From positions 1 to 63,971 of IMG/VR virus record IMGVR_UViG_3300037608_000035: 63,971 nucleotides of DNA; one strand, 5' to 3'. Both the position numbers and the translations under genes were made by a program. Source of the stretch: a virus. Lineage: Duplodnaviria; Caudoviricetes. Shown piece after piece: positions 1 through 63,971 of this stretch. The notes beneath the pieces are model-generated. The model was not told where the DNA came from and searched no databases. It saw only the letters and a list, made by a program, of their open reading frames with translations. The stretch's first letter is position 1. Each line of letters opens with the position of its first letter.

Positions 1-550
1 GCTTTTTTGCCTCCTCTTCCGCGATCTTGCGTAGCCGTTTGGATTCTTCCTCAGCGACCTTCCGGGCCTCTTCCATTGCCTTTTTGTTCAGTTCATCGGC
101 CTCACGGCGCATCTCGGCCTGGAGTTTATCCGCTGCGAGTTTTGCTTGTCTCGCGGCCTCTTGGCGGTCCAGTTCAAGCCGAGTGTTGTAGGCTTTTTCC
201 TTCGCAGTCGCGACCGTAACCGCCTCATTCAGCGGCCCCGTGATCATCTTGGCAATGGAGTTTACAGCGGTGACATAATCATTCGGCCTGGTGACGATTG
301 CTTTGCGCTTTTCCTCGACGGCTTTCATGATACGCTTTGCTTCTCCGATCAGGGCGACGGCATAACCCTGGGTCTCCACATCCCTGACCTCCACGGCCTT
401 AGCATCCCTGACGATCTCCAGCGTCCGGCCCCTGAATACTTCAAATTTTGGTTTCGCGACTTCCAGTGACAACTCCTGCCCGATCGTGACGATCTCGCCC
501 GGTTCGCTGTAGGCTCCGGCCTCTACTACTTCATCAAAATTCAATCCCAT
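1..550 (-). CDS. 5' part of coiled-coil early protein (allelic duplicate of 62916-63809), runs off window edge
   Basis: ATG at 550 (MGLNFDEVV) after GGAGG; same frame and sequence as the right-end copy. Confidence 0.8.
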   Translation of the reverse strand, partial: MGLNFDEVVEAGAYSEPGEIVTIGQELSLEVAKPKFEVFRGRTLEIVRDAKAVEVRDVETQGYAVALIGEAKRIMKAVEEKRKAIVTRPNDYVTAVNSIAKMITGPLNEAVTVATAKEKAYNTRLELDRQEAARQAKLAADKLQAEMRREADELNKKAMEEARKVAEEESKRLRKIAEEEAKK

Positions 551-712
551 AACCGTTCCTCCCTCTCCCGTTCGTACCAAAAAGATAAAACCACGTTTCC
601 TTCCATGAACCCATATACCTGCCCCCGGAGACTGCTATTTCGCTTTGAAGTATCTGTGGGCGTTGAGCGCTCCCAAAAAGGCATTGAATGCCATCAATTC
701 GTTTTCTTTGGT
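1..712. repeat. Terminal redundancy, left copy (matches 63260-63971); indicates circular genome of ~63,259 bp
   Basis: Colinear ungapped match to the window end; first 127 bp and last ~89 bp identical, ~23 substitutions in between. Confidence 0.95.
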
Positions 713-1177
713 GTCTGACAACCATTTAACCCTTGCCGTCCCGCCATTCGGATCTGGTTGAATCGTCCCGGCGTTGTCCACCTTGTAACCGTTCTCGATG
801 GCCGCCCGCTTGTACGCGGCGATTTGGGCGAGCCATGTCCGGGAACCGACCAGCGGTGTCTTTAGGTCCAGAAGCGCATATTGACCGTCCATCATGACAA
901 AGAGGAAATCCGCATGGCCGATGTAGCCATGTGCTGATGCAACCTCGAATTCGACGGCGATTACTTCCTTGACGTTCCTGTTAAACCATCCCTTAAAGGA
1001 TTCGACGTAACCATGTTGACCCTCGGGGACTTCATTGATGTAGATACCAAGGGCATAGGCTCCGCAGAGGTGATGAACGGATGTTCCGCGCGTCGCCGCC
1101 GCCAGCAGAACATCCGGCGGGACCATCGAGAAGTCGGAAAACGGGGCAAGGATGGAGGTCACGCGGGGTAAGCTCAT
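635..1177 (-). CDS. PD-(D/E)XK exonuclease-like protein (RecE/Cas4-like partner of RecT)
   Basis: PRVTSIL...RGTSVH...GYIGHAD...LLDLKT...QIAAY motifs; GAGG RBS before ATG 1177; frame also open upstream to 1369. Confidence 0.8.
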   Translation of the reverse strand: MSLPRVTSILAPFSDFSMVPPDVLLAAATRGTSVHHLCGAYALGIYINEVPEGQHGYVESFKGWFNRNVKEVIAVEFEVASAHGYIGHADFLFVMMDGQYALLDLKTPLVGSRTWLAQIAAYKRAAIENGYKVDNAGTIQPDPNGGTARVKWLSDTKENELMAFNAFLGALNAHRYFKAK

Positions 1178-1365
1178 TTCATCCTCACCGTTTTTGACCC
1201 GCACGCGCATGTACATTTGTTCGAGTATAGGCGTTCCGTCGGGTCCAATCCCGATAGGAAAGCTTAGGCGAAAATGCTCACATGCCCTGCAATTAACAGC
1301 TTCATTCGTCGATCCCTTGCGATAGCGATAGGTTTCCTTGTCTTTCAGCTTTGGCATTGATCCCA

Positions 1366-1548
1366 TCATTTCGTCCTCGTATGCTTGTCCACAAAGGCCC
1401 GGAGCGCATCTATGCAATCATCAACGGCCTGAGCCTTATCGAGCCCCATCGTGACCCTTACCTCTTCTCCCTTGTATTCGCGGCCTGTGAAAAAAGTGAT
1501 GGTCGGATACCCCTTGAATTCTCCCTCTTCTGCGCGTGGTTTTGACAT
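1366..1548 (-). CDS. Small hypothetical protein (60 aa)
   Basis: MSKPRAEEGEFKGYP...; GGGAG upstream; ATGA-coupled to next gene. Confidence 0.65.
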   Translation of the reverse strand: MSKPRAEEGEFKGYPTITFFTGREYKGEEVRVTMGLDKAQAVDDCIDALRAFVDKHTRTK

Positions 1549-1567
1549 CGGCCGTTCAATCTCCCAC

Positions 1568-1858
1568 TTAAAACAATGGTATCTGTCCGCCCATTTCGGC
1601 AGGCATCCATGTGATGGCCATGCGCCCGGATATGGTGCAGGGCCGCTTCGGGCACTCGACGACCGCGCCCATCTCCCGCAGCTCAAATACGCGGGGCGTA
1701 ATGCTATTGATTTCGATTCCGGTCATACGGGACAATTCTTTGTTAGTCAGGGGCCGGGCGTAATTGCGTAGAACCCTCAAAACCTTCTCCTGCATCGGTC
1801 CCAGCTCTCCCCTGTCCCGCAAATCCCGGTAGGTTTCGATGGATGTGGCCTGGACCAT
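1568..1858 (-). CDS. Winged helix-turn-helix DNA-binding protein
   Basis: LTNKELSRMTGIEINSITPRVFELREMG HTH pattern. Confidence 0.75.
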   Translation of the reverse strand: MVQATSIETYRDLRDRGELGPMQEKVLRVLRNYARPLTNKELSRMTGIEINSITPRVFELREMGAVVECPKRPCTISGRMAITWMPAEMGGQIPLF

Positions 1859-1871
1859 CAGTATCCCCCCG

Positions 1872-2123
1872 CTATGCCTTGTAAAGTGCCAGGGTCTTTT
1901 GCAGTCCGGCGATGAACCCAGCCCGGATGCCTTCCATGATTCCCATGAGCAACGCCACAGGGATAAACAATAAGCTGCCGCACAACTTGATGAATTCGAT
2001 GTAGGTTCCCGGCACGAATGACCAATCAGACTGCTTCTGAAATTTCTGGTTGACTTCCCGAAGGGACGACTTCACCTTCACCGCTTTCTTATCGACCAAT
2101 ACCGGCTGTGTTTTTCCGTTCAT
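1872..2123 (-). CDS. Hypothetical membrane protein
   Basis: GGAGGGGAG RBS; hydrophobic C-terminal helix. Confidence 0.65.
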   Translation of the reverse strand: MNGKTQPVLVDKKAVKVKSSLREVNQKFQKQSDWSFVPGTYIEFIKLCGSLLFIPVALLMGIMEGIRAGFIAGLQKTLALYKA

Positions 2124-2133
2124 GCTCCCCCTC

Positions 2134-2316
2134 CTAATCGTTTGTATGTTCCTCTTTGCATTTAATCAGATATGCCAACCTGTCCCGCAATCGTGGGCCA
2201 GCATTAGCCGGATGGACTTCGCGGACCTTGTTGATTTTTACCCATCCAAAGGGCTGCGGCTCAAAACCATGTCGTTCCAACGCAGCCATATATTGCTTTA
2301 CTGACATGTCGCGCAT
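2134..2316 (-). CDS. Small hypothetical protein
   Basis: AGGGAGGGGAG RBS before ATG 2316; tiles with neighbours. Confidence 0.6.
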   Translation of the reverse strand: MRDMSVKQYMAALERHGFEPQPFGWVKINKVREVHPANAGPRLRDRLAYLIKCKEEHTND

Positions 2317-2327
2317 GGCTCCCCTCC

Positions 2328-2546
2328 CTAATTTGCGCCCAAGCACCAGCCCCGCACAGTGCTCCATACATAAGTTGCCCAAGCATCGAAAATCCTGGGC
2401 TCTTCTGCGTGTTTGCTATTGTGAGCACCGACTGTGACGACAAGGGTAAAATCACCCTCGCTGATAGTTTTAGCCTCAATAAATCGAATGACGGGGCCGA
2501 AGTGTGGATTGTCTTTCCTGATTTGCTCCTCTGTTAATTGACTCAT
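2328..2546 (-). CDS. Small hypothetical protein
   Basis: GGAGG RBS; tiles within early-left operon. Confidence 0.65.
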   Translation of the reverse strand: MSQLTEEQIRKDNPHFGPVIRFIEAKTISEGDFTLVVTVGAHNSKHAEEPRIFDAWATYVWSTVRGWCLGAN

Positions 2547-2556
2547 GGCTACCTCC

Positions 2557-2670
2557 CTAAGTTATGATTAAAAGTATGATGAAGATGATCCCGATCCCGG
2601 CGACGGCCAGAAAACCGGACACGACGCGCCAGAGATCCTCCTCAACGGCTTTCAATAGACAGCTTCTCAT
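2557..2670 (-). CDS. 37-aa single-TM membrane peptide
   Basis: AGGAGG RBS; MRSCLLKAVEEDLWRVVSGFLAVAGIGIIFIILLIIT. Confidence 0.6.
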   Translation of the reverse strand: MRSCLLKAVEEDLWRVVSGFLAVAGIGIIFIILLIIT

Positions 2671-2678
2671 GTTGCCTC

Positions 2679-2765
2679 CTATTTCAATTTTTCCTTCAGC
2701 ATCCACGCCAGCAGCAGAGCCAGAATCCCTGTGACAATCCAGATTGCTATACAAATCGGGTGCAT
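2679..2765 (-). CDS. 28-aa single-TM membrane peptide (not in ORF track)
   Basis: AGGAG RBS; MHPICIAIWIVTGILALLLAWMLKEKLK*; stop overlaps RBS of next gene. Confidence 0.6.
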   Translation of the reverse strand: MHPICIAIWIVTGILALLLAWMLKEKLK

Positions 2766-3017
2766 TTTGATGCTCCTGTTTTTTGGGTGCAGGACTCCTT
2801 AATGAGCCGCCCATGTCCTCCCAATCATGGGCAGCCGATAATCAGTCTTGCTACGGTTGCGGCCTCTCCGCCACCCTACTTCCCGGACCCTCGTAGAATC
2901 CGGTGGCCGTTCGGTCTGTGTCTGCACTGGCCCCTCTGCGGGGCACGCGGCATCATCCATCAATGACCGGGGCGCTTGGGGCTGTGTTTCAAGGAGCCGT
3001 TTTTATCTGTCGGAGAT

Positions 3018-3046
3018 AGGATAGACTTTAATTGACTAATTGTCAA
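3018..3046 (-). promoter_or_regulatory. PL-like early leftward sigma70 promoter with overlapping operator
   Basis: TTGACA-17bp-TATCCT on minus strand; contains palindrome TTGAC-N5-GTCAA similar to the PR region. Confidence 0.8.
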
Positions 3047-3073
3047 GTCTTTTTTTGTCTATTTCAGAAAGGC

Positions 3074-3097
3074 AATAAAAAACCCGCCGAAGCGGGG
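3074..3097 (-). terminator. Intrinsic terminator of the cI operon
   Basis: CCCGC-TTCG-GCGGG followed by T-tract on minus strand. Confidence 0.85.
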
Positions 3098-3129
3098 AGG
3101 GGGTTTGATTATTTACTTAGAGTTTCAGG

Positions 3130-3450
3130 TTATTTCAAATAGCTGCCGGTAATAATAATGCGTCCATCAACGGTACTGCCCTTGGTGCAGGATTGCCCAA
3201 AGCTGGCGCATACCTTAACTCTGTTACGCTGAGGCTCAAGGATTCTACTGTTATAAGAAGCTATGCAATTAGGTTCAGGGGCTTTAATGCTTATATCGAC
3301 AACACGACCAGGGAAATCAACATAGGCGCAGACTTCATCCCCCCAGGCGACTCCCGATAGTTGAACTTCCTGATTTATTGCGACGTATTCTCCGGAAGAG
3401 CACCCGATCAGCAATAAAAAAATAAAGGCGGTCCAAGCTATTCTTTTCAT
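3130..3450 (-). CDS. Lipoprotein (moron; possible superinfection exclusion)
   Basis: MKRIAWTAFIFLLLIGC signal peptide II/lipobox; lower GC; last gene of cI operon. Confidence 0.75.
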   Translation of the reverse strand: MKRIAWTAFIFLLLIGCSSGEYVAINQEVQLSGVAWGDEVCAYVDFPGRVVDISIKAPEPNCIASYNSRILEPQRNRVKVCASFGQSCTKGSTVDGRIIITGSYLK

Positions 3451-3462
3451 GAAGAATCCCAC

Positions 3463-4929
3463 TTATAAATCAATTTCAGCCTGTTCTTTTGCCTTTTCCT
3501 TTACCTGCGCTGCCTTTTTGAACGTCGCGCCCACTTGCCGGATCGGGGGCATTTCGACGCGCTTCCCGTCCAGCAGTTCGGCTATGGTCAATAGCTGAAC
3601 CTTCGGGTACTTCTTATTCCATAGGGCCGACTCATAGAATCCGGCCGTAGCGGCTTCTGTTTTCATTGGGGCGGGGGCTTTCTGCATGGAGATAAGAACC
3701 CCTATCGCCGCCTTTTCCCGCTCCAGGACTCCCTTCAGATCCCGCACGTGCGCGGAGCCTGTCTTTCCTGCCTTCACCGACAGGATCACGCTTTCAAATG
3801 TCCCCGGTTTATCCCCTTGGAAGATGATCTTTCCATCAATCCCTTTGTCCGATCCCTTTTTCGCTGATGTTGCAACGCGCGCCCCCACCAATCCCAAAGC
3901 CCAGGCTTGGAATTGGAAGGGCTCGGTTTCAGCCAGGCGTTCGGCATCTTGAAGGCTTACGGGTTCACCGATCACCTTAAACGCGGCGGCCTCGCCGAAG
4001 GAATCCTTGAGCCGCACTTTGATCAGGTTTATGGCAAGGTGTGTTATGTCGATCCCGATCCACCGGCGATCAAGCATTTGCGCGGCGGCAATCGTGGTCC
4101 CGCAGCCGCAGAACGGGTCCAGCACCACGTCGCCGGGGTTGCTGCTCGCGGAGATGATTCGCTCCAGAAGGGCAACGGGTTTTTGTGTGGGGTAGCCGAG
4201 ACGCTCACGGGCTTGGGAATTTATGACTGATATATCCCACACATCATCCATTGGACGACCAGCGGAGTCCTCATCTGTCATTTGGGTCACAAGCCGAACA
4301 TCCCCATCGTATTCAACCTTGCTTTTCTTGCCTCGCCATCGTTTAAGCGTCCCCTTTGATAGTGATTCCAAGAGTATATTAAACGTATTTTCCCGATGTG
4401 CCTTCGCGTAGAATAGGATCACGTCGTGCATCCGTTGGAAGTTTTTCTGCTTAGCTGGCCAGCGTTGATAATGCCATATTATTTCATTCCGAAAACTTCC
4501 CGAACCTAAAACCGAGTCCATCAGCATCTTCAGGTAGTGACTGGCCGTCGGGTCGCAATGGAGGTAGATGCTCCCGGTCTGTTTCATTACGCGGCGCAAC
4601 TCCACGAGCCGCGGGGCCATCATCACGAGATAGGCCAGCATGTCGCATTCGCCGAGGAAGGTCCGGAACGCCTGAAGGCAATCCGCTACACGCCCGCCCG
4701 CGGTAACGATCTCCGCATAGATGGACTCGCTTTCCTGATTCCATGTCCAGGTGTCCGTGAAGGCCCGGATCTGGCTGGCGGCCTTGCTGCCGTTCTTCTC
4801 TGCGAATAGGACGTTGTAATTTGCGTTGGAATTGAAAGGTGGGTCAAGATAAACGAGATCAACCGTCTCATCCTTCACGTAGCGCTGAAGAATGTCAAGG
4901 TTGTCTCCGTAATAAAGCGTGTTTTCCAT
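3463..4929 (-). CDS. N6/N4 DNA methyltransferase (beta class) fused to C-terminal Mrr-like endonuclease domain
   Basis: LVYLDPPF (motif IV), YPTQKP, VLDPFCGCGTT (motif I); C-terminal DKGIDG...SVK. Confidence 0.9.
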   Translation of the reverse strand: MENTLYYGDNLDILQRYVKDETVDLVYLDPPFNSNANYNVLFAEKNGSKAASQIRAFTDTWTWNQESESIYAEIVTAGGRVADCLQAFRTFLGECDMLAYLVMMAPRLVELRRVMKQTGSIYLHCDPTASHYLKMLMDSVLGSGSFRNEIIWHYQRWPAKQKNFQRMHDVILFYAKAHRENTFNILLESLSKGTLKRWRGKKSKVEYDGDVRLVTQMTDEDSAGRPMDDVWDISVINSQARERLGYPTQKPVALLERIISASSNPGDVVLDPFCGCGTTIAAAQMLDRRWIGIDITHLAINLIKVRLKDSFGEAAAFKVIGEPVSLQDAERLAETEPFQFQAWALGLVGARVATSAKKGSDKGIDGKIIFQGDKPGTFESVILSVKAGKTGSAHVRDLKGVLEREKAAIGVLISMQKAPAPMKTEAATAGFYESALWNKKYPKVQLLTIAELLDGKRVEMPPIRQVGATFKKAAQVKEKAKEQAEIDL

Positions 4930-4942
4930 TGACTTGGCTTTG

Positions 4943-5587
4943 CTATAATTTCGCTATAATATCAACAATCTTCCCAATAACCCTAAAGTCAACCCGGCTG
5001 TCCTTCTTTATTACGGTTGCAGGGTATTTATCATTCGTCGGCTCAAGCCGGACCTCTGTATCTGTTTCCCAAAACAGCTTGAAAGTCACTTCGCCGTTAA
5101 GCCATATCACACAGGGTGTTCCATTATCGCATTTTATCTCTGGGTCAACAACAATAATATCGCCCGGCATGAAACGGGGCATCATGCTCTCTCCCTCGAC
5201 GCGCAGTGCGAAGGTATTAGGACTGACAACCTTGATGGAATACACCGGCTCACCCTCGCCTGATTCGCCCGCAGCATGAATATCCGAGGCTTCGCAGAAG
5301 GCCCCGGCCTGCACCCAGGATATGACAGGGATGGGGCGGGGTTTCTTTTCAGGGATCGGGATAGAACTTGCTTCGCCCGTAAGTAACCAATATCTGTCAA
5401 CATGGAAATAATCAGCCAAGGCAAAAGTTTCAGTGATTGTTGGTTCTTGCTTGCCAGACTCGATCCTTTTTATTTTTGCCTGCGCTTGTCCATCGGTCGA
5501 ATTAGAGATAAGCCGACCGATCTCCGTTTGACTCGGGCGAGGAACCCGATTCAGCCTCAATTCTTTTATTCTTTCTCCGATAGTCAT
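4943..5587 (-). CDS. cI: CI-like repressor (HTH + S24 peptidase)
   Basis: N-terminal XRE HTH; IPVISWVQAG cleavage site, GESM serine and TFK lysine of LexA/CI peptidase. Confidence 0.92.
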   Translation of the reverse strand: MTIGERIKELRLNRVPRPSQTEIGRLISNSTDGQAQAKIKRIESGKQEPTITETFALADYFHVDRYWLLTGEASSIPIPEKKPRPIPVISWVQAGAFCEASDIHAAGESGEGEPVYSIKVVSPNTFALRVEGESMMPRFMPGDIIVVDPEIKCDNGTPCVIWLNGEVTFKLFWETDTEVRLEPTNDKYPATVIKKDSRVDFRVIGKIVDIIAKL

Positions 5588-5595
5588 AAAATGCC

Positions 5596-5624
5596 TTGAC
5601 ATATAGTCATTGTTTGTCTATAAT
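5596..5624 (+). promoter_or_regulatory. PR-like consensus sigma70 promoter, leaderless cro transcript; overlapping operator
   Basis: TTGACA(5596)-17bp-TATAAT(5619); ATG 6 nt downstream; TTGAC-N5-GTCAT. Confidence 0.9.
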
Positions 5625-5630
5625 GCCGCC

Positions 5631-5840
5631 ATGCAATTAGACACATGGCAAGATCAGAATAATGTTGACGACGTAACCCTTGCAGATGGGATTGAAGTCC
5701 ATCCGTCCTTTTTGTCTCATTATAAGGCGGGCCGGAGAAATCTATCCCCAGCTACGGCACTTCGTATTGAGATTTTCACCGGCGGCGCTGTGACGCGCAT
5801 GGAGCTTCTGTACCCCGAACAAACAAACGGGGGCCGCTGA
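5631..5840 (+). CDS. cro: Cro-like (YdaS-type) HTH regulator
   Basis: Divergent from cI; LADGIEVHPSFLSH...ALRIEIFTGGAVTRMELLYP. Confidence 0.85.
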   Translation: MQLDTWQDQNNVDDVTLADGIEVHPSFLSHYKAGRRNLSPATALRIEIFTGGAVTRMELLYPEQTNGGR

Positions 5841-6229
5841 TGAAACAAATTCCCCTTACACGAGGCAAAATAGCTTTTGTTGATGATGCCGATTTTGAAT
5901 GGCTGAACCAATGGAAATGGTATGCATCCAAGGATAGAAAGGGGAAATTTTACGCGCGGAGAAAGGTGCATGTCATGGGTAAAAAAATAACTGTGCAGAT
6001 GCACCGTGAAATTTTGGACCCAGGCCCTGGCGTCATGACAGACCATAGAGACGGGAGCGGACTTAATAATCAAAGGCATAACCTCCGAACATGCAATCAC
6101 CAACAAAACAACATGAATCGTAATACTACAAGGGGGGCTTCCCGTTACAAGGGTGTTTATTGGCACAAATATAAACCTTTTTTGAATAAAACTCAAATAA
6201 TTCTGAGGTTCTTTTGTGAAGCTCAATGA
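5840..6229 (+). CDS. HNH endonuclease with truncated AP2 domain
   Basis: MHREIL...DHRDGSGLNNQRHNLR...N; SRYKGVYW start of AP2, then similarity breaks off. Confidence 0.8.
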   Translation: MKQIPLTRGKIAFVDDADFEWLNQWKWYASKDRKGKFYARRKVHVMGKKITVQMHREILDPGPGVMTDHRDGSGLNNQRHNLRTCNHQQNNMNRNTTRGASRYKGVYWHKYKPFLNKTQIILRFFCEAQ

Positions 6230-6428
6230 AGAGAAGGTCCCCGTTTCTGTATCGCTTGAGCAGTGGCTCATCGAAATCATTGATCACACCTGTAAAACCC
6301 TGGACATCAATCGTTCTCAGCTTGTTACCCGCGCCGTCAAACATTACTGTATGGACCGGATTATCAAACAAAATCCGGCCCTTTTGGAGTTAATTTATAA
6401 CCACATGGAAAATGATTTCAAACGATAG
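6216..6428 (+). CDS. Ribbon-helix-helix-like regulator
   Basis: VPVSVSLEQWLIEIID...INRSQLVTRAV pattern; GTG start after GAGG. Confidence 0.6.
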   Translation: MKLNEEKVPVSVSLEQWLIEIIDHTCKTLDINRSQLVTRAVKHYCMDRIIKQNPALLELIYNHMENDFKR

Positions 6429-6474
6429 AAATTATTTTAATTATTTTCCTAAAATTTCAAGGAGGAGAGGGAAG

Positions 6475-6795
6475 ATGCAAGAGATTACAGAAAGTATTTT
6501 GCAGGCCGTCGCGGGCGATATTGAAAAGCTGCTACTTGAGGACAGGGAAAATATTGCCTTTGCATACAAGAGAATGCCGGACGGGATAAAGCTGTCAATG
6601 GGGATCACGCTGGACCCGTCCAGCAACGGGATCGTCGTCAATTACGATTTCGGTTTTGACCTCGAACCCAAGCCGGAACCGCCTGAGAAGCACAAGGTAA
6701 AATTCAAACGGACAATCAACGAGACGCAGGAAGATTTGTTCAGGGGCATCCGTGAGGGCCGGATGACGGTTACTTTTGGAGATGGGGCAGCATGA
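6475..6795 (+). CDS. Hypothetical protein
   Basis: Strong AAGGAGGAGAGG RBS; ATGA overlap with rusA. Confidence 0.75.
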   Translation: MQEITESILQAVAGDIEKLLLEDRENIAFAYKRMPDGIKLSMGITLDPSSNGIVVNYDFGFDLEPKPEPPEKHKVKFKRTINETQEDLFRGIREGRMTVTFGDGAA

Positions 6796-7199
6796 CCCAT
6801 CAATCCATCATCATTTCCGGCAAGCCCATTGCGAAAAAGCGGCCACGGTTTTTTCGTCGCGATAACTTCGCCGGGACGTATAACTGCCAGGAAACCGAAG
6901 AGGGGCGCTGGATACTGGACGCGAAACAGGCCATTACGGAAAGGGCCGGGGCAGGAACGCCCGTGGCCCTGAAATGCTGGTTCTATTTCGACTTTCCGAA
7001 GTCCATGAGTAAAAAGAAACGGGCCGGGGCCATCCATACCAAAAAGCCGGACCTGGACAACCTTGTTAAGTTCGTCAAGGACTGCCTGAATGGTATCGCA
7101 TGGCATGATGACAGCCAAGTTGTCAGCCTCATGGCAAAGAAATTATATGACTATGAAGGAATCGGCGCGAGAACTGAAATCATAATCGCCACTGAGTAA
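6792..7199 (+). CDS. rusA: RusA-family Holliday junction resolvase
   Basis: GKPIAKKRPR, KPDLDNLVKFVKDCLNGIAWHDDSQV signature. Confidence 0.9.
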   Translation: MTHQSIIISGKPIAKKRPRFFRRDNFAGTYNCQETEEGRWILDAKQAITERAGAGTPVALKCWFYFDFPKSMSKKKRAGAIHTKKPDLDNLVKFVKDCLNGIAWHDDSQVVSLMAKKLYDYEGIGARTEIIIATE

Positions 7200-7216
7200 G
7201 TATAGGGGAGAGGGAA

Positions 7217-8086
7217 GTGGGGAAGGCTCCGGCGTTTCAATTTTACCCTGGGGACTGGATACAGGATACCCGGATTTTAACGCCATTAACGCGGGGCATC
7301 TGGATTGATATGTTGTGTTTTATGTGGCGCTCTGAAGATCGGGGAAAATTAGAAGGAACGCCTGATCAATTATCTCGTCTTTTATCTTGTAAGCCATCGG
7401 AAATAAGTGAAGCCGTGCAGGAATTAAGAGACACAAAAATTGCAGACGTCAGCGTTACAAAATCGTTACATGTAACGGAGTGTAACGATTTGGTAACGGT
7501 CATTAACCGCCGCATGTATCGGGAGGAAAGAGAAAGGAAATTAACACGTTCGAGGGTTGCGCGTTATCGTGAAACGCAAGAGTTACGATTAAGTAACGAT
7601 GATGTAACGGCCCCTTCTTCTTCTTCATCTTCTACTTCAGGTACTAAAGTACCTATTGAAGAAGTATCTGAAACAGATACTTCTTTGTCAGAAACTGAAA
7701 AAATTGTTTCTGACGGAAATGGCAAATATCCCCCCTGTCCTCAAGATGAAATCGTAAACCTCTATCACAAGACACTCCCCGAATTGCCCAGGGTAAAACA
7801 TTGGCCGGAGAACCTTCGGGTTATATTAAGAACACGCTGGAAGGAAGATCCGGTGAGGCAAAAGCTGGGATGGTGGGAGCAGTTTTATCGGTATGTTCAT
7901 GAGTCTGACTTCCTGATGGGAAGGACCAAAGAGGCTTTTGTAGCCGACCTTGAATGGCTGATAAGACCGAAGAATTTCACAAAGATAGCCAATGGACGCT
8001 ATCACGGGAGGGGAAATTTATCAGCGAAACCACAACCGGGAATAACCGCATGGCTCGCCGGAAGGAGGGAAAATGCAGCAGGATGA
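7217..8086 (+). CDS. Phage replication initiator (DUF1376/YdaU-like N-terminus)
   Basis: KAPAFQFYPGDW...RGIWIDMLCFMW; C-terminal ADLEWLIRPKNFTKIANGRY; internal iterons. Confidence 0.8.
   Translation: MGKAPAFQFYPGDWIQDTRILTPLTRGIWIDMLCFMWRSEDRGKLEGTPDQLSRLLSCKPSEISEAVQELRDTKIADVSVTKSLHVTECNDLVTVINRRMYREERERKLTRSRVARYRETQELRLSNDDVTAPSSSSSSTSGTKVPIEEVSETDTSLSETEKIVSDGNGKYPPCPQDEIVNLYHKTLPELPRVKHWPENLRVILRTRWKEDPVRQKLGWWEQFYRYVHESDFLMGRTKEAFVADLEWLIRPKNFTKIANGRYHGRGNLSAKPQPGITAWLAGRRENAAG
7453..7609. repeat. Putative replication origin iterons (GTAACG/CGTTAC)
   Basis: About 8 GTAAC/GTTAC-core copies in two clusters (7453-7498, 7582-7609), ~10 bp phasing, inside initiator gene as in lambda O. 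Confidence 0.65.
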
Positions 8087-8630
8087 CTTGAAATTTGCAG
8101 AGCTTATGGCTGTGCTGGCTGAGGTTTATGACGACGGACGGCCTCCGAGCAAGCTCAAGATGGAGGTGTATTTCCGGGCGCTTGAGCAATTTGGAATTGA
8201 TGACATTGAGCGAGCCGTCAAGGAGTTGATTTATACCAGGACAACAGCCTCATTTCCAAAGCCCGCAGAAATTATACAGGCAATTCGTGGCACGGTATCA
8301 AACCAGGCAACACTGGCATGGCTCGATGTTCTGGAAACGGTAAAGCGCGTTGGTCATTATCAAAGCGTGAAGTTCTCTAATCCAGTGATTCATTCGGTGA
8401 TAGAGGTAATGGGTGGCTGGGTAAGGTTGGCCAGCGAAATGACCACAGACGAAGAAAAATGGAAACAGCGCGAATTTGAAAGGCTTTATGAAGTGCTTTT
8501 AAGAAACCCACGGGGGAAACATCCCGATTATCTTCCAGGGTGGATCGAAATAGACAACGCTGCCAAGGGCCATGAGGCCGAGTTCGGGATAGTGAAAATA
8601 GGGTTTGAAAGACTCCAGTTAGTAGGGTGA
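8073..8630 (+). CDS. DUF6475-like replication accessory protein (helicase loader/inhibitor-like)
   Basis: FPKPAEII and SVKFSNPVIHSVIEVMGGW motifs; follows initiator. Confidence 0.7.
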   Translation: MQQDDLKFAELMAVLAEVYDDGRPPSKLKMEVYFRALEQFGIDDIERAVKELIYTRTTASFPKPAEIIQAIRGTVSNQATLAWLDVLETVKRVGHYQSVKFSNPVIHSVIEVMGGWVRLASEMTTDEEKWKQREFERLYEVLLRNPRGKHPDYLPGWIEIDNAAKGHEAEFGIVKIGFERLQLVG

Positions 8631-8650
8631 TCAAAAAAGGAGGAAATGCA

Positions 8651-8935
8651 ATGCAAATGCAGCCAGTTAAATCAAGCAACGTCAAGGCAGTCGGTTATGA
8701 TGAGGAAAATAAAACGCTCCAGGTGGAATTCCGGTCGGGCGGGATCTATCAGTACCCGGGAGTGCCGCCGGAAATGTACGCCGATCTCCTGGCAGCGGAG
8801 TCAGTCGGCCGGTTCGTCTCCCAGGTGGTTAGGGCCGGGCGGAAGGGGATGAAGATCGAGGAGGAGAAGAAAGATGCTAACCACGGAAGAAGAAGCGAAA
8901 ACCAAGTGGTGCCCAATGGTGCGGACGTCCGTTGA
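8651..8935 (+). CDS. KTSC domain protein
   Basis: PVKSSNVKAVGYD...LQVEFRSGGIYQY...AESVGRF; AGGAGG RBS. Confidence 0.85.
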   Translation: MQMQPVKSSNVKAVGYDEENKTLQVEFRSGGIYQYPGVPPEMYADLLAAESVGRFVSQVVRAGRKGMKIEEEKKDANHGRRSENQVVPNGADVR

Positions 8936-9266
8936 TGAGGCCGTGGGGATAAATAGGTGGGAGAATGACCTCCAATCGTCAAGCAACTACAGGTGTCTCG
9001 CCTCGGACTGCATGATGTGGCGGTGGGAAGAAATGCCGGAGCCGATCATCGTGTATGCCGGTCGGGTTCTTACTGAGCCATGTGGGCGGAGTGAAGGGAT
9101 GAAGTACATAAAAAAAGAGCCGGTGCGCCCTCCCGAAGTCGGGAAGAAATGGGAATATAAAGGCGAAGAAGACCGGCTCTTTACTGACTTCTTCTGGCAT
9201 GAACCAGCAGTTGAAACGGCTGCTCGTCGATGTGGTTATTGCGGCCTTGCGGGGAGGCCGGAATGA
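8874..9266 (+). CDS. Cys-rich hypothetical phage protein
   Basis: TEEEAKTKWCP...CLASDCMMWRW...GYCGLAGRP. Confidence 0.7.
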   Translation: MLTTEEEAKTKWCPMVRTSVDEAVGINRWENDLQSSSNYRCLASDCMMWRWEEMPEPIIVYAGRVLTEPCGRSEGMKYIKKEPVRPPEVGKKWEYKGEEDRLFTDFFWHEPAVETAARRCGYCGLAGRPE

Positions 9267-9679
9267 GAGTCCCTATATTCCGAGGCGGGGATTGTAAGCA
9301 AGACCTGAAACGAACAAGGGGGGCTGACGGTAGGTGGATCAAAGCCAAACGCACGCCCCTACGAATCCGCTGCACAAAAGAAGATGCAGAGAAAAAAAAA
9401 GAGGAACGGCTTAAAAAATATATTGAGCTGGGCATGGATGAGTTTCCCCTATTGTTTGAGCGGCTTACCTATAAAAAGTTAAAAAAGTGCGACTTAATCA
9501 AATGGGCTGTGGGTAGAATACAGGAACAACGAAAGCTATCAACAGTTGACAGGAGTAGGCTTCCCGGGTGGCTGTGGTACATGAAACGTCGGCCGGAGTA
9601 TTTCAAGCAGGTATTCAAGCGGGATTTTTCGGAGGTTGCGGCCAAAGAGGAATACCGGAAAATAAATGGAGGCGGCTGA
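9263..9679 (+). CDS. Basic hypothetical protein
   Basis: GGAGG RBS; ATGA/TGATG coupling on both sides. Confidence 0.65.
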   Translation: MRVPIFRGGDCKQDLKRTRGADGRWIKAKRTPLRIRCTKEDAEKKKEERLKKYIELGMDEFPLLFERLTYKKLKKCDLIKWAVGRIQEQRKLSTVDRSRLPGWLWYMKRRPEYFKQVFKRDFSEVAAKEEYRKINGGG

Positions 9680-9861
9680 TGGGCAAAAGCCTGGTAGGGA
9701 AAAAAGAGATCACGGTTTACGCCAGACGGTCTTGGATGACTATCAGGAAATGGATTAAAGCCGAACAGTTCCCCGCACGGAAAATTGACGGGGTCTGGGA
9801 GTCAGATTCAGCCCTTATAGATGAATGGAAACGCACCAAAATAAAACCCGGTCAAGAGTAA
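9679..9861 (+). CDS. AlpA/excisionase-like HTH protein, candidate late activator
   Basis: KKEITVYARRSWMTIRKWIKAEQFPARKIDGVW; immediately upstream of terS. Confidence 0.7.
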   Translation: MGKSLVGKKEITVYARRSWMTIRKWIKAEQFPARKIDGVWESDSALIDEWKRTKIKPGQE

Positions 9862-9880
9862 AAGAGTGGATAAAAACGTA

Positions 9881-9937
9881 TCGTAGCTGGTCATAGCTGG
9901 TCATACACGGATACCCCCCCAAAACATGCCTTATAAT
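9881..9937 (+). promoter_or_regulatory. Putative late promoter: three 10-bp tandem repeats and TATAAT, leaderless terS
   Basis: TCGTAGCTGG/TCATAGCTGG/TCATACACGG at 9881-9910; TATAAT 9932-9937; no -35; ATG 7 nt downstream. Confidence 0.65.
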
Positions 9938-9944
9938 TCGGGCC

Positions 9945-10604
9945 ATGAAAACAGCGGCCCCCAATTCAAACAAAACCAAAAAACCTAAAAAGCGCGGCAT
10001 TTCTCGCGCAAAATCCCAGAAAAACCCCCAAGAATCCCCCAAACATCGGCCTCTTTCACGCAAACAACAGATTTTTGTCTCGGAATACCTCATCGACCTC
10101 AACGGGACACAAGCCGCAATCCGCGCTGGATACAGCAAAGAGTACGCTAATAGGTGCGCCGTCCAGTTACTGTCAAATATAGTTATTAAAGAGGCGGTTG
10201 ACCGGGAAATCGAGGCCAGAAAGGCCCGGAACATCATCTCAGCAGATGAAATTCTCCAAATGGTTGCCGATCTGATCAGGTCTGATATGGCCGATTTCGT
10301 TGAAATTGACGAGGGCGGCGCGATCAGGGCACTCCCTCTTGACGGTCTGGCTGAGGGGCGGAGCAAGCTCATTAAAAAGGTCAAAGAGAAGCGCACCATC
10401 AAGTCAACCGCCGAGGGCGATCAGGTCCTCGAATCTACCTATGAATTCGAGTTGCACGATAAGATCAAACCTATTGAATTGGGTATGCGTCACCTGGGGA
10501 TGCTGGTCGAGAAACAGGAGATCGACCTGAAGCAGCCGATAAACCTCACGATCAAGAAGTTTTACCGCAAACCGGCAGCGCCCGTGCCAAAGGAACAGGA
10601 ATGA
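9945..10604 (+). CDS. terS: Terminase small subunit
   Basis: KQQIFVSEYLIDLNGTQAAIRAGYS signature. Confidence 0.92.
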   Translation: MKTAAPNSNKTKKPKKRGISRAKSQKNPQESPKHRPLSRKQQIFVSEYLIDLNGTQAAIRAGYSKEYANRCAVQLLSNIVIKEAVDREIEARKARNIISADEILQMVADLIRSDMADFVEIDEGGAIRALPLDGLAEGRSKLIKKVKEKRTIKSTAEGDQVLESTYEFELHDKIKPIELGMRHLGMLVEKQEIDLKQPINLTIKKFYRKPAAPVPKEQE

Positions 10605-11971
10605 ACCCATCATCCGCAGCCCTGGCCATGACCCAAAACTATGAGCTTCCCGCCTATGGCTGGGAGCCGCGCGATGATCAGATGGACCTCTGGGAGTACC
10701 TTCAGGGCGGCGGAAAGAGGGCCGTCGAGGTTGCCCATCGTCGCTGGGGCAAGGATGAGATCGCGCTTTACATCACCGCGGCAGCCGCACAAGAGCGGAT
10801 CGGGAACTACTGGCACATGCTCCCGCAATACAATCAGTGTCGGAAGGCAATCTGGGAGGCGGTCAACCCCCGGACAGGCAAGAGAAGGATCGACGAGGCG
10901 TTTCCGGAGTATATCCGGGCCGCTGAACGCTCAACGGATATGTACATCCGGTTTACCAACGGTGCAAGCTGGCAGCTGGTGGGCTCGGATAACTTCGATG
11001 CCCTGGTCGGATCACCGCCCATCGGGATCGTCTTCTCGGAGTACGCGCTATCAGACCCTCGATCCTGGGCCTATCTGTCGCCGATTCTTGAGGAAAACGA
11101 CGGCTGGGCAGCCTTCATATCAACAAGCCGCGGCAATAACCACCTGAAACAGATGCTGGATTTCGCCCGGATCACGCCGGGATGGTTCGCTCAGGTCCTC
11201 ACGGCCAACGATACGCCGGTCTTTACGAAGCAAAAGCTACTGGAGATCAGGGCGGAGCTCATCGGGACGTTCGGAGAAGAGCTTGGCGAGGCCATGTACG
11301 AGCAGGAATATCATTGCTCGTTCCAGGGTGCGGTGCTGGGCTCTTACTACGCGAAGCAAATGGCAATCGCCCGGAAAGAGGGCAGGATTACACGCGTACC
11401 TTATGAAACAGGGCTCGAAGTCTATACGTTCTGGGATCTGGGTGTGGATGACTCGACGACGATCTGGTTCGGCCAGTTTGTCGGCAAGGAAACCCGCTGG
11501 ATCGACTACCACGAAGCGACCGGGATGGGACTCGCCTACTACGCGAAGGTCCTGAAAGACAAGGGCTATGTCTATGGCGACCATTACCTTCCTCACGACG
11601 CGGCCGTCAGGGAGCTTTCATCCGGCGAGCGGGCGAAGTCCAGGGAAGAGGTTGCAAACGATCTGGGTATCAAGCCCACGATCATTGTTGATCGGGCTCG
11701 GAACATTGACGCGGTGCTGATGGGTATCGAGGCAGGGCGCAACGCCATTGGAACGTGCTGGTTCGACGAGACCAGGTGCGCGAAGGGCATTGCGGCGCTG
11801 GAAGGCTACCGGTCAGAGTACGACGAGGAGAAGAAGGTGCTGGGCAAGGCCCCCCTGCATGATTGGTGCAGCCACGGTGCGGACGCCTTCAGGACCTACG
11901 CTGTGGGCTATCAGTCAAAGCGGATAGTGAGAGAAAGCACGAGGAGGAGGGCGTCAGGATGGACCGCATAA
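10601..11971 (+). CDS. terL: Terminase large subunit
   Basis: AHRRWGKD Walker A, IVFSEY Walker B, WDLGVDD and SHGADAFR nuclease motifs. Confidence 0.92.
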   Translation: MNPSSAALAMTQNYELPAYGWEPRDDQMDLWEYLQGGGKRAVEVAHRRWGKDEIALYITAAAAQERIGNYWHMLPQYNQCRKAIWEAVNPRTGKRRIDEAFPEYIRAAERSTDMYIRFTNGASWQLVGSDNFDALVGSPPIGIVFSEYALSDPRSWAYLSPILEENDGWAAFISTSRGNNHLKQMLDFARITPGWFAQVLTANDTPVFTKQKLLEIRAELIGTFGEELGEAMYEQEYHCSFQGAVLGSYYAKQMAIARKEGRITRVPYETGLEVYTFWDLGVDDSTTIWFGQFVGKETRWIDYHEATGMGLAYYAKVLKDKGYVYGDHYLPHDAAVRELSSGERAKSREEVANDLGIKPTIIVDRARNIDAVLMGIEAGRNAIGTCWFDETRCAKGIAALEGYRSEYDEEKKVLGKAPLHDWCSHGADAFRTYAVGYQSKRIVRESTRRRASGWTA

Positions 11972-12360
11972 GCGCAGTGCGACGCGAGCTTGGCTATTAC
12001 AAGGGTGCCCCGGCTATGGTTCTGAAGCCGGGCGTCAGGGACAACGGGAAGCGATTCATCATTAAGATAGATGACTTATGGAAGTATAGCGACACGCACA
12101 ATCCGCAGTTCGAGGAATTCATTGTCAATAAGGTCGTTCAACTCTGCCAGCTATTTGAGATCAACGTCCCGAAGGGCGAAGTTCTGTTTGTGCAGCTCAT
12201 GGCGAGCATTGCGGACACGATCATGGCAGGGATCGACGAGGTTGTGAAGATGACGCCGTACCGGGAAGGGCACGATGACCCGAACACGGTTCTGGGTCGG
12301 CCGGAGCCGTTGAAGGAAGGCGAAGAGCCCCCAGAGCTCAGGGTAAGGATGATGCAATGA
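11959..12360 (+). CDS. Hypothetical protein between terL and portal
   Basis: GAGGAGGAGG RBS; ATGA overlap with portal. Confidence 0.7.
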   Translation: MDRISAVRRELGYYKGAPAMVLKPGVRDNGKRFIIKIDDLWKYSDTHNPQFEEFIVNKVVQLCQLFEINVPKGEVLFVQLMASIADTIMAGIDEVVKMTPYREGHDDPNTVLGRPEPLKEGEEPPELRVRMMQ

Positions 12361-14678
12361 GCACGGAGCAGCCCCGAAGGATCGAGAACATCAGGAAGAT
12401 CGAGGAATACACGCCGAAACAGTTCGATCCCAAAGAACACGTCGAGGCGCTTGGCCTTGAGAAGCCCCCGGAAGGGATTCACGAGCTGGACAAGGAAGAG
12501 GTACGCAAGCGCTTTTCGAGGGTGCAGTCATGGTTTGCCCAGGAGCGAGCCCGTCAGCTTGAATTCAGGCGTGAAAGTATGCTGGACCATGAGTTTTACG
12601 ACGGTGAGCAATGGACGCAAGAGGAAAAGGCAGCCCTTGAGAAGCGTGCCCAGGTGCCCATCACCTTCAATCAGGTCAAGCCCACGGTTGATTGGGTGCT
12701 GGGGACCGAGCGAAAGATCAGAGTGGACTACCGGATACTTCCCAGGGGGCCGGAGGACGCAAAGAACGCGGAGACAAAGACGAAGCTCTTCAAGTACCTG
12801 AGCGACGTAAACAACGCCGGGCACAAGCGGTCAAAGTCGTTTGCCGATACGGTGCTGGCGGGTGTGGGATGGATAGACCACGGGATCAACAGCGACCCGG
12901 ACAATGAAATCATCACGATTGGTTATGAGGACTGGCGCAACGTGTGGCATGACAGCCTGGCGCAGGAGGATGACCTGTCGGATGCCCGCTATCTCTTCAG
13001 GGGCAAGTGGGTGGATGTCGATGTGGCGTGCGCGATGTTCCCAGACCGGGCCGACGTGATCAACGCCTCGGTTATCAGTCCCGGCGAGGGGATTGATTCC
13101 TTCCTGTCCATCGTTGACCCGGCTTATGATCCCAGAATGTCGGGCAGTATTACCTACGGATCGCTTGAGCGTCAATACACAGGCTTTTTCGGATACATAG
13201 GCGGACAGTACGAGGTCGAGCCGCGGGACCGGGTGTTTCTGGTCGAGTGCTGGTACAAGATACCGGCACGCAAGAAGATATTGAAAGGCAAGGATCTGGG
13301 GCCGCTTCAGGGCGTCACCTACCATGATGACGATCCAACCCACCAGGAGCTTGTCAATCTGGGGATCGGCCAGCCTGTCGAGACGACCATGATGGAAATC
13401 AGGCAAATGATCTTCACCGGCAACGCTGTCCTTCAGGATGTCGAGTCGCCCTATCGCCATAAGCGATTTACGCTTGTGCCCATCTGGGGATTCCGTCGAA
13501 AGAAGGATGGCACGCCCTACGGGATCGTCCGTAACCTCAGAGACCCGCAGAAAGACCTGAACAAGCGCCGGAGCAAAGCCCTTTATCTGTTGTCGTCGAA
13601 CCGCGTCATTGCGGATGATGATGCAATCACCGGGACCGACCAGAGCTGGGATGACATCGTGGCCGAGGCCAACCGCCCGGATGGATTGATCAAGATCAAC
13701 CCGAAGAGCAATAGGGGGATTGAGATCACGCGCGAAGAGAAGATGGCCAGGGAGCACGTCGCCCTCATGGATCAGGATGAAAAGTATATCCAGAGCGCGT
13801 CAGGCGTCACCGATGAGCTCATGGGCCGGGATACCAACGCCGTATCAGGCAAGGCGATCAGGGCGCGTCAGGAGCAAGGTGGCGTCGTCACCACAGCCTT
13901 TTTTGACAACGCCCGGCTGGCCTTCAAGCTATCGGGCGAGATCCTGCTATCCATGCTGGAGCAGTTCTGCACCGAGGAAAAGACGATCAGGATCACCGGC
14001 GGAGAAAACGGCAAGAGCCCGGAGTTCCTTGAGATCAACAAGACCAACCCGGAGACGGGAGAGATCACTGGAGACATTACGGCAAGACAGGCGGATTTCG
14101 TCATAAGTGAGCAGGATTTCAGCGCAACCATCAGAGAGGCCATGTTCCAGAGCATGACAGAGCTCGTCAAGACCATGCAGCCGGAAGCGTCGATCCAGAT
14201 CCTTGACCTCGTGTTTGAGCTGTCCGACCTGCCCGGCAAAGAGAAATTCGTTGATAGACTGCGATCCCTCACCGGCCAGAGGAGTACAGAGGGAGAGCCG
14301 ACACCGGAAGAGATGGCAGCGGATCAGGCCAAGCAACAGGCGGCACAACAGGCAGCCGAGGCCCAGAACGCGATCCTTCAGACCCAACTTGCAGCCGAAC
14401 AGGCCAAGGTCAAGAAGCTCGAACAGGAGACCCAGCTCATCGCGGCCAAGATCAAGACAGAGTCCGTCCAGCAGCAAGTGAGCGCCGCGGGCGTCGATTA
14501 CGACCGGGAGAAGCTCAAGATTGAAAAGGCTTCGACCATGAACGCGATTGAGAGCAGCGAGCACGGCCGTTCGATGATGGAGAGGACAGCGGATCGGGAA
14601 GACAAGCTGATAAAGCACAAGGATACGGCAGGAAGAGCGGTCGAGAGGGGATTGAAGAGCAATAACCGGAAAAAATAG
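12357..14678 (+). CDS. Portal protein (P22-like)
   Basis: FYDGEQW, PITFNQVKP, GIVRNLRDPQKDLNKRRSK, SGKAIRARQEQG; C-terminal barrel coiled coil. Confidence 0.9.
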   Translation: MSTEQPRRIENIRKIEEYTPKQFDPKEHVEALGLEKPPEGIHELDKEEVRKRFSRVQSWFAQERARQLEFRRESMLDHEFYDGEQWTQEEKAALEKRAQVPITFNQVKPTVDWVLGTERKIRVDYRILPRGPEDAKNAETKTKLFKYLSDVNNAGHKRSKSFADTVLAGVGWIDHGINSDPDNEIITIGYEDWRNVWHDSLAQEDDLSDARYLFRGKWVDVDVACAMFPDRADVINASVISPGEGIDSFLSIVDPAYDPRMSGSITYGSLERQYTGFFGYIGGQYEVEPRDRVFLVECWYKIPARKKILKGKDLGPLQGVTYHDDDPTHQELVNLGIGQPVETTMMEIRQMIFTGNAVLQDVESPYRHKRFTLVPIWGFRRKKDGTPYGIVRNLRDPQKDLNKRRSKALYLLSSNRVIADDDAITGTDQSWDDIVAEANRPDGLIKINPKSNRGIEITREEKMAREHVALMDQDEKYIQSASGVTDELMGRDTNAVSGKAIRARQEQGGVVTTAFFDNARLAFKLSGEILLSMLEQFCTEEKTIRITGGENGKSPEFLEINKTNPETGEITGDITARQADFVISEQDFSATIREAMFQSMTELVKTMQPEASIQILDLVFELSDLPGKEKFVDRLRSLTGQRSTEGEPTPEEMAADQAKQQAAQQAAEAQNAILQTQLAAEQAKVKKLEQETQLIAAKIKTESVQQQVSAAGVDYDREKLKIEKASTMNAIESSEHGRSMMERTADREDKLIKHKDTAGRAVERGLKSNNRKK

Positions 14679-14778
14679 GGGTTCATCCAAGGTCTGATCA
14701 ACCGCGGATGACGCAAGAACAACGAACGGCGGCATTAGGGTGCCCTAACACTCTTTTGTCGCCGTTTTTTGTTGCCCC
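14678..14778 (+). promoter_or_regulatory. Structured intergenic RNA element / attenuator-like
   Basis: TCATCC..GGT-CTGATCA-ACC..GGATGA hairpin, then AACGGCGGCA...TGTCGCCGTT stem with nested TTAGGG/CCCTAA and T-tract. Confidence 0.55.
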
Positions 14779-14812
14779 GACCACAAACCAAGACAGAGAG
14801 GAGAGGAAAGAC

Positions 14813-15811
14813 ATGGGAAAGATCACGGAAGATGAAATGGCAAGACTGACGGACGAGGAAAAGGCGGCGCTGGACGGTGACGCGGACGTGATGAGCACAG
14901 AGGAGATCAAGGCCGCAGAGGAAGCCGCAGCTAAAGAGGCCGCAGAGGCGGCCATGACGGACGAGGAGAGGGCGGCCAAGAAGGCCGAGGACGACAGGAT
15001 CGAAGAGGAAGCCAAGGCCAAGGCGGCGGCAGACGCAGAGGCGGCAGCCAAAGCACAGGCCGACAAGGAAGCGGAGGACAAGAGAAGGGCTGATGATGCG
15101 GAAGCAGCAGAGAAGGCCAAAGCGGCAGCAGCGGCGGCAGCACCGGCAGCACCGGACCCGGCCTTTGTCCTGAAAGAGCAGAGTGCAAAGACAGCGGAAG
15201 CAACAGCCGCGCTCGACGCGAAGCTCGAAGAGGGCGAGATCACGCTCGCCGAGTATAACAAGCAATTACGAGACCTTTTGTATGCAGACATCAACGAGCA
15301 GGTCCTGAAAGGGGCAGCGGAAAAGTCATGGAAGGACTCCCAGAGGGCGTTTTACGAGCAAAACCCGGAGTATTCGGGCGCTCCGATAGCCCTTGAAGGA
15401 GATACGCCGGAGGTTGCAGCGGCAAGGGCGCGGGCCATGAACCTGACCCTCGTGGATGCAGTCAACACGATACTGGCCACCGACGAGTCGAAGAAGATGA
15501 CCGATGCCCAGATTTTCGCGCTGGCAAAAGAACGGTGTGACGGCGTGTATAAACCGCGACAGCCCAAGGCAGATCCGGGCGATCAGGCGGCAGCAGAAGC
15601 CGCAGCCAGGAAAAAGGCCCTCGATGACGCCAAGGCGGCAGAGCTGGCCAAGGCAGCCGGAGTCATAACGCTCAAGGACGTGCCCGCAGCAGATTCCTCG
15701 ATGGCCGATGACAAGTTCGACATGATCGACAAGCTCGAAGGAGACGCATACCAAAACGCAATCGCGAGACTGAGCGACGCAGATAGAGCGGCGTACGCAG
15801 CCCGTCCGTAG
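14813..15811 (+). CDS. Scaffolding protein
   Basis: Acidic Ala/Glu/Lys-rich helical protein between portal and capsid; strong RBS. Confidence 0.75.
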   Translation: MGKITEDEMARLTDEEKAALDGDADVMSTEEIKAAEEAAAKEAAEAAMTDEERAAKKAEDDRIEEEAKAKAAADAEAAAKAQADKEAEDKRRADDAEAAEKAKAAAAAAAPAAPDPAFVLKEQSAKTAEATAALDAKLEEGEITLAEYNKQLRDLLYADINEQVLKGAAEKSWKDSQRAFYEQNPEYSGAPIALEGDTPEVAAARARAMNLTLVDAVNTILATDESKKMTDAQIFALAKERCDGVYKPRQPKADPGDQAAAEAAARKKALDDAKAAELAKAAGVITLKDVPAADSSMADDKFDMIDKLEGDAYQNAIARLSDADRAAYAARP

Positions 15812-15948
15812 GCGCGTGCAGGCAAATATAAAGTTCCCGCGTTCTGGTTCAAACATAGCCAGCCCGTGATCGGGAAGTGATGAGGGAAGAGGAAGAGTAC
15901 GGAAGCGAACAACATAACATATTCTCAATCACTTAGGAGGTAATAGTC

Positions 15949-17049
15949 ATGGGACAAACGATCATCGGTGTAAATGACCCGAAAGCCGTAAAGAAGTATT
16001 CGGCATTTCTGGCTATCGACGTGGCGCGGGACAGCTACTTCTCCCGCAAGTTCATGGGCGCAGAAGGAAGCTCAATGCCCATCCAGGAAGTCAAAGACCT
16101 TGAGAGCACGGCAGGAGACAAGGTGTCCTTCGACCTCTCCATGCAGCTCAGAATGAAACCGGTGGAAGGGGACTCGCCTCTGACGGGGAAAGAAGAGGAT
16201 CTGAAGTTCTACACGGATGACGTCCTCATCAATCAGATGAGAGGCGGCGTCAACACGGGCGGCAGGATGACCCAGAAGCGGACCATCCATCAGCTTCGCG
16301 ACATCGCACGAGTGCGGCAGTCCGAATGGTGGGCGCGGGTATATGACGAGCTCTTCTTCATGTACCTGTCAGGGATGCGCGGAATCAACGAGGAATTCAT
16401 TTTCGATACCGCTTACCCGGGATTCGCGGGCAACGCCTTCAATGCGCCGGACGCCGGGCATCTCCTTTATCCGGGCACGACCACGAACGCGACCATCACA
16501 AGCGGCGACAAGATCTCCCTGGCCCTGATCGACAAGGCCGTGGCAGTGGCCTCGATGATGGGCGGCGGCACCCAGGGTGTCCCGAAGATTCAGCCGATCC
16601 TCATCAACGGCGAGAAGCACTTCGTCCTGGTGATGAACCCGTGGCAGGTGTACGACCTTCGGGCGACCACGGGCGGCGCGGGCTGGCTCGACATCCAGAA
16701 AGCAGCGGCAGCAGCGGAAGGACGGAAAAATCCGATCTTCACCGGAGGCTTGGGTATGTATAACAACGTGGTTTTACATGACCATCAGGCCGTTATCCGG
16801 TTCATGGCCGGTGCGGCAAGCCCACAGGCCGTTCCCTGCGCCCGTGCACTCTTCATGGGTGTCCAGGCGGCCGTCATTGCCTTCGGAAGCAAAGGCAACG
16901 GGCTCCGATTCGGCTGGTACGAAGAGGAGCGGGACAGTGGCAACCAGGTCGTGATCTCTACGCACTCGATCTTCGGCATCAGCAAGGTGCAGTTCAACAG
17001 CCTGGATTTCGGGATCATGGCAATCGACACGGCAGCCGCACAGCCTTGA
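15949..17049 (+). CDS. Major capsid protein, N4-gp56 family
   Basis: MGQTIIGVNDPKAVKKYS, AGDKVSFDLSMQL, NPIFTGGLGMYNNVVLH, DFGIMAIDTAA. Confidence 0.9.
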   Translation: MGQTIIGVNDPKAVKKYSAFLAIDVARDSYFSRKFMGAEGSSMPIQEVKDLESTAGDKVSFDLSMQLRMKPVEGDSPLTGKEEDLKFYTDDVLINQMRGGVNTGGRMTQKRTIHQLRDIARVRQSEWWARVYDELFFMYLSGMRGINEEFIFDTAYPGFAGNAFNAPDAGHLLYPGTTTNATITSGDKISLALIDKAVAVASMMGGGTQGVPKIQPILINGEKHFVLVMNPWQVYDLRATTGGAGWLDIQKAAAAAEGRKNPIFTGGLGMYNNVVLHDHQAVIRFMAGAASPQAVPCARALFMGVQAAVIAFGSKGNGLRFGWYEEERDSGNQVVISTHSIFGISKVQFNSLDFGIMAIDTAAAQP

Positions 17050-17117
17050 TGACAGGGAGTAACGAGCAATGACGTCGGGGAAGGCCCCACCCAATAACGA
17101 GTAAAGGAGAAACGACT

Positions 17118-17561
17118 ATGTTGAAATCAGCAAATGTAGCAGGAGCCCAGCCTGCGGTCTATCCCGACGAGGCGGGAAAGGTTCTGGTGAGCGACGGCAT
17201 ATATGAGATCACCGCCGCTCTGAACGTGGATGAGCAGATCGTCGCGCTGTGCATTCTTCCGGCAAGATGCGTCCCGCTTGATTTTACGGTCGTCATTGAC
17301 GACATCGACAATGGCGGGACCGCCCATGTTTTCAACGCCGGAGGGATCAACGCCGCCGGAGACGACCTGGATTATATCATGATCTCCGGGTCCACTGCGG
17401 GACAGGCGGGCGGTGTTGCCCGGGCGGCACTCTTCCCGGACTTCACCCCGCAGGATACCGAGAAGCTCTTTGGGATCATGACCAAGACGGCTGCGGGAAC
17501 CCCCGCGGCAGGCACAATTCGGGCGATTCTTTCCTATCGTTCCGAAGAGTACGGGGGATAA
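17118..17561 (+). CDS. Capsid decoration/cement-like virion protein
   Basis: Follows capsid; LPARCVPLD motif; paralogous to 17592-18428. Confidence 0.65.
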   Translation: MLKSANVAGAQPAVYPDEAGKVLVSDGIYEITAALNVDEQIVALCILPARCVPLDFTVVIDDIDNGGTAHVFNAGGINAAGDDLDYIMISGSTAGQAGGVARAALFPDFTPQDTEKLFGIMTKTAAGTPAAGTIRAILSYRSEEYGG

Positions 17562-17591
17562 TCTCCGGGAAGGATAAGGAGGAAAGTCAAT

Positions 17592-18428
17592 ATGTACACA
17601 AAATCAAAGGCAGTTGCAGGGGGCAGGCCCCCTGTATTCCCGGCGGCAGCGGGGAATCTCCTGGTGGCGGATTCTTCTATTGAAGTGCTCGCCGCTCAGA
17701 TCGCCTTAAATGGGCTGGTGGGACTGATGATATTGCCAGCCGGATGCGTTCCCGTTGATTTTACTCTCATCGAGGACGATCTGGACACGGGAACTGCTCT
17801 TGTCCAGGCGGTGGGGGTTCTCAACGCAACCGAGGATGACCTCGTGGGGAGCACAAACTTTCTGACGGGGTCCACCATCGGAAGGGCCGGAGGCATCGCA
17901 CGAGCGGCAGCTTTTCCGGACGCCCTCGTGGCACCATCGGCATCGGACCGTGTGATCGCCATTAAAACGACCACCGGCGGGATTCTCCCTGTAAAGGCCA
18001 CCGCAACAGTTACATCGAACGGCACGAATGTCACCGCTAACGACACCGTTACGGTCAACGGGAAGGCGTATAAGTTCGTCGAGGTGCCCGCAGATGAGGG
18101 TGACGTTGACATCGGGACAAATGCAGCCGGAACCCTCGCGAACCTCAAGCTGGCCATTAACCGCACAGACCCCACCACCAATGATGGCGTCAAGTACAAA
18201 TGTGCGGCGGCTCACACGACTGTGGCGGCGACAACCATTACCGACACCGTGTTGACGCTTGAGGCCCTTGCCGAGGGCGCGGGCGGGAACGCCTACACGC
18301 TCGCGAAGTCGGCGGTGACTCTTACCGTTCCCGCGGAAGAATTTGACGGCGGCGTGACGGCGGTGCCTCTCCAGGGAGGGACCATTCGTGGAATTTTAAC
18401 TTACCGTTCCGAGGAATACGGTCGGTAA
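17592..18428 (+). CDS. Decoration-protein paralog with ~120-aa inserted beta domain
   Basis: Shares LPAGCVPVD and GTIRGILTYRSEEYG with 17118-17561; insert VKATATVT...FDGG. Confidence 0.65.
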   Translation: MYTKSKAVAGGRPPVFPAAAGNLLVADSSIEVLAAQIALNGLVGLMILPAGCVPVDFTLIEDDLDTGTALVQAVGVLNATEDDLVGSTNFLTGSTIGRAGGIARAAAFPDALVAPSASDRVIAIKTTTGGILPVKATATVTSNGTNVTANDTVTVNGKAYKFVEVPADEGDVDIGTNAAGTLANLKLAINRTDPTTNDGVKYKCAAAHTTVAATTITDTVLTLEALAEGAGGNAYTLAKSAVTLTVPAEEFDGGVTAVPLQGGTIRGILTYRSEEYGR

Positions 18429-18538
18429 CACTTAGCGCCCGGAGTCGCAAGACTCCCGTAGGCTCGGCGGCAGGGGTGTGGCCCTCTCCCATGCGCCGCC
18501 GCCGGGACCTACAAATCTTGCAGAGAGGATGACAAATT

Positions 18539-18916
18539 ATGTTGATTCAAAACCTTGTGGAAAGAGACGCGAATGAGTGCCAGGTGCGGATGGCCGGGAT
18601 ACAGTACATGTTCAAACGGAACGTCCACGGACATCTGGTGGCGGAAGTGACGGACCCGGAGTCGATCAAAAGGATGATCACAGGCAATGCAGCCTTCAGG
18701 AAGTACGAGGAGCCCGTGACCGTTGCCGAGGCCGGGCTGGCAACCCCCCCTGGTATGCCGGAGGGGGAGCTGATCGACAAAGTAACCTTCGATCCTCCCG
18801 TGAGGATTGCAAAGGGCGGAACGGTAGAGTGGTTGTGTGAAATCTGCGGGAAGCCTTTCCCGACCCAGCGTGCCTTGAGAGGGCACATGGGCGGGGCGCA
18901 CACACAAAGGAGCTAA
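18539..18916 (+). CDS. Protein with C-terminal C2H2 zinc finger
   Basis: WLCEICGKPFPTQRALRGHMGGAH; GAGAGG RBS. Confidence 0.75.
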   Translation: MLIQNLVERDANECQVRMAGIQYMFKRNVHGHLVAEVTDPESIKRMITGNAAFRKYEEPVTVAEAGLATPPGMPEGELIDKVTFDPPVRIAKGGTVEWLCEICGKPFPTQRALRGHMGGAHTQRS

Positions 18917-18920
18917 TCCG

Positions 18921-19559
18921 ATGGAAATCAGCAAGATACTGACCGAGTTTGAATCGGTTGTCCAGGACTCGTCTTATGACGAGACATGGCAGCTCCTGAA
19001 GATCAACGAGTGCCTGATCCTTTTGGCGACAATGTGCAGGATTCCGGGGCTCCAGCGGACCGAGGCCATTACGGCAGCCGTCGCGTCCTCTTCGGCCCCC
19101 ATGTCGAAGAAATATCTCCATGACCTTTACCAGGTCACGTCTCCGACCTACCCGCAAGGTCTTTTGCTCGCTCCGAACCTGAAATCCCTGAAGGAAACAT
19201 TTAATCCGGAACAGACCGGAGCACCGGCGATGGTCGCCATTGAGTACAAGATCCTGCATTACCGCCCGATTCCGAATGAGGAAGAGGTCCTGACATGCAG
19301 CTTCTACGGGCTGCCCGCGGAGCTGGCAGTAAGCGATGATTTCCCCGCCTATCTCCCGGAGCTCTTCCAGAAGGAGCTTTTCCTGAACTATCTCCTGAAG
19401 GAAGCCTTTATGAAGATCGAGGATGGGATTGACGGGGTCATGTTCAACACCCAGAAGTACGGCAACGCATGGGGAGGGGCCCTGGCAACGCTCCAGGAGT
19501 TTTATCCCACAGCGCCGAAGGCACGACCGGAAATCAGGAGAGCGGGGTCTTTCTTTTAA
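18921..19559 (+). CDS. Head-tail adaptor-like protein
   Basis: Position and size; ILHYRPIP motif typical of podovirus adaptors. Confidence 0.6.
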   Translation: MEISKILTEFESVVQDSSYDETWQLLKINECLILLATMCRIPGLQRTEAITAAVASSSAPMSKKYLHDLYQVTSPTYPQGLLLAPNLKSLKETFNPEQTGAPAMVAIEYKILHYRPIPNEEEVLTCSFYGLPAELAVSDDFPAYLPELFQKELFLNYLLKEAFMKIEDGIDGVMFNTQKYGNAWGGALATLQEFYPTAPKARPEIRRAGSFF

Positions 19560-20803
19560 TGAAACCATTAACGATCCGAGGGTTTAAGGGCATGAATAAC
19601 GTATTGAGAGAGGGTGGCTTCTCTGGCCACCAGGACGGAACCATGACCGCTATCCCGCGGATATTGCTCAACGCCGATGTTACGGCCGAGGAAAAGTTGA
19701 AACGACGCAGCGGTTACAGGCTTTTGATGGGTCTCCCGAACGCGCATAGCGTCTGGGGGAACCGCAGGGCGCTCATGGCGGCAGCCGAGGGCAGCCTCTA
19801 TCGCTTCTACCCGGACGGGACAAAGGTAAACGTGGCCGCGCTTTCAGGCCCGGAAGATGAAAAGCTCTATTATGCGACGGTTGACGACAAAGTTTACGCC
19901 TCCAGCCGTCATTGGATGGGGATCTTCGATCCCGATACGAACGTCGTGAGCCCCTGGGGCATCCCTCTTCCGACACAGCCAGCTCTCGCGATTGTCTCCG
20001 GGGGCTCTCTCGTAATCGGTCGTTATCAGGTATGTTTTACGAACGTAGTTAATGGGATCGTGGGCGGCAACGGGATGATTGCAGAGATCGACGTTGTCTC
20101 CGAAGGTTGTTCAATCTCAATACTCAACAGGCCAGCCGACAGCCTGGTCTGGGTCACGGACCCGGACGGGCACACCTTTTATAAGTCAATCGAAGGGGGA
20201 AGCGGGGGTTTAATAACAGCCGTCATCGGCATGGAACCTCTCCCGACGTTCCTTTGCGGCCCCCCATCTCCCATGCGCTTCGTCCGTCTCGCGTTTGGCA
20301 GGATCTGGGGATCAATCGAAAACAGGCTCGTTTACAGCGAACCCTATCGGTATGACCTTTTCAAGTCCACGAATGTCTTTCCGTACTCCAAGGAGATCCA
20401 GATGGTCGCGGTTGTAACCGGGGGAGTGTTCGTCGGATTTGATGACAGGGCAATCTTCCTGGCTGGGACCGAGCCACAGGGGATGCAGGAGGTCACGGTA
20501 GGGGCAGGAGTAAAGCGAAACGTCCTCGCCTACTGCAATAACGTGCCGGAGCTGGGCAACAATGTCCCGGTTTGGCTCTCGAAGGATGGACTTGTGGCTG
20601 GTTCTCACAGCGGACAGGCCGTCCTGATCACAGACAAAAGAATCCAGTTCCCGGCTGGCAGCGAAGGCGCGGCTGGCGTCCGCGTTGTCAACGGGATGGA
20701 GCAGTACCTCGCCAGCTATAAGCAGGCAAGGCCGCAAGGCAGCGGTGTAGGGTTTGGAGACTCCGCGACATGCGAAGTCGTTAGAAATGGCAGGGTCATA
20801 TAA
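19559..20803 (+). CDS. Tail hub/nozzle-like beta-propeller virion protein
   Basis: FKGMNN N-terminus, GRIW...LVYSEPY..DLF; follows adaptor. Confidence 0.6.
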   Translation: MKPLTIRGFKGMNNVLREGGFSGHQDGTMTAIPRILLNADVTAEEKLKRRSGYRLLMGLPNAHSVWGNRRALMAAAEGSLYRFYPDGTKVNVAALSGPEDEKLYYATVDDKVYASSRHWMGIFDPDTNVVSPWGIPLPTQPALAIVSGGSLVIGRYQVCFTNVVNGIVGGNGMIAEIDVVSEGCSISILNRPADSLVWVTDPDGHTFYKSIEGGSGGLITAVIGMEPLPTFLCGPPSPMRFVRLAFGRIWGSIENRLVYSEPYRYDLFKSTNVFPYSKEIQMVAVVTGGVFVGFDDRAIFLAGTEPQGMQEVTVGAGVKRNVLAYCNNVPELGNNVPVWLSKDGLVAGSHSGQAVLITDKRIQFPAGSEGAAGVRVVNGMEQYLASYKQARPQGSGVGFGDSATCEVVRNGRVI

Positions 20804-20827
20804 TCACACAACAAGGAGGAACACACG

Positions 20828-21424
20828 ATGGACAGAATCAAATGTTTTTTTTCGATGGTCTGGTTGATGGTCACGGCACTCTTTTTGAGACTGAAGAAGG
20901 GGGCGTGGGATGACATCATTTTCGAGGGCAAGGTGACATTTGAGCATTGGCGTGATGGCCAGATGCTCTATACGGAGACGGGCACGAATACCTTCACGAC
21001 TGAAGGCATGGCCAAGCTCCTCAACATCATGTTCCACGACATTTCCAAGGCGGCGTCCCATATCTGGTACGTCGGCATTTTCAAGAACAATGTCACCCCG
21101 GCGCTGGCCGACACGGGTGCAAAGCTGGGCTCCGGCAACGCCTATGGCGAATGTCAGGATGCCGATTATGACTCACCGCTGACCAACCGGCCCGCGTACC
21201 TCACGGAGGACACGTCCACGGCGGTCATCACGAACGTCAACAGCAAGGCCCATTTCGTGATGAATGCCTCGATCACGGTCTATGGCGCTTTCCTCGTTGA
21301 CACAGCGGCCAAGACAAACGCGTCCGGGACTCTTATGTGCGCCAAGCGGTTCGGGACTCCTCGTGCCGTCATCGCGGACGATGAGATTTATGTGACATAC
21401 CAGATTACGTGCACCACGAGCTAA
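20828..21424 (+). CDS. Virion structural protein (tail fibre base-like)
   Basis: AAGGAGG RBS; NTFTTEG...WYVGIF...TVYGAFL...GTLMCAKRF. Confidence 0.6.
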   Translation: MDRIKCFFSMVWLMVTALFLRLKKGAWDDIIFEGKVTFEHWRDGQMLYTETGTNTFTTEGMAKLLNIMFHDISKAASHIWYVGIFKNNVTPALADTGAKLGSGNAYGECQDADYDSPLTNRPAYLTEDTSTAVITNVNSKAHFVMNASITVYGAFLVDTAAKTNASGTLMCAKRFGTPRAVIADDEIYVTYQITCTTS

Positions 21425-21498
21425 CCGCTCGCCACTACACGACTTTCCCGCAGGGGTAATGCCTTGCGGGAAGGTCATCACTGAAGGGGGAAAAGATC

Positions 21499-21852
21499 AT
21501 GGAAGCATTGGGAAGAAGCGACACCCCCTCGATCATCACGGGCGAGATTGCGGCTTCGGGGTCTTTTACCTCTGATGCCTTCATAGCGCGGGGACTCGAA
21601 GGGGATGCAACATTACAGTGGACGGTGACGGGCGACGGGACGGCGAAGATCGAGGTCCTTACGTCCAATGACGGGGTAGTCTTTAATGACATCGCGGATG
21701 ACATCGCGACCGGTCAGACAAAGACGTCCGGGATCGACGGGACAAATATGGTCGCTTTCGGCATTCCGCCCTGCGACCAGGTCAAATTCAAATTCACAGA
21801 GACAGGCGGCGCGAACCCTATCCACGTCACCGCCAGGCTCCGTGTGATGTAA
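21499..21852 (+). CDS. Small beta-rich virion protein
   Basis: RBS; position in tail block. Confidence 0.6.
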   Translation: MEALGRSDTPSIITGEIAASGSFTSDAFIARGLEGDATLQWTVTGDGTAKIEVLTSNDGVVFNDIADDIATGQTKTSGIDGTNMVAFGIPPCDQVKFKFTETGGANPIHVTARLRVM

Positions 21853-21863
21853 GGGGGGCGACC

Positions 21864-22556
21864 ATGAGCTATACGACTTATCAAATTTTATCAAAAGTGA
21901 CAGACATTGTGGATGCGCTGAATACGTCAGCAGGGTTTACAGTGACTCCCAAGGAGTTGTCCGCAGACAGTGAAACGGTTGAGGCGGGGCTGTACGAGGC
22001 CACCACGCTGAGTGCGGTTGACCCTGACCTCAATGCCGACAATATCAAGGCAACGGTAACAATCTTCGGCGTCGAAGGAAAGACGGAGGTTGTCGATACC
22101 ACGGGGGCTGCCGGGGAAGTAAAGGCGACCGGGACGATCACTTCATCCGGGACGAACGTAACAGACAGCGATACCGTCCTGATCGATGCGAAAACCTATA
22201 CCTTCAAGGACACCTTGACGCCCACAGAAGGCGAAGTCTTGAAGGGAGCATCGGCATCGGCATCGCTCGATAACCTGAAGGCGGCAATCAACCATTCGGG
22301 AACTCCGGACACTGACTATAAGTGTGCGGCGGCTCATCCCACTGTCGAGGCCACAACCAAGACCGATACAGTCCTCACGCTGCAAGCACTGACAGCAGGA
22401 GCCGCTGGAAACGCGATTGATCTTGAGGAGGTAGCAGATACCTTATCCGTGAGCGGAGCGCACCTTTCCGGTGGATTGAGTAAGGCCGGGGCTGGGCAAA
22501 TTTCTGCCGGGTACTTCGCCTGGGTGGATGGGGCCAAGGTTGAAGGCAGCCTATAA
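21864..22556 (+). CDS. Virion protein carrying the same inserted domain as 17592-18428
   Basis: VKATGTITSSGTNVT...YKCAAAHPTV...DTVLTLQALTAGAAGNAI. Confidence 0.65.
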   Translation: MSYTTYQILSKVTDIVDALNTSAGFTVTPKELSADSETVEAGLYEATTLSAVDPDLNADNIKATVTIFGVEGKTEVVDTTGAAGEVKATGTITSSGTNVTDSDTVLIDAKTYTFKDTLTPTEGEVLKGASASASLDNLKAAINHSGTPDTDYKCAAAHPTVEATTKTDTVLTLQALTAGAAGNAIDLEEVADTLSVSGAHLSGGLSKAGAGQISAGYFAWVDGAKVEGSL

Positions 22557-22568
22557 AGGAGCAAGACT

Positions 22569-22955
22569 ATGCCAGAAAGCGCACGGGATAAATTAGACCT
22601 GGTTATGTACGAGGGCGCGACCTTCAGCGAGTCGTTCCGATGGGAAACGGACGCAGATCCCCCCGTGCCTATCTCCCTGGCCGGTTATTCGGGGATCATG
22701 CACATCCGGCTGGATATTGCTGATGAAGAGCCACTCTTTGAACTGACCACGGAAAACGGGGGCATCGTCATCGAAACCCCGGCGGCCAATGGTGTTTACA
22801 CCATCTATATTGCAGCCGAAGATACCGAGGGCATTTGCACAGACCATGAGATGATCGCCGCCCCCTACGACCTCATGTTCGAGAAAGAAGGGGCGCGGTT
22901 GTTACAACAGTACGGAGTGATAAAAATATATCCATCGGTGACGAGGCCGTCATAA
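22569..22955 (+). CDS. Virion protein (BppU-N-like Ig fold)
   Basis: EGATFSESFRW...LAGYSGIMHIR...ELTTENGGI...YDL. Confidence 0.55.
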   Translation: MPESARDKLDLVMYEGATFSESFRWETDADPPVPISLAGYSGIMHIRLDIADEEPLFELTTENGGIVIETPAANGVYTIYIAAEDTEGICTDHEMIAAPYDLMFEKEGARLLQQYGVIKIYPSVTRPS

Positions 22956-22971
22956 CAAGGAGGATGATGTC

Positions 22972-23397
22972 ATGGCAGATTTTGTGAAGTTTCGACATTT
23001 TGTATTAGAGCTCGGGAAGGGGACTCACAAGCTACACGCTGATGGGCACACCCTCAAGGTGTACCTGACCAACGCGACTCCCGACGTAGAGGAAGACTCG
23101 GTCAAGGCGAACCTCGCCGAGATCACAGACGAGTACGGCTACCCGGCTGGTGGGACGGACGTACAAAACGACTATACCGAGGCGCTCGGGGTCGGATCGC
23201 TGGTCGGAACTGACGTCACCTTCACCGCTAATGCGGGGCCTTTCGGTCCCTTCCGGTACGCCGTCCTTTACAACGACACGCCCGAGAGTCCGGCTGATCC
23301 ATTGATCGGGTATTGGGATTACGGCGGTGAGGTCACATGCCTTGATGGGGAGACCTTCAAGGTGGACTTCGGCGATCAGATCCTCATGATTGAATAG
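22972..23397 (+). CDS. Virion structural protein (fibre base-like)
   Basis: HTLKVYLTN...GPFRYAVLYNDT...DPLIGYWDYG; AAGGAGG RBS. Confidence 0.65.
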   Translation: MADFVKFRHFVLELGKGTHKLHADGHTLKVYLTNATPDVEEDSVKANLAEITDEYGYPAGGTDVQNDYTEALGVGSLVGTDVTFTANAGPFGPFRYAVLYNDTPESPADPLIGYWDYGGEVTCLDGETFKVDFGDQILMIE

Positions 23398-23426
23398 AAA
23401 CGAACCGCTAACATCAAGGTTGGGCC

Positions 23427-24533
23427 ATGAGCAATATCTTCAATGACTTTGAACTTCTGGATTTTATCAACCTTGATGAAATGCAATGGAGCGGGGCTGA
23501 ATCGCAAGACGTCGTGCTTACCGCTTCAGCGGGGGCGTTTTCTGTCACAGGGGAAGCGGTCTCTTTCATAAGGGGTCGCCGCCTTTCTGCATCCCCTGGG
23601 GCGATGGTGTCCACCGGACACCCCGCAGCGTTGCGAGCTGCCCATAGGATCGCGGCTGATGCTGGCGCTGTCGAGGTAACGGGGTCAGAGGCAGACCTGA
23701 TCAAGAGACGCCCGGCAAACGCCGGGACTTTCCTTGTTGCGGGATCTCCTGCGACGCTTACGCGAGCCTCCCGGCTGGATTGCGGCAAGGGTGAACACGC
23801 CCTGGAGGGGAAGGCCGCGCATCTGAAAAAGACGTGGGTGCTCCCCGCTGCGGCGGGATCTCTTGCGGCGACCGGAACGGAAGCCGATCTGCAATATACC
23901 AGGGTGGTCCTCTCTGATGGTGGGTCTTATGATGTCCAGGGCCTCGCCGCGACCCTCCGAGCTACCCGGATACTGCACGCAGAAAGCGGAAGCGTAGCCG
24001 CTCTCGGCAAGGGCGCTGATTTACTGGCGGCTCACAGGCTTATCGCCGAATCAGGCGGCTGCGATCTCACAGGCTTCCCTGCCGGGAAACTAAAGACCTA
24101 CCGCCTGGCTGCGAACAAGGGTGTTTTCGGAGTTGCCGGGAAACGAGTCCGCATTACCGTGGGGGTGCGGACGATTTGGACCAATCCCGGGGATGTGTCC
24201 ATCACCGGATACGCTGCGAAGCTGGCCGCATACAGGCACAAGACAATCCACGTTAGCGCTGCCGAGTACCTTGCGACAGGATTCGGAGCAGAGTTCAGGC
24301 GCACCTATGTAATTACATCCGAGGGCGGGAGTTTTCAGGTTCGGGGGGTAGCGACAGGAAAGAAAGGATACCACGAGATCCCATCGCTACACCCGGCCAA
24401 TGTTGTCCATGAAGCAGCCCAGGCCCTTCGTCTTACGAGAGTACCCAGTTCAGTGCGGGTGGTTGCGGCAGCAGCCAACATTCCCCATGTGCAGAGAATA
24501 AGCCCGCCAGGGCAAACGGTATCCCGCCTATAA
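23427..24533 (+). CDS. Repetitive tail-fibre-like protein
   Basis: About 14 repeats of ~21 aa, L-x-A-x-x-G-x-hydrophobic-x-x-x-G-x-x-A-x-L. Confidence 0.65.
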   Translation: MSNIFNDFELLDFINLDEMQWSGAESQDVVLTASAGAFSVTGEAVSFIRGRRLSASPGAMVSTGHPAALRAAHRIAADAGAVEVTGSEADLIKRRPANAGTFLVAGSPATLTRASRLDCGKGEHALEGKAAHLKKTWVLPAAAGSLAATGTEADLQYTRVVLSDGGSYDVQGLAATLRATRILHAESGSVAALGKGADLLAAHRLIAESGGCDLTGFPAGKLKTYRLAANKGVFGVAGKRVRITVGVRTIWTNPGDVSITGYAAKLAAYRHKTIHVSAAEYLATGFGAEFRRTYVITSEGGSFQVRGVATGKKGYHEIPSLHPANVVHEAAQALRLTRVPSSVRVVAAAANIPHVQRISPPGQTVSRL

Positions 24534-24556
24534 CTGGCGAGGAATAGGAGGATAAA

Positions 24557-24928
24557 ATGCCAAGCTCTTCAGCAGTTAAAAGAAAACTGAGTGGCAGCAC
24601 GGATGGCTTAGCGATCAAGGTCACGCAAACTTCAACACCAGGGGATTTGATCCATACCGCAGTCGCAGGGCAGGTGGACGGAACCTACGACGAAATCTGG
24701 CTGTGGGCCTATAACGGGCATACGGCAGATGTTGTTCTGACGATTGAGTTTGGCGGGGTAGCTGTTCCCGACAATACTATCGTCCAAACCATTCCATTCA
24801 AGAAAGGAAAGTTTTTAATAGAACCGGGAAGCCTTTTGCAGAACGCAAAAGTTGTGAGGGCCTTTGCTGCTGTTGCCAATGTCATCACTATAAGTGGCCA
24901 TGTGCACAGAATGGCCGATCCGGAATAG
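24557..24928 (+). CDS. Virion structural protein
   Basis: KRKLSGSTDGLAIKV...DEIWLWAYN; AGGAGG RBS. Confidence 0.65.
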   Translation: MPSSSAVKRKLSGSTDGLAIKVTQTSTPGDLIHTAVAGQVDGTYDEIWLWAYNGHTADVVLTIEFGGVAVPDNTIVQTIPFKKGKFLIEPGSLLQNAKVVRAFAAVANVITISGHVHRMADPE

Positions 24929-24936
24929 GAGTTGAT

Positions 24937-25419
24937 ATGGCCAGAAGAGAGACCAGGGGGCGCTTGTTATCAGGCCAGAGAAGAGAACGCAGGGATGATA
25001 TTCTCGGTGCATTGAAAAATGTGATGGGGGACTCGTTTCAATATATCCAGTTGTCTGTTCCTCCTGTTCCTTCTGTGTCTGTAAGCACCAGCGTTATCGC
25101 CGAAACGCCTGTATCTGTCGGCCCCATAGCTTTGAGTGTTCCCGCTGTGCCGAGCGTTAATGTCAGCACATTGGTAAAATACAAAACCACCTATAACGGT
25201 AATGGCAATAGTGGCGGCGCGGTGCCGACTGATGCAAATTGGTACGAGAGCGGGGCTACGGTGACTGTTTTGGGGAATACTGGAGCGTTGACAAAAGAAG
25301 GACACACTTGGTCTTGCTGGAATACGGCGGCAGACGGAAGCGGCACTGATTATGATGCCGCAGAGACATTTGAATTATCTGGGATGACAATACTCTACGC
25401 AAAGTGGACGGAGGATTAA
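24937..25419 (+). CDS. Protein with InlB B-repeat (Listeria-Bacteroides repeat) domain
   Basis: TYNGNG..GGAVP...LTKEGHTWSCWNTAADGSGTDY...LYAKW. Confidence 0.8.
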   Translation: MARRETRGRLLSGQRRERRDDILGALKNVMGDSFQYIQLSVPPVPSVSVSTSVIAETPVSVGPIALSVPAVPSVNVSTLVKYKTTYNGNGNSGGAVPTDANWYESGATVTVLGNTGALTKEGHTWSCWNTAADGSGTDYDAAETFELSGMTILYAKWTED

Positions 25420-25420
25420 C

Positions 25421-26137
25421 ATGTTAAACCCGACCGAAGAAGCAAGATTCGCAAAACTGAAAGCATTGTGTAGGGAACTCAAAGTTCCCGCGCCGCCGGA
25501 AATCATGATCGGTTTACAGGTGCATGACCACAACGGGGTTTTGACCTTTGACGATATTCAGAGGGGGCATAGCTGGACAAGGAATTATTATACCCAGATG
25601 TTTACTATCGGTACACATTCCGGAGGGGGTGACGTTAACGCTTTCGGCGCAGGCTATATGACCGCAAAACAAGTAGATGCGACATTACGATACAACTCAA
25701 CAGGGGCGAGCGGGGATATTAGTGGATATAGTCTTGCAGGGAGAGGACTCTATGAAAACGTAACAACGGGTACCTTTGGAATTAAAATAGGCACGAGCGA
25801 TACGGCCTTTTCCGCAGAGCACCATACTCTACAGGCTGTTATACCTGCCGGGACCGGGTCTGGACAAATGAGCCATGCGGCTATGACACAGCCTACTCTT
25901 GCTTATACCGCAGGAACAAAGACATGGAAAACAACACATTCAAGGATATTTAATAACAACAGTGGCGGGAGCATTACAGTGAAAGAAACGGGGCTTTATT
26001 CATATAGGGGCATACTTGCATCCCTAAACAATTTTATGACCGAGCGTTCCGTCCTCGACCCAACTGTACCTGTTGCCAACGGAGCGCAACTCAGCGTGAC
26101 TTACGAAATCAGCATGGACTTCTCGGCGATTGATTGA
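25421..26137 (+). CDS. Virion structural protein
   Basis: GIKIGTSDTAF...RIFNNNSGGSITVKETGL...VTYEI; GGAGG RBS. Confidence 0.65.
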   Translation: MLNPTEEARFAKLKALCRELKVPAPPEIMIGLQVHDHNGVLTFDDIQRGHSWTRNYYTQMFTIGTHSGGGDVNAFGAGYMTAKQVDATLRYNSTGASGDISGYSLAGRGLYENVTTGTFGIKIGTSDTAFSAEHHTLQAVIPAGTGSGQMSHAAMTQPTLAYTAGTKTWKTTHSRIFNNNSGGSITVKETGLYSYRGILASLNNFMTERSVLDPTVPVANGAQLSVTYEISMDFSAID

Positions 26138-26230
26138 TGGACTGCCTGCTACTCATAATTGCTTTAGGAATCGCCTGCTGGCTCTGCTGGCGGGTGCAAA
26201 ATAGAGGATATTGGTAAGGAGGACAGGATC

Positions 26231-26626
26231 ATGCAAGGTGGAGGAATCTTAATCGAATACATCTTAATTCCAGTAGCGGCAATCCCCATCGTTGCGTGGG
26301 CGGTCCTTTGGTATTTTATCAAGCGCAACCTTGAAAAGAGGGACGCGGAACGAGCGGAAAAAGAGGCAGAAGTCAAGAAAATATTGGCTATTCGTGAAGC
26401 GGAAAAAGAGGCTCGCATAAAGGAACGGTGGGCAGAATTTACAGGCACACAAGTTGAGATCGAGAAGAAACTGGACGTGATTGCCAAGGCAGTGAGTGGC
26501 AAGATGGACACGGCGGTGCATAAGGAAATGTGTGACGATCACATGGATATTATCTGGGAACGGCTTGACCATCACTGCCACGATAGCCAAGGGAATGTTG
26601 TCATCCCGGCGGGGAGTCGAAGGTGA
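26231..26626 (+). CDS. Membrane-anchored coiled-coil protein
   Basis: AAGGAGG RBS; N-terminal TM helix. Confidence 0.65.
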   Translation: MQGGGILIEYILIPVAAIPIVAWAVLWYFIKRNLEKRDAERAEKEAEVKKILAIREAEKEARIKERWAEFTGTQVEIEKKLDVIAKAVSGKMDTAVHKEMCDDHMDIIWERLDHHCHDSQGNVVIPAGSRR

Positions 26627-26674
26627 TGACTGACGATCTCTGGGACAAGCTGGCGGAACTGTTCGGAGGCTGAC

Positions 26675-26785
26675 ATGAAGCTAAGGGTTTTCATAGGCTT
26701 TCTAATTGTGCGTTTTAGCGTGCTGATCTTCTACGCAGCGTGTGGATTTGCATGGCTGGGAGAGCAGATTATGGGGGACGTATGA
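26675..26785 (+). CDS. Possible 36-aa membrane peptide
   Basis: GGAGG upstream; MKLRVFIGFLIVRFSVLIFYAACGFAWLGEQIMGDV*. Confidence 0.4.
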   Translation: MKLRVFIGFLIVRFSVLIFYAACGFAWLGEQIMGDV

Positions 26786-27024
26786 AAACGACCTCGGCCT
26801 TGAGGCTGGTCAATTCACGGATCGAATTCCACTTCTGGAATCTCCAGAACTTTTCTTTCATTTTTTTCTATCTATCAGGCACTTGACCAGACAGAACCGC
26901 ACCTGCTTGAATGGTTGTGATGACCGTCCAAAACCCTTTCGCTCGGATTCGCCTATATGTTTGGGGCGCATAAGGTTATTGAAAAAACGATGACGGCGCG
27001 GAAAAAAGCCGACAAGGAGGTAAC

Positions 27025-27231
27025 ATGATAAACAGGAATATGCTGGCCGCATGGATAGCGGGCAAAGAAGGAAAAAAGGTGCAGGTGAACATCGCGCAGA
27101 TTAAGGAAGTCCTGAGATGGACGCTGCTTGGATTGGCCGATAACACCGATGCAGAAATTCTGACATTGATCGCCAAGGTGCGAAGAGAAAAGACCCGCAA
27201 CCAAGCCAAGAAACAGAGGAGGGCAATATGA
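27025..27231 (+). CDS. Small basic hypothetical protein
   Basis: AAGGAGGT RBS; ATGA coupling to next gene. Confidence 0.7.
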   Translation: MINRNMLAAWIAGKEGKKVQVNIAQIKEVLRWTLLGLADNTDAEILTLIAKVRREKTRNQAKKQRRAI

Positions 27232-27863
27232 AAAAGCTATGCCTTGTTGTGGTATTTTTATTAACCTGCTGCCTTATGACCGGTTGTATGCTGAAAAACA
27301 ACCTTGATGCGGAGAAATCATACTATCAAATGATGACCGCAATCAAAACGGCACAGATGCAGCAGGCCAGCCAGCCCATATTCAGATTGACCCCTGCAAA
27401 GCCCGGCGAGCCTGTCATTATTCAGAATCTCGGTGCGCTTGAAATCTATCAGCAGATTCAGACAGACAAGACCCTGCCGCCACAATATGTCCATCAGGAT
27501 TTCGGCGTGAAGGCCGTGGTCAATGTCGCAGCAGCCGCCGTTCCTTATGCTGGCATATACGGGGTGGGGAAGGTTATTGCCGATGCCGTAAAGAGCAACG
27601 TCACGAATTACAATCAGTCCATCACAGGCGAGAACAATACGGGCAGGATCGCCGGACCGAGCGCACTTAATTCCGTGGTTACGGGTGATGGTAATACGCT
27701 TGGCGGTGCTGTGGAGATTCCGACCACGACTACCACCACAACGACAACGATTCCGACGACGACGACTAATACCACAACTAACACAACGAATATGCCGACG
27801 ACGACGACAACCAACACGCCAACGGCCACAACGACCACGGGCAATGCGTCTGTGACGCCATAA
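27228..27863 (+). CDS. Lipoprotein with Thr-rich low-complexity tail
   Basis: MKKLCLVVVFLLTCCLMTGC lipobox; ~40-aa poly-Thr C-terminus. Confidence 0.75.
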   Translation: MKKLCLVVVFLLTCCLMTGCMLKNNLDAEKSYYQMMTAIKTAQMQQASQPIFRLTPAKPGEPVIIQNLGALEIYQQIQTDKTLPPQYVHQDFGVKAVVNVAAAAVPYAGIYGVGKVIADAVKSNVTNYNQSITGENNTGRIAGPSALNSVVTGDGNTLGGAVEIPTTTTTTTTTIPTTTTNTTTNTTNMPTTTTTNTPTATTTTGNASVTP

Positions 27864-27871
27864 GGTGATGT

Positions 27872-28321
27872 ATGAACCAAGAATTAAGAGAAATGCTCAT
27901 CCGGCATGAGGGTTATCGATTCTTGGCTTACCTCTGCCCCGCTGATCACTGGAGCATCGGCGTAGGCCACAACCTCGATGCAAAGCCGCTGAAAGGCGAC
28001 ATGCACACCTTTTATGCCCTGTATGGTTACATTACGGAGTCCATGCTTGAAAGGCTTTTCAACGAGGACGTGGAAGAAGCAATCAACGGCTGCCGCGCCT
28101 TGTATCCGGCCTTTGACGATTTCAGAATTAGGCGGCAGAATGCCCTGACGGATTTTCTTTTTAACGTAGGCGTCGGAACCGCCAGGACCTTCAAGACCAC
28201 AAATCGGGCAATCAATGAAGGACGGTGGCAGGATGCGGCCAACGGATTGCGGAACTCGAAGTATTATAAGCAAGTTAAGGGTCGCGGGGAAACCATCGCC
28301 CGGATGATCGAGGAGGGATGA
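27872..28321 (+). CDS. Endolysin (T4-type/GH24 lysozyme)
   Basis: RHEGYR...YLCPADHWSIGVGHNL; FNVGVG; SKYYKQVKGRG. Confidence 0.88.
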   Translation: MNQELREMLIRHEGYRFLAYLCPADHWSIGVGHNLDAKPLKGDMHTFYALYGYITESMLERLFNEDVEEAINGCRALYPAFDDFRIRRQNALTDFLFNVGVGTARTFKTTNRAINEGRWQDAANGLRNSKYYKQVKGRGETIARMIEEG

Positions 28322-28322
28322 C

Positions 28323-28763
28323 ATGTGGCTGACCCTTTTATGGAACTACAAAGCGTGGATACTGGCAGGCGTTGTCGCCGTGGCTGCCATAGCTTATATC
28401 TCCTACATCAAGATAGACAACAATTTGATGACGGCGAAGGTAACGAGCCAGAAGAGCCAGATCGAGGCTCTTGAACGAAACAATCAAATCCTTGAACAGA
28501 ACGCCGTGGCAATCAAAAAACAGGATGAACGGCTTCAGGCCATTCAGCAGACAAGTAATCGAGTGCAGAAAATGGTGGCGGCGTTGCCGCGCGAAACGAC
28601 GGAGGTGCTGAGGACAGATGAAAACATCACGATGCTTAATGATTGTCTTGTTGATTATGCTAATACCGGGGTGCTGCCCGAAACTTGTTCAGCCGTCAAA
28701 GCCTATCTGCCTCAAGGCAACACCCCCGATAAGGTTGAAGGGCGGGGAGAACCTGCCAAGTAA
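28323..28763 (+). CDS. Inner-membrane spanin (Rz-like)
   Basis: N-terminal TM, coiled coil, two C-terminal Cys; follows endolysin. Confidence 0.75.
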   Translation: MWLTLLWNYKAWILAGVVAVAAIAYISYIKIDNNLMTAKVTSQKSQIEALERNNQILEQNAVAIKKQDERLQAIQQTSNRVQKMVAALPRETTEVLRTDENITMLNDCLVDYANTGVLPETCSAVKAYLPQGNTPDKVEGRGEPAK

Positions 28764-28848
28764 CTACGCGGCAGAGATCATTTATGCCAAGCAGCTTGAA
28801 GCGGGGGTGAAGTGCTATGAAGAAAGTTACCGGGAAGATGACGATTAG
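28618..28848 (+). CDS. Outer-membrane spanin lipoprotein (Rz1-like), overlapping i-spanin
   Basis: +1 frame overlap; signal peptide with IPGC lipobox; Pro-rich mature part. Confidence 0.72.
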   Translation: MKTSRCLMIVLLIMLIPGCCPKLVQPSKPICLKATPPIRLKGGENLPSNYAAEIIYAKQLEAGVKCYEESYREDDD

Positions 28849-29065
28849 GGAGTTCTTTTTTCGGATGATTGACGCAAAGCATCCGGAGGTATCGTCCACG
28901 AGGTTTCTGACGCTTGTTACCGCGTTGACCATTCTTTACGCGTGGGTATGGGCGAGCATTTACACACGTGCCCTGGTGGACATTCCGCAAGGCGTGATTT
29001 ATTTCGCTGCCGTGATAATTACAGGTAAGGCTGTGCAGAGCTTTTCGGAAACGAAGTCAAAATGA
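28838..29065 (+). CDS. Holin (2 TM)
   Basis: SSTRF motif, two TM helices, charged C-terminus; in lysis cassette; alternative start 28817. Confidence 0.65.
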   Translation: MTIREFFFRMIDAKHPEVSSTRFLTLVTALTILYAWVWASIYTRALVDIPQGVIYFAAVIITGKAVQSFSETKSK

Positions 29066-29101
29066 GCTTCATCTGGGCAAGAACGCGGAGATAGATTTCT
29101 G

Positions 29102-31477
29102 ATGCCAAAGTTCAACCATCCGACATTCGGAGACGTTCAATCCCACGTCTATCTTGAAGGTAAAGTCCTCGCAGTTTACCTTGAGGATGCGGCCATTCCC
29201 GAAGCCAAGTGGGACACCGCCGATGTCGAGTATGAGAATCATAAGGTATTTTTCAACGCACCGATCCGGTATCATTGCGGTCCGACAGGAATCGACCGGG
29301 CAAACGGGGCGATCGTTGACGGCGGCAGGGGTTTTGACGTGGATGACAAAGTGATCCTCATGGCGAAGATCGGGACGACTCCCGGCATGGGGGAGGAATA
29401 TCCGATCATCTATGTCGTGGCCCACCGCTTCGGGGCAATCCCCTGCGCGTACAACTACCTCCTGATCCGGATGAGCGCCAACGATCTGATCCCCCACGCC
29501 CCGCCCTATGGGACATGGATTAACGGTGTCTATACCCCGACTGCTCCGGGCTCTCACTTACATGAATATGTTGCCGTATGGGATGCCAAGAAGGGCGCTG
29601 CGGCCACCATCTATAACCCGGTAACGAAGCTGCCCTATGTCTTCCCCGTGTCCGTTGAGGACTTCAAGCCCGCTTTCGATGGCTACCGTTTCAGCGACGA
29701 GGAGCTCTTTGCGCTCGACTCACAGGGCGACGCCCAGAGCGCCGAGGCAGGATTTACCCCTGACTGGACATCGGACATCCAGGGCAAGAAGATCATGGCC
29801 GGGCTTCCGATAGACGCGTGGTGGACTTCCTACGACTTTTACGGGAACCCGCTATTAAATCTCATGTTTAATGCCCAGATGGCCCTGGCCTCGGATAGCG
29901 CGGGAGCGAGTGACGGAACATTCGCGAAGGCGATGGAGAAGATTAACGCTGGTGCGGAGAATATCGCAAAGTGGAAAGCCTTGAGCCCCCAGGCTTTTAA
30001 CGACCAAATGATTATTTCCCCGGTGAAGGGGTCCGACGAGGCAAAGGTGATGCCGCCTGCCGTTCAGGCGAGATTACAGGCCCTTTCAGCAACGGTCGGG
30101 CAGATGAACGACCTCATGGAGCCGCTGAAAAACACCCCGCTCGATCCGAATTATATCTACTATAAGGGTATCAGGGACACGGCGCAGACCGAGCTCACAA
30201 ACATTCTCGCACAAAACGTATTTACCGCCTGGGCGGTTGCCCACGACAAGGACATGAAGCCCCTGAACATGAGCTCCTATCACATGCAGTTTGCGTATGG
30301 AGAGGATGAAGTCTGGGTCTGTGGAAAGAATGTTTATATGGGGATCGTAGTTAGTTACTGCGATGCGAAGTGGAAATTTGTCCGCTTGAGAGAACTCCCT
30401 CCCGCGATCCCCATCGTCAATTCCGGGCTGGAGCGGCTGCTTAACGGTGGCTTCTACCCGTCGGGGGTCGGTACTGGGCGGCTTATCGCGGACGTGTCAT
30501 TTGCCCTGGCCTCCATCATCACGGTCGGGGACGACAATAACCTCTTTAGCTGGGGCACTCTGAAACGGATCAATGATGGCGGATTTCATCGAACGACACA
30601 CCCGGCGCTCAAGACGGCGGGGGTCGGATCATGGCGGCTGACACAAAACAAGATTCCCCTGGCTCCCACGGAGCCGGTCTTTATTACCGCGCTGAATACC
30701 CGGACGGAGCTTATCGACATCTGGAGCCGGTACGATAACTGGATGAATACCATCCAATGCTCGGCTGCAACGTACGGCGTGGACAGAACGTGGTGGTTTC
30801 TGAGCAATGCCCAACAATGGAGAATTTTGGCAACTTTTATTGACACGCCCATCGGAAGCATGTGGCACTCTTCCCCCGTCTGGGAAGCCGCACTCTGGTA
30901 TATGGCCGGGTTCAATATAATGAATGGAGGTCCGACATGCCGAAGGGATGCCCCGCTGAGGACCCAGTTTATCAGGCAGACAAAACACACAAAGCGCGTG
31001 GCCGCCCAGGTCTATATCGTTCAGAGACAGGCCGTTACGATGTGGGATGATCCGGCCCGGACCTTTGTGAGGCAGGAGCTTAACAAGGGAATCTGTGATC
31101 ATTTTGACCCGGCTGACATTAAATATGTCGCGAAGGACCCGGATGGCTTAAAGAATGATGATTACAACACATTGACTGATGAGCAGAAGAAAGCCCAGCT
31201 CACGGACCGGGTCTATGTGCGATCCCAGTATCCCGGCGAGGTCGGCTACTCACCCCCGGCAGCACTACGGAATAATCGGAATGAAGTCGAGATCATGGCT
31301 GCCTGTGATCTTTATTCTACCCTCAAAACAAACTTCGGTCGGTGCCACCCAAATGATCAGGTCCGGAATGGTCGGCTGGAATACGAGATCCAGAAGCTGG
31401 TTCAGAAGTATTACACAACCGAGGCGCTGGGGCTGAAGGACTTCTCAGAGTTCAACTTTGAAGCGAGGATTGTCTGA
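29102..31477 (+). CDS. Large virion-associated protein, unknown function
   Basis: 791-aa ORF, genome-typical codon usage, TGATG-coupled to next gene. Confidence 0.7.
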   Translation: MPKFNHPTFGDVQSHVYLEGKVLAVYLEDAAIPEAKWDTADVEYENHKVFFNAPIRYHCGPTGIDRANGAIVDGGRGFDVDDKVILMAKIGTTPGMGEEYPIIYVVAHRFGAIPCAYNYLLIRMSANDLIPHAPPYGTWINGVYTPTAPGSHLHEYVAVWDAKKGAAATIYNPVTKLPYVFPVSVEDFKPAFDGYRFSDEELFALDSQGDAQSAEAGFTPDWTSDIQGKKIMAGLPIDAWWTSYDFYGNPLLNLMFNAQMALASDSAGASDGTFAKAMEKINAGAENIAKWKALSPQAFNDQMIISPVKGSDEAKVMPPAVQARLQALSATVGQMNDLMEPLKNTPLDPNYIYYKGIRDTAQTELTNILAQNVFTAWAVAHDKDMKPLNMSSYHMQFAYGEDEVWVCGKNVYMGIVVSYCDAKWKFVRLRELPPAIPIVNSGLERLLNGGFYPSGVGTGRLIADVSFALASIITVGDDNNLFSWGTLKRINDGGFHRTTHPALKTAGVGSWRLTQNKIPLAPTEPVFITALNTRTELIDIWSRYDNWMNTIQCSAATYGVDRTWWFLSNAQQWRILATFIDTPIGSMWHSSPVWEAALWYMAGFNIMNGGPTCRRDAPLRTQFIRQTKHTKRVAAQVYIVQRQAVTMWDDPARTFVRQELNKGICDHFDPADIKYVAKDPDGLKNDDYNTLTDEQKKAQLTDRVYVRSQYPGEVGYSPPAALRNNRNEVEIMAACDLYSTLKTNFGRCHPNDQVRNGRLEYEIQKLVQKYYTTEALGLKDFSEFNFEARIV

Positions 31478-33600
31478 TGTTACTCTTCTCGGATGGGTTT
31501 GACCAATATAACATTTACGACATCGGGAAAAAGTGGGGCTTCTTTTCCTGGGGGGCAGTCGTTCCCAAAATCGTCTCGGGCATTGATCCTGTGGGCAACA
31601 AGCCCTATGCCACAAAGAACGGGAGGGCGCTGTATTCGGGGAATGGCCCCGTGGCTCTCAATACAGGCTTCAGGCCGTCCCGGACCGTCTACGCTGGCTT
31701 TGCGGTTAGAACCCGGTCGCTGCTGAAGCTGACAATAGATTTCTGTACCAAGGTGCAGATAGACAGGGGGGACGGCAGGGGGCAGTCATACGGCAACCCC
31801 TACTTCGGCAGCGCCCCGGGCGCTATATCAACCCTCACGCTCACGCTGAATCAATGGAACGTCGGGATCAGCCAAACCTTCTCTGGGGCAACAACGCGGG
31901 TAGGGAGCATCAACACCACGATGAATATGTGGTCCGGTGATTACCACTATATTCAGGTTGGGATGACGCTCAATGGAAACGCCTCGGCTCAACCACAAGC
32001 ATGGATGGAGGTTAGGGTCGGGGGTCGTTTAGTGAACCGTTTCTTAGCGCAAAACATTCTAACCAGCCTTCCAGACGAGACCGCCCCGTACTCCTACATC
32101 AATGGGCTGGGCATCCATACAGGAGGAGCGCCGTCTGACGCCTCTTTCGGAACAGGGACAACCATTGACGATTTCTATATCTGCAACGACGAAGGCGATG
32201 TGAACAATACATTCCTTGGAAACGTGAAAGTAAGAAGAGCTCTCCCTATCGCCGACGGATCGGAAAATGACGCGACTCCCGTTGGGGGGGTCACTGGCTA
32301 CCGATACCAGTATGTTGATGAGGATTTTATTTCTTTCGCCCAAACCCTGCCTTATCCCCAGCCGACGCCAGAGCAAGACCCGCTCTTTATTCCGTGGGAG
32401 AAGGGTGTTGATGATTATCTGATCTTGGCCTCCGAGGGCGACCGCCAGATGCTGCGATTCACGAACGTGGATTTTGCAGGGTCTTCTCCAACCATTCACG
32501 GAGCGGTTCTTCACGCCTTGGCAAGGGGGCAATACAGGAACGCAGTCGGCTCCACGGCGCTGAAGGGCATTAAGAAAACAGGGGCAGAGCCAATAGCTGA
32601 GGCCAACCCGACGGATACGCCCCTCAATTATTCCCCAACCGCGCTTGCGACGGGGGGCTGGGACACATACCCGATGGTCTTCGAGAACGACGAGGTTGTC
32701 GCTCCCGGCCAGCCGTACCAGATATGGAACCCGACGGCGCTCAACGGGTCGGAATTTGGGATAGAACTCGCTCGGTGTACGATAGACCCCGCGATGTATG
32801 ACCAGAATCTTGTGCGGTTCAACCTCGTTTTCGAGCAGACGATTTCTGAATTCCTCGGGTTCTATGACTTCACACACAGGTTCTTTGACGAGATGAACGC
32901 CGAGACACTCACATGGGCGGATACCGAACCAACCTATCAATATACCTGGAAATTTATTGATTCGCTGTATTGGGGTGATGAGTTGGTGGTGACGCGCTCC
33001 TTCGACAAACGCATAAAAGAAGAGATTAAGTTTGAGGAGATCATCCCCTGGATCTATCTGTTCGCGCAAGGGCAGATCGCCTTCACGGACGAGATATTCA
33101 TTCAGTGGCATAACCTTGTTGAAGAAAGCGTTGACGCTGCTGACTGGGCGGATGGGTTCTGGGAGGAACTGTTTACGGACGGAATTGATTTTTCCGATGC
33201 GACTGCTGCCCACTACATCGAACGCCTCGATGAGATGTTCGGCCTTGAGGAGCCCTATCTTTGGGATGGCCACGAAGATGTCGAGGAAACCCTTGAAATC
33301 AACGTCACCTACGTTTGGGACAACCATGAATTGATGGAAGAGTATCTATACCCGGATGATCTAATATCACACGGGATCGGCCTTGACATCGAAGAGGAGC
33401 TTGCCCTGGCCGAGGACCACCATGATGGGAATTGGACTGAGCTTTTCCCTGACTCCGCCAATATGGCCGACAGCGTCCTGACTCAGCACTGGAGATACGT
33501 GTGGTTCATGGGGATAATAATTGAAAGCCTGAATATCGCGCCGATTGAACAAGCGGGTAGTGACGGCGACAAGACCGGCACATACGAGTGGGGGTATTGA
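31477..33600 (+). CDS. Virion protein: lectin-like N-terminal domains + acidic ~18-aa repeats
   Basis: MLLFSDGFD...IDDFYICN...FLGNVKV; C-terminal E-x-L-x-F-x-D repeats. Confidence 0.7.
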   Translation: MLLFSDGFDQYNIYDIGKKWGFFSWGAVVPKIVSGIDPVGNKPYATKNGRALYSGNGPVALNTGFRPSRTVYAGFAVRTRSLLKLTIDFCTKVQIDRGDGRGQSYGNPYFGSAPGAISTLTLTLNQWNVGISQTFSGATTRVGSINTTMNMWSGDYHYIQVGMTLNGNASAQPQAWMEVRVGGRLVNRFLAQNILTSLPDETAPYSYINGLGIHTGGAPSDASFGTGTTIDDFYICNDEGDVNNTFLGNVKVRRALPIADGSENDATPVGGVTGYRYQYVDEDFISFAQTLPYPQPTPEQDPLFIPWEKGVDDYLILASEGDRQMLRFTNVDFAGSSPTIHGAVLHALARGQYRNAVGSTALKGIKKTGAEPIAEANPTDTPLNYSPTALATGGWDTYPMVFENDEVVAPGQPYQIWNPTALNGSEFGIELARCTIDPAMYDQNLVRFNLVFEQTISEFLGFYDFTHRFFDEMNAETLTWADTEPTYQYTWKFIDSLYWGDELVVTRSFDKRIKEEIKFEEIIPWIYLFAQGQIAFTDEIFIQWHNLVEESVDAADWADGFWEELFTDGIDFSDATAAHYIERLDEMFGLEEPYLWDGHEDVEETLEINVTYVWDNHELMEEYLYPDDLISHGIGLDIEEELALAEDHHDGNWTELFPDSANMADSVLTQHWRYVWFMGIIIESLNIAPIEQAGSDGDKTGTYEWGY

Positions 33601-33601
33601 T

Positions 33602-35560
33602 ATGCTGAAACACGTTGAATCGTTCGATCATCTTGGCGGGGTTTCTCTCTTCACCGCGCTTGGATACTCGTTGGGAGCAAATATGTCAATCGCCTCTGGC
33701 GGTGGCCGTTTCGGAAGCAATGCCCTGTTTGTCGCGATGTACGGGAATGATTACATAAAGGGCGACGTGACCCTTCCTGTTATCTCCCTCGGGAATAAAC
33801 TTATCGTTGGTTTCAGTGTAATGACGTTGGATGCGAGCATTTGTATCATGTTTCGATCCGGCACTTTTGTGAATTTCACCATCCTGTGCAGCATTAACAG
33901 GGTCTACGCTGACGGAGCCTATCGTGCAGCCACGTTGCAGATAAGGATGTGCACCGGGCTGGGGACAAGGCTATATAGCGGGGAATGGCAGCGAGACACA
34001 AACTATCCGGACATAACGAACGACTACCAGTATTGCAATTCTTTTTTCCTCTCTGGTCCGGGAATTCCAATACCAAACGCGGGGATAGATTACCATTTTA
34101 TCGAGTTGTCCGTTGACGTGACTAATTATAAAAACGGGAGCGTCCGGGTTGATGTCGATGGCCGGACTTACATAACCAAGACGGGAATCAATACCGCCGC
34201 TTACGTTGGTTTTGGCGACAACCCTTACGACGCCAGGGCACGTTTGGACAACGTCAGATTTGAAACAAAGCCAGCCAGCTCCCAGGGCTACCAGAGCGGT
34301 CCGTGCAACTTGTACCTTGACTCGTTTTATCTTGCGAACGAAGCGGGTGGATACCAGAATGCCCCCATCGGCGACGTCCTTATTAGCACGGCGTACCCGA
34401 TAGCGGATGGGGCAGAGAAGCGGAACTGGATACCGTATGAGAATTCATCCCAGATGCCCGATGATTTCCCGCACCATGAGCTGGTGGATGACGCCCCGGT
34501 GCAATCGGGAAATGAGACAACGTATCTGGAGGCGGATCTTGACTTAACCGAAGAAATGCTATTTTTCGGAGAGGGCCTAATCCCCCCCGGGAGCGAGTTG
34601 ATCGCTGTAAACCACAGAACAATGTTTCGGAACGTGGCGACTCCGGGCACTCCCAAGATGAATTCACTTATCCCTCTCTTCCAGATGCAAGGCAACCCAA
34701 TAATGCGGAGCGACTCCCTGGCGAAGAGACTGGTGGGCTGGTCCTATTCGTTCCTCGATGTGATGTGCCCGATTGTCCCGGTCTCTGCGGAACCGTGGAG
34801 AGAGTATTTTCTTGATGAGGCCGAGTTTGGGTTCATGCTCAGGAACGCTGAGGCATTTGTGGGCCATCAGGAAGACTTTGCCCTTGAAGATATGGTGTGG
34901 GATACGGAATACAACTGGGATCTGATGCCGGAAGAGATAGACTTTGCAGACGAAGCCATCGACAGTATCGGGCTCCTCATGCTGTACTTCGCGGGAGTAG
35001 ATGAGGCGACAACCTGGATCGAGGGCTCGCACGGCTACGACCCGGATTATTCCGATGGTGCAGAGATCGACACGGCCCAGTTCTACGTCGGGTCCTCGTC
35101 GGTTATGCTGGTCGCCAGAGACGGGCAGCCTTCCGGGTTCGGTTATGTTGTCCCCGGCATAACCCCCAGCATCACACAGACGGTGTTTTTCAGATTCCAC
35201 GGCATTGATGATTACCTGGGGATCTTCCTGGGAGACACGGACGAAGGGGAAGTGTTCTTTGACTTTGCCATCGAGGCACGCGACGGGTCCGTCTATTACT
35301 GGATCGGGGCAGGCAATGAAGACGGCGACATTGGCATCCCGCACACAGGGGAGTGTCTGCTGGCAGCCGACACATGGCACAAGGTTGAGATGATCGTGGA
35401 CGGTCGGGACATTACTGTCAAGGTAAATGATTCAGAGGTCGTGACGTGGACAGCCGCAGCAGACAATCCGTTGTTCGGTCTCGGTTACGCTGAATATCTA
35501 AATGCGAACGACGTGACGGGAAACGATGTGTGGATAGGCTCCGCGGTAATCCGGGAGTAG
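33602..35560 (+). CDS. Paralog of 31477-33600 with C-terminal ConA/LamG-like domain
   Basis: MLKHVESFD...LDSFYLAN...PIGDV...PIADG; DTWHKVEMIVDGRDITVKVND. Confidence 0.7.
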   Translation: MLKHVESFDHLGGVSLFTALGYSLGANMSIASGGGRFGSNALFVAMYGNDYIKGDVTLPVISLGNKLIVGFSVMTLDASICIMFRSGTFVNFTILCSINRVYADGAYRAATLQIRMCTGLGTRLYSGEWQRDTNYPDITNDYQYCNSFFLSGPGIPIPNAGIDYHFIELSVDVTNYKNGSVRVDVDGRTYITKTGINTAAYVGFGDNPYDARARLDNVRFETKPASSQGYQSGPCNLYLDSFYLANEAGGYQNAPIGDVLISTAYPIADGAEKRNWIPYENSSQMPDDFPHHELVDDAPVQSGNETTYLEADLDLTEEMLFFGEGLIPPGSELIAVNHRTMFRNVATPGTPKMNSLIPLFQMQGNPIMRSDSLAKRLVGWSYSFLDVMCPIVPVSAEPWREYFLDEAEFGFMLRNAEAFVGHQEDFALEDMVWDTEYNWDLMPEEIDFADEAIDSIGLLMLYFAGVDEATTWIEGSHGYDPDYSDGAEIDTAQFYVGSSSVMLVARDGQPSGFGYVVPGITPSITQTVFFRFHGIDDYLGIFLGDTDEGEVFFDFAIEARDGSVYYWIGAGNEDGDIGIPHTGECLLAADTWHKVEMIVDGRDITVKVNDSEVVTWTAAADNPLFGLGYAEYLNANDVTGNDVWIGSAVIRE

Positions 35561-35572
35561 AAGGGGAAGCAC

Positions 35573-36640
35573 ATGGCTATCGCCTACTTTGAAATTGAAG
35601 AGTACATCTGGCTCGACGAGACGATCCAGGGCAACGTCAACGTGGGCGGCCTTGTCTATGATGATCTCATCGAAGAGACCCTCGATCTTGGTCCCGAAGA
35701 AGTTCTGACGGTTTATTCTGACGTTCTATTAGAGACGCTGGACTTTGCCGACGATCCTCGCCGCGTCGGGGGGCAACACTGGACGGAAATATACGACACC
35801 ATCGACATCCAGGAGAGATTCGGAGTCCCGTTGCGGGTTCGTCAAAGCGTTCTGAATCTTATTATGACGACGCCAGTTACCCCGGCGCTCATCGCTCACG
35901 TTCACATGGACGTTCTCCACGGGGTTGATGTTTACTGGGAAGAGGTCTCGGACGAGCTTCAATGCCATTCTTCCTACGCGAACGCCGTTCCCTACTACTG
36001 GGAATGGATTTACGAATCCTTCGACATCGACATGACGGAGCCTCAGCCGCTTCCGCCTATTTACTTGAGGCTGTACCTGAACAGCAACGACCTGGTGAAT
36101 ATGCGCCACGAAGTTGTCCAGGAATACCTCTTTAACTCCAAGTGTTTCGAGGAGCTGTTCATCTGGGATGCGGTCGTCTGGGGTTGGATCAAGACGAACG
36201 CGGAGGAGCTGGGGATCGCGGAAACCGTCCAGGAGATCATCGGGAAGGTTGCGGATGATTATCTCTATCTGGAAGACCATGAGGTTCTATGGCTTAAAGT
36301 CTGGCATTATCTCGCCGACAGAGTCTTTATCTTTGATGCCGCTGATACTGAGAAATACTACCTGCTCGTGGCCGACGAAGCCCTTGTTATCGAGGATGGA
36401 GAGGTAAGCTATATCGCCGGGGATACGGTTATTGAGGCGCTGAGGTTCGGTGACGTGTCCGCTTCGCATGGGTATTTCACCGGGCTGGCCACGGAATCGC
36501 TTGTCTTTGCGGACATCGCCTCTTTCGTCCATGAGATCATCCTTGAAGAGGGAATTGAATTCGGGGATGTTGAGCTGACAAGGTGGGTCTATCAGGTACT
36601 TGCAGCAGAAGGCTTCGACCTGGCCGACATTATATCATAG
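35573..36640 (+). CDS. Highly acidic repeat virion protein
   Basis: Almost entirely E-x-L-x-F/I-x-D repeats. Confidence 0.7.
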   Translation: MAIAYFEIEEYIWLDETIQGNVNVGGLVYDDLIEETLDLGPEEVLTVYSDVLLETLDFADDPRRVGGQHWTEIYDTIDIQERFGVPLRVRQSVLNLIMTTPVTPALIAHVHMDVLHGVDVYWEEVSDELQCHSSYANAVPYYWEWIYESFDIDMTEPQPLPPIYLRLYLNSNDLVNMRHEVVQEYLFNSKCFEELFIWDAVVWGWIKTNAEELGIAETVQEIIGKVADDYLYLEDHEVLWLKVWHYLADRVFIFDAADTEKYYLLVADEALVIEDGEVSYIAGDTVIEALRFGDVSASHGYFTGLATESLVFADIASFVHEIILEEGIEFGDVELTRWVYQVLAAEGFDLADIIS

Positions 36641-36647
36641 GTGACGT

Positions 36648-37199
36648 ATGGGCTTAGTAATAAATGAGAATGTGGCATCCAGCCTGGGCATTTCCGAGGC
36701 CGCCCCGGTACCAACACATATCGCGAGGGCGACGCTGACCGACATCCTGGCCGTGGAAGCCCTGGCCGCTATCAGCGGTGAAATCTGGGAGGCGTGGGCC
36801 TTTAACGGGGGCACCTTCGAGCCGTCCATTTATAGCGGCTTCTCCTTTAATTCCTATGCCTTTGAGGGCGGGGTGGCATACGCCGCGAAGGAAGAGGGCA
36901 TTTATGTTCTGGACGGGGAGACAGACGCGGGGGCCGAATTTCACACCGGTGTCATCCTGTCGCCATCTAATTTCGGGTCCCAGTCCAGAAAGCATTTCAG
37001 GGCTGGTTTCTTCGACATTACCGGAACCTCCCCGGTTATCCGCGCCGACACAGACTCCGGGCAGGGATCAAGTACGCCAATCATACGGAAAAGGACATCC
37101 TTCCCCCGGACGCTGGTAGGCAGTAAGTGGATGTTCCTGATCGCTGACTTTGATGAGCTGGGGCAAGTGGAGTTATTCCCCATCATCCTTACGAGGTAA
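36648..37199 (+). CDS. Virion structural protein
   Basis: YSGFSFNSYA...GIYVLDGETDAG. Confidence 0.65.
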   Translation: MGLVINENVASSLGISEAAPVPTHIARATLTDILAVEALAAISGEIWEAWAFNGGTFEPSIYSGFSFNSYAFEGGVAYAAKEEGIYVLDGETDAGAEFHTGVILSPSNFGSQSRKHFRAGFFDITGTSPVIRADTDSGQGSSTPIIRKRTSFPRTLVGSKWMFLIADFDELGQVELFPIILTR

Positions 37200-37202
37200 A
37201 CT

Positions 37203-38471
37203 ATGGGATCACATGCAGAAAACAGCCTCTGGTACAAAGGGAAGAGTGACGTTTTCAGGGAGTATAAAAAGAACACCACGGGGGTTCTTTCCGCGATTGC
37301 TGCAAGAAATCATTCCGGCGTGCCGGGCTTCGCTGTCGAGGCGTTTACCGAGATCGAGACCGCCGGGAAGTTTCAACTGACGGAGCTCAATCAGAAGATC
37401 CTCGCGGAGTCCATCGACCGCGAGCTGCGGGCGCTGGGTCTTGAGCATGACTATGCCTTCAAGGCCGCGACGATGGCATGGGAACTCGAAAAGCAGAGCC
37501 TCTTCTCTGATCTCCAAAAGGAATTTGCCGACAAGGAATTGGTCCGAGCCCTCGACGCCGAGGCCCTTGAAAGCCTCATGGTTGATCAGGAATTACGAGA
37601 AATCGCCGTCCTGATGGCGAAGACCGCCATCGAAATCGAGGTCGAGGATCTGAAGCGCCAGAAGGAAGAGACGGAGCTGACCCCGCTGCCGTGGCAGGAG
37701 CAGCTCGCAACCGCCCGGCTCGCAACCGCCCGGAGAAAGATGGACGTCATTCCGTACATTATGGCTGCTTTGGCCGCACAGGCCAATGCCATCGACCTGG
37801 AAGAGACGGTGATTCTCCCGGCGAGAAGGACAAAGGCCGATTATGATACCCAGACAGCGACAAAGACCCTTGAGCTGGTGCCCCTGATTATAGAGAAGGC
37901 GGCGGCGACCGTTACCCTGACGAACAGGCAGTCCGAGCTTATCCCGAAGATGGTTGAAAAGGCGGCGGCGTCTCTGGCCCTTGCCAACGCAATGACCGCG
38001 CAGCTCCAGAACCGGATTCAGATCGCGATGGTGAAGATCGAAATGGCGCAAGAGCGGGTCCGGCGCGTCCAAGATGAACTGCTCACCCTGAATGCGGAGA
38101 TCGGCCTCGAAACGGTGAAGATCGGCGTTGAAGAGCAGCGGGCAGAGCTGGAACTTCTCAGGGCATACGCCCGGCTGGAAATCGCCACGGCCCTCAATGA
38201 CCTGCTGTTGGATCTCATCGCCGCAAGCGAAGACTCGAATACGGCAGAACTTGACTCCGTGCGGACACATACCCAGAACGAGATCGCGCTGAAGAGAAGC
38301 CGGGTCAACAATATCGAGATTCCCAAGGATGCAAAAGATGAAAGGGTGACGCAATCCGGCGGCAGCGCTCTGGTTTCAATGGCCATCGCGGACAAGGCAA
38401 ACCAGATCAATATGGCGAAGACCGCCTCAACCGCGGAAATAACGGAAAAGCTGATACATTTACTCGCGTAG
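37203..38471 (+). CDS. Coiled-coil protein (possible internal/ejection protein)
   Basis: All-helical heptad-rich; GAGGT RBS. Confidence 0.65.
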   Translation: MGSHAENSLWYKGKSDVFREYKKNTTGVLSAIAARNHSGVPGFAVEAFTEIETAGKFQLTELNQKILAESIDRELRALGLEHDYAFKAATMAWELEKQSLFSDLQKEFADKELVRALDAEALESLMVDQELREIAVLMAKTAIEIEVEDLKRQKEETELTPLPWQEQLATARLATARRKMDVIPYIMAALAAQANAIDLEETVILPARRTKADYDTQTATKTLELVPLIIEKAAATVTLTNRQSELIPKMVEKAAASLALANAMTAQLQNRIQIAMVKIEMAQERVRRVQDELLTLNAEIGLETVKIGVEEQRAELELLRAYARLEIATALNDLLLDLIAASEDSNTAELDSVRTHTQNEIALKRSRVNNIEIPKDAKDERVTQSGGSALVSMAIADKANQINMAKTASTAEITEKLIHLLA

Positions 38472-38481
38472 GAGATTCAAG

Positions 38482-39708
38482 ATGAGCCTTCAGGATGCTT
38501 ATGATCGAAGTTTGGCACGGGGCCGGTTGATCTGGTCGCCGTTTCTGCACCAGCTTCCCCAGATGCTCGGGGATCAGGTCGCGGACAGGGCCGTCTATTA
38601 TGGCGTCTATTCAGGGGCCTATCTGCACGGGCACAGTTACCTCGTTGATATATCATACGAAACACTCGCGCAGATGGTCCGGGCGTTTGATCAGAACATG
38701 GCTGCGCTGACAGCGGACGAGCAGCGGGTGATCATCGACATCGCCGCGAAGCGGTATGCCCATGACCGGGATATGGCGGCGAAGGACGCGGCTCTCGACA
38801 CTAAGCGAAAGAAGGTTGATCTGAAAGCTGCCGAGGTCGATGCAAAGATGGAGGCCCTCGAAGCAGACCGGGCGGCCCTTGAAACAAAGCGGATAGAACT
38901 GTCTGTTGCGATCCGGAAGGCAAGCACCCGTGTTTTGGAGCTCCAGGGACGGATCGAAGAACAGGCCCTTGAGACTGAAACGGTCGAGGCCGAGATCGAA
39001 AAGCAACGCCTCCTCCAGAAAAGGGCAGAGCTCGACGCCCTGGAAACCGCGGTCCGGGCCTTGGAGATCCAGGCCCAGATCGCCGACGCAGCTTATCGGC
39101 TGGCCATCATTGATGCCAGAAAAGACGAACTGGGTGCTGATATTGCCCGGATCAACCTCGATGCCGTTGAGGTTGATGTCAGGAAGTCCCAGCTTACCGC
39201 TGACACCGCTCATTTGACGGTCGAAGCTGCAAAAGAGAACCTCGTTGAGTACGAATTGCAGGCCGACCGGGCAGAGAAAGAGGCGTATGCCCTTGAGACT
39301 GATATTGCTGGCCCGGCAAAGCGGGGGCTGATTGCCAGAAAAGTCGAGAACGTCCAGAGGGAAGGCGAGATCGTCACCAGCCTGGGAGAGGCCATTGAGA
39401 GCGAAAAGGCCGCCGATATGACGGCCCAGTCTGCCCGTACCGGCCTATCCATTTCCGAGCAGGAAAACCGGACTGAAGTTTACAAGATCAGGACGGCCGT
39501 GTCCGATGAAATGACGGCGTATCAGGAAGGGGCCGACCAGGCCGAAAAGACAAGAATTATGCGCTCCATCGACTACCAGGTGGCCTACGATTCAAACCGG
39601 ATCGCGGCAAACCGGATCAGGAACGAAGGCGCGGCAGAGGCAGCCGACATTATCAGGACGGCAAATATCATCAACACCTTGACGCACCAGATCGGAGGGG
39701 CTCCGTAA
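38482..39708 (+). CDS. Coiled-coil protein (possible internal/ejection protein)
   Basis: All-helical; AGGAG RBS; C-terminus resembles that of preceding gene. Confidence 0.65.
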   Translation: MSLQDAYDRSLARGRLIWSPFLHQLPQMLGDQVADRAVYYGVYSGAYLHGHSYLVDISYETLAQMVRAFDQNMAALTADEQRVIIDIAAKRYAHDRDMAAKDAALDTKRKKVDLKAAEVDAKMEALEADRAALETKRIELSVAIRKASTRVLELQGRIEEQALETETVEAEIEKQRLLQKRAELDALETAVRALEIQAQIADAAYRLAIIDARKDELGADIARINLDAVEVDVRKSQLTADTAHLTVEAAKENLVEYELQADRAEKEAYALETDIAGPAKRGLIARKVENVQREGEIVTSLGEAIESEKAADMTAQSARTGLSISEQENRTEVYKIRTAVSDEMTAYQEGADQAEKTRIMRSIDYQVAYDSNRIAANRIRNEGAAEAADIIRTANIINTLTHQIGGAP

Positions 39709-41100
39709 GTGGACACCCGCGAAGCATTAGAACGACTTCAAGAGCTGACGAGAAAATATCCCGGTGCGGTCAAGATCAATGCGAATCAGGCCGGGTCTGC
39801 CGTTGGATCTCCGGTTCAGGGTATGCAGAAGCGATTCAGGGAGCTCATCCGTCTTTGCTTTGCGGATGCGGAGCCCCATAATCAGCTCGATGGCGACCGC
39901 CTCACCGTGCTGGACGTGGCCGACTTAACGGTCCGGGGGCCTGAAGGTGGTTACGATGTGACCCTTTCCCTGCCGGTCGCTTCTGACATCTGGTATCTTG
40001 GCGTCGGGGAATCGGTGCTCCCGTTCAGAGGCGATAACTATCAGGAAAACGCGGCGATGATCCTCGGTTTTCTTTCCGCTTATCTCGTGCGGCTCGATAA
40101 CATCAAGCCTCTGAAAAGCATACAGAGCTATGAGGATATTCACACTTACATGGACTGGACCTCTTTCAGGCAGTTCTTTGAAACAGAAGCCGCGCCTCAT
40201 GTGATCAGGACCATGCGCTTTGAAACATGGATGCTCAACCGCAGCACGGAGTTTCCCTCAAAGGGGCCGAAGGCGTCGATAGAGGCCGGTGTCAGAAGCA
40301 ATCCGGCGACAAGTCTGGGGAATCTATACTGCGGGCTTCTGTCGTTCCCTGTCGGGATGATGGGGGTCATGGAAGTGCTGTCGCTGTTCTCTGAGAGCAT
40401 GGATGGTATGCTTATCAACGACATTCCATTCGCCCCGGATGTCCAGATTGAAAACCCAGAGGGTTGGCGCTGCGTGACGGAGAAGAGCCTCGACGGCCTC
40501 ATGTCACCCAAAACAGACATGAATGGAGTTTGCCCCGGCGTCCACTTACTTGAAAAGGGTTATGTGGTCGAGAGCCGGGATGCCGAATACCCGGCCCCGG
40601 AATTCGCCGGGTACGACAAGATGCTCCCGTTTCAGTCTTTCCGGTATTATCTGAGGCGTGATGCCAAGTGGCCGATCCCGGGTGAATTCATCGGATTGCT
40701 GGCAAAACCGTGGCCGTCTCATGCGTGGTGGTTCCAGGAGACCTCTCCGCTTCTCTATTCGGGGAACTGGCTTGAGACAAACTACTATACCTCTGGAATC
40801 ATAACGGAAATCTTGCAGCCCCCGGAGGGGTCCTATGGCCTGGTTTACAAATGCGTCGTGCGCGGGATCGAGCTCTATATTGCCGCCTCAGATTTCTACG
40901 GGTTTGCGGTTGGCGACAGGGTCGCCATCATCCGGATCAACGATCTTGGACGCTTTACGGACCCCGTGAAGGGAAACTTTAAGTGGAAGGAAATGGAAGA
41001 TTTGATCGCACGAAAGAAGCTGGAGTCGGAAACTCCGAGCAATCTTCCCTATGTTACACATCCCGGCATGATGATCGTGCCGATGTCATTCTATCAATAA
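39709..41100 (+). CDS. Hypothetical protein
   Basis: GTG start abutting previous stop, GGAGG RBS; 463 aa. Confidence 0.7.
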   Translation: MDTREALERLQELTRKYPGAVKINANQAGSAVGSPVQGMQKRFRELIRLCFADAEPHNQLDGDRLTVLDVADLTVRGPEGGYDVTLSLPVASDIWYLGVGESVLPFRGDNYQENAAMILGFLSAYLVRLDNIKPLKSIQSYEDIHTYMDWTSFRQFFETEAAPHVIRTMRFETWMLNRSTEFPSKGPKASIEAGVRSNPATSLGNLYCGLLSFPVGMMGVMEVLSLFSESMDGMLINDIPFAPDVQIENPEGWRCVTEKSLDGLMSPKTDMNGVCPGVHLLEKGYVVESRDAEYPAPEFAGYDKMLPFQSFRYYLRRDAKWPIPGEFIGLLAKPWPSHAWWFQETSPLLYSGNWLETNYYTSGIITEILQPPEGSYGLVYKCVVRGIELYIAASDFYGFAVGDRVAIIRINDLGRFTDPVKGNFKWKEMEDLIARKKLESETPSNLPYVTHPGMMIVPMSFYQ

Positions 41101-41112
41101 AGGAGGCACACC

Positions 41113-42228
41113 ATGAATTTAGATGATCTGTTGGGTAGGTTGATCCCCTTGTTTGAAAAGAAGCTGGAGCTCGGCATGAAGCTGGCCGAGGCTGCAAGCG
41201 AACGCGAAAAAGAAAAGCTCAACATTGAGCAGCAAAGGGTTACGCAGGAATATGCGAAGATGGAAAGCCTCGCCAAAGAGAAGGGGCTCGACCGGGCGTG
41301 GGAAGAACGGAAATTGGAGCTTTCCATCAAGGGCAATTACAAGCAGCAGGAACTCGTGAACGCCGGTCACTATAATGTGGAACAGGCAAAGCAGATCGGT
41401 GATATGCAGCGCGAGGTCCTCAAGCAGCAGGGAAAGACTCAGGAGGAGAAATTCAAGGCATGGGTCGAATTCGGGAAGCAGGGGCTGGAGACAAAGATTA
41501 AGAACGCCGATGGGACGGAAACCATCATAGGCGGGCCGGGGTCAAAGATAGCACAGGACACCGCGGCTCGACTGGGGCGTGACCTGGGGATGATCCCGGC
41601 AGAACCCACAGCAGCGTCAACCTACAAGGGCAACCCCCGCGATACCGCCAAGGTGATCAGCGACTTTTACAAGGCCGGGGATGTCGCGGGCGCGAAGGCT
41701 TATGTCTCCGGCCTTGACCCGGCGCACAGAGCGGAAGCGCTTGGCTTTCTGTCCGTAGAGGACAAAACCAAAGCAGCCGGAGCACCAGCCCCGGCGGCGG
41801 CTCCGGCACCCGCAGCACCCGTGGTGGCGGCTACCCCAGTACCGGCTCCGGCAGCTCCAGTTGATGAGGCGGGCTATCCGTCCAGGCCGCTATCGGACAG
41901 TCTTATGCACAGACCGAACCTCGGCCCAGTCCCAGCACCGGCTGCCGTCGTTGCAGATTCTTCCGGGATCATTACCGATCCGAGGATGGTAACAAGGCCA
42001 GCTATTCTACCGCAGGCACCTGTTGCCCCGGCGGCCCCTGTTTTAGCGGCTCCGCCACAGCCGACCCCCCCGACACGGCCGAAGAGCATGTCGGCAATGC
42101 CAGGCACCTTTTCAACGCCGGCCACAAGCCCGGTCAGGCAGCCCGTGGCCCCCGCAGAAACCCCGGCGCAAAGGAAAAAGCGGCTGGAGAATGAGGCAAG
42201 GTTGAATCAGTCAAGTTTCGGTGGTTAA
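41113..42228 (+). CDS. Putative internal virion/ejection protein with Pro/Ala-rich C-terminus
   Basis: AAGGAGG RBS; helical N-terminus; precedes DarB-like gene. Confidence 0.65.
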   Translation: MNLDDLLGRLIPLFEKKLELGMKLAEAASEREKEKLNIEQQRVTQEYAKMESLAKEKGLDRAWEERKLELSIKGNYKQQELVNAGHYNVEQAKQIGDMQREVLKQQGKTQEEKFKAWVEFGKQGLETKIKNADGTETIIGGPGSKIAQDTAARLGRDLGMIPAEPTAASTYKGNPRDTAKVISDFYKAGDVAGAKAYVSGLDPAHRAEALGFLSVEDKTKAAGAPAPAAAPAPAAPVVAATPVPAPAAPVDEAGYPSRPLSDSLMHRPNLGPVPAPAAVVADSSGIITDPRMVTRPAILPQAPVAPAAPVLAAPPQPTPPTRPKSMSAMPGTFSTPATSPVRQPVAPAETPAQRKKRLENEARLNQSSFGG

Positions 42229-42241
42229 AGGAGTTATGTAA

Positions 42242-45200
42242 ATGGACGAGACAACGCGCAGCCCGATGACCGTATCAAAGTCTTTCTTTGAGGACATCAC
42301 GAAGGACGTTCCCTCTCCCGTCTCGAAGGATTTTCTTGACGCTATTTCAGCACCATCGGAACCCGCCCCAGCACCGGCAGCATCGGCCCGCTATGAAATG
42401 GCCGCTCCGGGGGATATAGCGGAAGCTGTCGGATCTGTCCTGGAGGTGCCTTTCAGGGCTCCCTTGCAGATCGCCGGATCAGTCGCGAGCGCGATCAGAG
42501 GCGGGGATAAGGCAGCCATAGCCGATAAAGATTCTTTTCTGACAAAGATCATTGATACGGCAAACAAGGACGCAGAAGAGTATCAGCAGAAGTACGCAAA
42601 TAACCGCGTTGTTCTTGCTCCCCTGTCCCTATTGGGGGCACCTGACGACATTACGACTCAAACCCTTACACGCTTCCCCCAGCAAGCTGCCTTTTCAGCG
42701 GTAAGCGCGGGGGCTGGTCTCGCGGCTGGTCTTGGTACGGCCGCGGCGACGACCCTTGCCGGGGCTCCGCTTGCTGCACCATTCACGGGGCGGGCGGCCG
42801 GTATGGCGGCCTCCGGCGGGGCAGCTTACCGGATGCAGAAAGATAACTCAGCGAAGGAACTCTTTGAAAAACTGAATGAGAGCAGCATGAAAGCGGCTGG
42901 CCGGGCCATGACGCCGGAGGAGTGGAGCACCGCCTATGACAGGAACGAGGGACACCTGATCGAGCAGGGCATCTCAGAAGCCATTCCAGAAGCCATCGGG
43001 AACCTCCTCGGCTTCGAGCTATTCTTCGGAGTGGCCAAGAATGTGTTTGGAAAGCAGCTCGCGAAGTCCGTCATCGGGAAATCTCTCGATAAGTATGGCG
43101 CAGCGGCGGTCGGCAAGTTTATGGCCATACAGGCAGAAGAGCAGCTCACAGAGACATGGACCCAGCAATGGCAGCACAATATCGACGTGGAAATGGGCCT
43201 GAAGCCTGGAGAAACGAAGCGGTCATGGACCAGCTTTGACGACCTCGCGCAGTCCAACAAGGAAGTGTTTGCCGACATCTTCCTGCTTACTGCGGTGATG
43301 GGCGGCGGCGCTCATGTGACCGGGCGCGTCATGGATAAGGTGAATGAAAACAAGGCGGCCCAGCTCGTTAAAGATACGGTGAAGGAAAACAAGCTGGAGT
43401 CCATTCCGAACGAGTTCCTGCCGTCCATCTATCAGCACGCCCTGGATCTCTCGACCAAGAGACCGGCCGACAAGGACTTGGCCACGGCCTCTGAGGCTTT
43501 CACGAAGGAAATGGACCGTCGCGGCATTGATTATGACATGACGGCAAAGTTTTCCGAATACCTGAAGCTGGATGAGAAAATTCGGGGCGACGAATCAACC
43601 GGGGAGGATGTGGCAAAATGGGCCTCGCTGAGGGATGAATTCAAGGAAAAGAACATCAGCCCCGACCTTTATAAGGGATATTTGGAATATCAAGCGGACA
43701 TCAACAAAGCCAGGAAGTTGTACGGCAAGGAGTCTGAGCCGGAGCGGAAAGAGTTTAACCGGCTGGTTGACAGGATTGCAGCCAAGGCTCAATGGCTGGG
43801 CCTTCCTGAAGAGGCACTTGATAAGACAGGTATAGAGAAGGGGGGCGTCGTTCGGAAGCCTCTGGAGCCCAAAAAAGGCGCGGCGCGGGATATTCTGACC
43901 GAGGGTGAGCCCGCCGTCCGGAAGAACCTCGTCACGGCAAAAGACATTTTGACCGAGGGTGACATCAACATTCAGTCCGAAGAGGACTTGACCCCTGAGA
44001 ATCTGGCCGCGATTGACAAGAAACTGGAGATCGCAGGCACAGGTGGTAAGAGAGGCCCGGAAGGCGGGGGTGATGTTTTCAGCCGGATGCCAGATGATAC
44101 ATTGCGGGGAATGGCTGATCAGGGCGTCGCGGGGGCAAAAGCTGAGCTCAAGAGAAGGGCGGCAGCTCCCGACGACAAGGTGCTGGACCTCACCGGAGCG
44201 CCGGGGACCGAAAAGCCAGCCGATTTACTCCCCTCGATAGTCGCTGGGGAATCGGACTCCTTTGAATTCCCGGAACATTTTACTCCGCAGGACATGGGTG
44301 ATCTATGGGATGACCTATACACCGCCAGCGAGGAAATCGCCCAGAGGAACAAGCCGAAGATCGACGCCCTGAAAGAAGAGAGAAAGAAGCTGGGGAGGGA
44401 TGAGGCGGCGAAGGCTCGCAAAAAGGCGATTGATGAGGAGATCGGAACGCTGGAGTCCGAGTCTCAATTTGTCTCCTATCATGCTGAGAACGCCTTCCAG
44501 GCGGCGCACGATAAAGTCACCAAGGCGGTGGTAGCCGGGTTAAAGAAAGAGGGCATCGAGCTCAGCGAGGACGAAATAACCGATCTGCCCGATACCATTA
44601 CGATGCTACAAGACGGCCGCCAGAATCCGGAGGGATGGAACAAGCCCCTGATTCAACAGGCGGTCGAATATATCAAGGGGGAGCGGGAAGAGGGAGCGCC
44701 GAGAGGAGCGGAAAAGTCGGCCAAGCAGGAATCAGACGAAGCGGTCGCGAAATACCGGAAAGAGGGGCATGACATCAATGATAACGGCGTTTACAACAAC
44801 CCCGAAAAGATTGTTGTTCCCTTCAGTAAGGCGGCCAAGCGCACAGGGGAGATAAAAATAGCAGCAGCCCCTGATGGTTTCCACCTTGGCGTTAGCATTC
44901 ACAAGAATTACGGTGATTCTGAGGGCATGGGATACGCTCCGGCGATTGGCCAACAGATATACGCAACACGGGATGAGGCGATTAAAGCAGGGATCGCCGT
45001 AATCAAGGGGCGCACAAAAGACGTTGACCCCCAGGGGAAGGCCGCCATCAAGGACATTGAGAATTTCGAGAAGGGACTGCCCAAGGAGATCAAGGCTGCC
45101 GGTACTGGGGGCAAGCGCGGGCCGACCGAAAAGGTCGAGGAGAAGAAAAAAGAGACCAAGCCAGAGGAAAAAGAGGCCGACGGGAAGGCTGCCAAGGCCA

Positions 45201-48200
45201 AAGAAGAAGCTGAAGCCAAGGCAAAAGAGGAGGAGAAAAAGGCCCGGGCAGTAAAGAAGTATCTGCTCGAACACATTGACGAGGCTATCGAGACACGGAG
45301 AGCATACGAGAAAAAGGGGATGTACGAGGGCGAAGAGTCTCCCATGTACGTCATTATTGACGTTCCTCTGGATGGGAAATTTAAGATTCTCAACACCGTT
45401 GAATACTTGGAGAACTTCAAAAAGAAGGTCGCCCAGTTAAAGGTCACGGCGGCGCTGAATAAACTCCCACAGCACTCCGGCAAGCCCGTGGGCAAGTCCA
45501 CGGACCAGATTACAAAAGAAGCCGAGGCTGAGGTCAAGAGCTATTGGGATAAGCGGGCCGAAATAAAGGAGAGGTACGAATCCATCCCTGACCAGATCTC
45601 CGCTGCGGAGAAGCGGGTCGCCAAATATCAGGAGATTATTCGCCAGCTCGACAATAAAGAGATCACGCTTAAACAGCTTGGTGAGCGAGCGAAGGCCGCC
45701 TCAGACGCAGACAACGCAGACACCGACGCATGGAGGGATAGCTGGTTCGGCAAGACACCTACTTATAACGATGTCACGGAACGGCTAAGGAATATCGAGA
45801 AGCAAGTCCGCGAGCTCAAGGAAAGTGGTCCGGAAATCGAAGCCCAAATGAAGGAACTCTTTCCCGGCCTCTGGAAAGAAATGTTTGGAGAAGGGGCGGC
45901 GAAGACAACCCCTGAGATCCCGCCCCATTCTGTCACAAAAGTCAAGTCTGCCCAGGTTGGTGACAATTATATCGCTACGGTGAGCGAAGGCCCACACAAG
46001 GGCGTTATCGGGACGAGCCCGCACTCTAAAGAGCAAGCTGTTGATGATATGATGCGGGCGATTAAGAGGCGTGAAGAAACGGGAACGAAAAACCTGCCCG
46101 ACGAAGAAGAGATCAAGGCGGCGGGGACCGGTGGGAAGAGGGGGCCGGTAGGCGAAGCGGAACCGCGCACCCCGCGGGTCATGGGCCGCGAGGCGTTTCT
46201 GTCGGGTGATCAGCGCGTTGCCCCGGCTGGCCTGGATGCGGAGAATAAAAAAGAATGGTATCGCGGGTGGGATGCGGCAAACCTCGAAACCCCGGAAACA
46301 AAAGCCGACATCCTGAAGGAGATCTCCGAGATTTCCGATGATGAGCTGGACGCGCTGCTCGACATGCCGGAGAAGAAAGAGACACCCCCGAAGACGACAA
46401 ACGAAGCCGTCAAGAACATCTTTGCCGCTGCCAGGGATAAACAAAAGGGCAATATCCCGTCAGCGCAACCCAAGGCTCTCGACGACATCCTGGCCGATGT
46501 CGCCAAGGAGGGGGTCGAAGGCGCAGGAGAAGCCCTGAAGGGTCTTTATGAACTGTTCGGTGGGGCGTCCCTGAAGTCTTTCCCCGGTGGGTTTGATGAG
46601 GACACCTACCTGAAAGCGAAGCCCCACTTTGAGGCGGCGCTTGATCATTTCATAAAGGTGGGGAAGGGGCTTCGGGAGTTTGCCGCGACCATCGTGGTTC
46701 AGTTCGGCGATGCGATCCGGCCATACCTCAAACAGTTCCTGAAAGACAGGAGGGATGGGGTCACGGAAGAAAAGGCTGACGAAGAGGGTGAGGTAATCGA
46801 CCTTGACGAGAACACCGGGAAGGGGGAGGGGGGAGCCCGGACGCGCCGGAAGCTGACCGACCAGGAGAAAGCCGAGAAAAAGGCCAAGGAGGAGGCCGCC
46901 GAAGAAAAGAAGGCCCGGAAGGCCGCGATGGGCGAATTCAAGAACGTCGGCTATGTCTATGATCCGGAGAAATTGAATCAGAAGATAAAGGATAAACCAC
47001 CCAAGTCCGCGGCGAAGATCATCCTCGACGAAATGGTCCCTGGGAAATTATGGGCGATTGACTTTCCCGAAGGCGCGACGCCGGGTGTCGTCCGGGTAAA
47101 GGATCAAATACAAAAGTATCTCCTGACGTTCAAAGAACACCTTGCCGAAGACCGGGACCGGCTGCGCTATGTGTCCGGCAAAACTATAGAAGATAAGATC
47201 GAACACTGGCTCAGGTTCCGTGACGGCTCTATCGACATGCTCAAGGAATGGGCGAGCGATTACGGGAAGACCATTCAGCCCTTCATTGATTGCTTTAACG
47301 GGCAGGCAAGCATCACGAATGTTATTTTTCGGTTACAGGATACCGTGCTGTTTGGAGCCCGAAAAGAAGATGGAACCTTCCCTTCGTATGGAGATCGACC
47401 AAACAATTTCCACGGTATTGTGACCAACCGCAATTATGTTGATAGGCCGCACAGTCTTTATACTTTCCTGACCGACTCCTGGCAGCGGCTACTGGCCGAT
47501 GAGAATGACATCCTGCTTTCGGAGATCGACATCAACAAACGCGGGCGCAACAAGATGGTGGTTCGCTCCGGCCTTCCCGATTACCGGGAGGGTGTCGAGC
47601 TGAAAAAGACCGAGGACTTTCAGGCACCTTTCGGATTCAAGGGCGTCGGCTTCGGAGAAGAGGGATGGATCAACCAGGAAGAGCGCAACCGCGTCATCCC
47701 GGCGGCGTATGATGCCTTCAAGGATCTGGCGGCAACCATCGGCGCACCCGATAACGGCATGAGCCTGGGCGGCGACCTGGCCGTGCAGTTTGCTAATTTG
47801 GGGCACAAGGCAAAGGGCGCGGCTGCGGCATACTTCCCCACTGTCCAAACGATCAACTTCACCCGTGACAATGGCGACGGAACTATGGCCCACGAATGGG
47901 GTCACGGGCTTCACGATCTGGCCTCTGCGGATGCAAAAGCAGAAATAAACGCTGTTATCGAAACATTCTACCATGTCTATGACTTCGATGCCGGGACCCG
48001 CCTGGTGGATGATCTGCTCGCAAAGGATTCCATGTTTCTCAAGCGGATGGTCTCCAATAAAAAACAGGTGCGGATCGAGGCGGTAAAGAACGAGGTAACG
48101 GATAGGTTCGAGGATACAGTAAGGAAAAAAACCGATTACTATAACACCGCAGTGCAGATGGATGCGGACTACACCGCCCGGAAACAGGAGATGTGGGCCA

Positions 48201-51200
48201 GGGCGTTCGAGGCGTACATCTACGATACATTGCCCGGCAAGAACAATTACCTGGTCAACGATTTCGTCGCTGCCGGAAGGGTAGGCGGCAAGGCCGGTGT
48301 CGGGACAAGGCTGGTATATCCTGCGGGAAAGGAACGCGAGACGTTCAATGCGACCATCAAACACCTGCTTGACGGTCTGGTTTGGGATGAGTCCGGGAAG
48401 CCGTCCCTCAAGGATGATTACGTCCCCATTGAAAAGGCTCACGAATTGCTGCTTCAGCTCCAGTTGAGATACCTTTTGGAACAGGTGGAGGCGCGATATA
48501 CGGCGATCTGGGCGTCCGAACCATCAAAGGATGGTTATTTCTGGTATCGTTATGACGAGACATCATTCGGACCGATGATGCAGCCGGACGGGTATGAAGG
48601 ATATGACAAAGCATTCACGTCGGAAGGGCAGAACGGCTCCGGGGCGGTTTGTTACTTGACACAACTGCATCCTGATGATATATTAGATTACAAGCTGACG
48701 AATATCCAGTACGAGGGTGAAAACCCGACTTACATCTCCAAGGAAAGGGGTGGTATCAATGGGGGTCTTTCAAGCGAAGGCGAAGAAGCACTGGAAGGAG
48801 AAACTGCCAAGCCTGACCGCAGCCCTGATGAAGAAGGGGACATTCGATCAGGAGACCGAGAGGGCGGCGAAGATGGCGAAGGCGGAACTTTCGTCCCTGG
48901 TAAACAGAGGGGCGCAGTACAACGCGGCGATGGAGATAGTGCTGAAGGAGTACATACTTCTCCCGCCGGAAACTACCGAATAACCGATCCCACCTTAAAC
49001 GATCCGAAATCAGTACCCGTCCGGTTCAGTCTTAATTTATCTGCTGTCAAATTACTCAATCTCATAGAATCAGAAGACAGATTGGCTTCGTCCGGAACAG
49101 TCTCGTTCGGGGAAGCTCCTCCCGGCGGATGGACAGAAGCCGATAAGGTTCCTGAAAACCAACGAACGATCAAGGCGTCAATAAACGAAAAAGACATCCT
49201 GGCTCAGTATAGCGGTTGGGGCGGCATGTCGGAGCTGTTTGCCTATGAACCCACTGCTGCATGGGCGGGCAAGGCAGAACTTCTCAAGGCCGAGCTCACT
49301 GATGCCGAGCTGCGGGATGCAGCATCATCGTCAACCTCTTCCTATTATACCCCCGTTCCTGTCGGTCAATTCATGTGGAAGCTGGCGCAACGCCTTGGTT
49401 TCACGAATGGTGTCGTGCTGGACCCGGCGACCGGAGCAAACGGCCTGTTTCTTGGGACTATGCCAGCGGACCTTGCACATGGGACGGCGTTGCAGGGAAT
49501 CGAAATGGACACCCTGAGTGCCCGCATTGCCTCGAAGCTGTACGGGCTGGCCTCCATCGAGAACAAGGCATTCCAGGACGTGAAAAAGCCGAACAACCGG
49601 TATGACCTGACCATCACCAATGTCCCGTTCGAGAGAATTACGCCGACTGATCTGAAGCACAACAAGGGCGGGCATAGCCTCCACAACTATTTCATCAACA
49701 AGATGCTCAACCTGACGGCTCCGGGCGCGTTGAGCATGATGATCACCACGTCAAACACGCTGGATACCGTTGGCGCACACCTGACAGAATACGCAGAGAA
49801 GGCGCACTTTGTGGGTGCGATCCGATTGCCTTCGGGCATTTACAGCGCCACGAAAGTAGCGACGGACATCCTTGTGTTCCGAAAGAAAATAGAGGGTGGC
49901 AAGTTCACGGGCATCCCCGTCGAGGAATGGACGACCGCGGGTGAGGATGAATCAACCGGACTGACTATCAATAATTACTTCCTCAAACATCCGGAGATGG
50001 TTGCCGGGAAACTGGAAAAAATCACCGGAAGATTCGGGAACGAGGGTCTGCGGGTAGTCGGCGAGGGCGATTTGCAGGCCAACCTGGAGAGGATCGCCGC
50101 CGCATTTCCGGATAAGATCGTTGAACGCGAGGCAGTCAAAGAAGCCAGGTCGATTGATGACATTATTTCAGCGCCCGGAACCGTCAAAGAGGGCGGCGCA
50201 TACATCAATGATAAGGGCGAGGTCTGTGAGAAGATTGATGGTGAGGAAGTAAAACTACCAGTCGCAACGGCCAGCGAACAGAAGAAGGCCGCGATTGCCC
50301 GTGGGTATGTCAATATTCTGGATCAAGTGCGGGCAACGCTGAGGGCGCAAAAGACTGAGACGGATGACGCGGTTGTCAAGGCAGAACAGGCCAAACTCAA
50401 AAAGTATTACGATCACTTCGTCAAGAAGTTCGGTCCGGTCAACGACCCGAAGAACCATGACGTGTATGTCGATTATACTGATTCCGCCTGGGTTATCGCC
50501 CTGGAAGAGTATGACCCGGATACGGGCAAAGTCACCAAGATCGCGGACATCTTCACCAAAAACATCACCGGCATAGCCTCTCGCCCGAACAGCGCGGATA
50601 CCGACCATGACGCCCTGGCGATGGCCCTGGACGAGTTCGGGTATCCCAACCTTGAGTACATGGCGCGGCTGCGAAATTCGGATGTCGAGTCTGTCGCAAG
50701 AGGCGTTGCCGATAAGATCATCGAGAACCCTGAGACCGGATTCCTTGAGACAATGGATGAATACCTGTCCGGCAACGTGAAGCGAAAGCTGGCCGTCGCC
50801 AGGGACATGGCGCAGTCCAACCCTGAATATGCCCGCAATGTGTCCCTGCTTGAGGCGGCGCAACCGCCGGAGATCCCCCAGCACAGAATTACCGCCCGCA
50901 TCGGCGCGTCGTGGATCAGCCCCGAGCACCTGGCGGAGTTTGTGGGAGACAAGATGGGACTGCGGAACCTCCACGCAGTCTTTAATTTCAGCCCGGTTAG
51001 CAATGAGTGGTCCATGTCGTTCCGCGGGAAGGAGCAATACCGTGGCTACAGTAAGGGGTTCGGAGAAAACAAGGCCGAAGTGCAGCGGCAGATAGCTGCG
51101 GCAAAGCGGAGCATTGAGGCGACGACGGTATGGGGCACCGAGCGCATGGATTTCTTTGAGCTCATGAAGTGCGCTCTGATGGGGAAGCGCCCGCAAGTCA

Positions 51201-54200
51201 CATATACTGTCGATAGAAAACAATTCCTTGACGAGGTTGCAACCCAGGCCGCTGAAGTAAAGCTCCAGGACATTCAGTTGGAATTCGGTCGCTGGCTGTT
51301 TGCTGAAACAGAGCGGGCGGATCAGGCCGTCAAGCGTTTCAATGACATCATCAATACTTCCATCCCAATGAAGGCGGATGGATCTCACCTTACCTTCCCC
51401 GGTAAAAGCATGTGGATGGTGACGCCAAAGGAAAAGGAAGCCCTCGGGATTACTGATGCGCTGACATTCTACCCGCACCAGATGAACGCGACATGGAAAT
51501 ACTTGAAAAACGGAAACCTCTATCTCGGCCATGAAGTCGGGACGGGTAAAACGGTGACGATGGCCCTGATCGCTATGGAGGCGAAAAGACTCCGGGGAAA
51601 GAAAAAGGTCCTTTACGTCACCCTGAATGATTCAACTATGGGGCAGGCGGTCCAGGAGATCAAAAACCTCTACCCGATGGCAAACATCTTGCCCGTGCGT
51701 GTTTCTACCAATGAGCAGCGCAAGCAGAGATCGCTTCAGAAAATCGCCCTGAACGATTTCGACATAGCGATTATGAGACAGCAGGACCTTGACCGGATCG
51801 GCCTGTCGCCGGAATCGGAAAGGGTGTTTATCGAAGAGGAGATCCTGGAGCTGCGGGAAATTCTTGAAGAAGCCAAGAGGGACGGAGCGCGGATTCTGGA
51901 ACAGGACATTCAGGTCCAACTACACGCTCTGGAGGAAAAGCTAAAAGCGCCGAGTGTCCATGACGAAGCAAAAAGAAAGAACCTTTTCTTCGACGACCTG
52001 GGGATCGACCTTATGATCGTGGACGAGGCCCACAAATATAAAAACGTCCCGTATGCCACCCGGCTGACCAGGATCACCGGCCTAAACCCTGTGGGGAGTC
52101 CAACCGCAAAGGCTTTTTTTCGCAAGACACAATACATGAACGCCCAGTTCCCAAAAAAGGACGGGGTCGTCCTGGCGTCCGGGACGGCTTTGTCGAATTC
52201 CATCGCCGAGATGTACAACATCCAGCGGATGCTTCAGCCCCAGGAGGTAAAGAGGCAAGGGGTGTGGTCGTTTGATCGCTGGATTGCCAACTACGGTGAC
52301 ATGGGATCTCAGTTAGAATGGGACGGAGCCCGCGGGCAATACAAGGTCATCACCACGAACCGCCGGATCGTCAATGCGGGGCGGCTCCTGGCTACGGCAT
52401 ATCAGAATGTCGATAGCGTTCGGGCAGACGATACGCCTGTCAAGAGGCCGATTATCCGGGGAGGGGAACCGCAACGGATAAAAGTGCAGCCCAACCAGTA
52501 TGTCGAGGATTACAAACGGATCATCCTGGAACGGTGTGCCGCATTAGAGGCGGACCCGAAAAATGCCGAATATGAGGGCGTCCCCGACAACATGCTCCGT
52601 ATCATCTCCAATATGAGCAAGGTGGCCATCGACCAGCGCCTTGATCACCACTATACCAACACGGAGATGCAGCAGGATTCAAAGATCGCCGCCGCGTCGC
52701 AGATCATGTATCGGCGATGGAAAGAAGAGGCAAAGCACAAGGGCGTTCAGCTTGTCTTCGCAGATCTGGGCATCCCCCGCAAATACGCGGATAAATTCAA
52801 GTATAAGACCGAAGGTGAAATCGCCCTATTAAGCCCTGAAGAATTGATTGTTTACAATGAAGAGATGTTTGAGCACGATGGCGCATCTACGGGGTGGAAT
52901 ACATACGAAGGGTTAAAGAAGGAGCTGGTGAAATTAGGGATTCCCCAAAATCAGATCGCCTTCATTCATGACGCCGACCATACCAACAAAGAAAAGAAGG
53001 CGGCCAATCTTCGCTCCCTCTTCAAGAAAGTCAACGCTGGCGATATTCGTGTCCTGATCGGGTCCACCAGCAAGGCGGGCACAGGGGTCAACATTCAGGG
53101 CCGGGTGTCGGACATTCATCATCTTGATGTGTGGTGGAATTTCTCTGCATGGGAGCAGCGCAACGGGCGTGGCATCCGGGCCGGGAATCTATATGCCAAC
53201 GAGGGGATGCCAGGAACCTATATCTGGAACTATGTCACCGAGACAACGGTGGACGCGACCCGGTGGGACAAAGTCTTTGCCAAGGGGAAGGTGCTCAATG
53301 CCGTCTTGGGCGGAGACATCAACCTCGACATTATCGAGGACATAAGCGACGAGACCATGAGCGCGAAGATGATGGCGGCTGAAGCCTCGGGCGATCCGCT
53401 CATGGCTACCCAGGCTACCTTGCTCCAGCAGGTGCAGGGGCTTCGGTTCGAGCAGGCCGCCCATCTCGACGTTGTTCGACGGTCGAAAATGGACCTGGCC
53501 GCAATCCCCGGGCGGATTGAAGCCTTAGAGAAACGCATAAAAGATTACCAACGCAGCCGCGACATTATGGACAAGGTGACAGCGGTGCGGTTTGTCGGTG
53601 ATGACAGGGCGCTGGTGCTGGAGAAGCACGGCAAGGAGATAGCCGAGGCGCTTGAAAAAGCAATCCTGACCGATCCCGGCTCATGGCCAGAGGATAAAAA
53701 GGCTGCCCTGTTGGTGTTTGGGAGTCACACAGAGCGGGATGTCGTCGAAGAGGTAGAGGATAAGGACGGGGGGAAAAAGGAAAAGAAGGTGAAAAAATAC
53801 GCCTTTACCCCACTTCCCGTCAAGGCCGATATTGAGGGAGCGGAAAGAGATCCCTATGCGCGGTGGCTTAAAATCTCTGGGGGCATCCTGAGCTCTGTCC
53901 GGAAACTGGCCGATATTAAAATTGACAAAGACAAGAAGGCCGAGGTCGATGTCAGGGCCAATATCTCCCGAACAGTGACGGAATATCTCTCACGCCTGGA
54001 TGCGGATGAAACAGCCGCAAAGGAATCCATAGCGGAGCTCAAAGGCAACGAACCGAAATTGGAGAAGGTCATAGACACCCCCTGGGCGAAAGTAGATGAG
54101 CTGGCGACAAAGGACAGGGAGCTGCGTGAGGTAGAGGCGCAGATGGCCGCGAGAGGGGTTAGCGTCGGAGATCCTGAAACCGGCATTCCAATAGATAAAT

Positions 54201-57200
54201 ATAAGGGCATTGTCCCTGTCCTTGAGGATGTGGCGGATAAAGACGAATGGTCGTTTTATGAAGGGATCGGTTACCCGCGACAAAACGCGACGATTGGCAT
54301 CAGCAAGCCGACCGATCTCAGCCGTTTTCTAAAAAGCGGAAAGCTCAAGCCCCGCATAGCATCTCAATATAACGCACCCGACAGCCTGCAAGCCTTGAAT
54401 GGAGGAAAGCCGATAACCCCTGCGACGGGACCGGTTGCCTATACCGTGATCAACAATGAAACCAGGTTTTGGGTCCCCGCCGGAACGACCTTCCTGACCG
54501 TTGATCCGATTCAGTGGAATTTACTGCAAAGGATCATCGGGAAAGAGGGTTCGTGGCATTATAATGATCGAGGCACAGGCGAGCGATATTTTGTCCATGT
54601 CAACGCGACCGGTGGAAGGGACGCATTTATCTGGGCGAAACAGGAGAGGCATGTGCCCCAGGGCGTCAAGGACATTGGTGACAAGGCTGCGAATCGTGCA
54701 ATTGCCCAGGCTTCAATCCAGCAGAGGGGAGTTAGAAGGAACGCCCTCACCTTGGACGCCGTCCAATCCCTCTTCCCCGGGCAGCAGGTCGCACAGGACG
54801 GTGAAAACTTTACCGTCACTCTTAAAAATGGACAATCTGCGACCATATATGGCGTGGCCGCAATCGCCGAGAATTCCATAACCTTAAGGGCGGGATACAG
54901 CCAGGAGAAGTTGGGGCCGAAGGAGTTTATTGCCGGATCGTTTGAGGGGTTTGACGTTCCGGGTTGGGGCATTATCAAGATTGTTAGGGACAACGCAAAT
55001 GCGCCGTTTACCCTATCCCATGAGTCCGTCCATTGGCTTGAAAAGCTGGGGGTCATTGCTCCGGCTGACAAGGTGATCCTGAACGCCCGCATCCAGAAGG
55101 AAGGGAAGTGGGACAAAGATTTGAGCGGAGAAGAGAACCGGGCGAACTGGCTGGCTTCATTCGTGAATGGGCCGAAACCGACACCGAACGCTCTCGCGCA
55201 GCTCTGGCAGAAGATTCAGGACTTTATCGCCCGCCTCGTGGGGATCAGGACCGCCGGGATGATCGGACGGGAGCTCCAGACCGGGAAGATATTCGAGAGG
55301 GAAGCCCAGGGGACAGAAGCCGCCGCGGAGAGTTATGCCGTTGGGGATAGGTTACGCGAATCGGATATTCCAGCGGATGATGTTAAGCCGAAGTTTCTTG
55401 ATATAAAAGGGCCGAACCAGAAGATCGCGAACAAGGCGGCGTTGGTATTCATGTCGTGGCCGAAGACCGTAACAGCGGCAGACGGATCGACCATTCTCCT
55501 AAAAAATCCGGAAGGAGGATCGCTGGCGGACAGGGCGAAACATTTAATTTGGAACGATGACAAAAACGCTCTTCATATCGAGAAAGCAAAATGGTTGCCG
55601 AACGTCCCTGTTACGCTTGAAAATGCGGCGGTGCGTCTTGTTGACAGCAAGTCGGGAAACCGGGTTTATGTCCGGGCTTATCAGGACGGCATCAAACACA
55701 TGGTGGTCGTCAATCCAGAAGGCGCAGTTGTCGAGCAGGAACCATTTGAAGGGGGATTGATTACACACTTCCCATATTTGAGACCGGGACGGCAAGAGAA
55801 TATGAAAATCGACTGGGAGAGAGATGGGCTTGGGCGATCCCAGGAGAACCCCAATCCGACTTCCCCCGTCTCAACGATTCCTGGCTCTCAACGAGGGACA
55901 TTCCGAGGAAAGATACTATCCGAGGAGTCCGAAAAAGTCAAGGGAAAAGAACAATACTCTGTCCAGTCCGCTACCGTCGATAGCACGTCCCTCTTCCCAG
56001 AGGTCGAGGAACGCCTGAAGGCTGCCAAGGGGATCAAGCAGACGCCCATGAAACAGCGCATGAAGGATGCCCTTGTGGTCGGCTGGGATCATTTCACCAG
56101 ACACTTTCAGCACCTTTCGCCCGAAGAGGACGGCGCGGTGATCGACGTGCTCAGGGTGTTTCAGGATGTCCCGGCATGGGCAAAAAATGAAACAACCCAG
56201 AGGCTTTCGCGCTTCGTTGGTAAGCTCTCTCCCAGCGGCCGCGAGGTATTCGGGATGAATATCATTCTGCCCGATATGCTCCGCGACCTCGACAACGGCA
56301 CACTGACCGTGGACGACGAGGGACTCCCCTTTGGATACAAGAGCCGGGATCAGGTCCAGGAAGATTATGATCACTTCAAGGCGCTCGCCGAGGCAAACCC
56401 GGAGATCCTCGAAGCCCTCGAAAAGAGAAACGCCTTCATGGAGGACCTCACGGGCCAGCTCATCGAGCACAAGCTCCTGAAGAAGGACATGGCCAATGAT
56501 CCGGCGGCCTACTTCCATCATCAGGTTCTTTTGTATAAGAACAATGCCGAAAACCCGAATTTCGGCGTGTCCTCTCAGGACGTTCGGACCCACAGGAAGG
56601 GCTGGCAGATCGGCCGCAAGGGTTCCACGCTTGATTACAACACGGAGTATATCGAGGCCGAGTTTGAGGTCATTTCTCAGGCCCTCACCCAGATCGAGAC
56701 GGTCAAGGCTCTGAAAGAGATCGAGCGCCTGTCCGATATTAAGCCGCAGCTTGAAGCCGAGGCCAAGGCTCAGAACATGGCGACCTTCAACCGGAAGGCG
56801 CGTGAAATGGGGCTCGCCGGGATAGAGGACCCGCTGAAACCGTTCATGACGAGGATCGCCTTCGGATTCAGGAAGCTCGCGAACCTTGTTACGTCCGAGG
56901 ACGGGCTCTACGTTCCAGAGGAATTCGACGATGTCATTGAGCATATTGCCGACCAGGAGGAGCAGCGCAAGGCGGCCGAAGAGGACGAAGTGCCTTTCGA
57001 TTACGCTCCTCATCCCCGGATGTTCGCCCTGCTGAACTATCTGATCAACCACGGGGGGCCGGGCTCCATGCCCGCGGCCATGATCTTCAAAGCGATAGCC
57101 GCCCGGAACAAGTTTGTCAAGGATACCGTCGGCAAGGATTGGGTCACATACCGGGATCTGGTCCCCGAAGGGTACACGACCCACAAGCCGGAAGTGGGCT

Positions 57201-58987
57201 CTACCTTTTACTTTGCGAACTCCATAACAGATCAGGCCATTTCTCAAGTGCTGGCTGGCAATAAGACCCTGCCGGACGCCGTAAGGCAAGTGCTGGCCAG
57301 GGGCAAGGATGCCGAGTGGGTCATCAAAGAAGGACTCGCCATGACCCTTAACGAATTCCGGCCGAAGGTAGGCGACTCTCTCCCGGCGAGTATTTCAAAG
57401 GATGTGCTGACGACATGGAAGCAATGGATTCTTATGAATCCCTTCCGGGTCATCAAATACAACATCAACAATATGTCCGGCGACCTGGACATCGCAATGG
57501 CCTATGACCCGAAGATCATCACGGGGTACTTCTGGCAAGCCTTCAAGGATTTGTGGGCGACTTTCCGGGGGAAGGGCACAGAGACCCTTTCAGACGAAAT
57601 GTCCGACCTGATCAAGCGCGGCGTCATCAATACCGGCATGACCCAGATGGACATTCCCGATCTGAATAACGTAAAGGCTGTCGGCGATCTCGTTGATTTC
57701 TTTGACGGGAAGAGCAAAAACGCCCTGTCCCGCTGGTACGCGATGAACAAGAAGCTCTCCACGCTGCGGGAAAACATCCTCCGGTTGGCAGCGTACAGAT
57801 ATTTCATGGACAAGCTCAACGCTGGCGAGATCGTTTACGGGGCTTCCCGAAAGGCCGAGCTGGACGCTGTCGAAAACATCAACGCCAAGGCGGCAAAGCT
57901 GGCCCGCGAGCTGATCGGCGACTACGGCAATATCAGCCATGCCGGGCAGTATATCCGGGAGCGGATAGTGCCCTTCTTTTCATGGATCGAGATCAACGCC
58001 CCCCGATACGTCCGGCTTTTCAGAAACCTTCAGCACGAGGGCGGCGGGGCGGCTTTCACCGGAGTCATGGCATGGAAGGCGGCCAAGCTGGGGGCCAAGG
58101 CAATGGCGCTGATGACGCTGGTCATGCTGTGGAACGCGACATTTTTCCCAGACGAGGAAGATGAGCTGGGCGAGACCGGCCGGGAGCAGCTTCACCTGAT
58201 CCTTGGCCGAAGGGCCGACGGCTCGATCATAACCCTGCGCTTCCAAGGTGCCCTCTCTGATGCGCTCCAGTGGTTCGGGATGGAGAACCCTCTTGAACAG
58301 TACCGGGCGGTAAAGTCAGGGCGCAAGGGGGCTGTCGATATGACAAAGGATGTAGCCTTTTCGGGGATGAAGAAGCTGTTTCAGGGGATCAGGCCGGAGC
58401 CGAAGCTGGTTTATGAAGTGCTTTCGGGCCAGAGCTTCTTCCCCGACCCCATGCACCCACGCCCGATTAGGGATACTGCCGAGCATATCCTTCGGACCTT
58501 TTCTCTCGACCGGATTTACAACCGGGTTGCGGGGAAGCCGAAGGCGGGCGGGACGTGGGAGACCCAGCTCACCAGAGACATTATGAGCATGGTTGTGGCC
58601 GAGGCCGATCCCGGAGAGCAGGCTTACTATACCAGCCGCAAGTATATTTTCGACTGGCTGGACAAGAATAACAAGGAGAAGCCCGTCGCGCTGCCTACGA
58701 ACCGGAGCAACGCCCTCTACTATTACAAGCAAGCTCTGAAGTTCGGTGACTTCGATTCGGCTGCGAAATACCTGAAGCGGTATCAGGACCTTGGCGGTCA
58801 GATGCGCGACGTTGTCGCGAGCGTCAAGCGGGTTCATCCATTGTCCTCGCTGAAGCTGTCGGACCGGTACAAGTTTAGGCAGACATTAACTCCGGAGCAG
58901 AAACAGACGCTGGAAGTGGCGACCGCCTGGTATAAGAAGCATTATCTTGAAAGCTACGTCGAGCAAAAGAAGAGGGGGGCGATGTAG
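42242..58987 (+). CDS. Giant DarB-like polyvalent virion protein (LPD1-like zincin, N6-adenine methyltransferase, SNF2 helicase, second HExxH, PBECR-like nuclease, LPD38-like C-terminus)
   Basis: AHEWGH (~47890), YSGWGG, VLDPATGANG (~49415), NVPF (~49620), HEVGTGKT (~51530), DEAH (~52022), QRNGRGIR, HESVH (~55020); AAGGAG RBS. Confidence 0.88.
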   Translation: MDETTRSPMTVSKSFFEDITKDVPSPVSKDFLDAISAPSEPAPAPAASARYEMAAPGDIAEAVGSVLEVPFRAPLQIAGSVASAIRGGDKAAIADKDSFLTKIIDTANKDAEEYQQKYANNRVVLAPLSLLGAPDDITTQTLTRFPQQAAFSAVSAGAGLAAGLGTAAATTLAGAPLAAPFTGRAAGMAASGGAAYRMQKDNSAKELFEKLNESSMKAAGRAMTPEEWSTAYDRNEGHLIEQGISEAIPEAIGNLLGFELFFGVAKNVFGKQLAKSVIGKSLDKYGAAAVGKFMAIQAEEQLTETWTQQWQHNIDVEMGLKPGETKRSWTSFDDLAQSNKEVFADIFLLTAVMGGGAHVTGRVMDKVNENKAAQLVKDTVKENKLESIPNEFLPSIYQHALDLSTKRPADKDLATASEAFTKEMDRRGIDYDMTAKFSEYLKLDEKIRGDESTGEDVAKWASLRDEFKEKNISPDLYKGYLEYQADINKARKLYGKESEPERKEFNRLVDRIAAKAQWLGLPEEALDKTGIEKGGVVRKPLEPKKGAARDILTEGEPAVRKNLVTAKDILTEGDINIQSEEDLTPENLAAIDKKLEIAGTGGKRGPEGGGDVFSRMPDDTLRGMADQGVAGAKAELKRRAAAPDDKVLDLTGAPGTEKPADLLPSIVAGESDSFEFPEHFTPQDMGDLWDDLYTASEEIAQRNKPKIDALKEERKKLGRDEAAKARKKAIDEEIGTLESESQFVSYHAENAFQAAHDKVTKAVVAGLKKEGIELSEDEITDLPDTITMLQDGRQNPEGWNKPLIQQAVEYIKGEREEGAPRGAEKSAKQESDEAVAKYRKEGHDINDNGVYNNPEKIVVPFSKAAKRTGEIKIAAAPDGFHLGVSIHKNYGDSEGMGYAPAIGQQIYATRDEAIKAGIAVIKGRTKDVDPQGKAAIKDIENFEKGLPKEIKAAGTGGKRGPTEKVEEKKKETKPEEKEADGKAAKAKEEAEAKAKEEEKKARAVKKYLLEHIDEAIETRRAYEKKGMYEGEESPMYVIIDVPLDGKFKILNTVEYLENFKKKVAQLKVTAALNKLPQHSGKPVGKSTDQITKEAEAEVKSYWDKRAEIKERYESIPDQISAAEKRVAKYQEIIRQLDNKEITLKQLGERAKAASDADNADTDAWRDSWFGKTPTYNDVTERLRNIEKQVRELKESGPEIEAQMKELFPGLWKEMFGEGAAKTTPEIPPHSVTKVKSAQVGDNYIATVSEGPHKGVIGTSPHSKEQAVDDMMRAIKRREETGTKNLPDEEEIKAAGTGGKRGPVGEAEPRTPRVMGREAFLSGDQRVAPAGLDAENKKEWYRGWDAANLETPETKADILKEISEISDDELDALLDMPEKKETPPKTTNEAVKNIFAAARDKQKGNIPSAQPKALDDILADVAKEGVEGAGEALKGLYELFGGASLKSFPGGFDEDTYLKAKPHFEAALDHFIKVGKGLREFAATIVVQFGDAIRPYLKQFLKDRRDGVTEEKADEEGEVIDLDENTGKGEGGARTRRKLTDQEKAEKKAKEEAAEEKKARKAAMGEFKNVGYVYDPEKLNQKIKDKPPKSAAKIILDEMVPGKLWAIDFPEGATPGVVRVKDQIQKYLLTFKEHLAEDRDRLRYVSGKTIEDKIEHWLRFRDGSIDMLKEWASDYGKTIQPFIDCFNGQASITNVIFRLQDTVLFGARKEDGTFPSYGDRPNNFHGIVTNRNYVDRPHSLYTFLTDSWQRLLADENDILLSEIDINKRGRNKMVVRSGLPDYREGVELKKTEDFQAPFGFKGVGFGEEGWINQEERNRVIPAAYDAFKDLAATIGAPDNGMSLGGDLAVQFANLGHKAKGAAAAYFPTVQTINFTRDNGDGTMAHEWGHGLHDLASADAKAEINAVIETFYHVYDFDAGTRLVDDLLAKDSMFLKRMVSNKKQVRIEAVKNEVTDRFEDTVRKKTDYYNTAVQMDADYTARKQEMWARAFEAYIYDTLPGKNNYLVNDFVAAGRVGGKAGVGTRLVYPAGKERETFNATIKHLLDGLVWDESGKPSLKDDYVPIEKAHELLLQLQLRYLLEQVEARYTAIWASEPSKDGYFWYRYDETSFGPMMQPDGYEGYDKAFTSEGQNGSGAVCYLTQLHPDDILDYKLTNIQYEGENPTYISKERGGINGGLSSEGEEALEGETAKPDRSPDEEGDIRSGDREGGEDGEGGTFVPGKQRGAVQRGDGDSAEGVHTSPAGNYRITDPTLNDPKSVPVRFSLNLSAVKLLNLIESEDRLASSGTVSFGEAPPGGWTEADKVPENQRTIKASINEKDILAQYSGWGGMSELFAYEPTAAWAGKAELLKAELTDAELRDAASSSTSSYYTPVPVGQFMWKLAQRLGFTNGVVLDPATGANGLFLGTMPADLAHGTALQGIEMDTLSARIASKLYGLASIENKAFQDVKKPNNRYDLTITNVPFERITPTDLKHNKGGHSLHNYFINKMLNLTAPGALSMMITTSNTLDTVGAHLTEYAEKAHFVGAIRLPSGIYSATKVATDILVFRKKIEGGKFTGIPVEEWTTAGEDESTGLTINNYFLKHPEMVAGKLEKITGRFGNEGLRVVGEGDLQANLERIAAAFPDKIVEREAVKEARSIDDIISAPGTVKEGGAYINDKGEVCEKIDGEEVKLPVATASEQKKAAIARGYVNILDQVRATLRAQKTETDDAVVKAEQAKLKKYYDHFVKKFGPVNDPKNHDVYVDYTDSAWVIALEEYDPDTGKVTKIADIFTKNITGIASRPNSADTDHDALAMALDEFGYPNLEYMARLRNSDVESVARGVADKIIENPETGFLETMDEYLSGNVKRKLAVARDMAQSNPEYARNVSLLEAAQPPEIPQHRITARIGASWISPEHLAEFVGDKMGLRNLHAVFNFSPVSNEWSMSFRGKEQYRGYSKGFGENKAEVQRQIAAAKRSIEATTVWGTERMDFFELMKCALMGKRPQVTYTVDRKQFLDEVATQAAEVKLQDIQLEFGRWLFAETERADQAVKRFNDIINTSIPMKADGSHLTFPGKSMWMVTPKEKEALGITDALTFYPHQMNATWKYLKNGNLYLGHEVGTGKTVTMALIAMEAKRLRGKKKVLYVTLNDSTMGQAVQEIKNLYPMANILPVRVSTNEQRKQRSLQKIALNDFDIAIMRQQDLDRIGLSPESERVFIEEEILELREILEEAKRDGARILEQDIQVQLHALEEKLKAPSVHDEAKRKNLFFDDLGIDLMIVDEAHKYKNVPYATRLTRITGLNPVGSPTAKAFFRKTQYMNAQFPKKDGVVLASGTALSNSIAEMYNIQRMLQPQEVKRQGVWSFDRWIANYGDMGSQLEWDGARGQYKVITTNRRIVNAGRLLATAYQNVDSVRADDTPVKRPIIRGGEPQRIKVQPNQYVEDYKRIILERCAALEADPKNAEYEGVPDNMLRIISNMSKVAIDQRLDHHYTNTEMQQDSKIAAASQIMYRRWKEEAKHKGVQLVFADLGIPRKYADKFKYKTEGEIALLSPEELIVYNEEMFEHDGASTGWNTYEGLKKELVKLGIPQNQIAFIHDADHTNKEKKAANLRSLFKKVNAGDIRVLIGSTSKAGTGVNIQGRVSDIHHLDVWWNFSAWEQRNGRGIRAGNLYANEGMPGTYIWNYVTETTVDATRWDKVFAKGKVLNAVLGGDINLDIIEDISDETMSAKMMAAEASGDPLMATQATLLQQVQGLRFEQAAHLDVVRRSKMDLAAIPGRIEALEKRIKDYQRSRDIMDKVTAVRFVGDDRALVLEKHGKEIAEALEKAILTDPGSWPEDKKAALLVFGSHTERDVVEEVEDKDGGKKEKKVKKYAFTPLPVKADIEGAERDPYARWLKISGGILSSVRKLADIKIDKDKKAEVDVRANISRTVTEYLSRLDADETAAKESIAELKGNEPKLEKVIDTPWAKVDELATKDRELREVEAQMAARGVSVGDPETGIPIDKYKGIVPVLEDVADKDEWSFYEGIGYPRQNATIGISKPTDLSRFLKSGKLKPRIASQYNAPDSLQALNGGKPITPATGPVAYTVINNETRFWVPAGTTFLTVDPIQWNLLQRIIGKEGSWHYNDRGTGERYFVHVNATGGRDAFIWAKQERHVPQGVKDIGDKAANRAIAQASIQQRGVRRNALTLDAVQSLFPGQQVAQDGENFTVTLKNGQSATIYGVAAIAENSITLRAGYSQEKLGPKEFIAGSFEGFDVPGWGIIKIVRDNANAPFTLSHESVHWLEKLGVIAPADKVILNARIQKEGKWDKDLSGEENRANWLASFVNGPKPTPNALAQLWQKIQDFIARLVGIRTAGMIGRELQTGKIFEREAQGTEAAAESYAVGDRLRESDIPADDVKPKFLDIKGPNQKIANKAALVFMSWPKTVTAADGSTILLKNPEGGSLADRAKHLIWNDDKNALHIEKAKWLPNVPVTLENAAVRLVDSKSGNRVYVRAYQDGIKHMVVVNPEGAVVEQEPFEGGLITHFPYLRPGRQENMKIDWERDGLGRSQENPNPTSPVSTIPGSQRGTFRGKILSEESEKVKGKEQYSVQSATVDSTSLFPEVEERLKAAKGIKQTPMKQRMKDALVVGWDHFTRHFQHLSPEEDGAVIDVLRVFQDVPAWAKNETTQRLSRFVGKLSPSGREVFGMNIILPDMLRDLDNGTLTVDDEGLPFGYKSRDQVQEDYDHFKALAEANPEILEALEKRNAFMEDLTGQLIEHKLLKKDMANDPAAYFHHQVLLYKNNAENPNFGVSSQDVRTHRKGWQIGRKGSTLDYNTEYIEAEFEVISQALTQIETVKALKEIERLSDIKPQLEAEAKAQNMATFNRKAREMGLAGIEDPLKPFMTRIAFGFRKLANLVTSEDGLYVPEEFDDVIEHIADQEEQRKAAEEDEVPFDYAPHPRMFALLNYLINHGGPGSMPAAMIFKAIAARNKFVKDTVGKDWVTYRDLVPEGYTTHKPEVGSTFYFANSITDQAISQVLAGNKTLPDAVRQVLARGKDAEWVIKEGLAMTLNEFRPKVGDSLPASISKDVLTTWKQWILMNPFRVIKYNINNMSGDLDIAMAYDPKIITGYFWQAFKDLWATFRGKGTETLSDEMSDLIKRGVINTGMTQMDIPDLNNVKAVGDLVDFFDGKSKNALSRWYAMNKKLSTLRENILRLAAYRYFMDKLNAGEIVYGASRKAELDAVENINAKAAKLARELIGDYGNISHAGQYIRERIVPFFSWIEINAPRYVRLFRNLQHEGGGAAFTGVMAWKAAKLGAKAMALMTLVMLWNATFFPDEEDELGETGREQLHLILGRRADGSIITLRFQGALSDALQWFGMENPLEQYRAVKSGRKGAVDMTKDVAFSGMKKLFQGIRPEPKLVYEVLSGQSFFPDPMHPRPIRDTAEHILRTFSLDRIYNRVAGKPKAGGTWETQLTRDIMSMVVAEADPGEQAYYTSRKYIFDWLDKNNKEKPVALPTNRSNALYYYKQALKFGDFDSAAKYLKRYQDLGGQMRDVVASVKRVHPLSSLKLSDRYKFRQTLTPEQKQTLEVATAWYKKHYLESYVEQKKRGAM
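48759..48983 (+). CDS. Nested +1-frame gene, TnpV-like 74-aa helical protein
   Basis: AGGAAAGGGGTGG RBS; HWKEKLP...L..KGTF...AMEIVLKEYILLPPE; G/C-ending codons while the host frame is a G/E/D linker. Confidence 0.7.
   Translation: MGVFQAKAKKHWKEKLPSLTAALMKKGTFDQETERAAKMAKAELSSLVNRGAQYNAAMEIVLKEYILLPPETTE
55818..55905 (-). ncRNA. Candidate structured small RNA (two hairpins with complementary loops)
   Basis: UCCCUCGUU/GACGGGGGA stem; UUGGG/CCCAA stem; loops CCAGGA and UCCUGG complementary; starts just downstream of the antisense promoter. Confidence 0.5.
55913..55941 (-). promoter_or_regulatory. Antisense sigma70 promoter inside the giant gene
   Basis: Minus strand TTGACT(55941-55936)-17bp-TAGTAT(55918-55913). 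Confidence 0.65.
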
Positions 58988-59100
58988 ATGGGTGTACCTT
59001 GTGGGTGTACTTTTCTTTCATAAAGGGGTCAAAAGAAGGTAAAAAGTGCACCCATAGCTTGTCAAAGTAGTTGATTTTATATGATAGTGTGCGTCGGTTG

Positions 59101-59150
59101 CTACCTTCACACGGTAGAAGTCACTGGTTCAATCCCAGTACCGCCTACCA
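59101..59150 (+). other. attP core: 3' half of tRNA-Val(CAC)
   Basis: CTACC-TTCACAC-GGTAG anticodon arm, ACTGG-TTCAATC-CCAGT T-arm, acceptor 3' strand ending CCA; no 5' half; next to integrase. Confidence 0.88.
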
Positions 59151-59158
59151 ACAATAAC

Positions 59159-59189
59159 AAGGGGTTGCGGGTCATACCGCGGCCCCTTT
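59159..59189 (+). terminator. Hairpin terminator downstream of the reconstituted tRNA
   Basis: AAGGGGTTGCGG...CCGCGGCCCCTTT inverted repeat. Confidence 0.6.
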
Positions 59190-60320
59190 GTCATTGGTGG
59201 GTGTACCATTTGGGTGCACTTTTGCAAATTTCCCTTCAATTTTGGCCATCGTGTCTCTTTGGTGCGGGTCGATAAAATGCAAGTATTTTTCAGTTGTTGA
59301 AAGGTTTTTGTGTCTCAAGAGCCTTTGGGCGGATTTACTCGATATTTTTTCCTCGTCAGCGAGGTATGAAGCCATGAAGTGCCGGAACGAATGAAACCCA
59401 TAGTAATGGTCGATTTCAATAATCTTTCCCTTGTCTTTCCCGCGCCATAGTTTGATTTTCCCTTTTCCGATAGGTGAGATCCCGGCCCGCTTGCATATTG
59501 AAGCCATCATCCGGGGGCGATGGTAATACCGATCCCCTGCCTCCCCCGTCTTTTTGTTAAAGTACACCCATTGGTCCTGGGTGCGATTTTTCCATCGTGC
59601 CTTCAGGGTGTCGTAGAGAACCTGATTCATCGGCATCTGATCACTTTCGTACTTTCCGTCTTTCCGTTTTCGCGTCCATAGGGTGATCGTCTTCTTTTCA
59701 AAGTTTATGTCTTTCCATCGAAGGCGAAGAATCTCGTCGATTCTCCCCAAGAGATGCAGGCAGCACAGGACAAGATCCAGCTCATCACCAGGACGGGCGG
59801 CGGCAATGATCTTCAAGACCTCGTCAACGGTAGGGGTAGGGGGTTCCGGTTCAGCTACGGCCATAGGATCAAGCGCAAGGCATGGATTCACCATGAATTG
59901 AAACTTGTAAGGGTCCATCTTCTTAACCCATGCAAAGAGGGATGAAAGCTCCTGACGATGTTCGTTATAGGTGTTGTTGGTGGGTAATGTGTTCAGGTAG
60001 TTGTGAATGTGAATGGGAGCGTACTGGTCAATCGGAAGGTCGCCCTGGGACTTAATGAATTTATTGAAGGTGTTGAATTTTCGCTTGAATACATCCTTAA
60101 CGAATTTCCTCTCGGCGTACTGGAGATATTGCTTTGCAAAGACTGAGAAGGCCGTAGGGGTCTCGGTCGGTGGGGGTGTGGTTTTTAACTCCTTTCGATG
60201 AGCCGCTTCCGCCTCTTCCGAATCTCTTTTTGTCTTGTAGCCTCTTCCGGTATATCTGGTCCCTGTGCGCTTGAATTGGTATCGCCAGTGCTTCCGCTCT
60301 TGGTCCCAGTAAGATCCCAT
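59172..60320 (-). CDS. int: Tyrosine integrase
   Basis: GRIDEILRLRW, FHSFRH, LLRHKNLSTTEKYLH catalytic R-H-R-H-Y; GAGGT RBS. Confidence 0.93.
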   Translation of the reverse strand: MGSYWDQERKHWRYQFKRTGTRYTGRGYKTKRDSEEAEAAHRKELKTTPPPTETPTAFSVFAKQYLQYAERKFVKDVFKRKFNTFNKFIKSQGDLPIDQYAPIHIHNYLNTLPTNNTYNEHRQELSSLFAWVKKMDPYKFQFMVNPCLALDPMAVAEPEPPTPTVDEVLKIIAAARPGDELDLVLCCLHLLGRIDEILRLRWKDINFEKKTITLWTRKRKDGKYESDQMPMNQVLYDTLKARWKNRTQDQWVYFNKKTGEAGDRYYHRPRMMASICKRAGISPIGKGKIKLWRGKDKGKIIEIDHYYGFHSFRHFMASYLADEEKISSKSAQRLLRHKNLSTTEKYLHFIDPHQRDTMAKIEGKFAKVHPNGTPTNDKGAAV

Positions 60321-60495
60321 AAATAACCTCGGGGTCGAATCTCACGCATCCGAGACCGGCAGGCTTAAACCCGCCAAGCTCTCGCTGTCGTTTATATACA
60401 GTCCGGGGGGAAATGCTCAACAGGCTGGCAACATCATTGACGGTAAGCAGCCCTCTCAGGGGTTCTATGGAGTATTTTTGAGACAGTGTCAACAT
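60097..60495 (-). CDS. Excisionase-like HTH protein overlapping int by 224 nt
   Basis: LLTVNDVASLLSISPRTVY...VRF; directly upstream of int; start uncertain. Confidence 0.7.
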   Translation of the reverse strand: MLTLSQKYSIEPLRGLLTVNDVASLLSISPRTVYKRQRELGGFKPAGLGCVRFDPEVIYGILLGPRAEALAIPIQAHRDQIYRKRLQDKKRFGRGGSGSSKGVKNHTPTDRDPYGLLSLCKAISPVRREEIR

Positions 60496-60505
60496 TATAG
60501 TTTCT

Positions 60506-61213
60506 CTAACCGACTACAGTTTCCTTCACTCTTGCTTCCAGTCTGTCAAAATTCTTATCATCAATAGCGAACCCTTTTGATTGAGCATCTACGACAGATC
60601 GCAGTTTTTTTATATCCACTTGCAGGGCGTCGTTTTCTGCCTCAAGTTCCTCATTGCGGTTCTTCCATGTTTCGTATTTTTGAATGGCATTTACCCACAG
60701 TTGATATTTTTCGTTCTCTTTTTGCAGGGCGGCGTATTCCTTCCAATGAAAGGCAATCTGCCTGTCCTTCCTCTCAATTTCACACGCCAGACATGGCTTT
60801 CCTGTTTGCTTATCCCTATGGTCAGGACAGAGATTATTGGCAAGCGTTCCCTTGCATTTTACGTGAGCCTCCTTTAGTGCGGCTTTGGCTATCTCCCTTG
60901 CCATATTCATCGCAGCAGAACCAACGTCTGCCGCATCAAATTGAGTAAAATCGCTTATTGGCTCATCGCTTTTGGCTATCTTCTCCAACGCCCCTTTCAG
61001 CACCTTGATCCGGGCGGTCAGCCTGTCTCTCTCCGCATTGGCCTTGGCGCAGTTACGGCCTAAATCTTCCTCGCGCTCGTCCTTCTCCGCAAGGGCGGTT
61101 TTCAGTCTATCAATAACATCCATCGCTTGTGTGGCAAAAGGTCTGTCATCATCCCTATCCCTTGGACACCCTGTTCCTTCATGGTTTTGCTTGCAGATAT
61201 TACAGTAGCTCAT
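60506..61213 (-). CDS. Mosaic hypothetical protein (Cys motifs + coiled coils)
   Basis: CNICKQNH..GC, LCPDH..CLAC; AAGGGGG RBS. Confidence 0.65.
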   Translation of the reverse strand: MSYCNICKQNHEGTGCPRDRDDDRPFATQAMDVIDRLKTALAEKDEREEDLGRNCAKANAERDRLTARIKVLKGALEKIAKSDEPISDFTQFDAADVGSAAMNMAREIAKAALKEAHVKCKGTLANNLCPDHRDKQTGKPCLACEIERKDRQIAFHWKEYAALQKENEKYQLWVNAIQKYETWKNRNEELEAENDALQVDIKKLRSVVDAQSKGFAIDDKNFDRLEARVKETVVG

Positions 61214-61253
61214 ACGGCCCCCTTCAGTGTAGGAAATCTATAATAGATTTCCT

Positions 61254-61325
61254 GTTAGGATGTATTTCTGGAAATACTTCTGCATTCAGGTTAGGATGTA
61301 TTTCTGGAAATACTTCTGCATTCAG
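61254..61325. repeat. Perfect 36-bp tandem duplication with internal palindrome
   Basis: GTTAGGATGTATTTCTGGAAATACTTCTGCATTCAG x2; abuts AGGAAATCTA-TAA-TAGATTTCCT palindrome at 61231-61253. Confidence 0.95.
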
Positions 61326-61412
61326 ATATAAAGGGCGTTCCCAGCACTCGCCGCCCGACACTCACCACAAGCGTCACAGTCATACCCTTCACACCGGGAA
61401 CGCGCTTTTTTA

Positions 61413-61688
61413 CTATACCGACGGATTTACCAATACGGGCTGTGTGTCTTGGACCGCTTGATAGGTTGGTCCATTAAACCGCTGATCATTCTGCATATAA
61501 ATCTCTTCCGTCGATCTCGGCCGTGTGAGATATTGGTCTATGGCCATGCGGCAATCCTCAGCACTGCCGAAATATGCCTCCGTGCAGCCAATGACAATCT
61601 TCCATCCGACGATTCCCGGTGTTACAGAAAAGGCCCTCCACCTGTCTTTTTGCTGCTTTGTTTTTTCCATTTTTGCTCCGTCGTCCAT
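61413..61688 (-). CDS. Hypothetical protein
   Basis: AAGGAG RBS; GWKIVIGC motif. Confidence 0.65.
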   Translation of the reverse strand: MDDGAKMEKTKQQKDRWRAFSVTPGIVGWKIVIGCTEAYFGSAEDCRMAIDQYLTRPRSTEEIYMQNDQRFNGPTYQAVQDTQPVLVNPSV

Positions 61689-61747
61689 TTTATTCTCCTT
61701 TCACTCTCCTGGAGGTTCGTATTTGATAGGCCTCCGCGGCCTCTTCC

Positions 61748-62890
61748 TTATGCACCCCCCCACGCGGGGCAGCCCTCGCGCTCCTTGCAGGCATCGCAAT
61801 GCGCCTTGGTATAGATGTTATCGCCGTTATTCGGGCAAGGACCAGGGGCCATTTCTTCCGTTGCTTCGGTGTTCTCTTTCTTCGCGGCCGCCGCCGCCGT
61901 TTTCTTCTGCTGCTGGGCGTTTGCCCATTTCTCGTATGCCGCGAGGAATCCGGTCATGTCTTTCATGGCCTCGGACTTGATCTCATTGGCAGGCTTCTTG
62001 AAGTGTTTGGCTGCAACTTCAACATACCGAGCCATCAGTGGCTTGTCAGCGGTCGCCTTGTCGAATTCAGCCACCGCGGCTGAAAGATCGGGTTTGTTTT
62101 TATCATCGTCGTCCATCTCGATCATCATACCAGGTGGATCGTCGGTCAGTAGATCCATCTGTGATTCGCCCATGTGAGCCCGGTCTTCCAGCGCCGATGC
62201 CTTATTGAACTCCACGCTCATCGGCGTCAGCTTCGCATGGCGCTTGATGACGGTTTTCTTGCACATCTCGCCTTCATCCGTCGCCCAGGGTCCCGTCCAC
62301 TCGTCTTTCTTTTCGTCGTAGGTCTTCGACCGCCTGGCAATGGCCTTGATGTCCGCATAGGTCATATAATCGAAGGAATATGCCCCATCCTTGTACCTGA
62401 AGATGACATACGCGCCCTTGATGTCTCCTCTGTCCCCATCTGCGGGAATATGGTCGAGCTTTTCTGTCAGCCCATATTGCAAGGTGAAGAGATCCCGCTC
62501 ATAGACTACCTGGGATGACACCGATTGCAGCTCACCGGTCCTGCGTGCGAGGGCGATATACCCTCGATAGCCGGGCATAAACTGAGCCTCGTAGCAGTTT
62601 TTCTTGGTATTCCAGTAAGGTACGAAATACGCCTGGCCAAGGAAGGGATCGGGTTCCAACCCCAGGGCAGCGCTGGTCATGATGCAGCCGAGAAGGGACT
62701 GCTGGGTGCAATCCATGAGCTTTGGGTTCCGCTGAATGGATGTCATTGCGACGCGGATCAGCTTGTCCGCCGTCATGTGCTTAGGTAGGGCCTTCATAAT
62801 CTCACCCTTTACCCGGTTATCGTTGAAAAGCGCCCTGATGCTCTGCACTTTAGCCTGTGGTGTCAACGCTCTGTCTTCTGCTTTTGCCAT
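61748..62890 (-). CDS. recT: RecT-family single-strand annealing recombinase
   Basis: ALPKHMT...GLEP..LGQAYFVPY...QFMPGYRGYIALARRTG...PW...MCKKTVIKR. Confidence 0.92.
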   Translation of the reverse strand: MAKAEDRALTPQAKVQSIRALFNDNRVKGEIMKALPKHMTADKLIRVAMTSIQRNPKLMDCTQQSLLGCIMTSAALGLEPDPFLGQAYFVPYWNTKKNCYEAQFMPGYRGYIALARRTGELQSVSSQVVYERDLFTLQYGLTEKLDHIPADGDRGDIKGAYVIFRYKDGAYSFDYMTYADIKAIARRSKTYDEKKDEWTGPWATDEGEMCKKTVIKRHAKLTPMSVEFNKASALEDRAHMGESQMDLLTDDPPGMMIEMDDDDKNKPDLSAAVAEFDKATADKPLMARYVEVAAKHFKKPANEIKSEAMKDMTGFLAAYEKWANAQQQKKTAAAAAKKENTEATEEMAPGPCPNNGDNIYTKAHCDACKEREGCPAWGGA

Positions 62891-62915
62891 AATTCATGCC
62901 CTCTCTTTCTGTAGG

Positions 62916-63809
62916 TTATGTCCGATACTTACGGATGGATTCCTCGAAGATATTGACGCCTGGTATGTTCCGGACGCCTTCCTTTACCGCCTGGTCGATC
63001 AGTTTTTGGTCCGGCGTGCAATACTTCGCGGGCACAAGCGCCGGGTCAACGATCTCCCCCTTCCATTTCTTTGCTGTATGGGCAGCCACGCCTGTAGCCG
63101 TCCGCACCACATTATCCTGCTTGGGCATGACAGGAGCGAGGACGTCCGGGACGACCACGGCGATCTTGGCCGCTTCCTCTTCTGCGGTTTTGAGCGCTGT
63201 GACTCTGTCCTCTTCCAGTTTTGCCTTGAGAGCAGCCAGCTCATCTTCGGACGCCTTCCGCTTTTTTGCCTCCTCTTCCGCGATCTTGCGTAGCCGTTTG
63301 GATTCTTCCTCAGCGACCTTCCGGGCCTCTTCCATTGCCTTTTTGTTCAGTTCATCGGCCTCACGGCGCATCTCGGCCTGGAGTTTGTCCGCTGCGAGTT
63401 TTGCTTGTCTCGCGGCCTCTTGGCGGTCCAGTTCAAGCCGAGTGTTGTAGGCTTTTTCCTTCGCAGTCGCGACTGTAACCGCCTCATTCAGCGGTCCCGT
63501 GATCATCTTGGCAATGGAGTTTACAGCGGTGACATAATCATTCGGCCGGGTGACGATTGCTTTGCGCTTTTCCTCGACGGCTTTCATGATACGCTTTGCT
63601 TCTCCGATCAGGGCGACGGTATAACCCTGAGTCTCCAAATCCTTGACCTCCACGGTCTTAGCATCCCTGACGATCTCCAGCGCCCGGCCCCTGAATACTT
63701 CAAACTTTGGTTTCGCGACCTCCAGTGATAACTCCCGCCCGATCGTGACGATCTCGTCCGGTTCGCTGTATGCTCCGGCCTCTACTACTTCATCAAAATT
63801 CAATCCCAT
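62916..63809 (-). CDS. Coiled-coil early protein upstream of recT
   Basis: E/K/A-rich coil; C-terminal VPAKYCTPD...GVRNIPGVNIFEE. Confidence 0.75.
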   Translation of the reverse strand: MGLNFDEVVEAGAYSEPDEIVTIGRELSLEVAKPKFEVFRGRALEIVRDAKTVEVKDLETQGYTVALIGEAKRIMKAVEEKRKAIVTRPNDYVTAVNSIAKMITGPLNEAVTVATAKEKAYNTRLELDRQEAARQAKLAADKLQAEMRREADELNKKAMEEARKVAEEESKRLRKIAEEEAKKRKASEDELAALKAKLEEDRVTALKTAEEEAAKIAVVVPDVLAPVMPKQDNVVRTATGVAAHTAKKWKGEIVDPALVPAKYCTPDQKLIDQAVKEGVRNIPGVNIFEESIRKYRT

Positions 63810-63971
63810 AACCGTTCCCCCCTCTCCCGTTTGCACCAAAAAGATAAGACCACGCATCCTTCCATGAACCCATATACCTGCTCCCGGAGACTGCTATTTC
63901 GCTTTGAAGTATCTGTGGGCGTTGAGCGCTCCCAAAAAGGCATTGAATGCCATCAATTCGTTTTCTTTGGT
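63260..63971. repeat. Terminal redundancy, right copy
   Basis: Matches 1-712. Confidence 0.95.

Follow-up and report, generated by a model that had tools for sequence, protein, structure and literature searches.

A predicted kissing-loop small-RNA gene on the antisense strand of a giant phage polyvalent protein gene, next to a predicted RNase domain

Comparison of related loci indicates that the minus strand between positions 55942 and 55825 of the window (the whole stretch of viral DNA analysed here, 63,971 nucleotides) carries a small-RNA gene, in which a predicted sigma-70-type promoter is followed by an RNA of ~80 nt starting at GGAAU. According to the same alignments, the RNA consists of two hairpins with mutually paired loops. 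It appears to represent a new class of structured RNA, absent from Rfam and present in phages as well as in bacterial chromosomes. The gene lies directly after the coding sequence of a domain of a new family, here called domain X, and the distribution of both among homologs suggests that they are inherited as one cassette amid shuffled surroundings.

The giant polyvalent protein in which both elements are embedded is probably carried in the virion. Pfam domains LPD1, N6_Mtase, ResIII/SNF2 and Helicase_C were detected in it. Genes for a P22-like portal and capsid are located upstream, and the minus strand of the downstream region encodes an integrase and RecT; no tRNA or tmRNA was found within the 64-kb window. 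The protein also contains AGTGGKRGP repeats that are conserved as peptide, while nearly all synonymous sites differ between repeats. The coordinates of all features are given in Table 1.

Table 1. Position of the features discussed in the text (numbering of the window).
Feature	Position	Strand	Remarks
Polyvalent protein gene, 5581 aa	42242..58987	+	single ORF; closes the prophage structural module
Domain X, new family, predicted BECR-like metal-independent RNase	55379..55825	+	P0001 residues ~4380-4528
Small RNA core, 82 nt modelled	55825..55906	-	covariance model R1, 98.5 bits
Tail peptide GLGRSQENPNPTSPVSTIPGSQRGTFRGK, sense translation of the predicted RNA gene	55826..55912	+	predicted disordered, pLDDT 52-64
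Hairpin 2 (helix S3, 5 bp)	55830..55854	-	55854-55850 with 55834-55830
Kissing (loop-loop) helix S2, 6 bp	55840..55884	-	CCAGGA 55884-55879 with UCCUGG 55845-55840
Hairpin 1 (helix S1, 9 bp)	55862..55898	-	55898-55890 with 55870-55862
Conserved RNA 5' GGAAU	55904-55900	-	
-10 box TAGTAT of the predicted antisense promoter	55913..55918	-	TAnnnT in 15/17 copies
-35 box TTGACT of the predicted antisense promoter	55936..55941	-	TTG at the same spacing in 12/17 copies (manual count)

The original prediction, made from the window sequence alone, had announced a promoter, two stems, complementary loops and a repeat of UCGUUGAGA, and all of them were found at the coordinates given. Taken by itself, however, the window sequence displays a promoter and a fold that are no better than chance. 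The promoter (TTGACT-17-TAGTAT, 55941-55913, minus strand) was called near-consensus, which was overstated: it scores 9/12, and six such sites are present between 50000 and 60000 against 6.1 ± 2.2 in shuffled sequences. The 87-nt element folds with -28.6 kcal/mol versus -31.1 ± 3.3 kcal/mol for shuffles (z = +0.77), 152 out of 200 of which fold as well or better. A weak closing stem had also been proposed; it is located partly upstream of the predicted RNA start (~55906-55904, minus strand) and is supported by no alignment. The sequence UCGUUGAGA indeed occurs twice in the element, but it is specific to the window, with only GAG and CGYUGAG being conserved elsewhere. It is the comparison with related loci that identifies promoter and fold as real despite these chance-level statistics, a caution for scans in which promoter counts and folding z-scores give no sign of a real element.

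Related loci were searched from alignment A2 (2 + 2 + 5 loci). Repeats of loci already counted (L121, L141, L143, L150 and L155-L159) were set aside, L001 and L106 were excluded as truncated duplicates of L003, and L148 (31 bits) was excluded from alignment A7, the helices being absent by eye. Across six loci, 95.8% of 120 helix cells are paired, compared with 78.3 ± 2.2% in shuffles (0/500), and pairing falls to 34-58% when the partner segments are slid. With 16 distinct copies, the paired fraction is 93.8% (307 helix cells) versus 78.5% in shuffles (0/500). Changes on both sides were observed for 12 of the 20 base pairs and in all three helices, so that the covarying stems expected in homologs were recovered. 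Helix S1 shows double changes at six of nine pairs (94.4% paired in the six loci, 91.0% in the 16 copies) and S3 at three of five (93.3 and 92.0%, respectively), the outermost pair of S3 being weak. For the loop-loop helix S2, all cells are paired in both sets and three of six pairs show double changes; the alignment model was built without S2. De novo prediction with RNAalifold recovered S1 and S3, the latter with three additional pairs.

The strand of the RNA is indicated by 27 G.U pairs on the antisense (minus) strand versus one on the other strand, and by the pairing itself (95.8% antisense versus 89.2% sense). The reverse promoter was also found in homologs at a fixed spacing. In 15 of 17 copies, GGAAU is preceded at a distance of 5-9 nt by a TAnnnT -10 box, mostly at exactly 6 nt (8 nt in the window), and ten copies display an extended -10 TG. 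A promoter score of at least 9/12 was reached by six of the 17 copies versus 0.2% of shuffles, and the mean score of the 17 copies is 7.76 compared with 5.36 ± 1.1 in shuffles. The layout corresponds to the sigma-70 type, with -35 and -10 hexamers separated by 16-18 nt and placed so as to start the conserved RNA.

Four single-stranded segments of the RNA are conserved, namely GGAAU, GAG, CGYUGAG and GUCGG. GAG and CGYUGAG are located in the 19-nt loop of hairpin 1; the loop of hairpin 2 has 15 nt. No conserved intrinsic terminator that would define the 3' end of the RNA was detected in a by-eye check across the copies, and no conserved antisense ORF was found downstream. A search with model R1 revealed neither a second copy in the 64-kb window (next-best match 13.1 bits, versus 98.5 bits at 55825-55906) nor any copy in ~90 unrelated loci. 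No match to the RNA was obtained with Rfam 15 over positions 55600-56100 (E≤10), and five other loci had no Rfam match at the gathering score. Unrelated to the RNA, an sR30 match was recorded at 56000-56054 (E 4.7).

The protein sequence of the linker after domain X had been considered unconstrained. In contrast, the tail motif is conserved in 44 protein representatives. The fraction of identical codons amounts to 0.59 in the tail versus 0.34 in the domain, and excess synonymous constraint is restricted to 55823-55942. Amino-acid covariation matching S1 was observed in 39 of the 44 proteins (16.3 in shuffles) and that matching S2 in 42 (26.3 in shuffles), and where one side of a helix has changed silently, the partner side shows co-varying amino-acid replacements. 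Translation of the element in another frame after domain X was found in none of the domain-X representatives. The constraint on the tail peptide appears to come from the RNA and, judging from these codon patterns, the conserved linker peptide is largely a read-through translation of the RNA gene; conservation and covariation of amino acids in a disordered linker would then be by-products of RNA structure. The locus represents a clear example of coding sequence overprinted with a gene for a non-coding RNA. The proposed overprinting on the toxin gene holds in that the element lies within the ORF, over the linker, but it does not extend over the domain, as the constraint stops at 55823.

Domain X belongs to a family of 157 representatives (E≤1e-3), which includes solo versions of 150-190 aa besides those in giant polyvalent proteins. 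The AF2 model (pLDDT 88, pTM 0.80) displays helices at residues 56-64 and 74-88 and strands at 92-95, 102-107, 113-119, 132-139 and 150-154. His62 (P0001 residue 4434), in the helix 56-64, is a histidine in 142 of 143 aligned members, and of the 140 members compared at position 136, in the strand 132-139, 121 have Thr and 18 have Ser. Other conserved positions are Lys/Arg76 (143/145), Thr86 (145/146), Tyr108 (138/143) and His114 (138/141). The best structural matches are to toxins, namely colicin D, CdiA-CT, BrnT, HigB, RelE/ParE-type toxins and a toxin from a toxin-antitoxin complex; the top ten are weak (Z 3.3-4.7), and the chains matched share the BECR fold. Foldseek matches had E values of at least 0.2, and among named ESM Atlas clusters the closest contain PBECR2, PBECR3 and MuF_C. 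From the model and the conserved residues, domain X is predicted to be an RNase.

The original prediction of a PBECR-like domain was partly supported by the fold layout and the configuration of the conserved residues. Section 19 of PMC5512222 describes PBECR domains as having strands after a core helix, a His in this N-terminal helix and a Ser/Thr in strand 4. Domain X has both conserved residues and, in its model, a similar layout, and it likewise occurs in giant phage polyvalent proteins. Family searches, however, gave no such assignment. Pfam returned no family for domain X of the window even at E≤10 (ToxN included), and PBECR1-5 and MuF_C did not match over domain X in 45 + 41 relatives. 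No PHROG or NCBIfam model matches it, and nothing meaningful was obtained by PDB sequence search. Comparison of domain-X alignment A1 with 15 PBECR3 domains by hhalign was not significant (probability 0.8%, E 0.071), and no bridge to PBECR via distant members was obtained. Moreover, one relative (P0144) carries PBECR3 at 751-844, apart from domain X at 551-634. Compared with PBECR domains, domain X is extended at its N-terminus by ~50 residues and has additional conserved positions (Lys76, Thr86, Tyr108, His114).

Of 50 proteins bearing the tail motif, 49 have it once and immediately after domain X; this set was gathered with a query holding domain and tail, and the statement that the tail implies the domain is therefore biased in it. 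Among 88 eligible representatives, 41 have the tail directly after domain X and 47 do not (strict threshold). A further locus, L006, likewise contains domain X but not the RNA, and the domain therefore does not need the RNA. Where both are present, place, orientation and frame of the RNA element relative to domain X are constant, while the flanks are unrelated (27 upstream segments fall into 21 clusters, 29 downstream segments into 24), and adjacency persists at a domain-X identity of 40-60%. In five genomes searched, all three full domain-X copies carry the RNA. The unit forms a tandem pair in some relatives, two being the maximum. No homologous DNA was found by tblastn in cultured phages and plasmids. 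In viral contigs, two domain-based patterns yielded no true loci beyond L001/L106 and L002/L121, and a tail-based pattern gave 91 stretches, none of which was a new true locus.

The RNA was also found with no domain X nearby, in five strong copies (L145, L146, L151-L153) and two weak ones (L147, L154). Such stand-alone copies are intergenic, located in bacterial chromosomes, and intact in structure and promoter. In three genomes, which are MAGs of unestablished completeness, the RNA is present whereas domain X was not detected, and one genome (G084) harbours seven RNA copies at coding and intergenic sites. Stand-alone copies neighbour genes for Malectin-domain proteins (in two syntenic species) and for GmrSD; no common partner gene was identified among the neighbours, including the small ORF beside L152 and L153. 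Given these stand-alone RNAs and the RNA-less half, roughly, of domain-X relatives, coupling is frequent but not obligatory. The proposal of a single travelling cassette thus stands for the joint inheritance amid shuffled flanks, not as a strict rule.

In the original prediction, the RNA would be an inhibitor of the domain or a tRNA-shaped decoy. As a tentative explanation, it is proposed here that the RNA, made from its own predicted promoter, neutralises the predicted RNase domain X similarly to a type III antitoxin. Transcription from this promoter would be independent of late phage transcription and, as RNA and integrase share a strand, production of the RNA in the lysogen would be possible. 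The RNA would bind the RNase domain through its compact kissing-loop fold and act as immunity factor, with the stand-alone chromosomal copies being orphan immunity genes. The lack of room for a protein-coding immunity gene inside the polyprotein, together with the lack of a conserved antisense ORF after the RNA, was counted for this explanation, under which the protein linker would merely be read-through of an antidote gene. Slightly more doubtful is the broader idea of a new toxin-immunity pairing, in which a kissing-loop RNA, antisense in the polyprotein gene, would neutralise the RNase domain delivered with the virion and in which bacteria would have captured orphan copies as chromosomal immunity against the injected effector. 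On how phages and plasmids with nuclease domains fused into giant polyvalent proteins avoid self-intoxication, the passages of PMC5512222 (Iyer, Burroughs, Anand, de Souza and Aravind, 2017) that deal with these proteins offer only proteolytic activation; they propose cleavage of the proteins by their own metallopeptidases. A promoter-bearing structured RNA travelling with the nuclease domain would be a concrete candidate for self-protection.

The RNA could alternatively be an independent trans-acting non-coding RNA unrelated to domain X, such as an anti-defence decoy or a phage or host regulatory RNA, which entered the linker once in the ancestor of one domain-X subfamily and was then co-inherited by position. 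The intact promoter-bearing copies beside unrelated genes, the genomes with RNA but without domain X, the seven copies in a single genome and the many RNA-less domain-X relatives would all fit this view, and the conserved single-stranded segments suggest that the RNA has a partner of its own. Nevertheless, this is considered somewhat less likely than neutralisation of domain X, as the adjacency survives deep divergence of domain X and shuffling of the flanks, which would be unexpected in mosaic polyvalent proteins if no functional link existed. The fixed place, orientation and frame, and the presence of the RNA at every full domain-X copy in the searched genomes, argue in the same direction.

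Still less likely is a cis-antisense regulator resembling a type I antitoxin or the OOP RNA of lambda, which would pair with the mRNA of the giant gene at the linker and lead to cleavage or block of the polyprotein, or of transcripts from superinfecting relatives in a lysogen. Complementarity to the mRNA is perfect by construction, the RNA has its own predicted promoter on the strand of integrase and RecT, antisense RNAs typically contain stem-loops, and type I systems of prophages commonly use antisense RNAs that overlap the 3' side. However, the covarying, fully paired intramolecular helix S2 occupies the loops that antisense RNAs normally use for target finding, stand-alone copies retain structure and promoter with no cis target, and the constraint stops short of the domain coding sequence.

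A DNA-level or selfish element is improbable. It could be a palindromic repeat inserting in frame, as the Rickettsia palindromic elements, or a cassette recombination junction folding as single-stranded DNA. The multiple coding and intergenic copies in G084, the in-frame translation inside proteins and the position at a cassette boundary would agree with it, but neither a promoter conserved at fixed spacing, nor a co-varying loop-loop tertiary helix, nor the strong G.U strand asymmetry would be expected. The element is moreover found in one frame and at one place after one domain family rather than scattered among many genes, with no other copy in the window or in the unrelated loci searched. 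Finally, a functional peptide motif with no RNA (e.g. a site following domain X at which a protease cuts, with promoter and hairpins arising by chance) is very unlikely: the motif is indeed always in one frame, single-sequence statistics are at chance level and self-processing by metallopeptidases is proposed for polyvalent proteins in parts of PMC5512222, but synonymous sites are constrained, unlike in the AGTGGKRGP repeats of the same protein, silent changes co-vary with amino-acid changes across helices, intact copies exist in non-coding DNA and the tail is predicted to be disordered.

The preferred explanation, neutralisation of domain X by the RNA, can be compared with known systems. Known type III antitoxins are tandem arrays of short direct repeats located upstream of the toxin gene on the same strand, and the toxins are ToxN/AbiQ-like. 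As in ToxIN, CptIN and TenpIN, genetic linkage connects a structured pseudoknot-like RNA with an endoribonuclease, here a predicted one, in a mobile element, and some relatives have the unit as a tandem pair. In contrast, the window contains one unit, which lies downstream of the domain inside the polyprotein gene of the presumed toxin and would be transcribed from the opposite strand by its own promoter, and domain X is BECR-like with no ToxN match. Type I toxins are small hydrophobic membrane peptides, the antitoxin RNAs of which act by duplex formation, and the target of lambda OOP is cII. The likeness to txpA/RatA and OOP lies in a short promoter-driven antisense RNA in a prophage, which converges on the 3' side of a region of harmful function (here presumed) and overlaps it. 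The RNA gene is antisense to the presumed toxin mRNA, on the minus strand of a plus-strand ORF; its neighbour, however, is no small hydrophobic peptide but a soluble alpha/beta domain of ~150 aa in a 5581-aa protein. Furthermore, a conserved intramolecular helix engages the loops of the RNA, and some copies have no cis target.

Colicins D and E5 and CdiA-CT cassettes likewise combine a BECR-type RNase (here predicted) with a putative neutraliser immediately downstream and with cassette mobility, and their orphan immunity genes would find a counterpart in the stand-alone RNA copies of genomes lacking domain X. Their immunity factors are proteins, whereas the downstream partner and candidate neutraliser is here an RNA on the opposite strand. 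The pRNA of phi29 is about 120-174 nt long, is known only from phi29-like phages, has a loop pairing of 4 nt and acts at the portal. It shows no sequence or Rfam relation to the RNA of the window, but it is also a phage RNA with two mutually complementary loops; if the pairing of S2 were intermolecular, dimers or rings of the RNA would be possible.

Domain X, the predicted BECR-like RNase domain, is located together with the conserved peptide following it (the tail) and the antisense small RNA inside one giant ORF, which encodes the protein P0001. The window is a virus record of 63,971 bases. LPD1, N6 DNA methylase and ResIII/SNF2 helicase domains were found in this ORF with Pfam, and domains of this kind make up phage 'polyvalent proteins'. 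Upstream are genes for a P22-like portal and a capsid; downstream, on the minus strand, come those for an integrase and RecT. From this content and setting, P0001 is read as a polyvalent protein, probably carried in the virion, whose gene closes the structural module of a temperate phage.

Positions of the giant ORF, domain X and the antisense RNA elements in the window
Feature	Coordinates	Strand	Remark
Single ORF of 5581 aa	42242-58987	+	encloses domain X, tail and antisense RNA
Domain X	55379-55825	+	P0001 residues ~4380-4528
Tail	55826-55912	+	
RNA core	55906-55825	-	
RNA promoter	55941-55913	-	
Helix S1	55898-55890 with 55870-55862	-	
Helix S2, loop-loop	55884-55879 with 55845-55840	-	
Helix S3	55854-55850 with 55834-55830	-	

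The motif (I/A)AGTGGKRGP occurs three times in the N-terminal third of P0001 (window 44036, 45101 and 46124; residues 599, 954 and 1295). Its codons differ at nearly every position between repeats, an internal contrast to the tail; it is a peptide-level motif and possibly a candidate processing site for the giant protein's own peptidase. Two HExxH motifs are also present (window 47891 and 55019; residues 1884 and 4260), and the second (SHESVHWLEKLG), which precedes domain X by ~120 residues, may point to a zincin-like peptidase missed by Pfam. In the structural module, the adjacent large ORFs 31477-33600 and 33545-35560 both match phrog_2448 (unknown function), which suggests a tandem duplication. 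A 457-aa antisense frame with a TTG start (55916-57289, -) is open in the giant gene; it terminates at the TAG that forms part of the antisense -10 box and probably just reflects coding-strand composition.

Relatives of domain X were collected by an exhaustive search with domain and linker together as query, which yielded 157 cluster representatives at E <= 1e-3, 98 at 1e-10 and 41 at 1e-30. They occur inside proteins of up to ~4900 aa and as solo proteins of 150-190 aa. Pfam gave no family for the copy in the window even at E <= 10, nor over the corresponding region of 45 + 41 relatives, and no match was obtained in PHROGs or NCBIfam. In one relative, P0144, a true PBECR3 match (751-844) lies apart from the segment matching domain X (551-634). 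When the profile of domain X was compared with that of 15 genuine PBECR3 domains from genomes, equivalent strands were aligned, but the match was not significant (probability 0.8%, E 0.071). At the sequence level, domain X is not a member of the Pfam PBECR families.

AlphaFold2 produced a confident model from a 45-sequence alignment (pLDDT 88.0, pTM 0.80), whose two core helices lead into an antiparallel sheet. The Foldseek comparison that had been proposed returned nothing from the PDB at E <= 1e-3, the best rows being CdiA-CT toxins at E 0.2. With VIA-align, colicin D came first among 48,161 chains at a Z of just 4.7 (77 aligned, rmsd 3.0), values below 8 being no proof according to the tool's own note. 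All top ten rows were toxin RNases (colicin D twice, CdiA-CT five times, BrnT, HigB1 and a TA-complex toxin), which we take to share the BECR fold. Three BFVD matches at E <= 1e-3 were phage polyvalent proteins named 'Nuclease' or 'LPD3', and the nearest named ESM Atlas clusters carry MuF_C, PBECR2 and PBECR3 (scores 0.88-0.92). Among 149 aligned relatives, His62 (model numbering) is kept in 142/143 and Thr/Ser136 in 139/140, together with Lys/Arg76 (143/145), Thr86 (145/146), Tyr108 (138/143) and His114 (138/141). In the PBECR clade as defined in PMC5512222, a His of the N-terminal core helix and a Ser/Thr of strand 4 are conserved. The original prediction of a PBECR-like domain is borne out in this His/Thr-Ser layout, but not in family membership, and the BECR-type fold neighbours have low scores; judged from the model, domain X is a new family whose predicted fold is BECR-like and whose predicted catalytic residues are arranged in a PBECR-like way.

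Directly after the ...DWER end of the domain, alignment of the 37 closest representatives revealed the motif ~GxGRSQGNPxPTPxxSTxPGxRQxEFQ. The tail HMM matched 50/151 proteins, in 49 of which domain X stands directly before it. Each tail-bearing protein has a single tail or, in some cases, two in tandem; the motif was seen twice in several representatives (P0005, P0014, P0024, P0026 and P0030). It is disordered in the structure model (pLDDT 52-64). The linker had been described as unconstrained in protein sequence, which is contradicted by the presence of the tail in 41 of the 88 representatives whose domain end is complete and followed by 45 residues or more. At identical amino acids, the fraction of identical codons is 0.59 in the tail (120/204) vs 0.34 in the domain (300/883), as counted over only six independent tail-bearing DNA loci (the window, L002, L003, L004, L005 and L007); locus L006 has domain X without tail. 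In 8-codon steps, the excess is confined to 55823-55942, exactly the stretch predicted to hold RNA and promoter, and over the promoter the protein sequence is not conserved (identity 0.15). By this codon comparison, the constraint on the tail region acts on nucleotides.

Promoter, stems and complementary loops were all recovered at the predicted positions. On the window alone, promoter and fold are no more than chance. The 87-nt antisense stretch folds at -28.6 kcal/mol vs -31.1 +/- 3.3 for shuffles (z +0.77; 152/200 fold at least as well), and the promoter TTGACT-17-TAGTAT, a 9/12 match, is one of six such sites in 10 kb (shuffles 6.1 +/- 2.2). Across the six loci, the expected covariation of the stems was found: standard pairs occupy 95.8% of 120 helix cells (shuffles 78.3 +/- 2.2%, 0/500 reaching the observed value) and 12/20 pairs are changed on both sides (0/500 shuffles). 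Sliding the helix partners lowers pairing to 34-58%, and the plus-strand reading of the same helices gives 89.2%. RNAalifold without supplied structure recovered S1 pair for pair and S3 lengthened by three pairs, with compensatory changes in 14/23 of its pairs; the pseudoknotted S2 is outside what it can predict.

Some helix positions are codon position 1 or 2 on both sides, so that the helices predict amino-acid covariation, which was seen in 44 tail-bearing proteins with several different pair types at each covarying position. The S1 pair 15.1-25.1 is compatible in 39/44 vs 16.3 in shuffles (T with S, P with E/G, A/D/V with P), the S1 pair 14.1-26.1 in 39/43 vs 30.4 and the S2 pair 8.1-20.1 in 42/44 vs 26.3 (each 0/5000), while the outer S3 pair is weak (20/43 vs 12.1); these shuffles ignore relatedness, and the counts overstate independence. 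In 17 copies of the RNA (16 distinct), 93.8% of 307 cells are paired (shuffles 78.5 +/- 1.4, 0/500), S1 and S3 counts being biased towards the aligning model; in S2, absent from that model, every cell is paired (100%) and three pairs co-vary. Read on the minus strand, the helices contain 27 G.U pairs vs 1 on the other strand (binomial p 2e-7, cells not independent), and the folded strand is therefore the antisense strand.

The predicted near-consensus promoter, at chance frequency in 10 kb, recurs across copies. A TAnnnT hexamer lies 5-9 nt, mostly exactly 6, upstream of the 5' GGAAU in 15/17 copies, GGAAU being replaced by CAAU in two. An extended -10 TG is present in 10/17 and, counted from the table of copies, TTG at -35 with a 16-17-nt spacer in 12/17. 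The mean promoter score is 7.76 vs 5.36 +/- 1.1 in shuffles, and 6/17 copies score at least 9/12 vs 0.2% of shuffled upstream regions. The best -10 boxes are those of stand-alone copies (TGgTAGAAT). No conserved terminator was seen after the RNA core, and Rfam 15 gave no match. A role as leader of a nested gene was rejected because no downstream reading frame stays open across loci. Together, these comparative data demonstrate that the linker behind the predicted BECR-like RNase domain houses, in antisense orientation, a real gene for a small RNA, with its promoter, its two hairpins and the helix between their loops.

A covariance model of the 82-nt core, built with S1 and S3 only, scored 98.5 bits at 55825-55906 (-), the rest of the window giving 13.1 bits or less. 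Among 100 loci it detected known loci only, the best score in the ~90 unrelated ones being 18.7 bits (E 0.16). Matches were obtained in 6/135 genomes of the phylum of L004's genome, one with seven copies, and in just one of 151 genomes sampled from the phylum to which L003's genome belongs, which was that genome itself.

Throughout the protein set, which is biased by a query holding domain and tail, domain X directly precedes the tail. Clustering the 150 residues on either side of the cassette gave 21 clusters for 27 proteins upstream and 24 for 29 proteins downstream, and in 8 proteins the sequence ends <= 60 residues after the tail. With such unrelated flanks, the pair persists through heavy shuffling. 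A domain-profile search of five genomes found the RNA with 3/3 full domain-X copies, and copies found by the RNA model alone had domain X at L142 and L144/L150 and only its C-terminal remnant at L149. No domain X lies within 1.5 kb of the RNA at L145, L146, L151, L152, L153 and the weak L147 and L154; it was not detected in three RNA-bearing genomes, which are MAGs, so that absence is not proven. Domain-X matches without RNA are L006, L185 and L186, and domain X is found in 4/135 genomes of the phylum of L004's genome, in two as fragments only. The proposed single cassette is kept across shuffled flanks, but each partner also exists without the other. These data establish inheritance as a cassette in one subfamily and independent RNA copies in bacterial chromosomes.

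Tentatively, and as the foremost of several readings, we infer that the RNA would neutralise domain X as an RNA immunity factor, the chromosomal copies being orphan immunity. Next, and rather unlikely, comes a trans-acting RNA independent of domain X and inherited with it by mere position, a reading that the lone copies would allow and the persistence of the pair would not favour. A cis-antisense regulator of the giant gene would fit the antisense placement and not the chromosomal copies, and is slightly less likely again. A DNA-level or selfish element, compatible with dispersed copies, is very improbable beside the G.U asymmetry. A conserved peptide motif, or chance, hardly deserves credit against the helix covariation, despite the tail motif and the window-alone statistics. 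In the parts of the literature available, including PMC5512222 and a 2026 BECR preprint (10.64898/2026.08.28.747851), no RNA associated with polyvalent proteins or PBECR domains is described.

Several copies have particular surroundings. L144, in the genome with seven copies, holds two RNA units (1282-1363 and 1501-1582), each with its own promoter and 219 nt apart, both after one domain X in the same giant ORF. L145 and L146 (1501-1583) carry a divergent variant with 5' CAAU and an S3 of 8 bp; it is intergenic, at syntenic chromosomal loci of two species, adjoining a Malectin-domain gene, and domain X was not detected in either genome. L152 and L153 (1210-1625), which lie on separate contigs of one genome, share at 93% identity a repeat of 416 bp. 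Inside this repeat are the RNA with its TGgTAGAAT promoter and the 3' portion of an ORF (~95-122 aa) that matches no known family; the ORF is convergent with the RNA and ends 10 nt from its core. In L152, a GmrSD restriction gene lies upstream, next to the RNA locus. In L151, a Shine-Dalgarno sequence and an ATG ~135 nt downstream on the RNA's strand open a ~245-aa frame, and the RNA there could therefore lie within a 5' leader.
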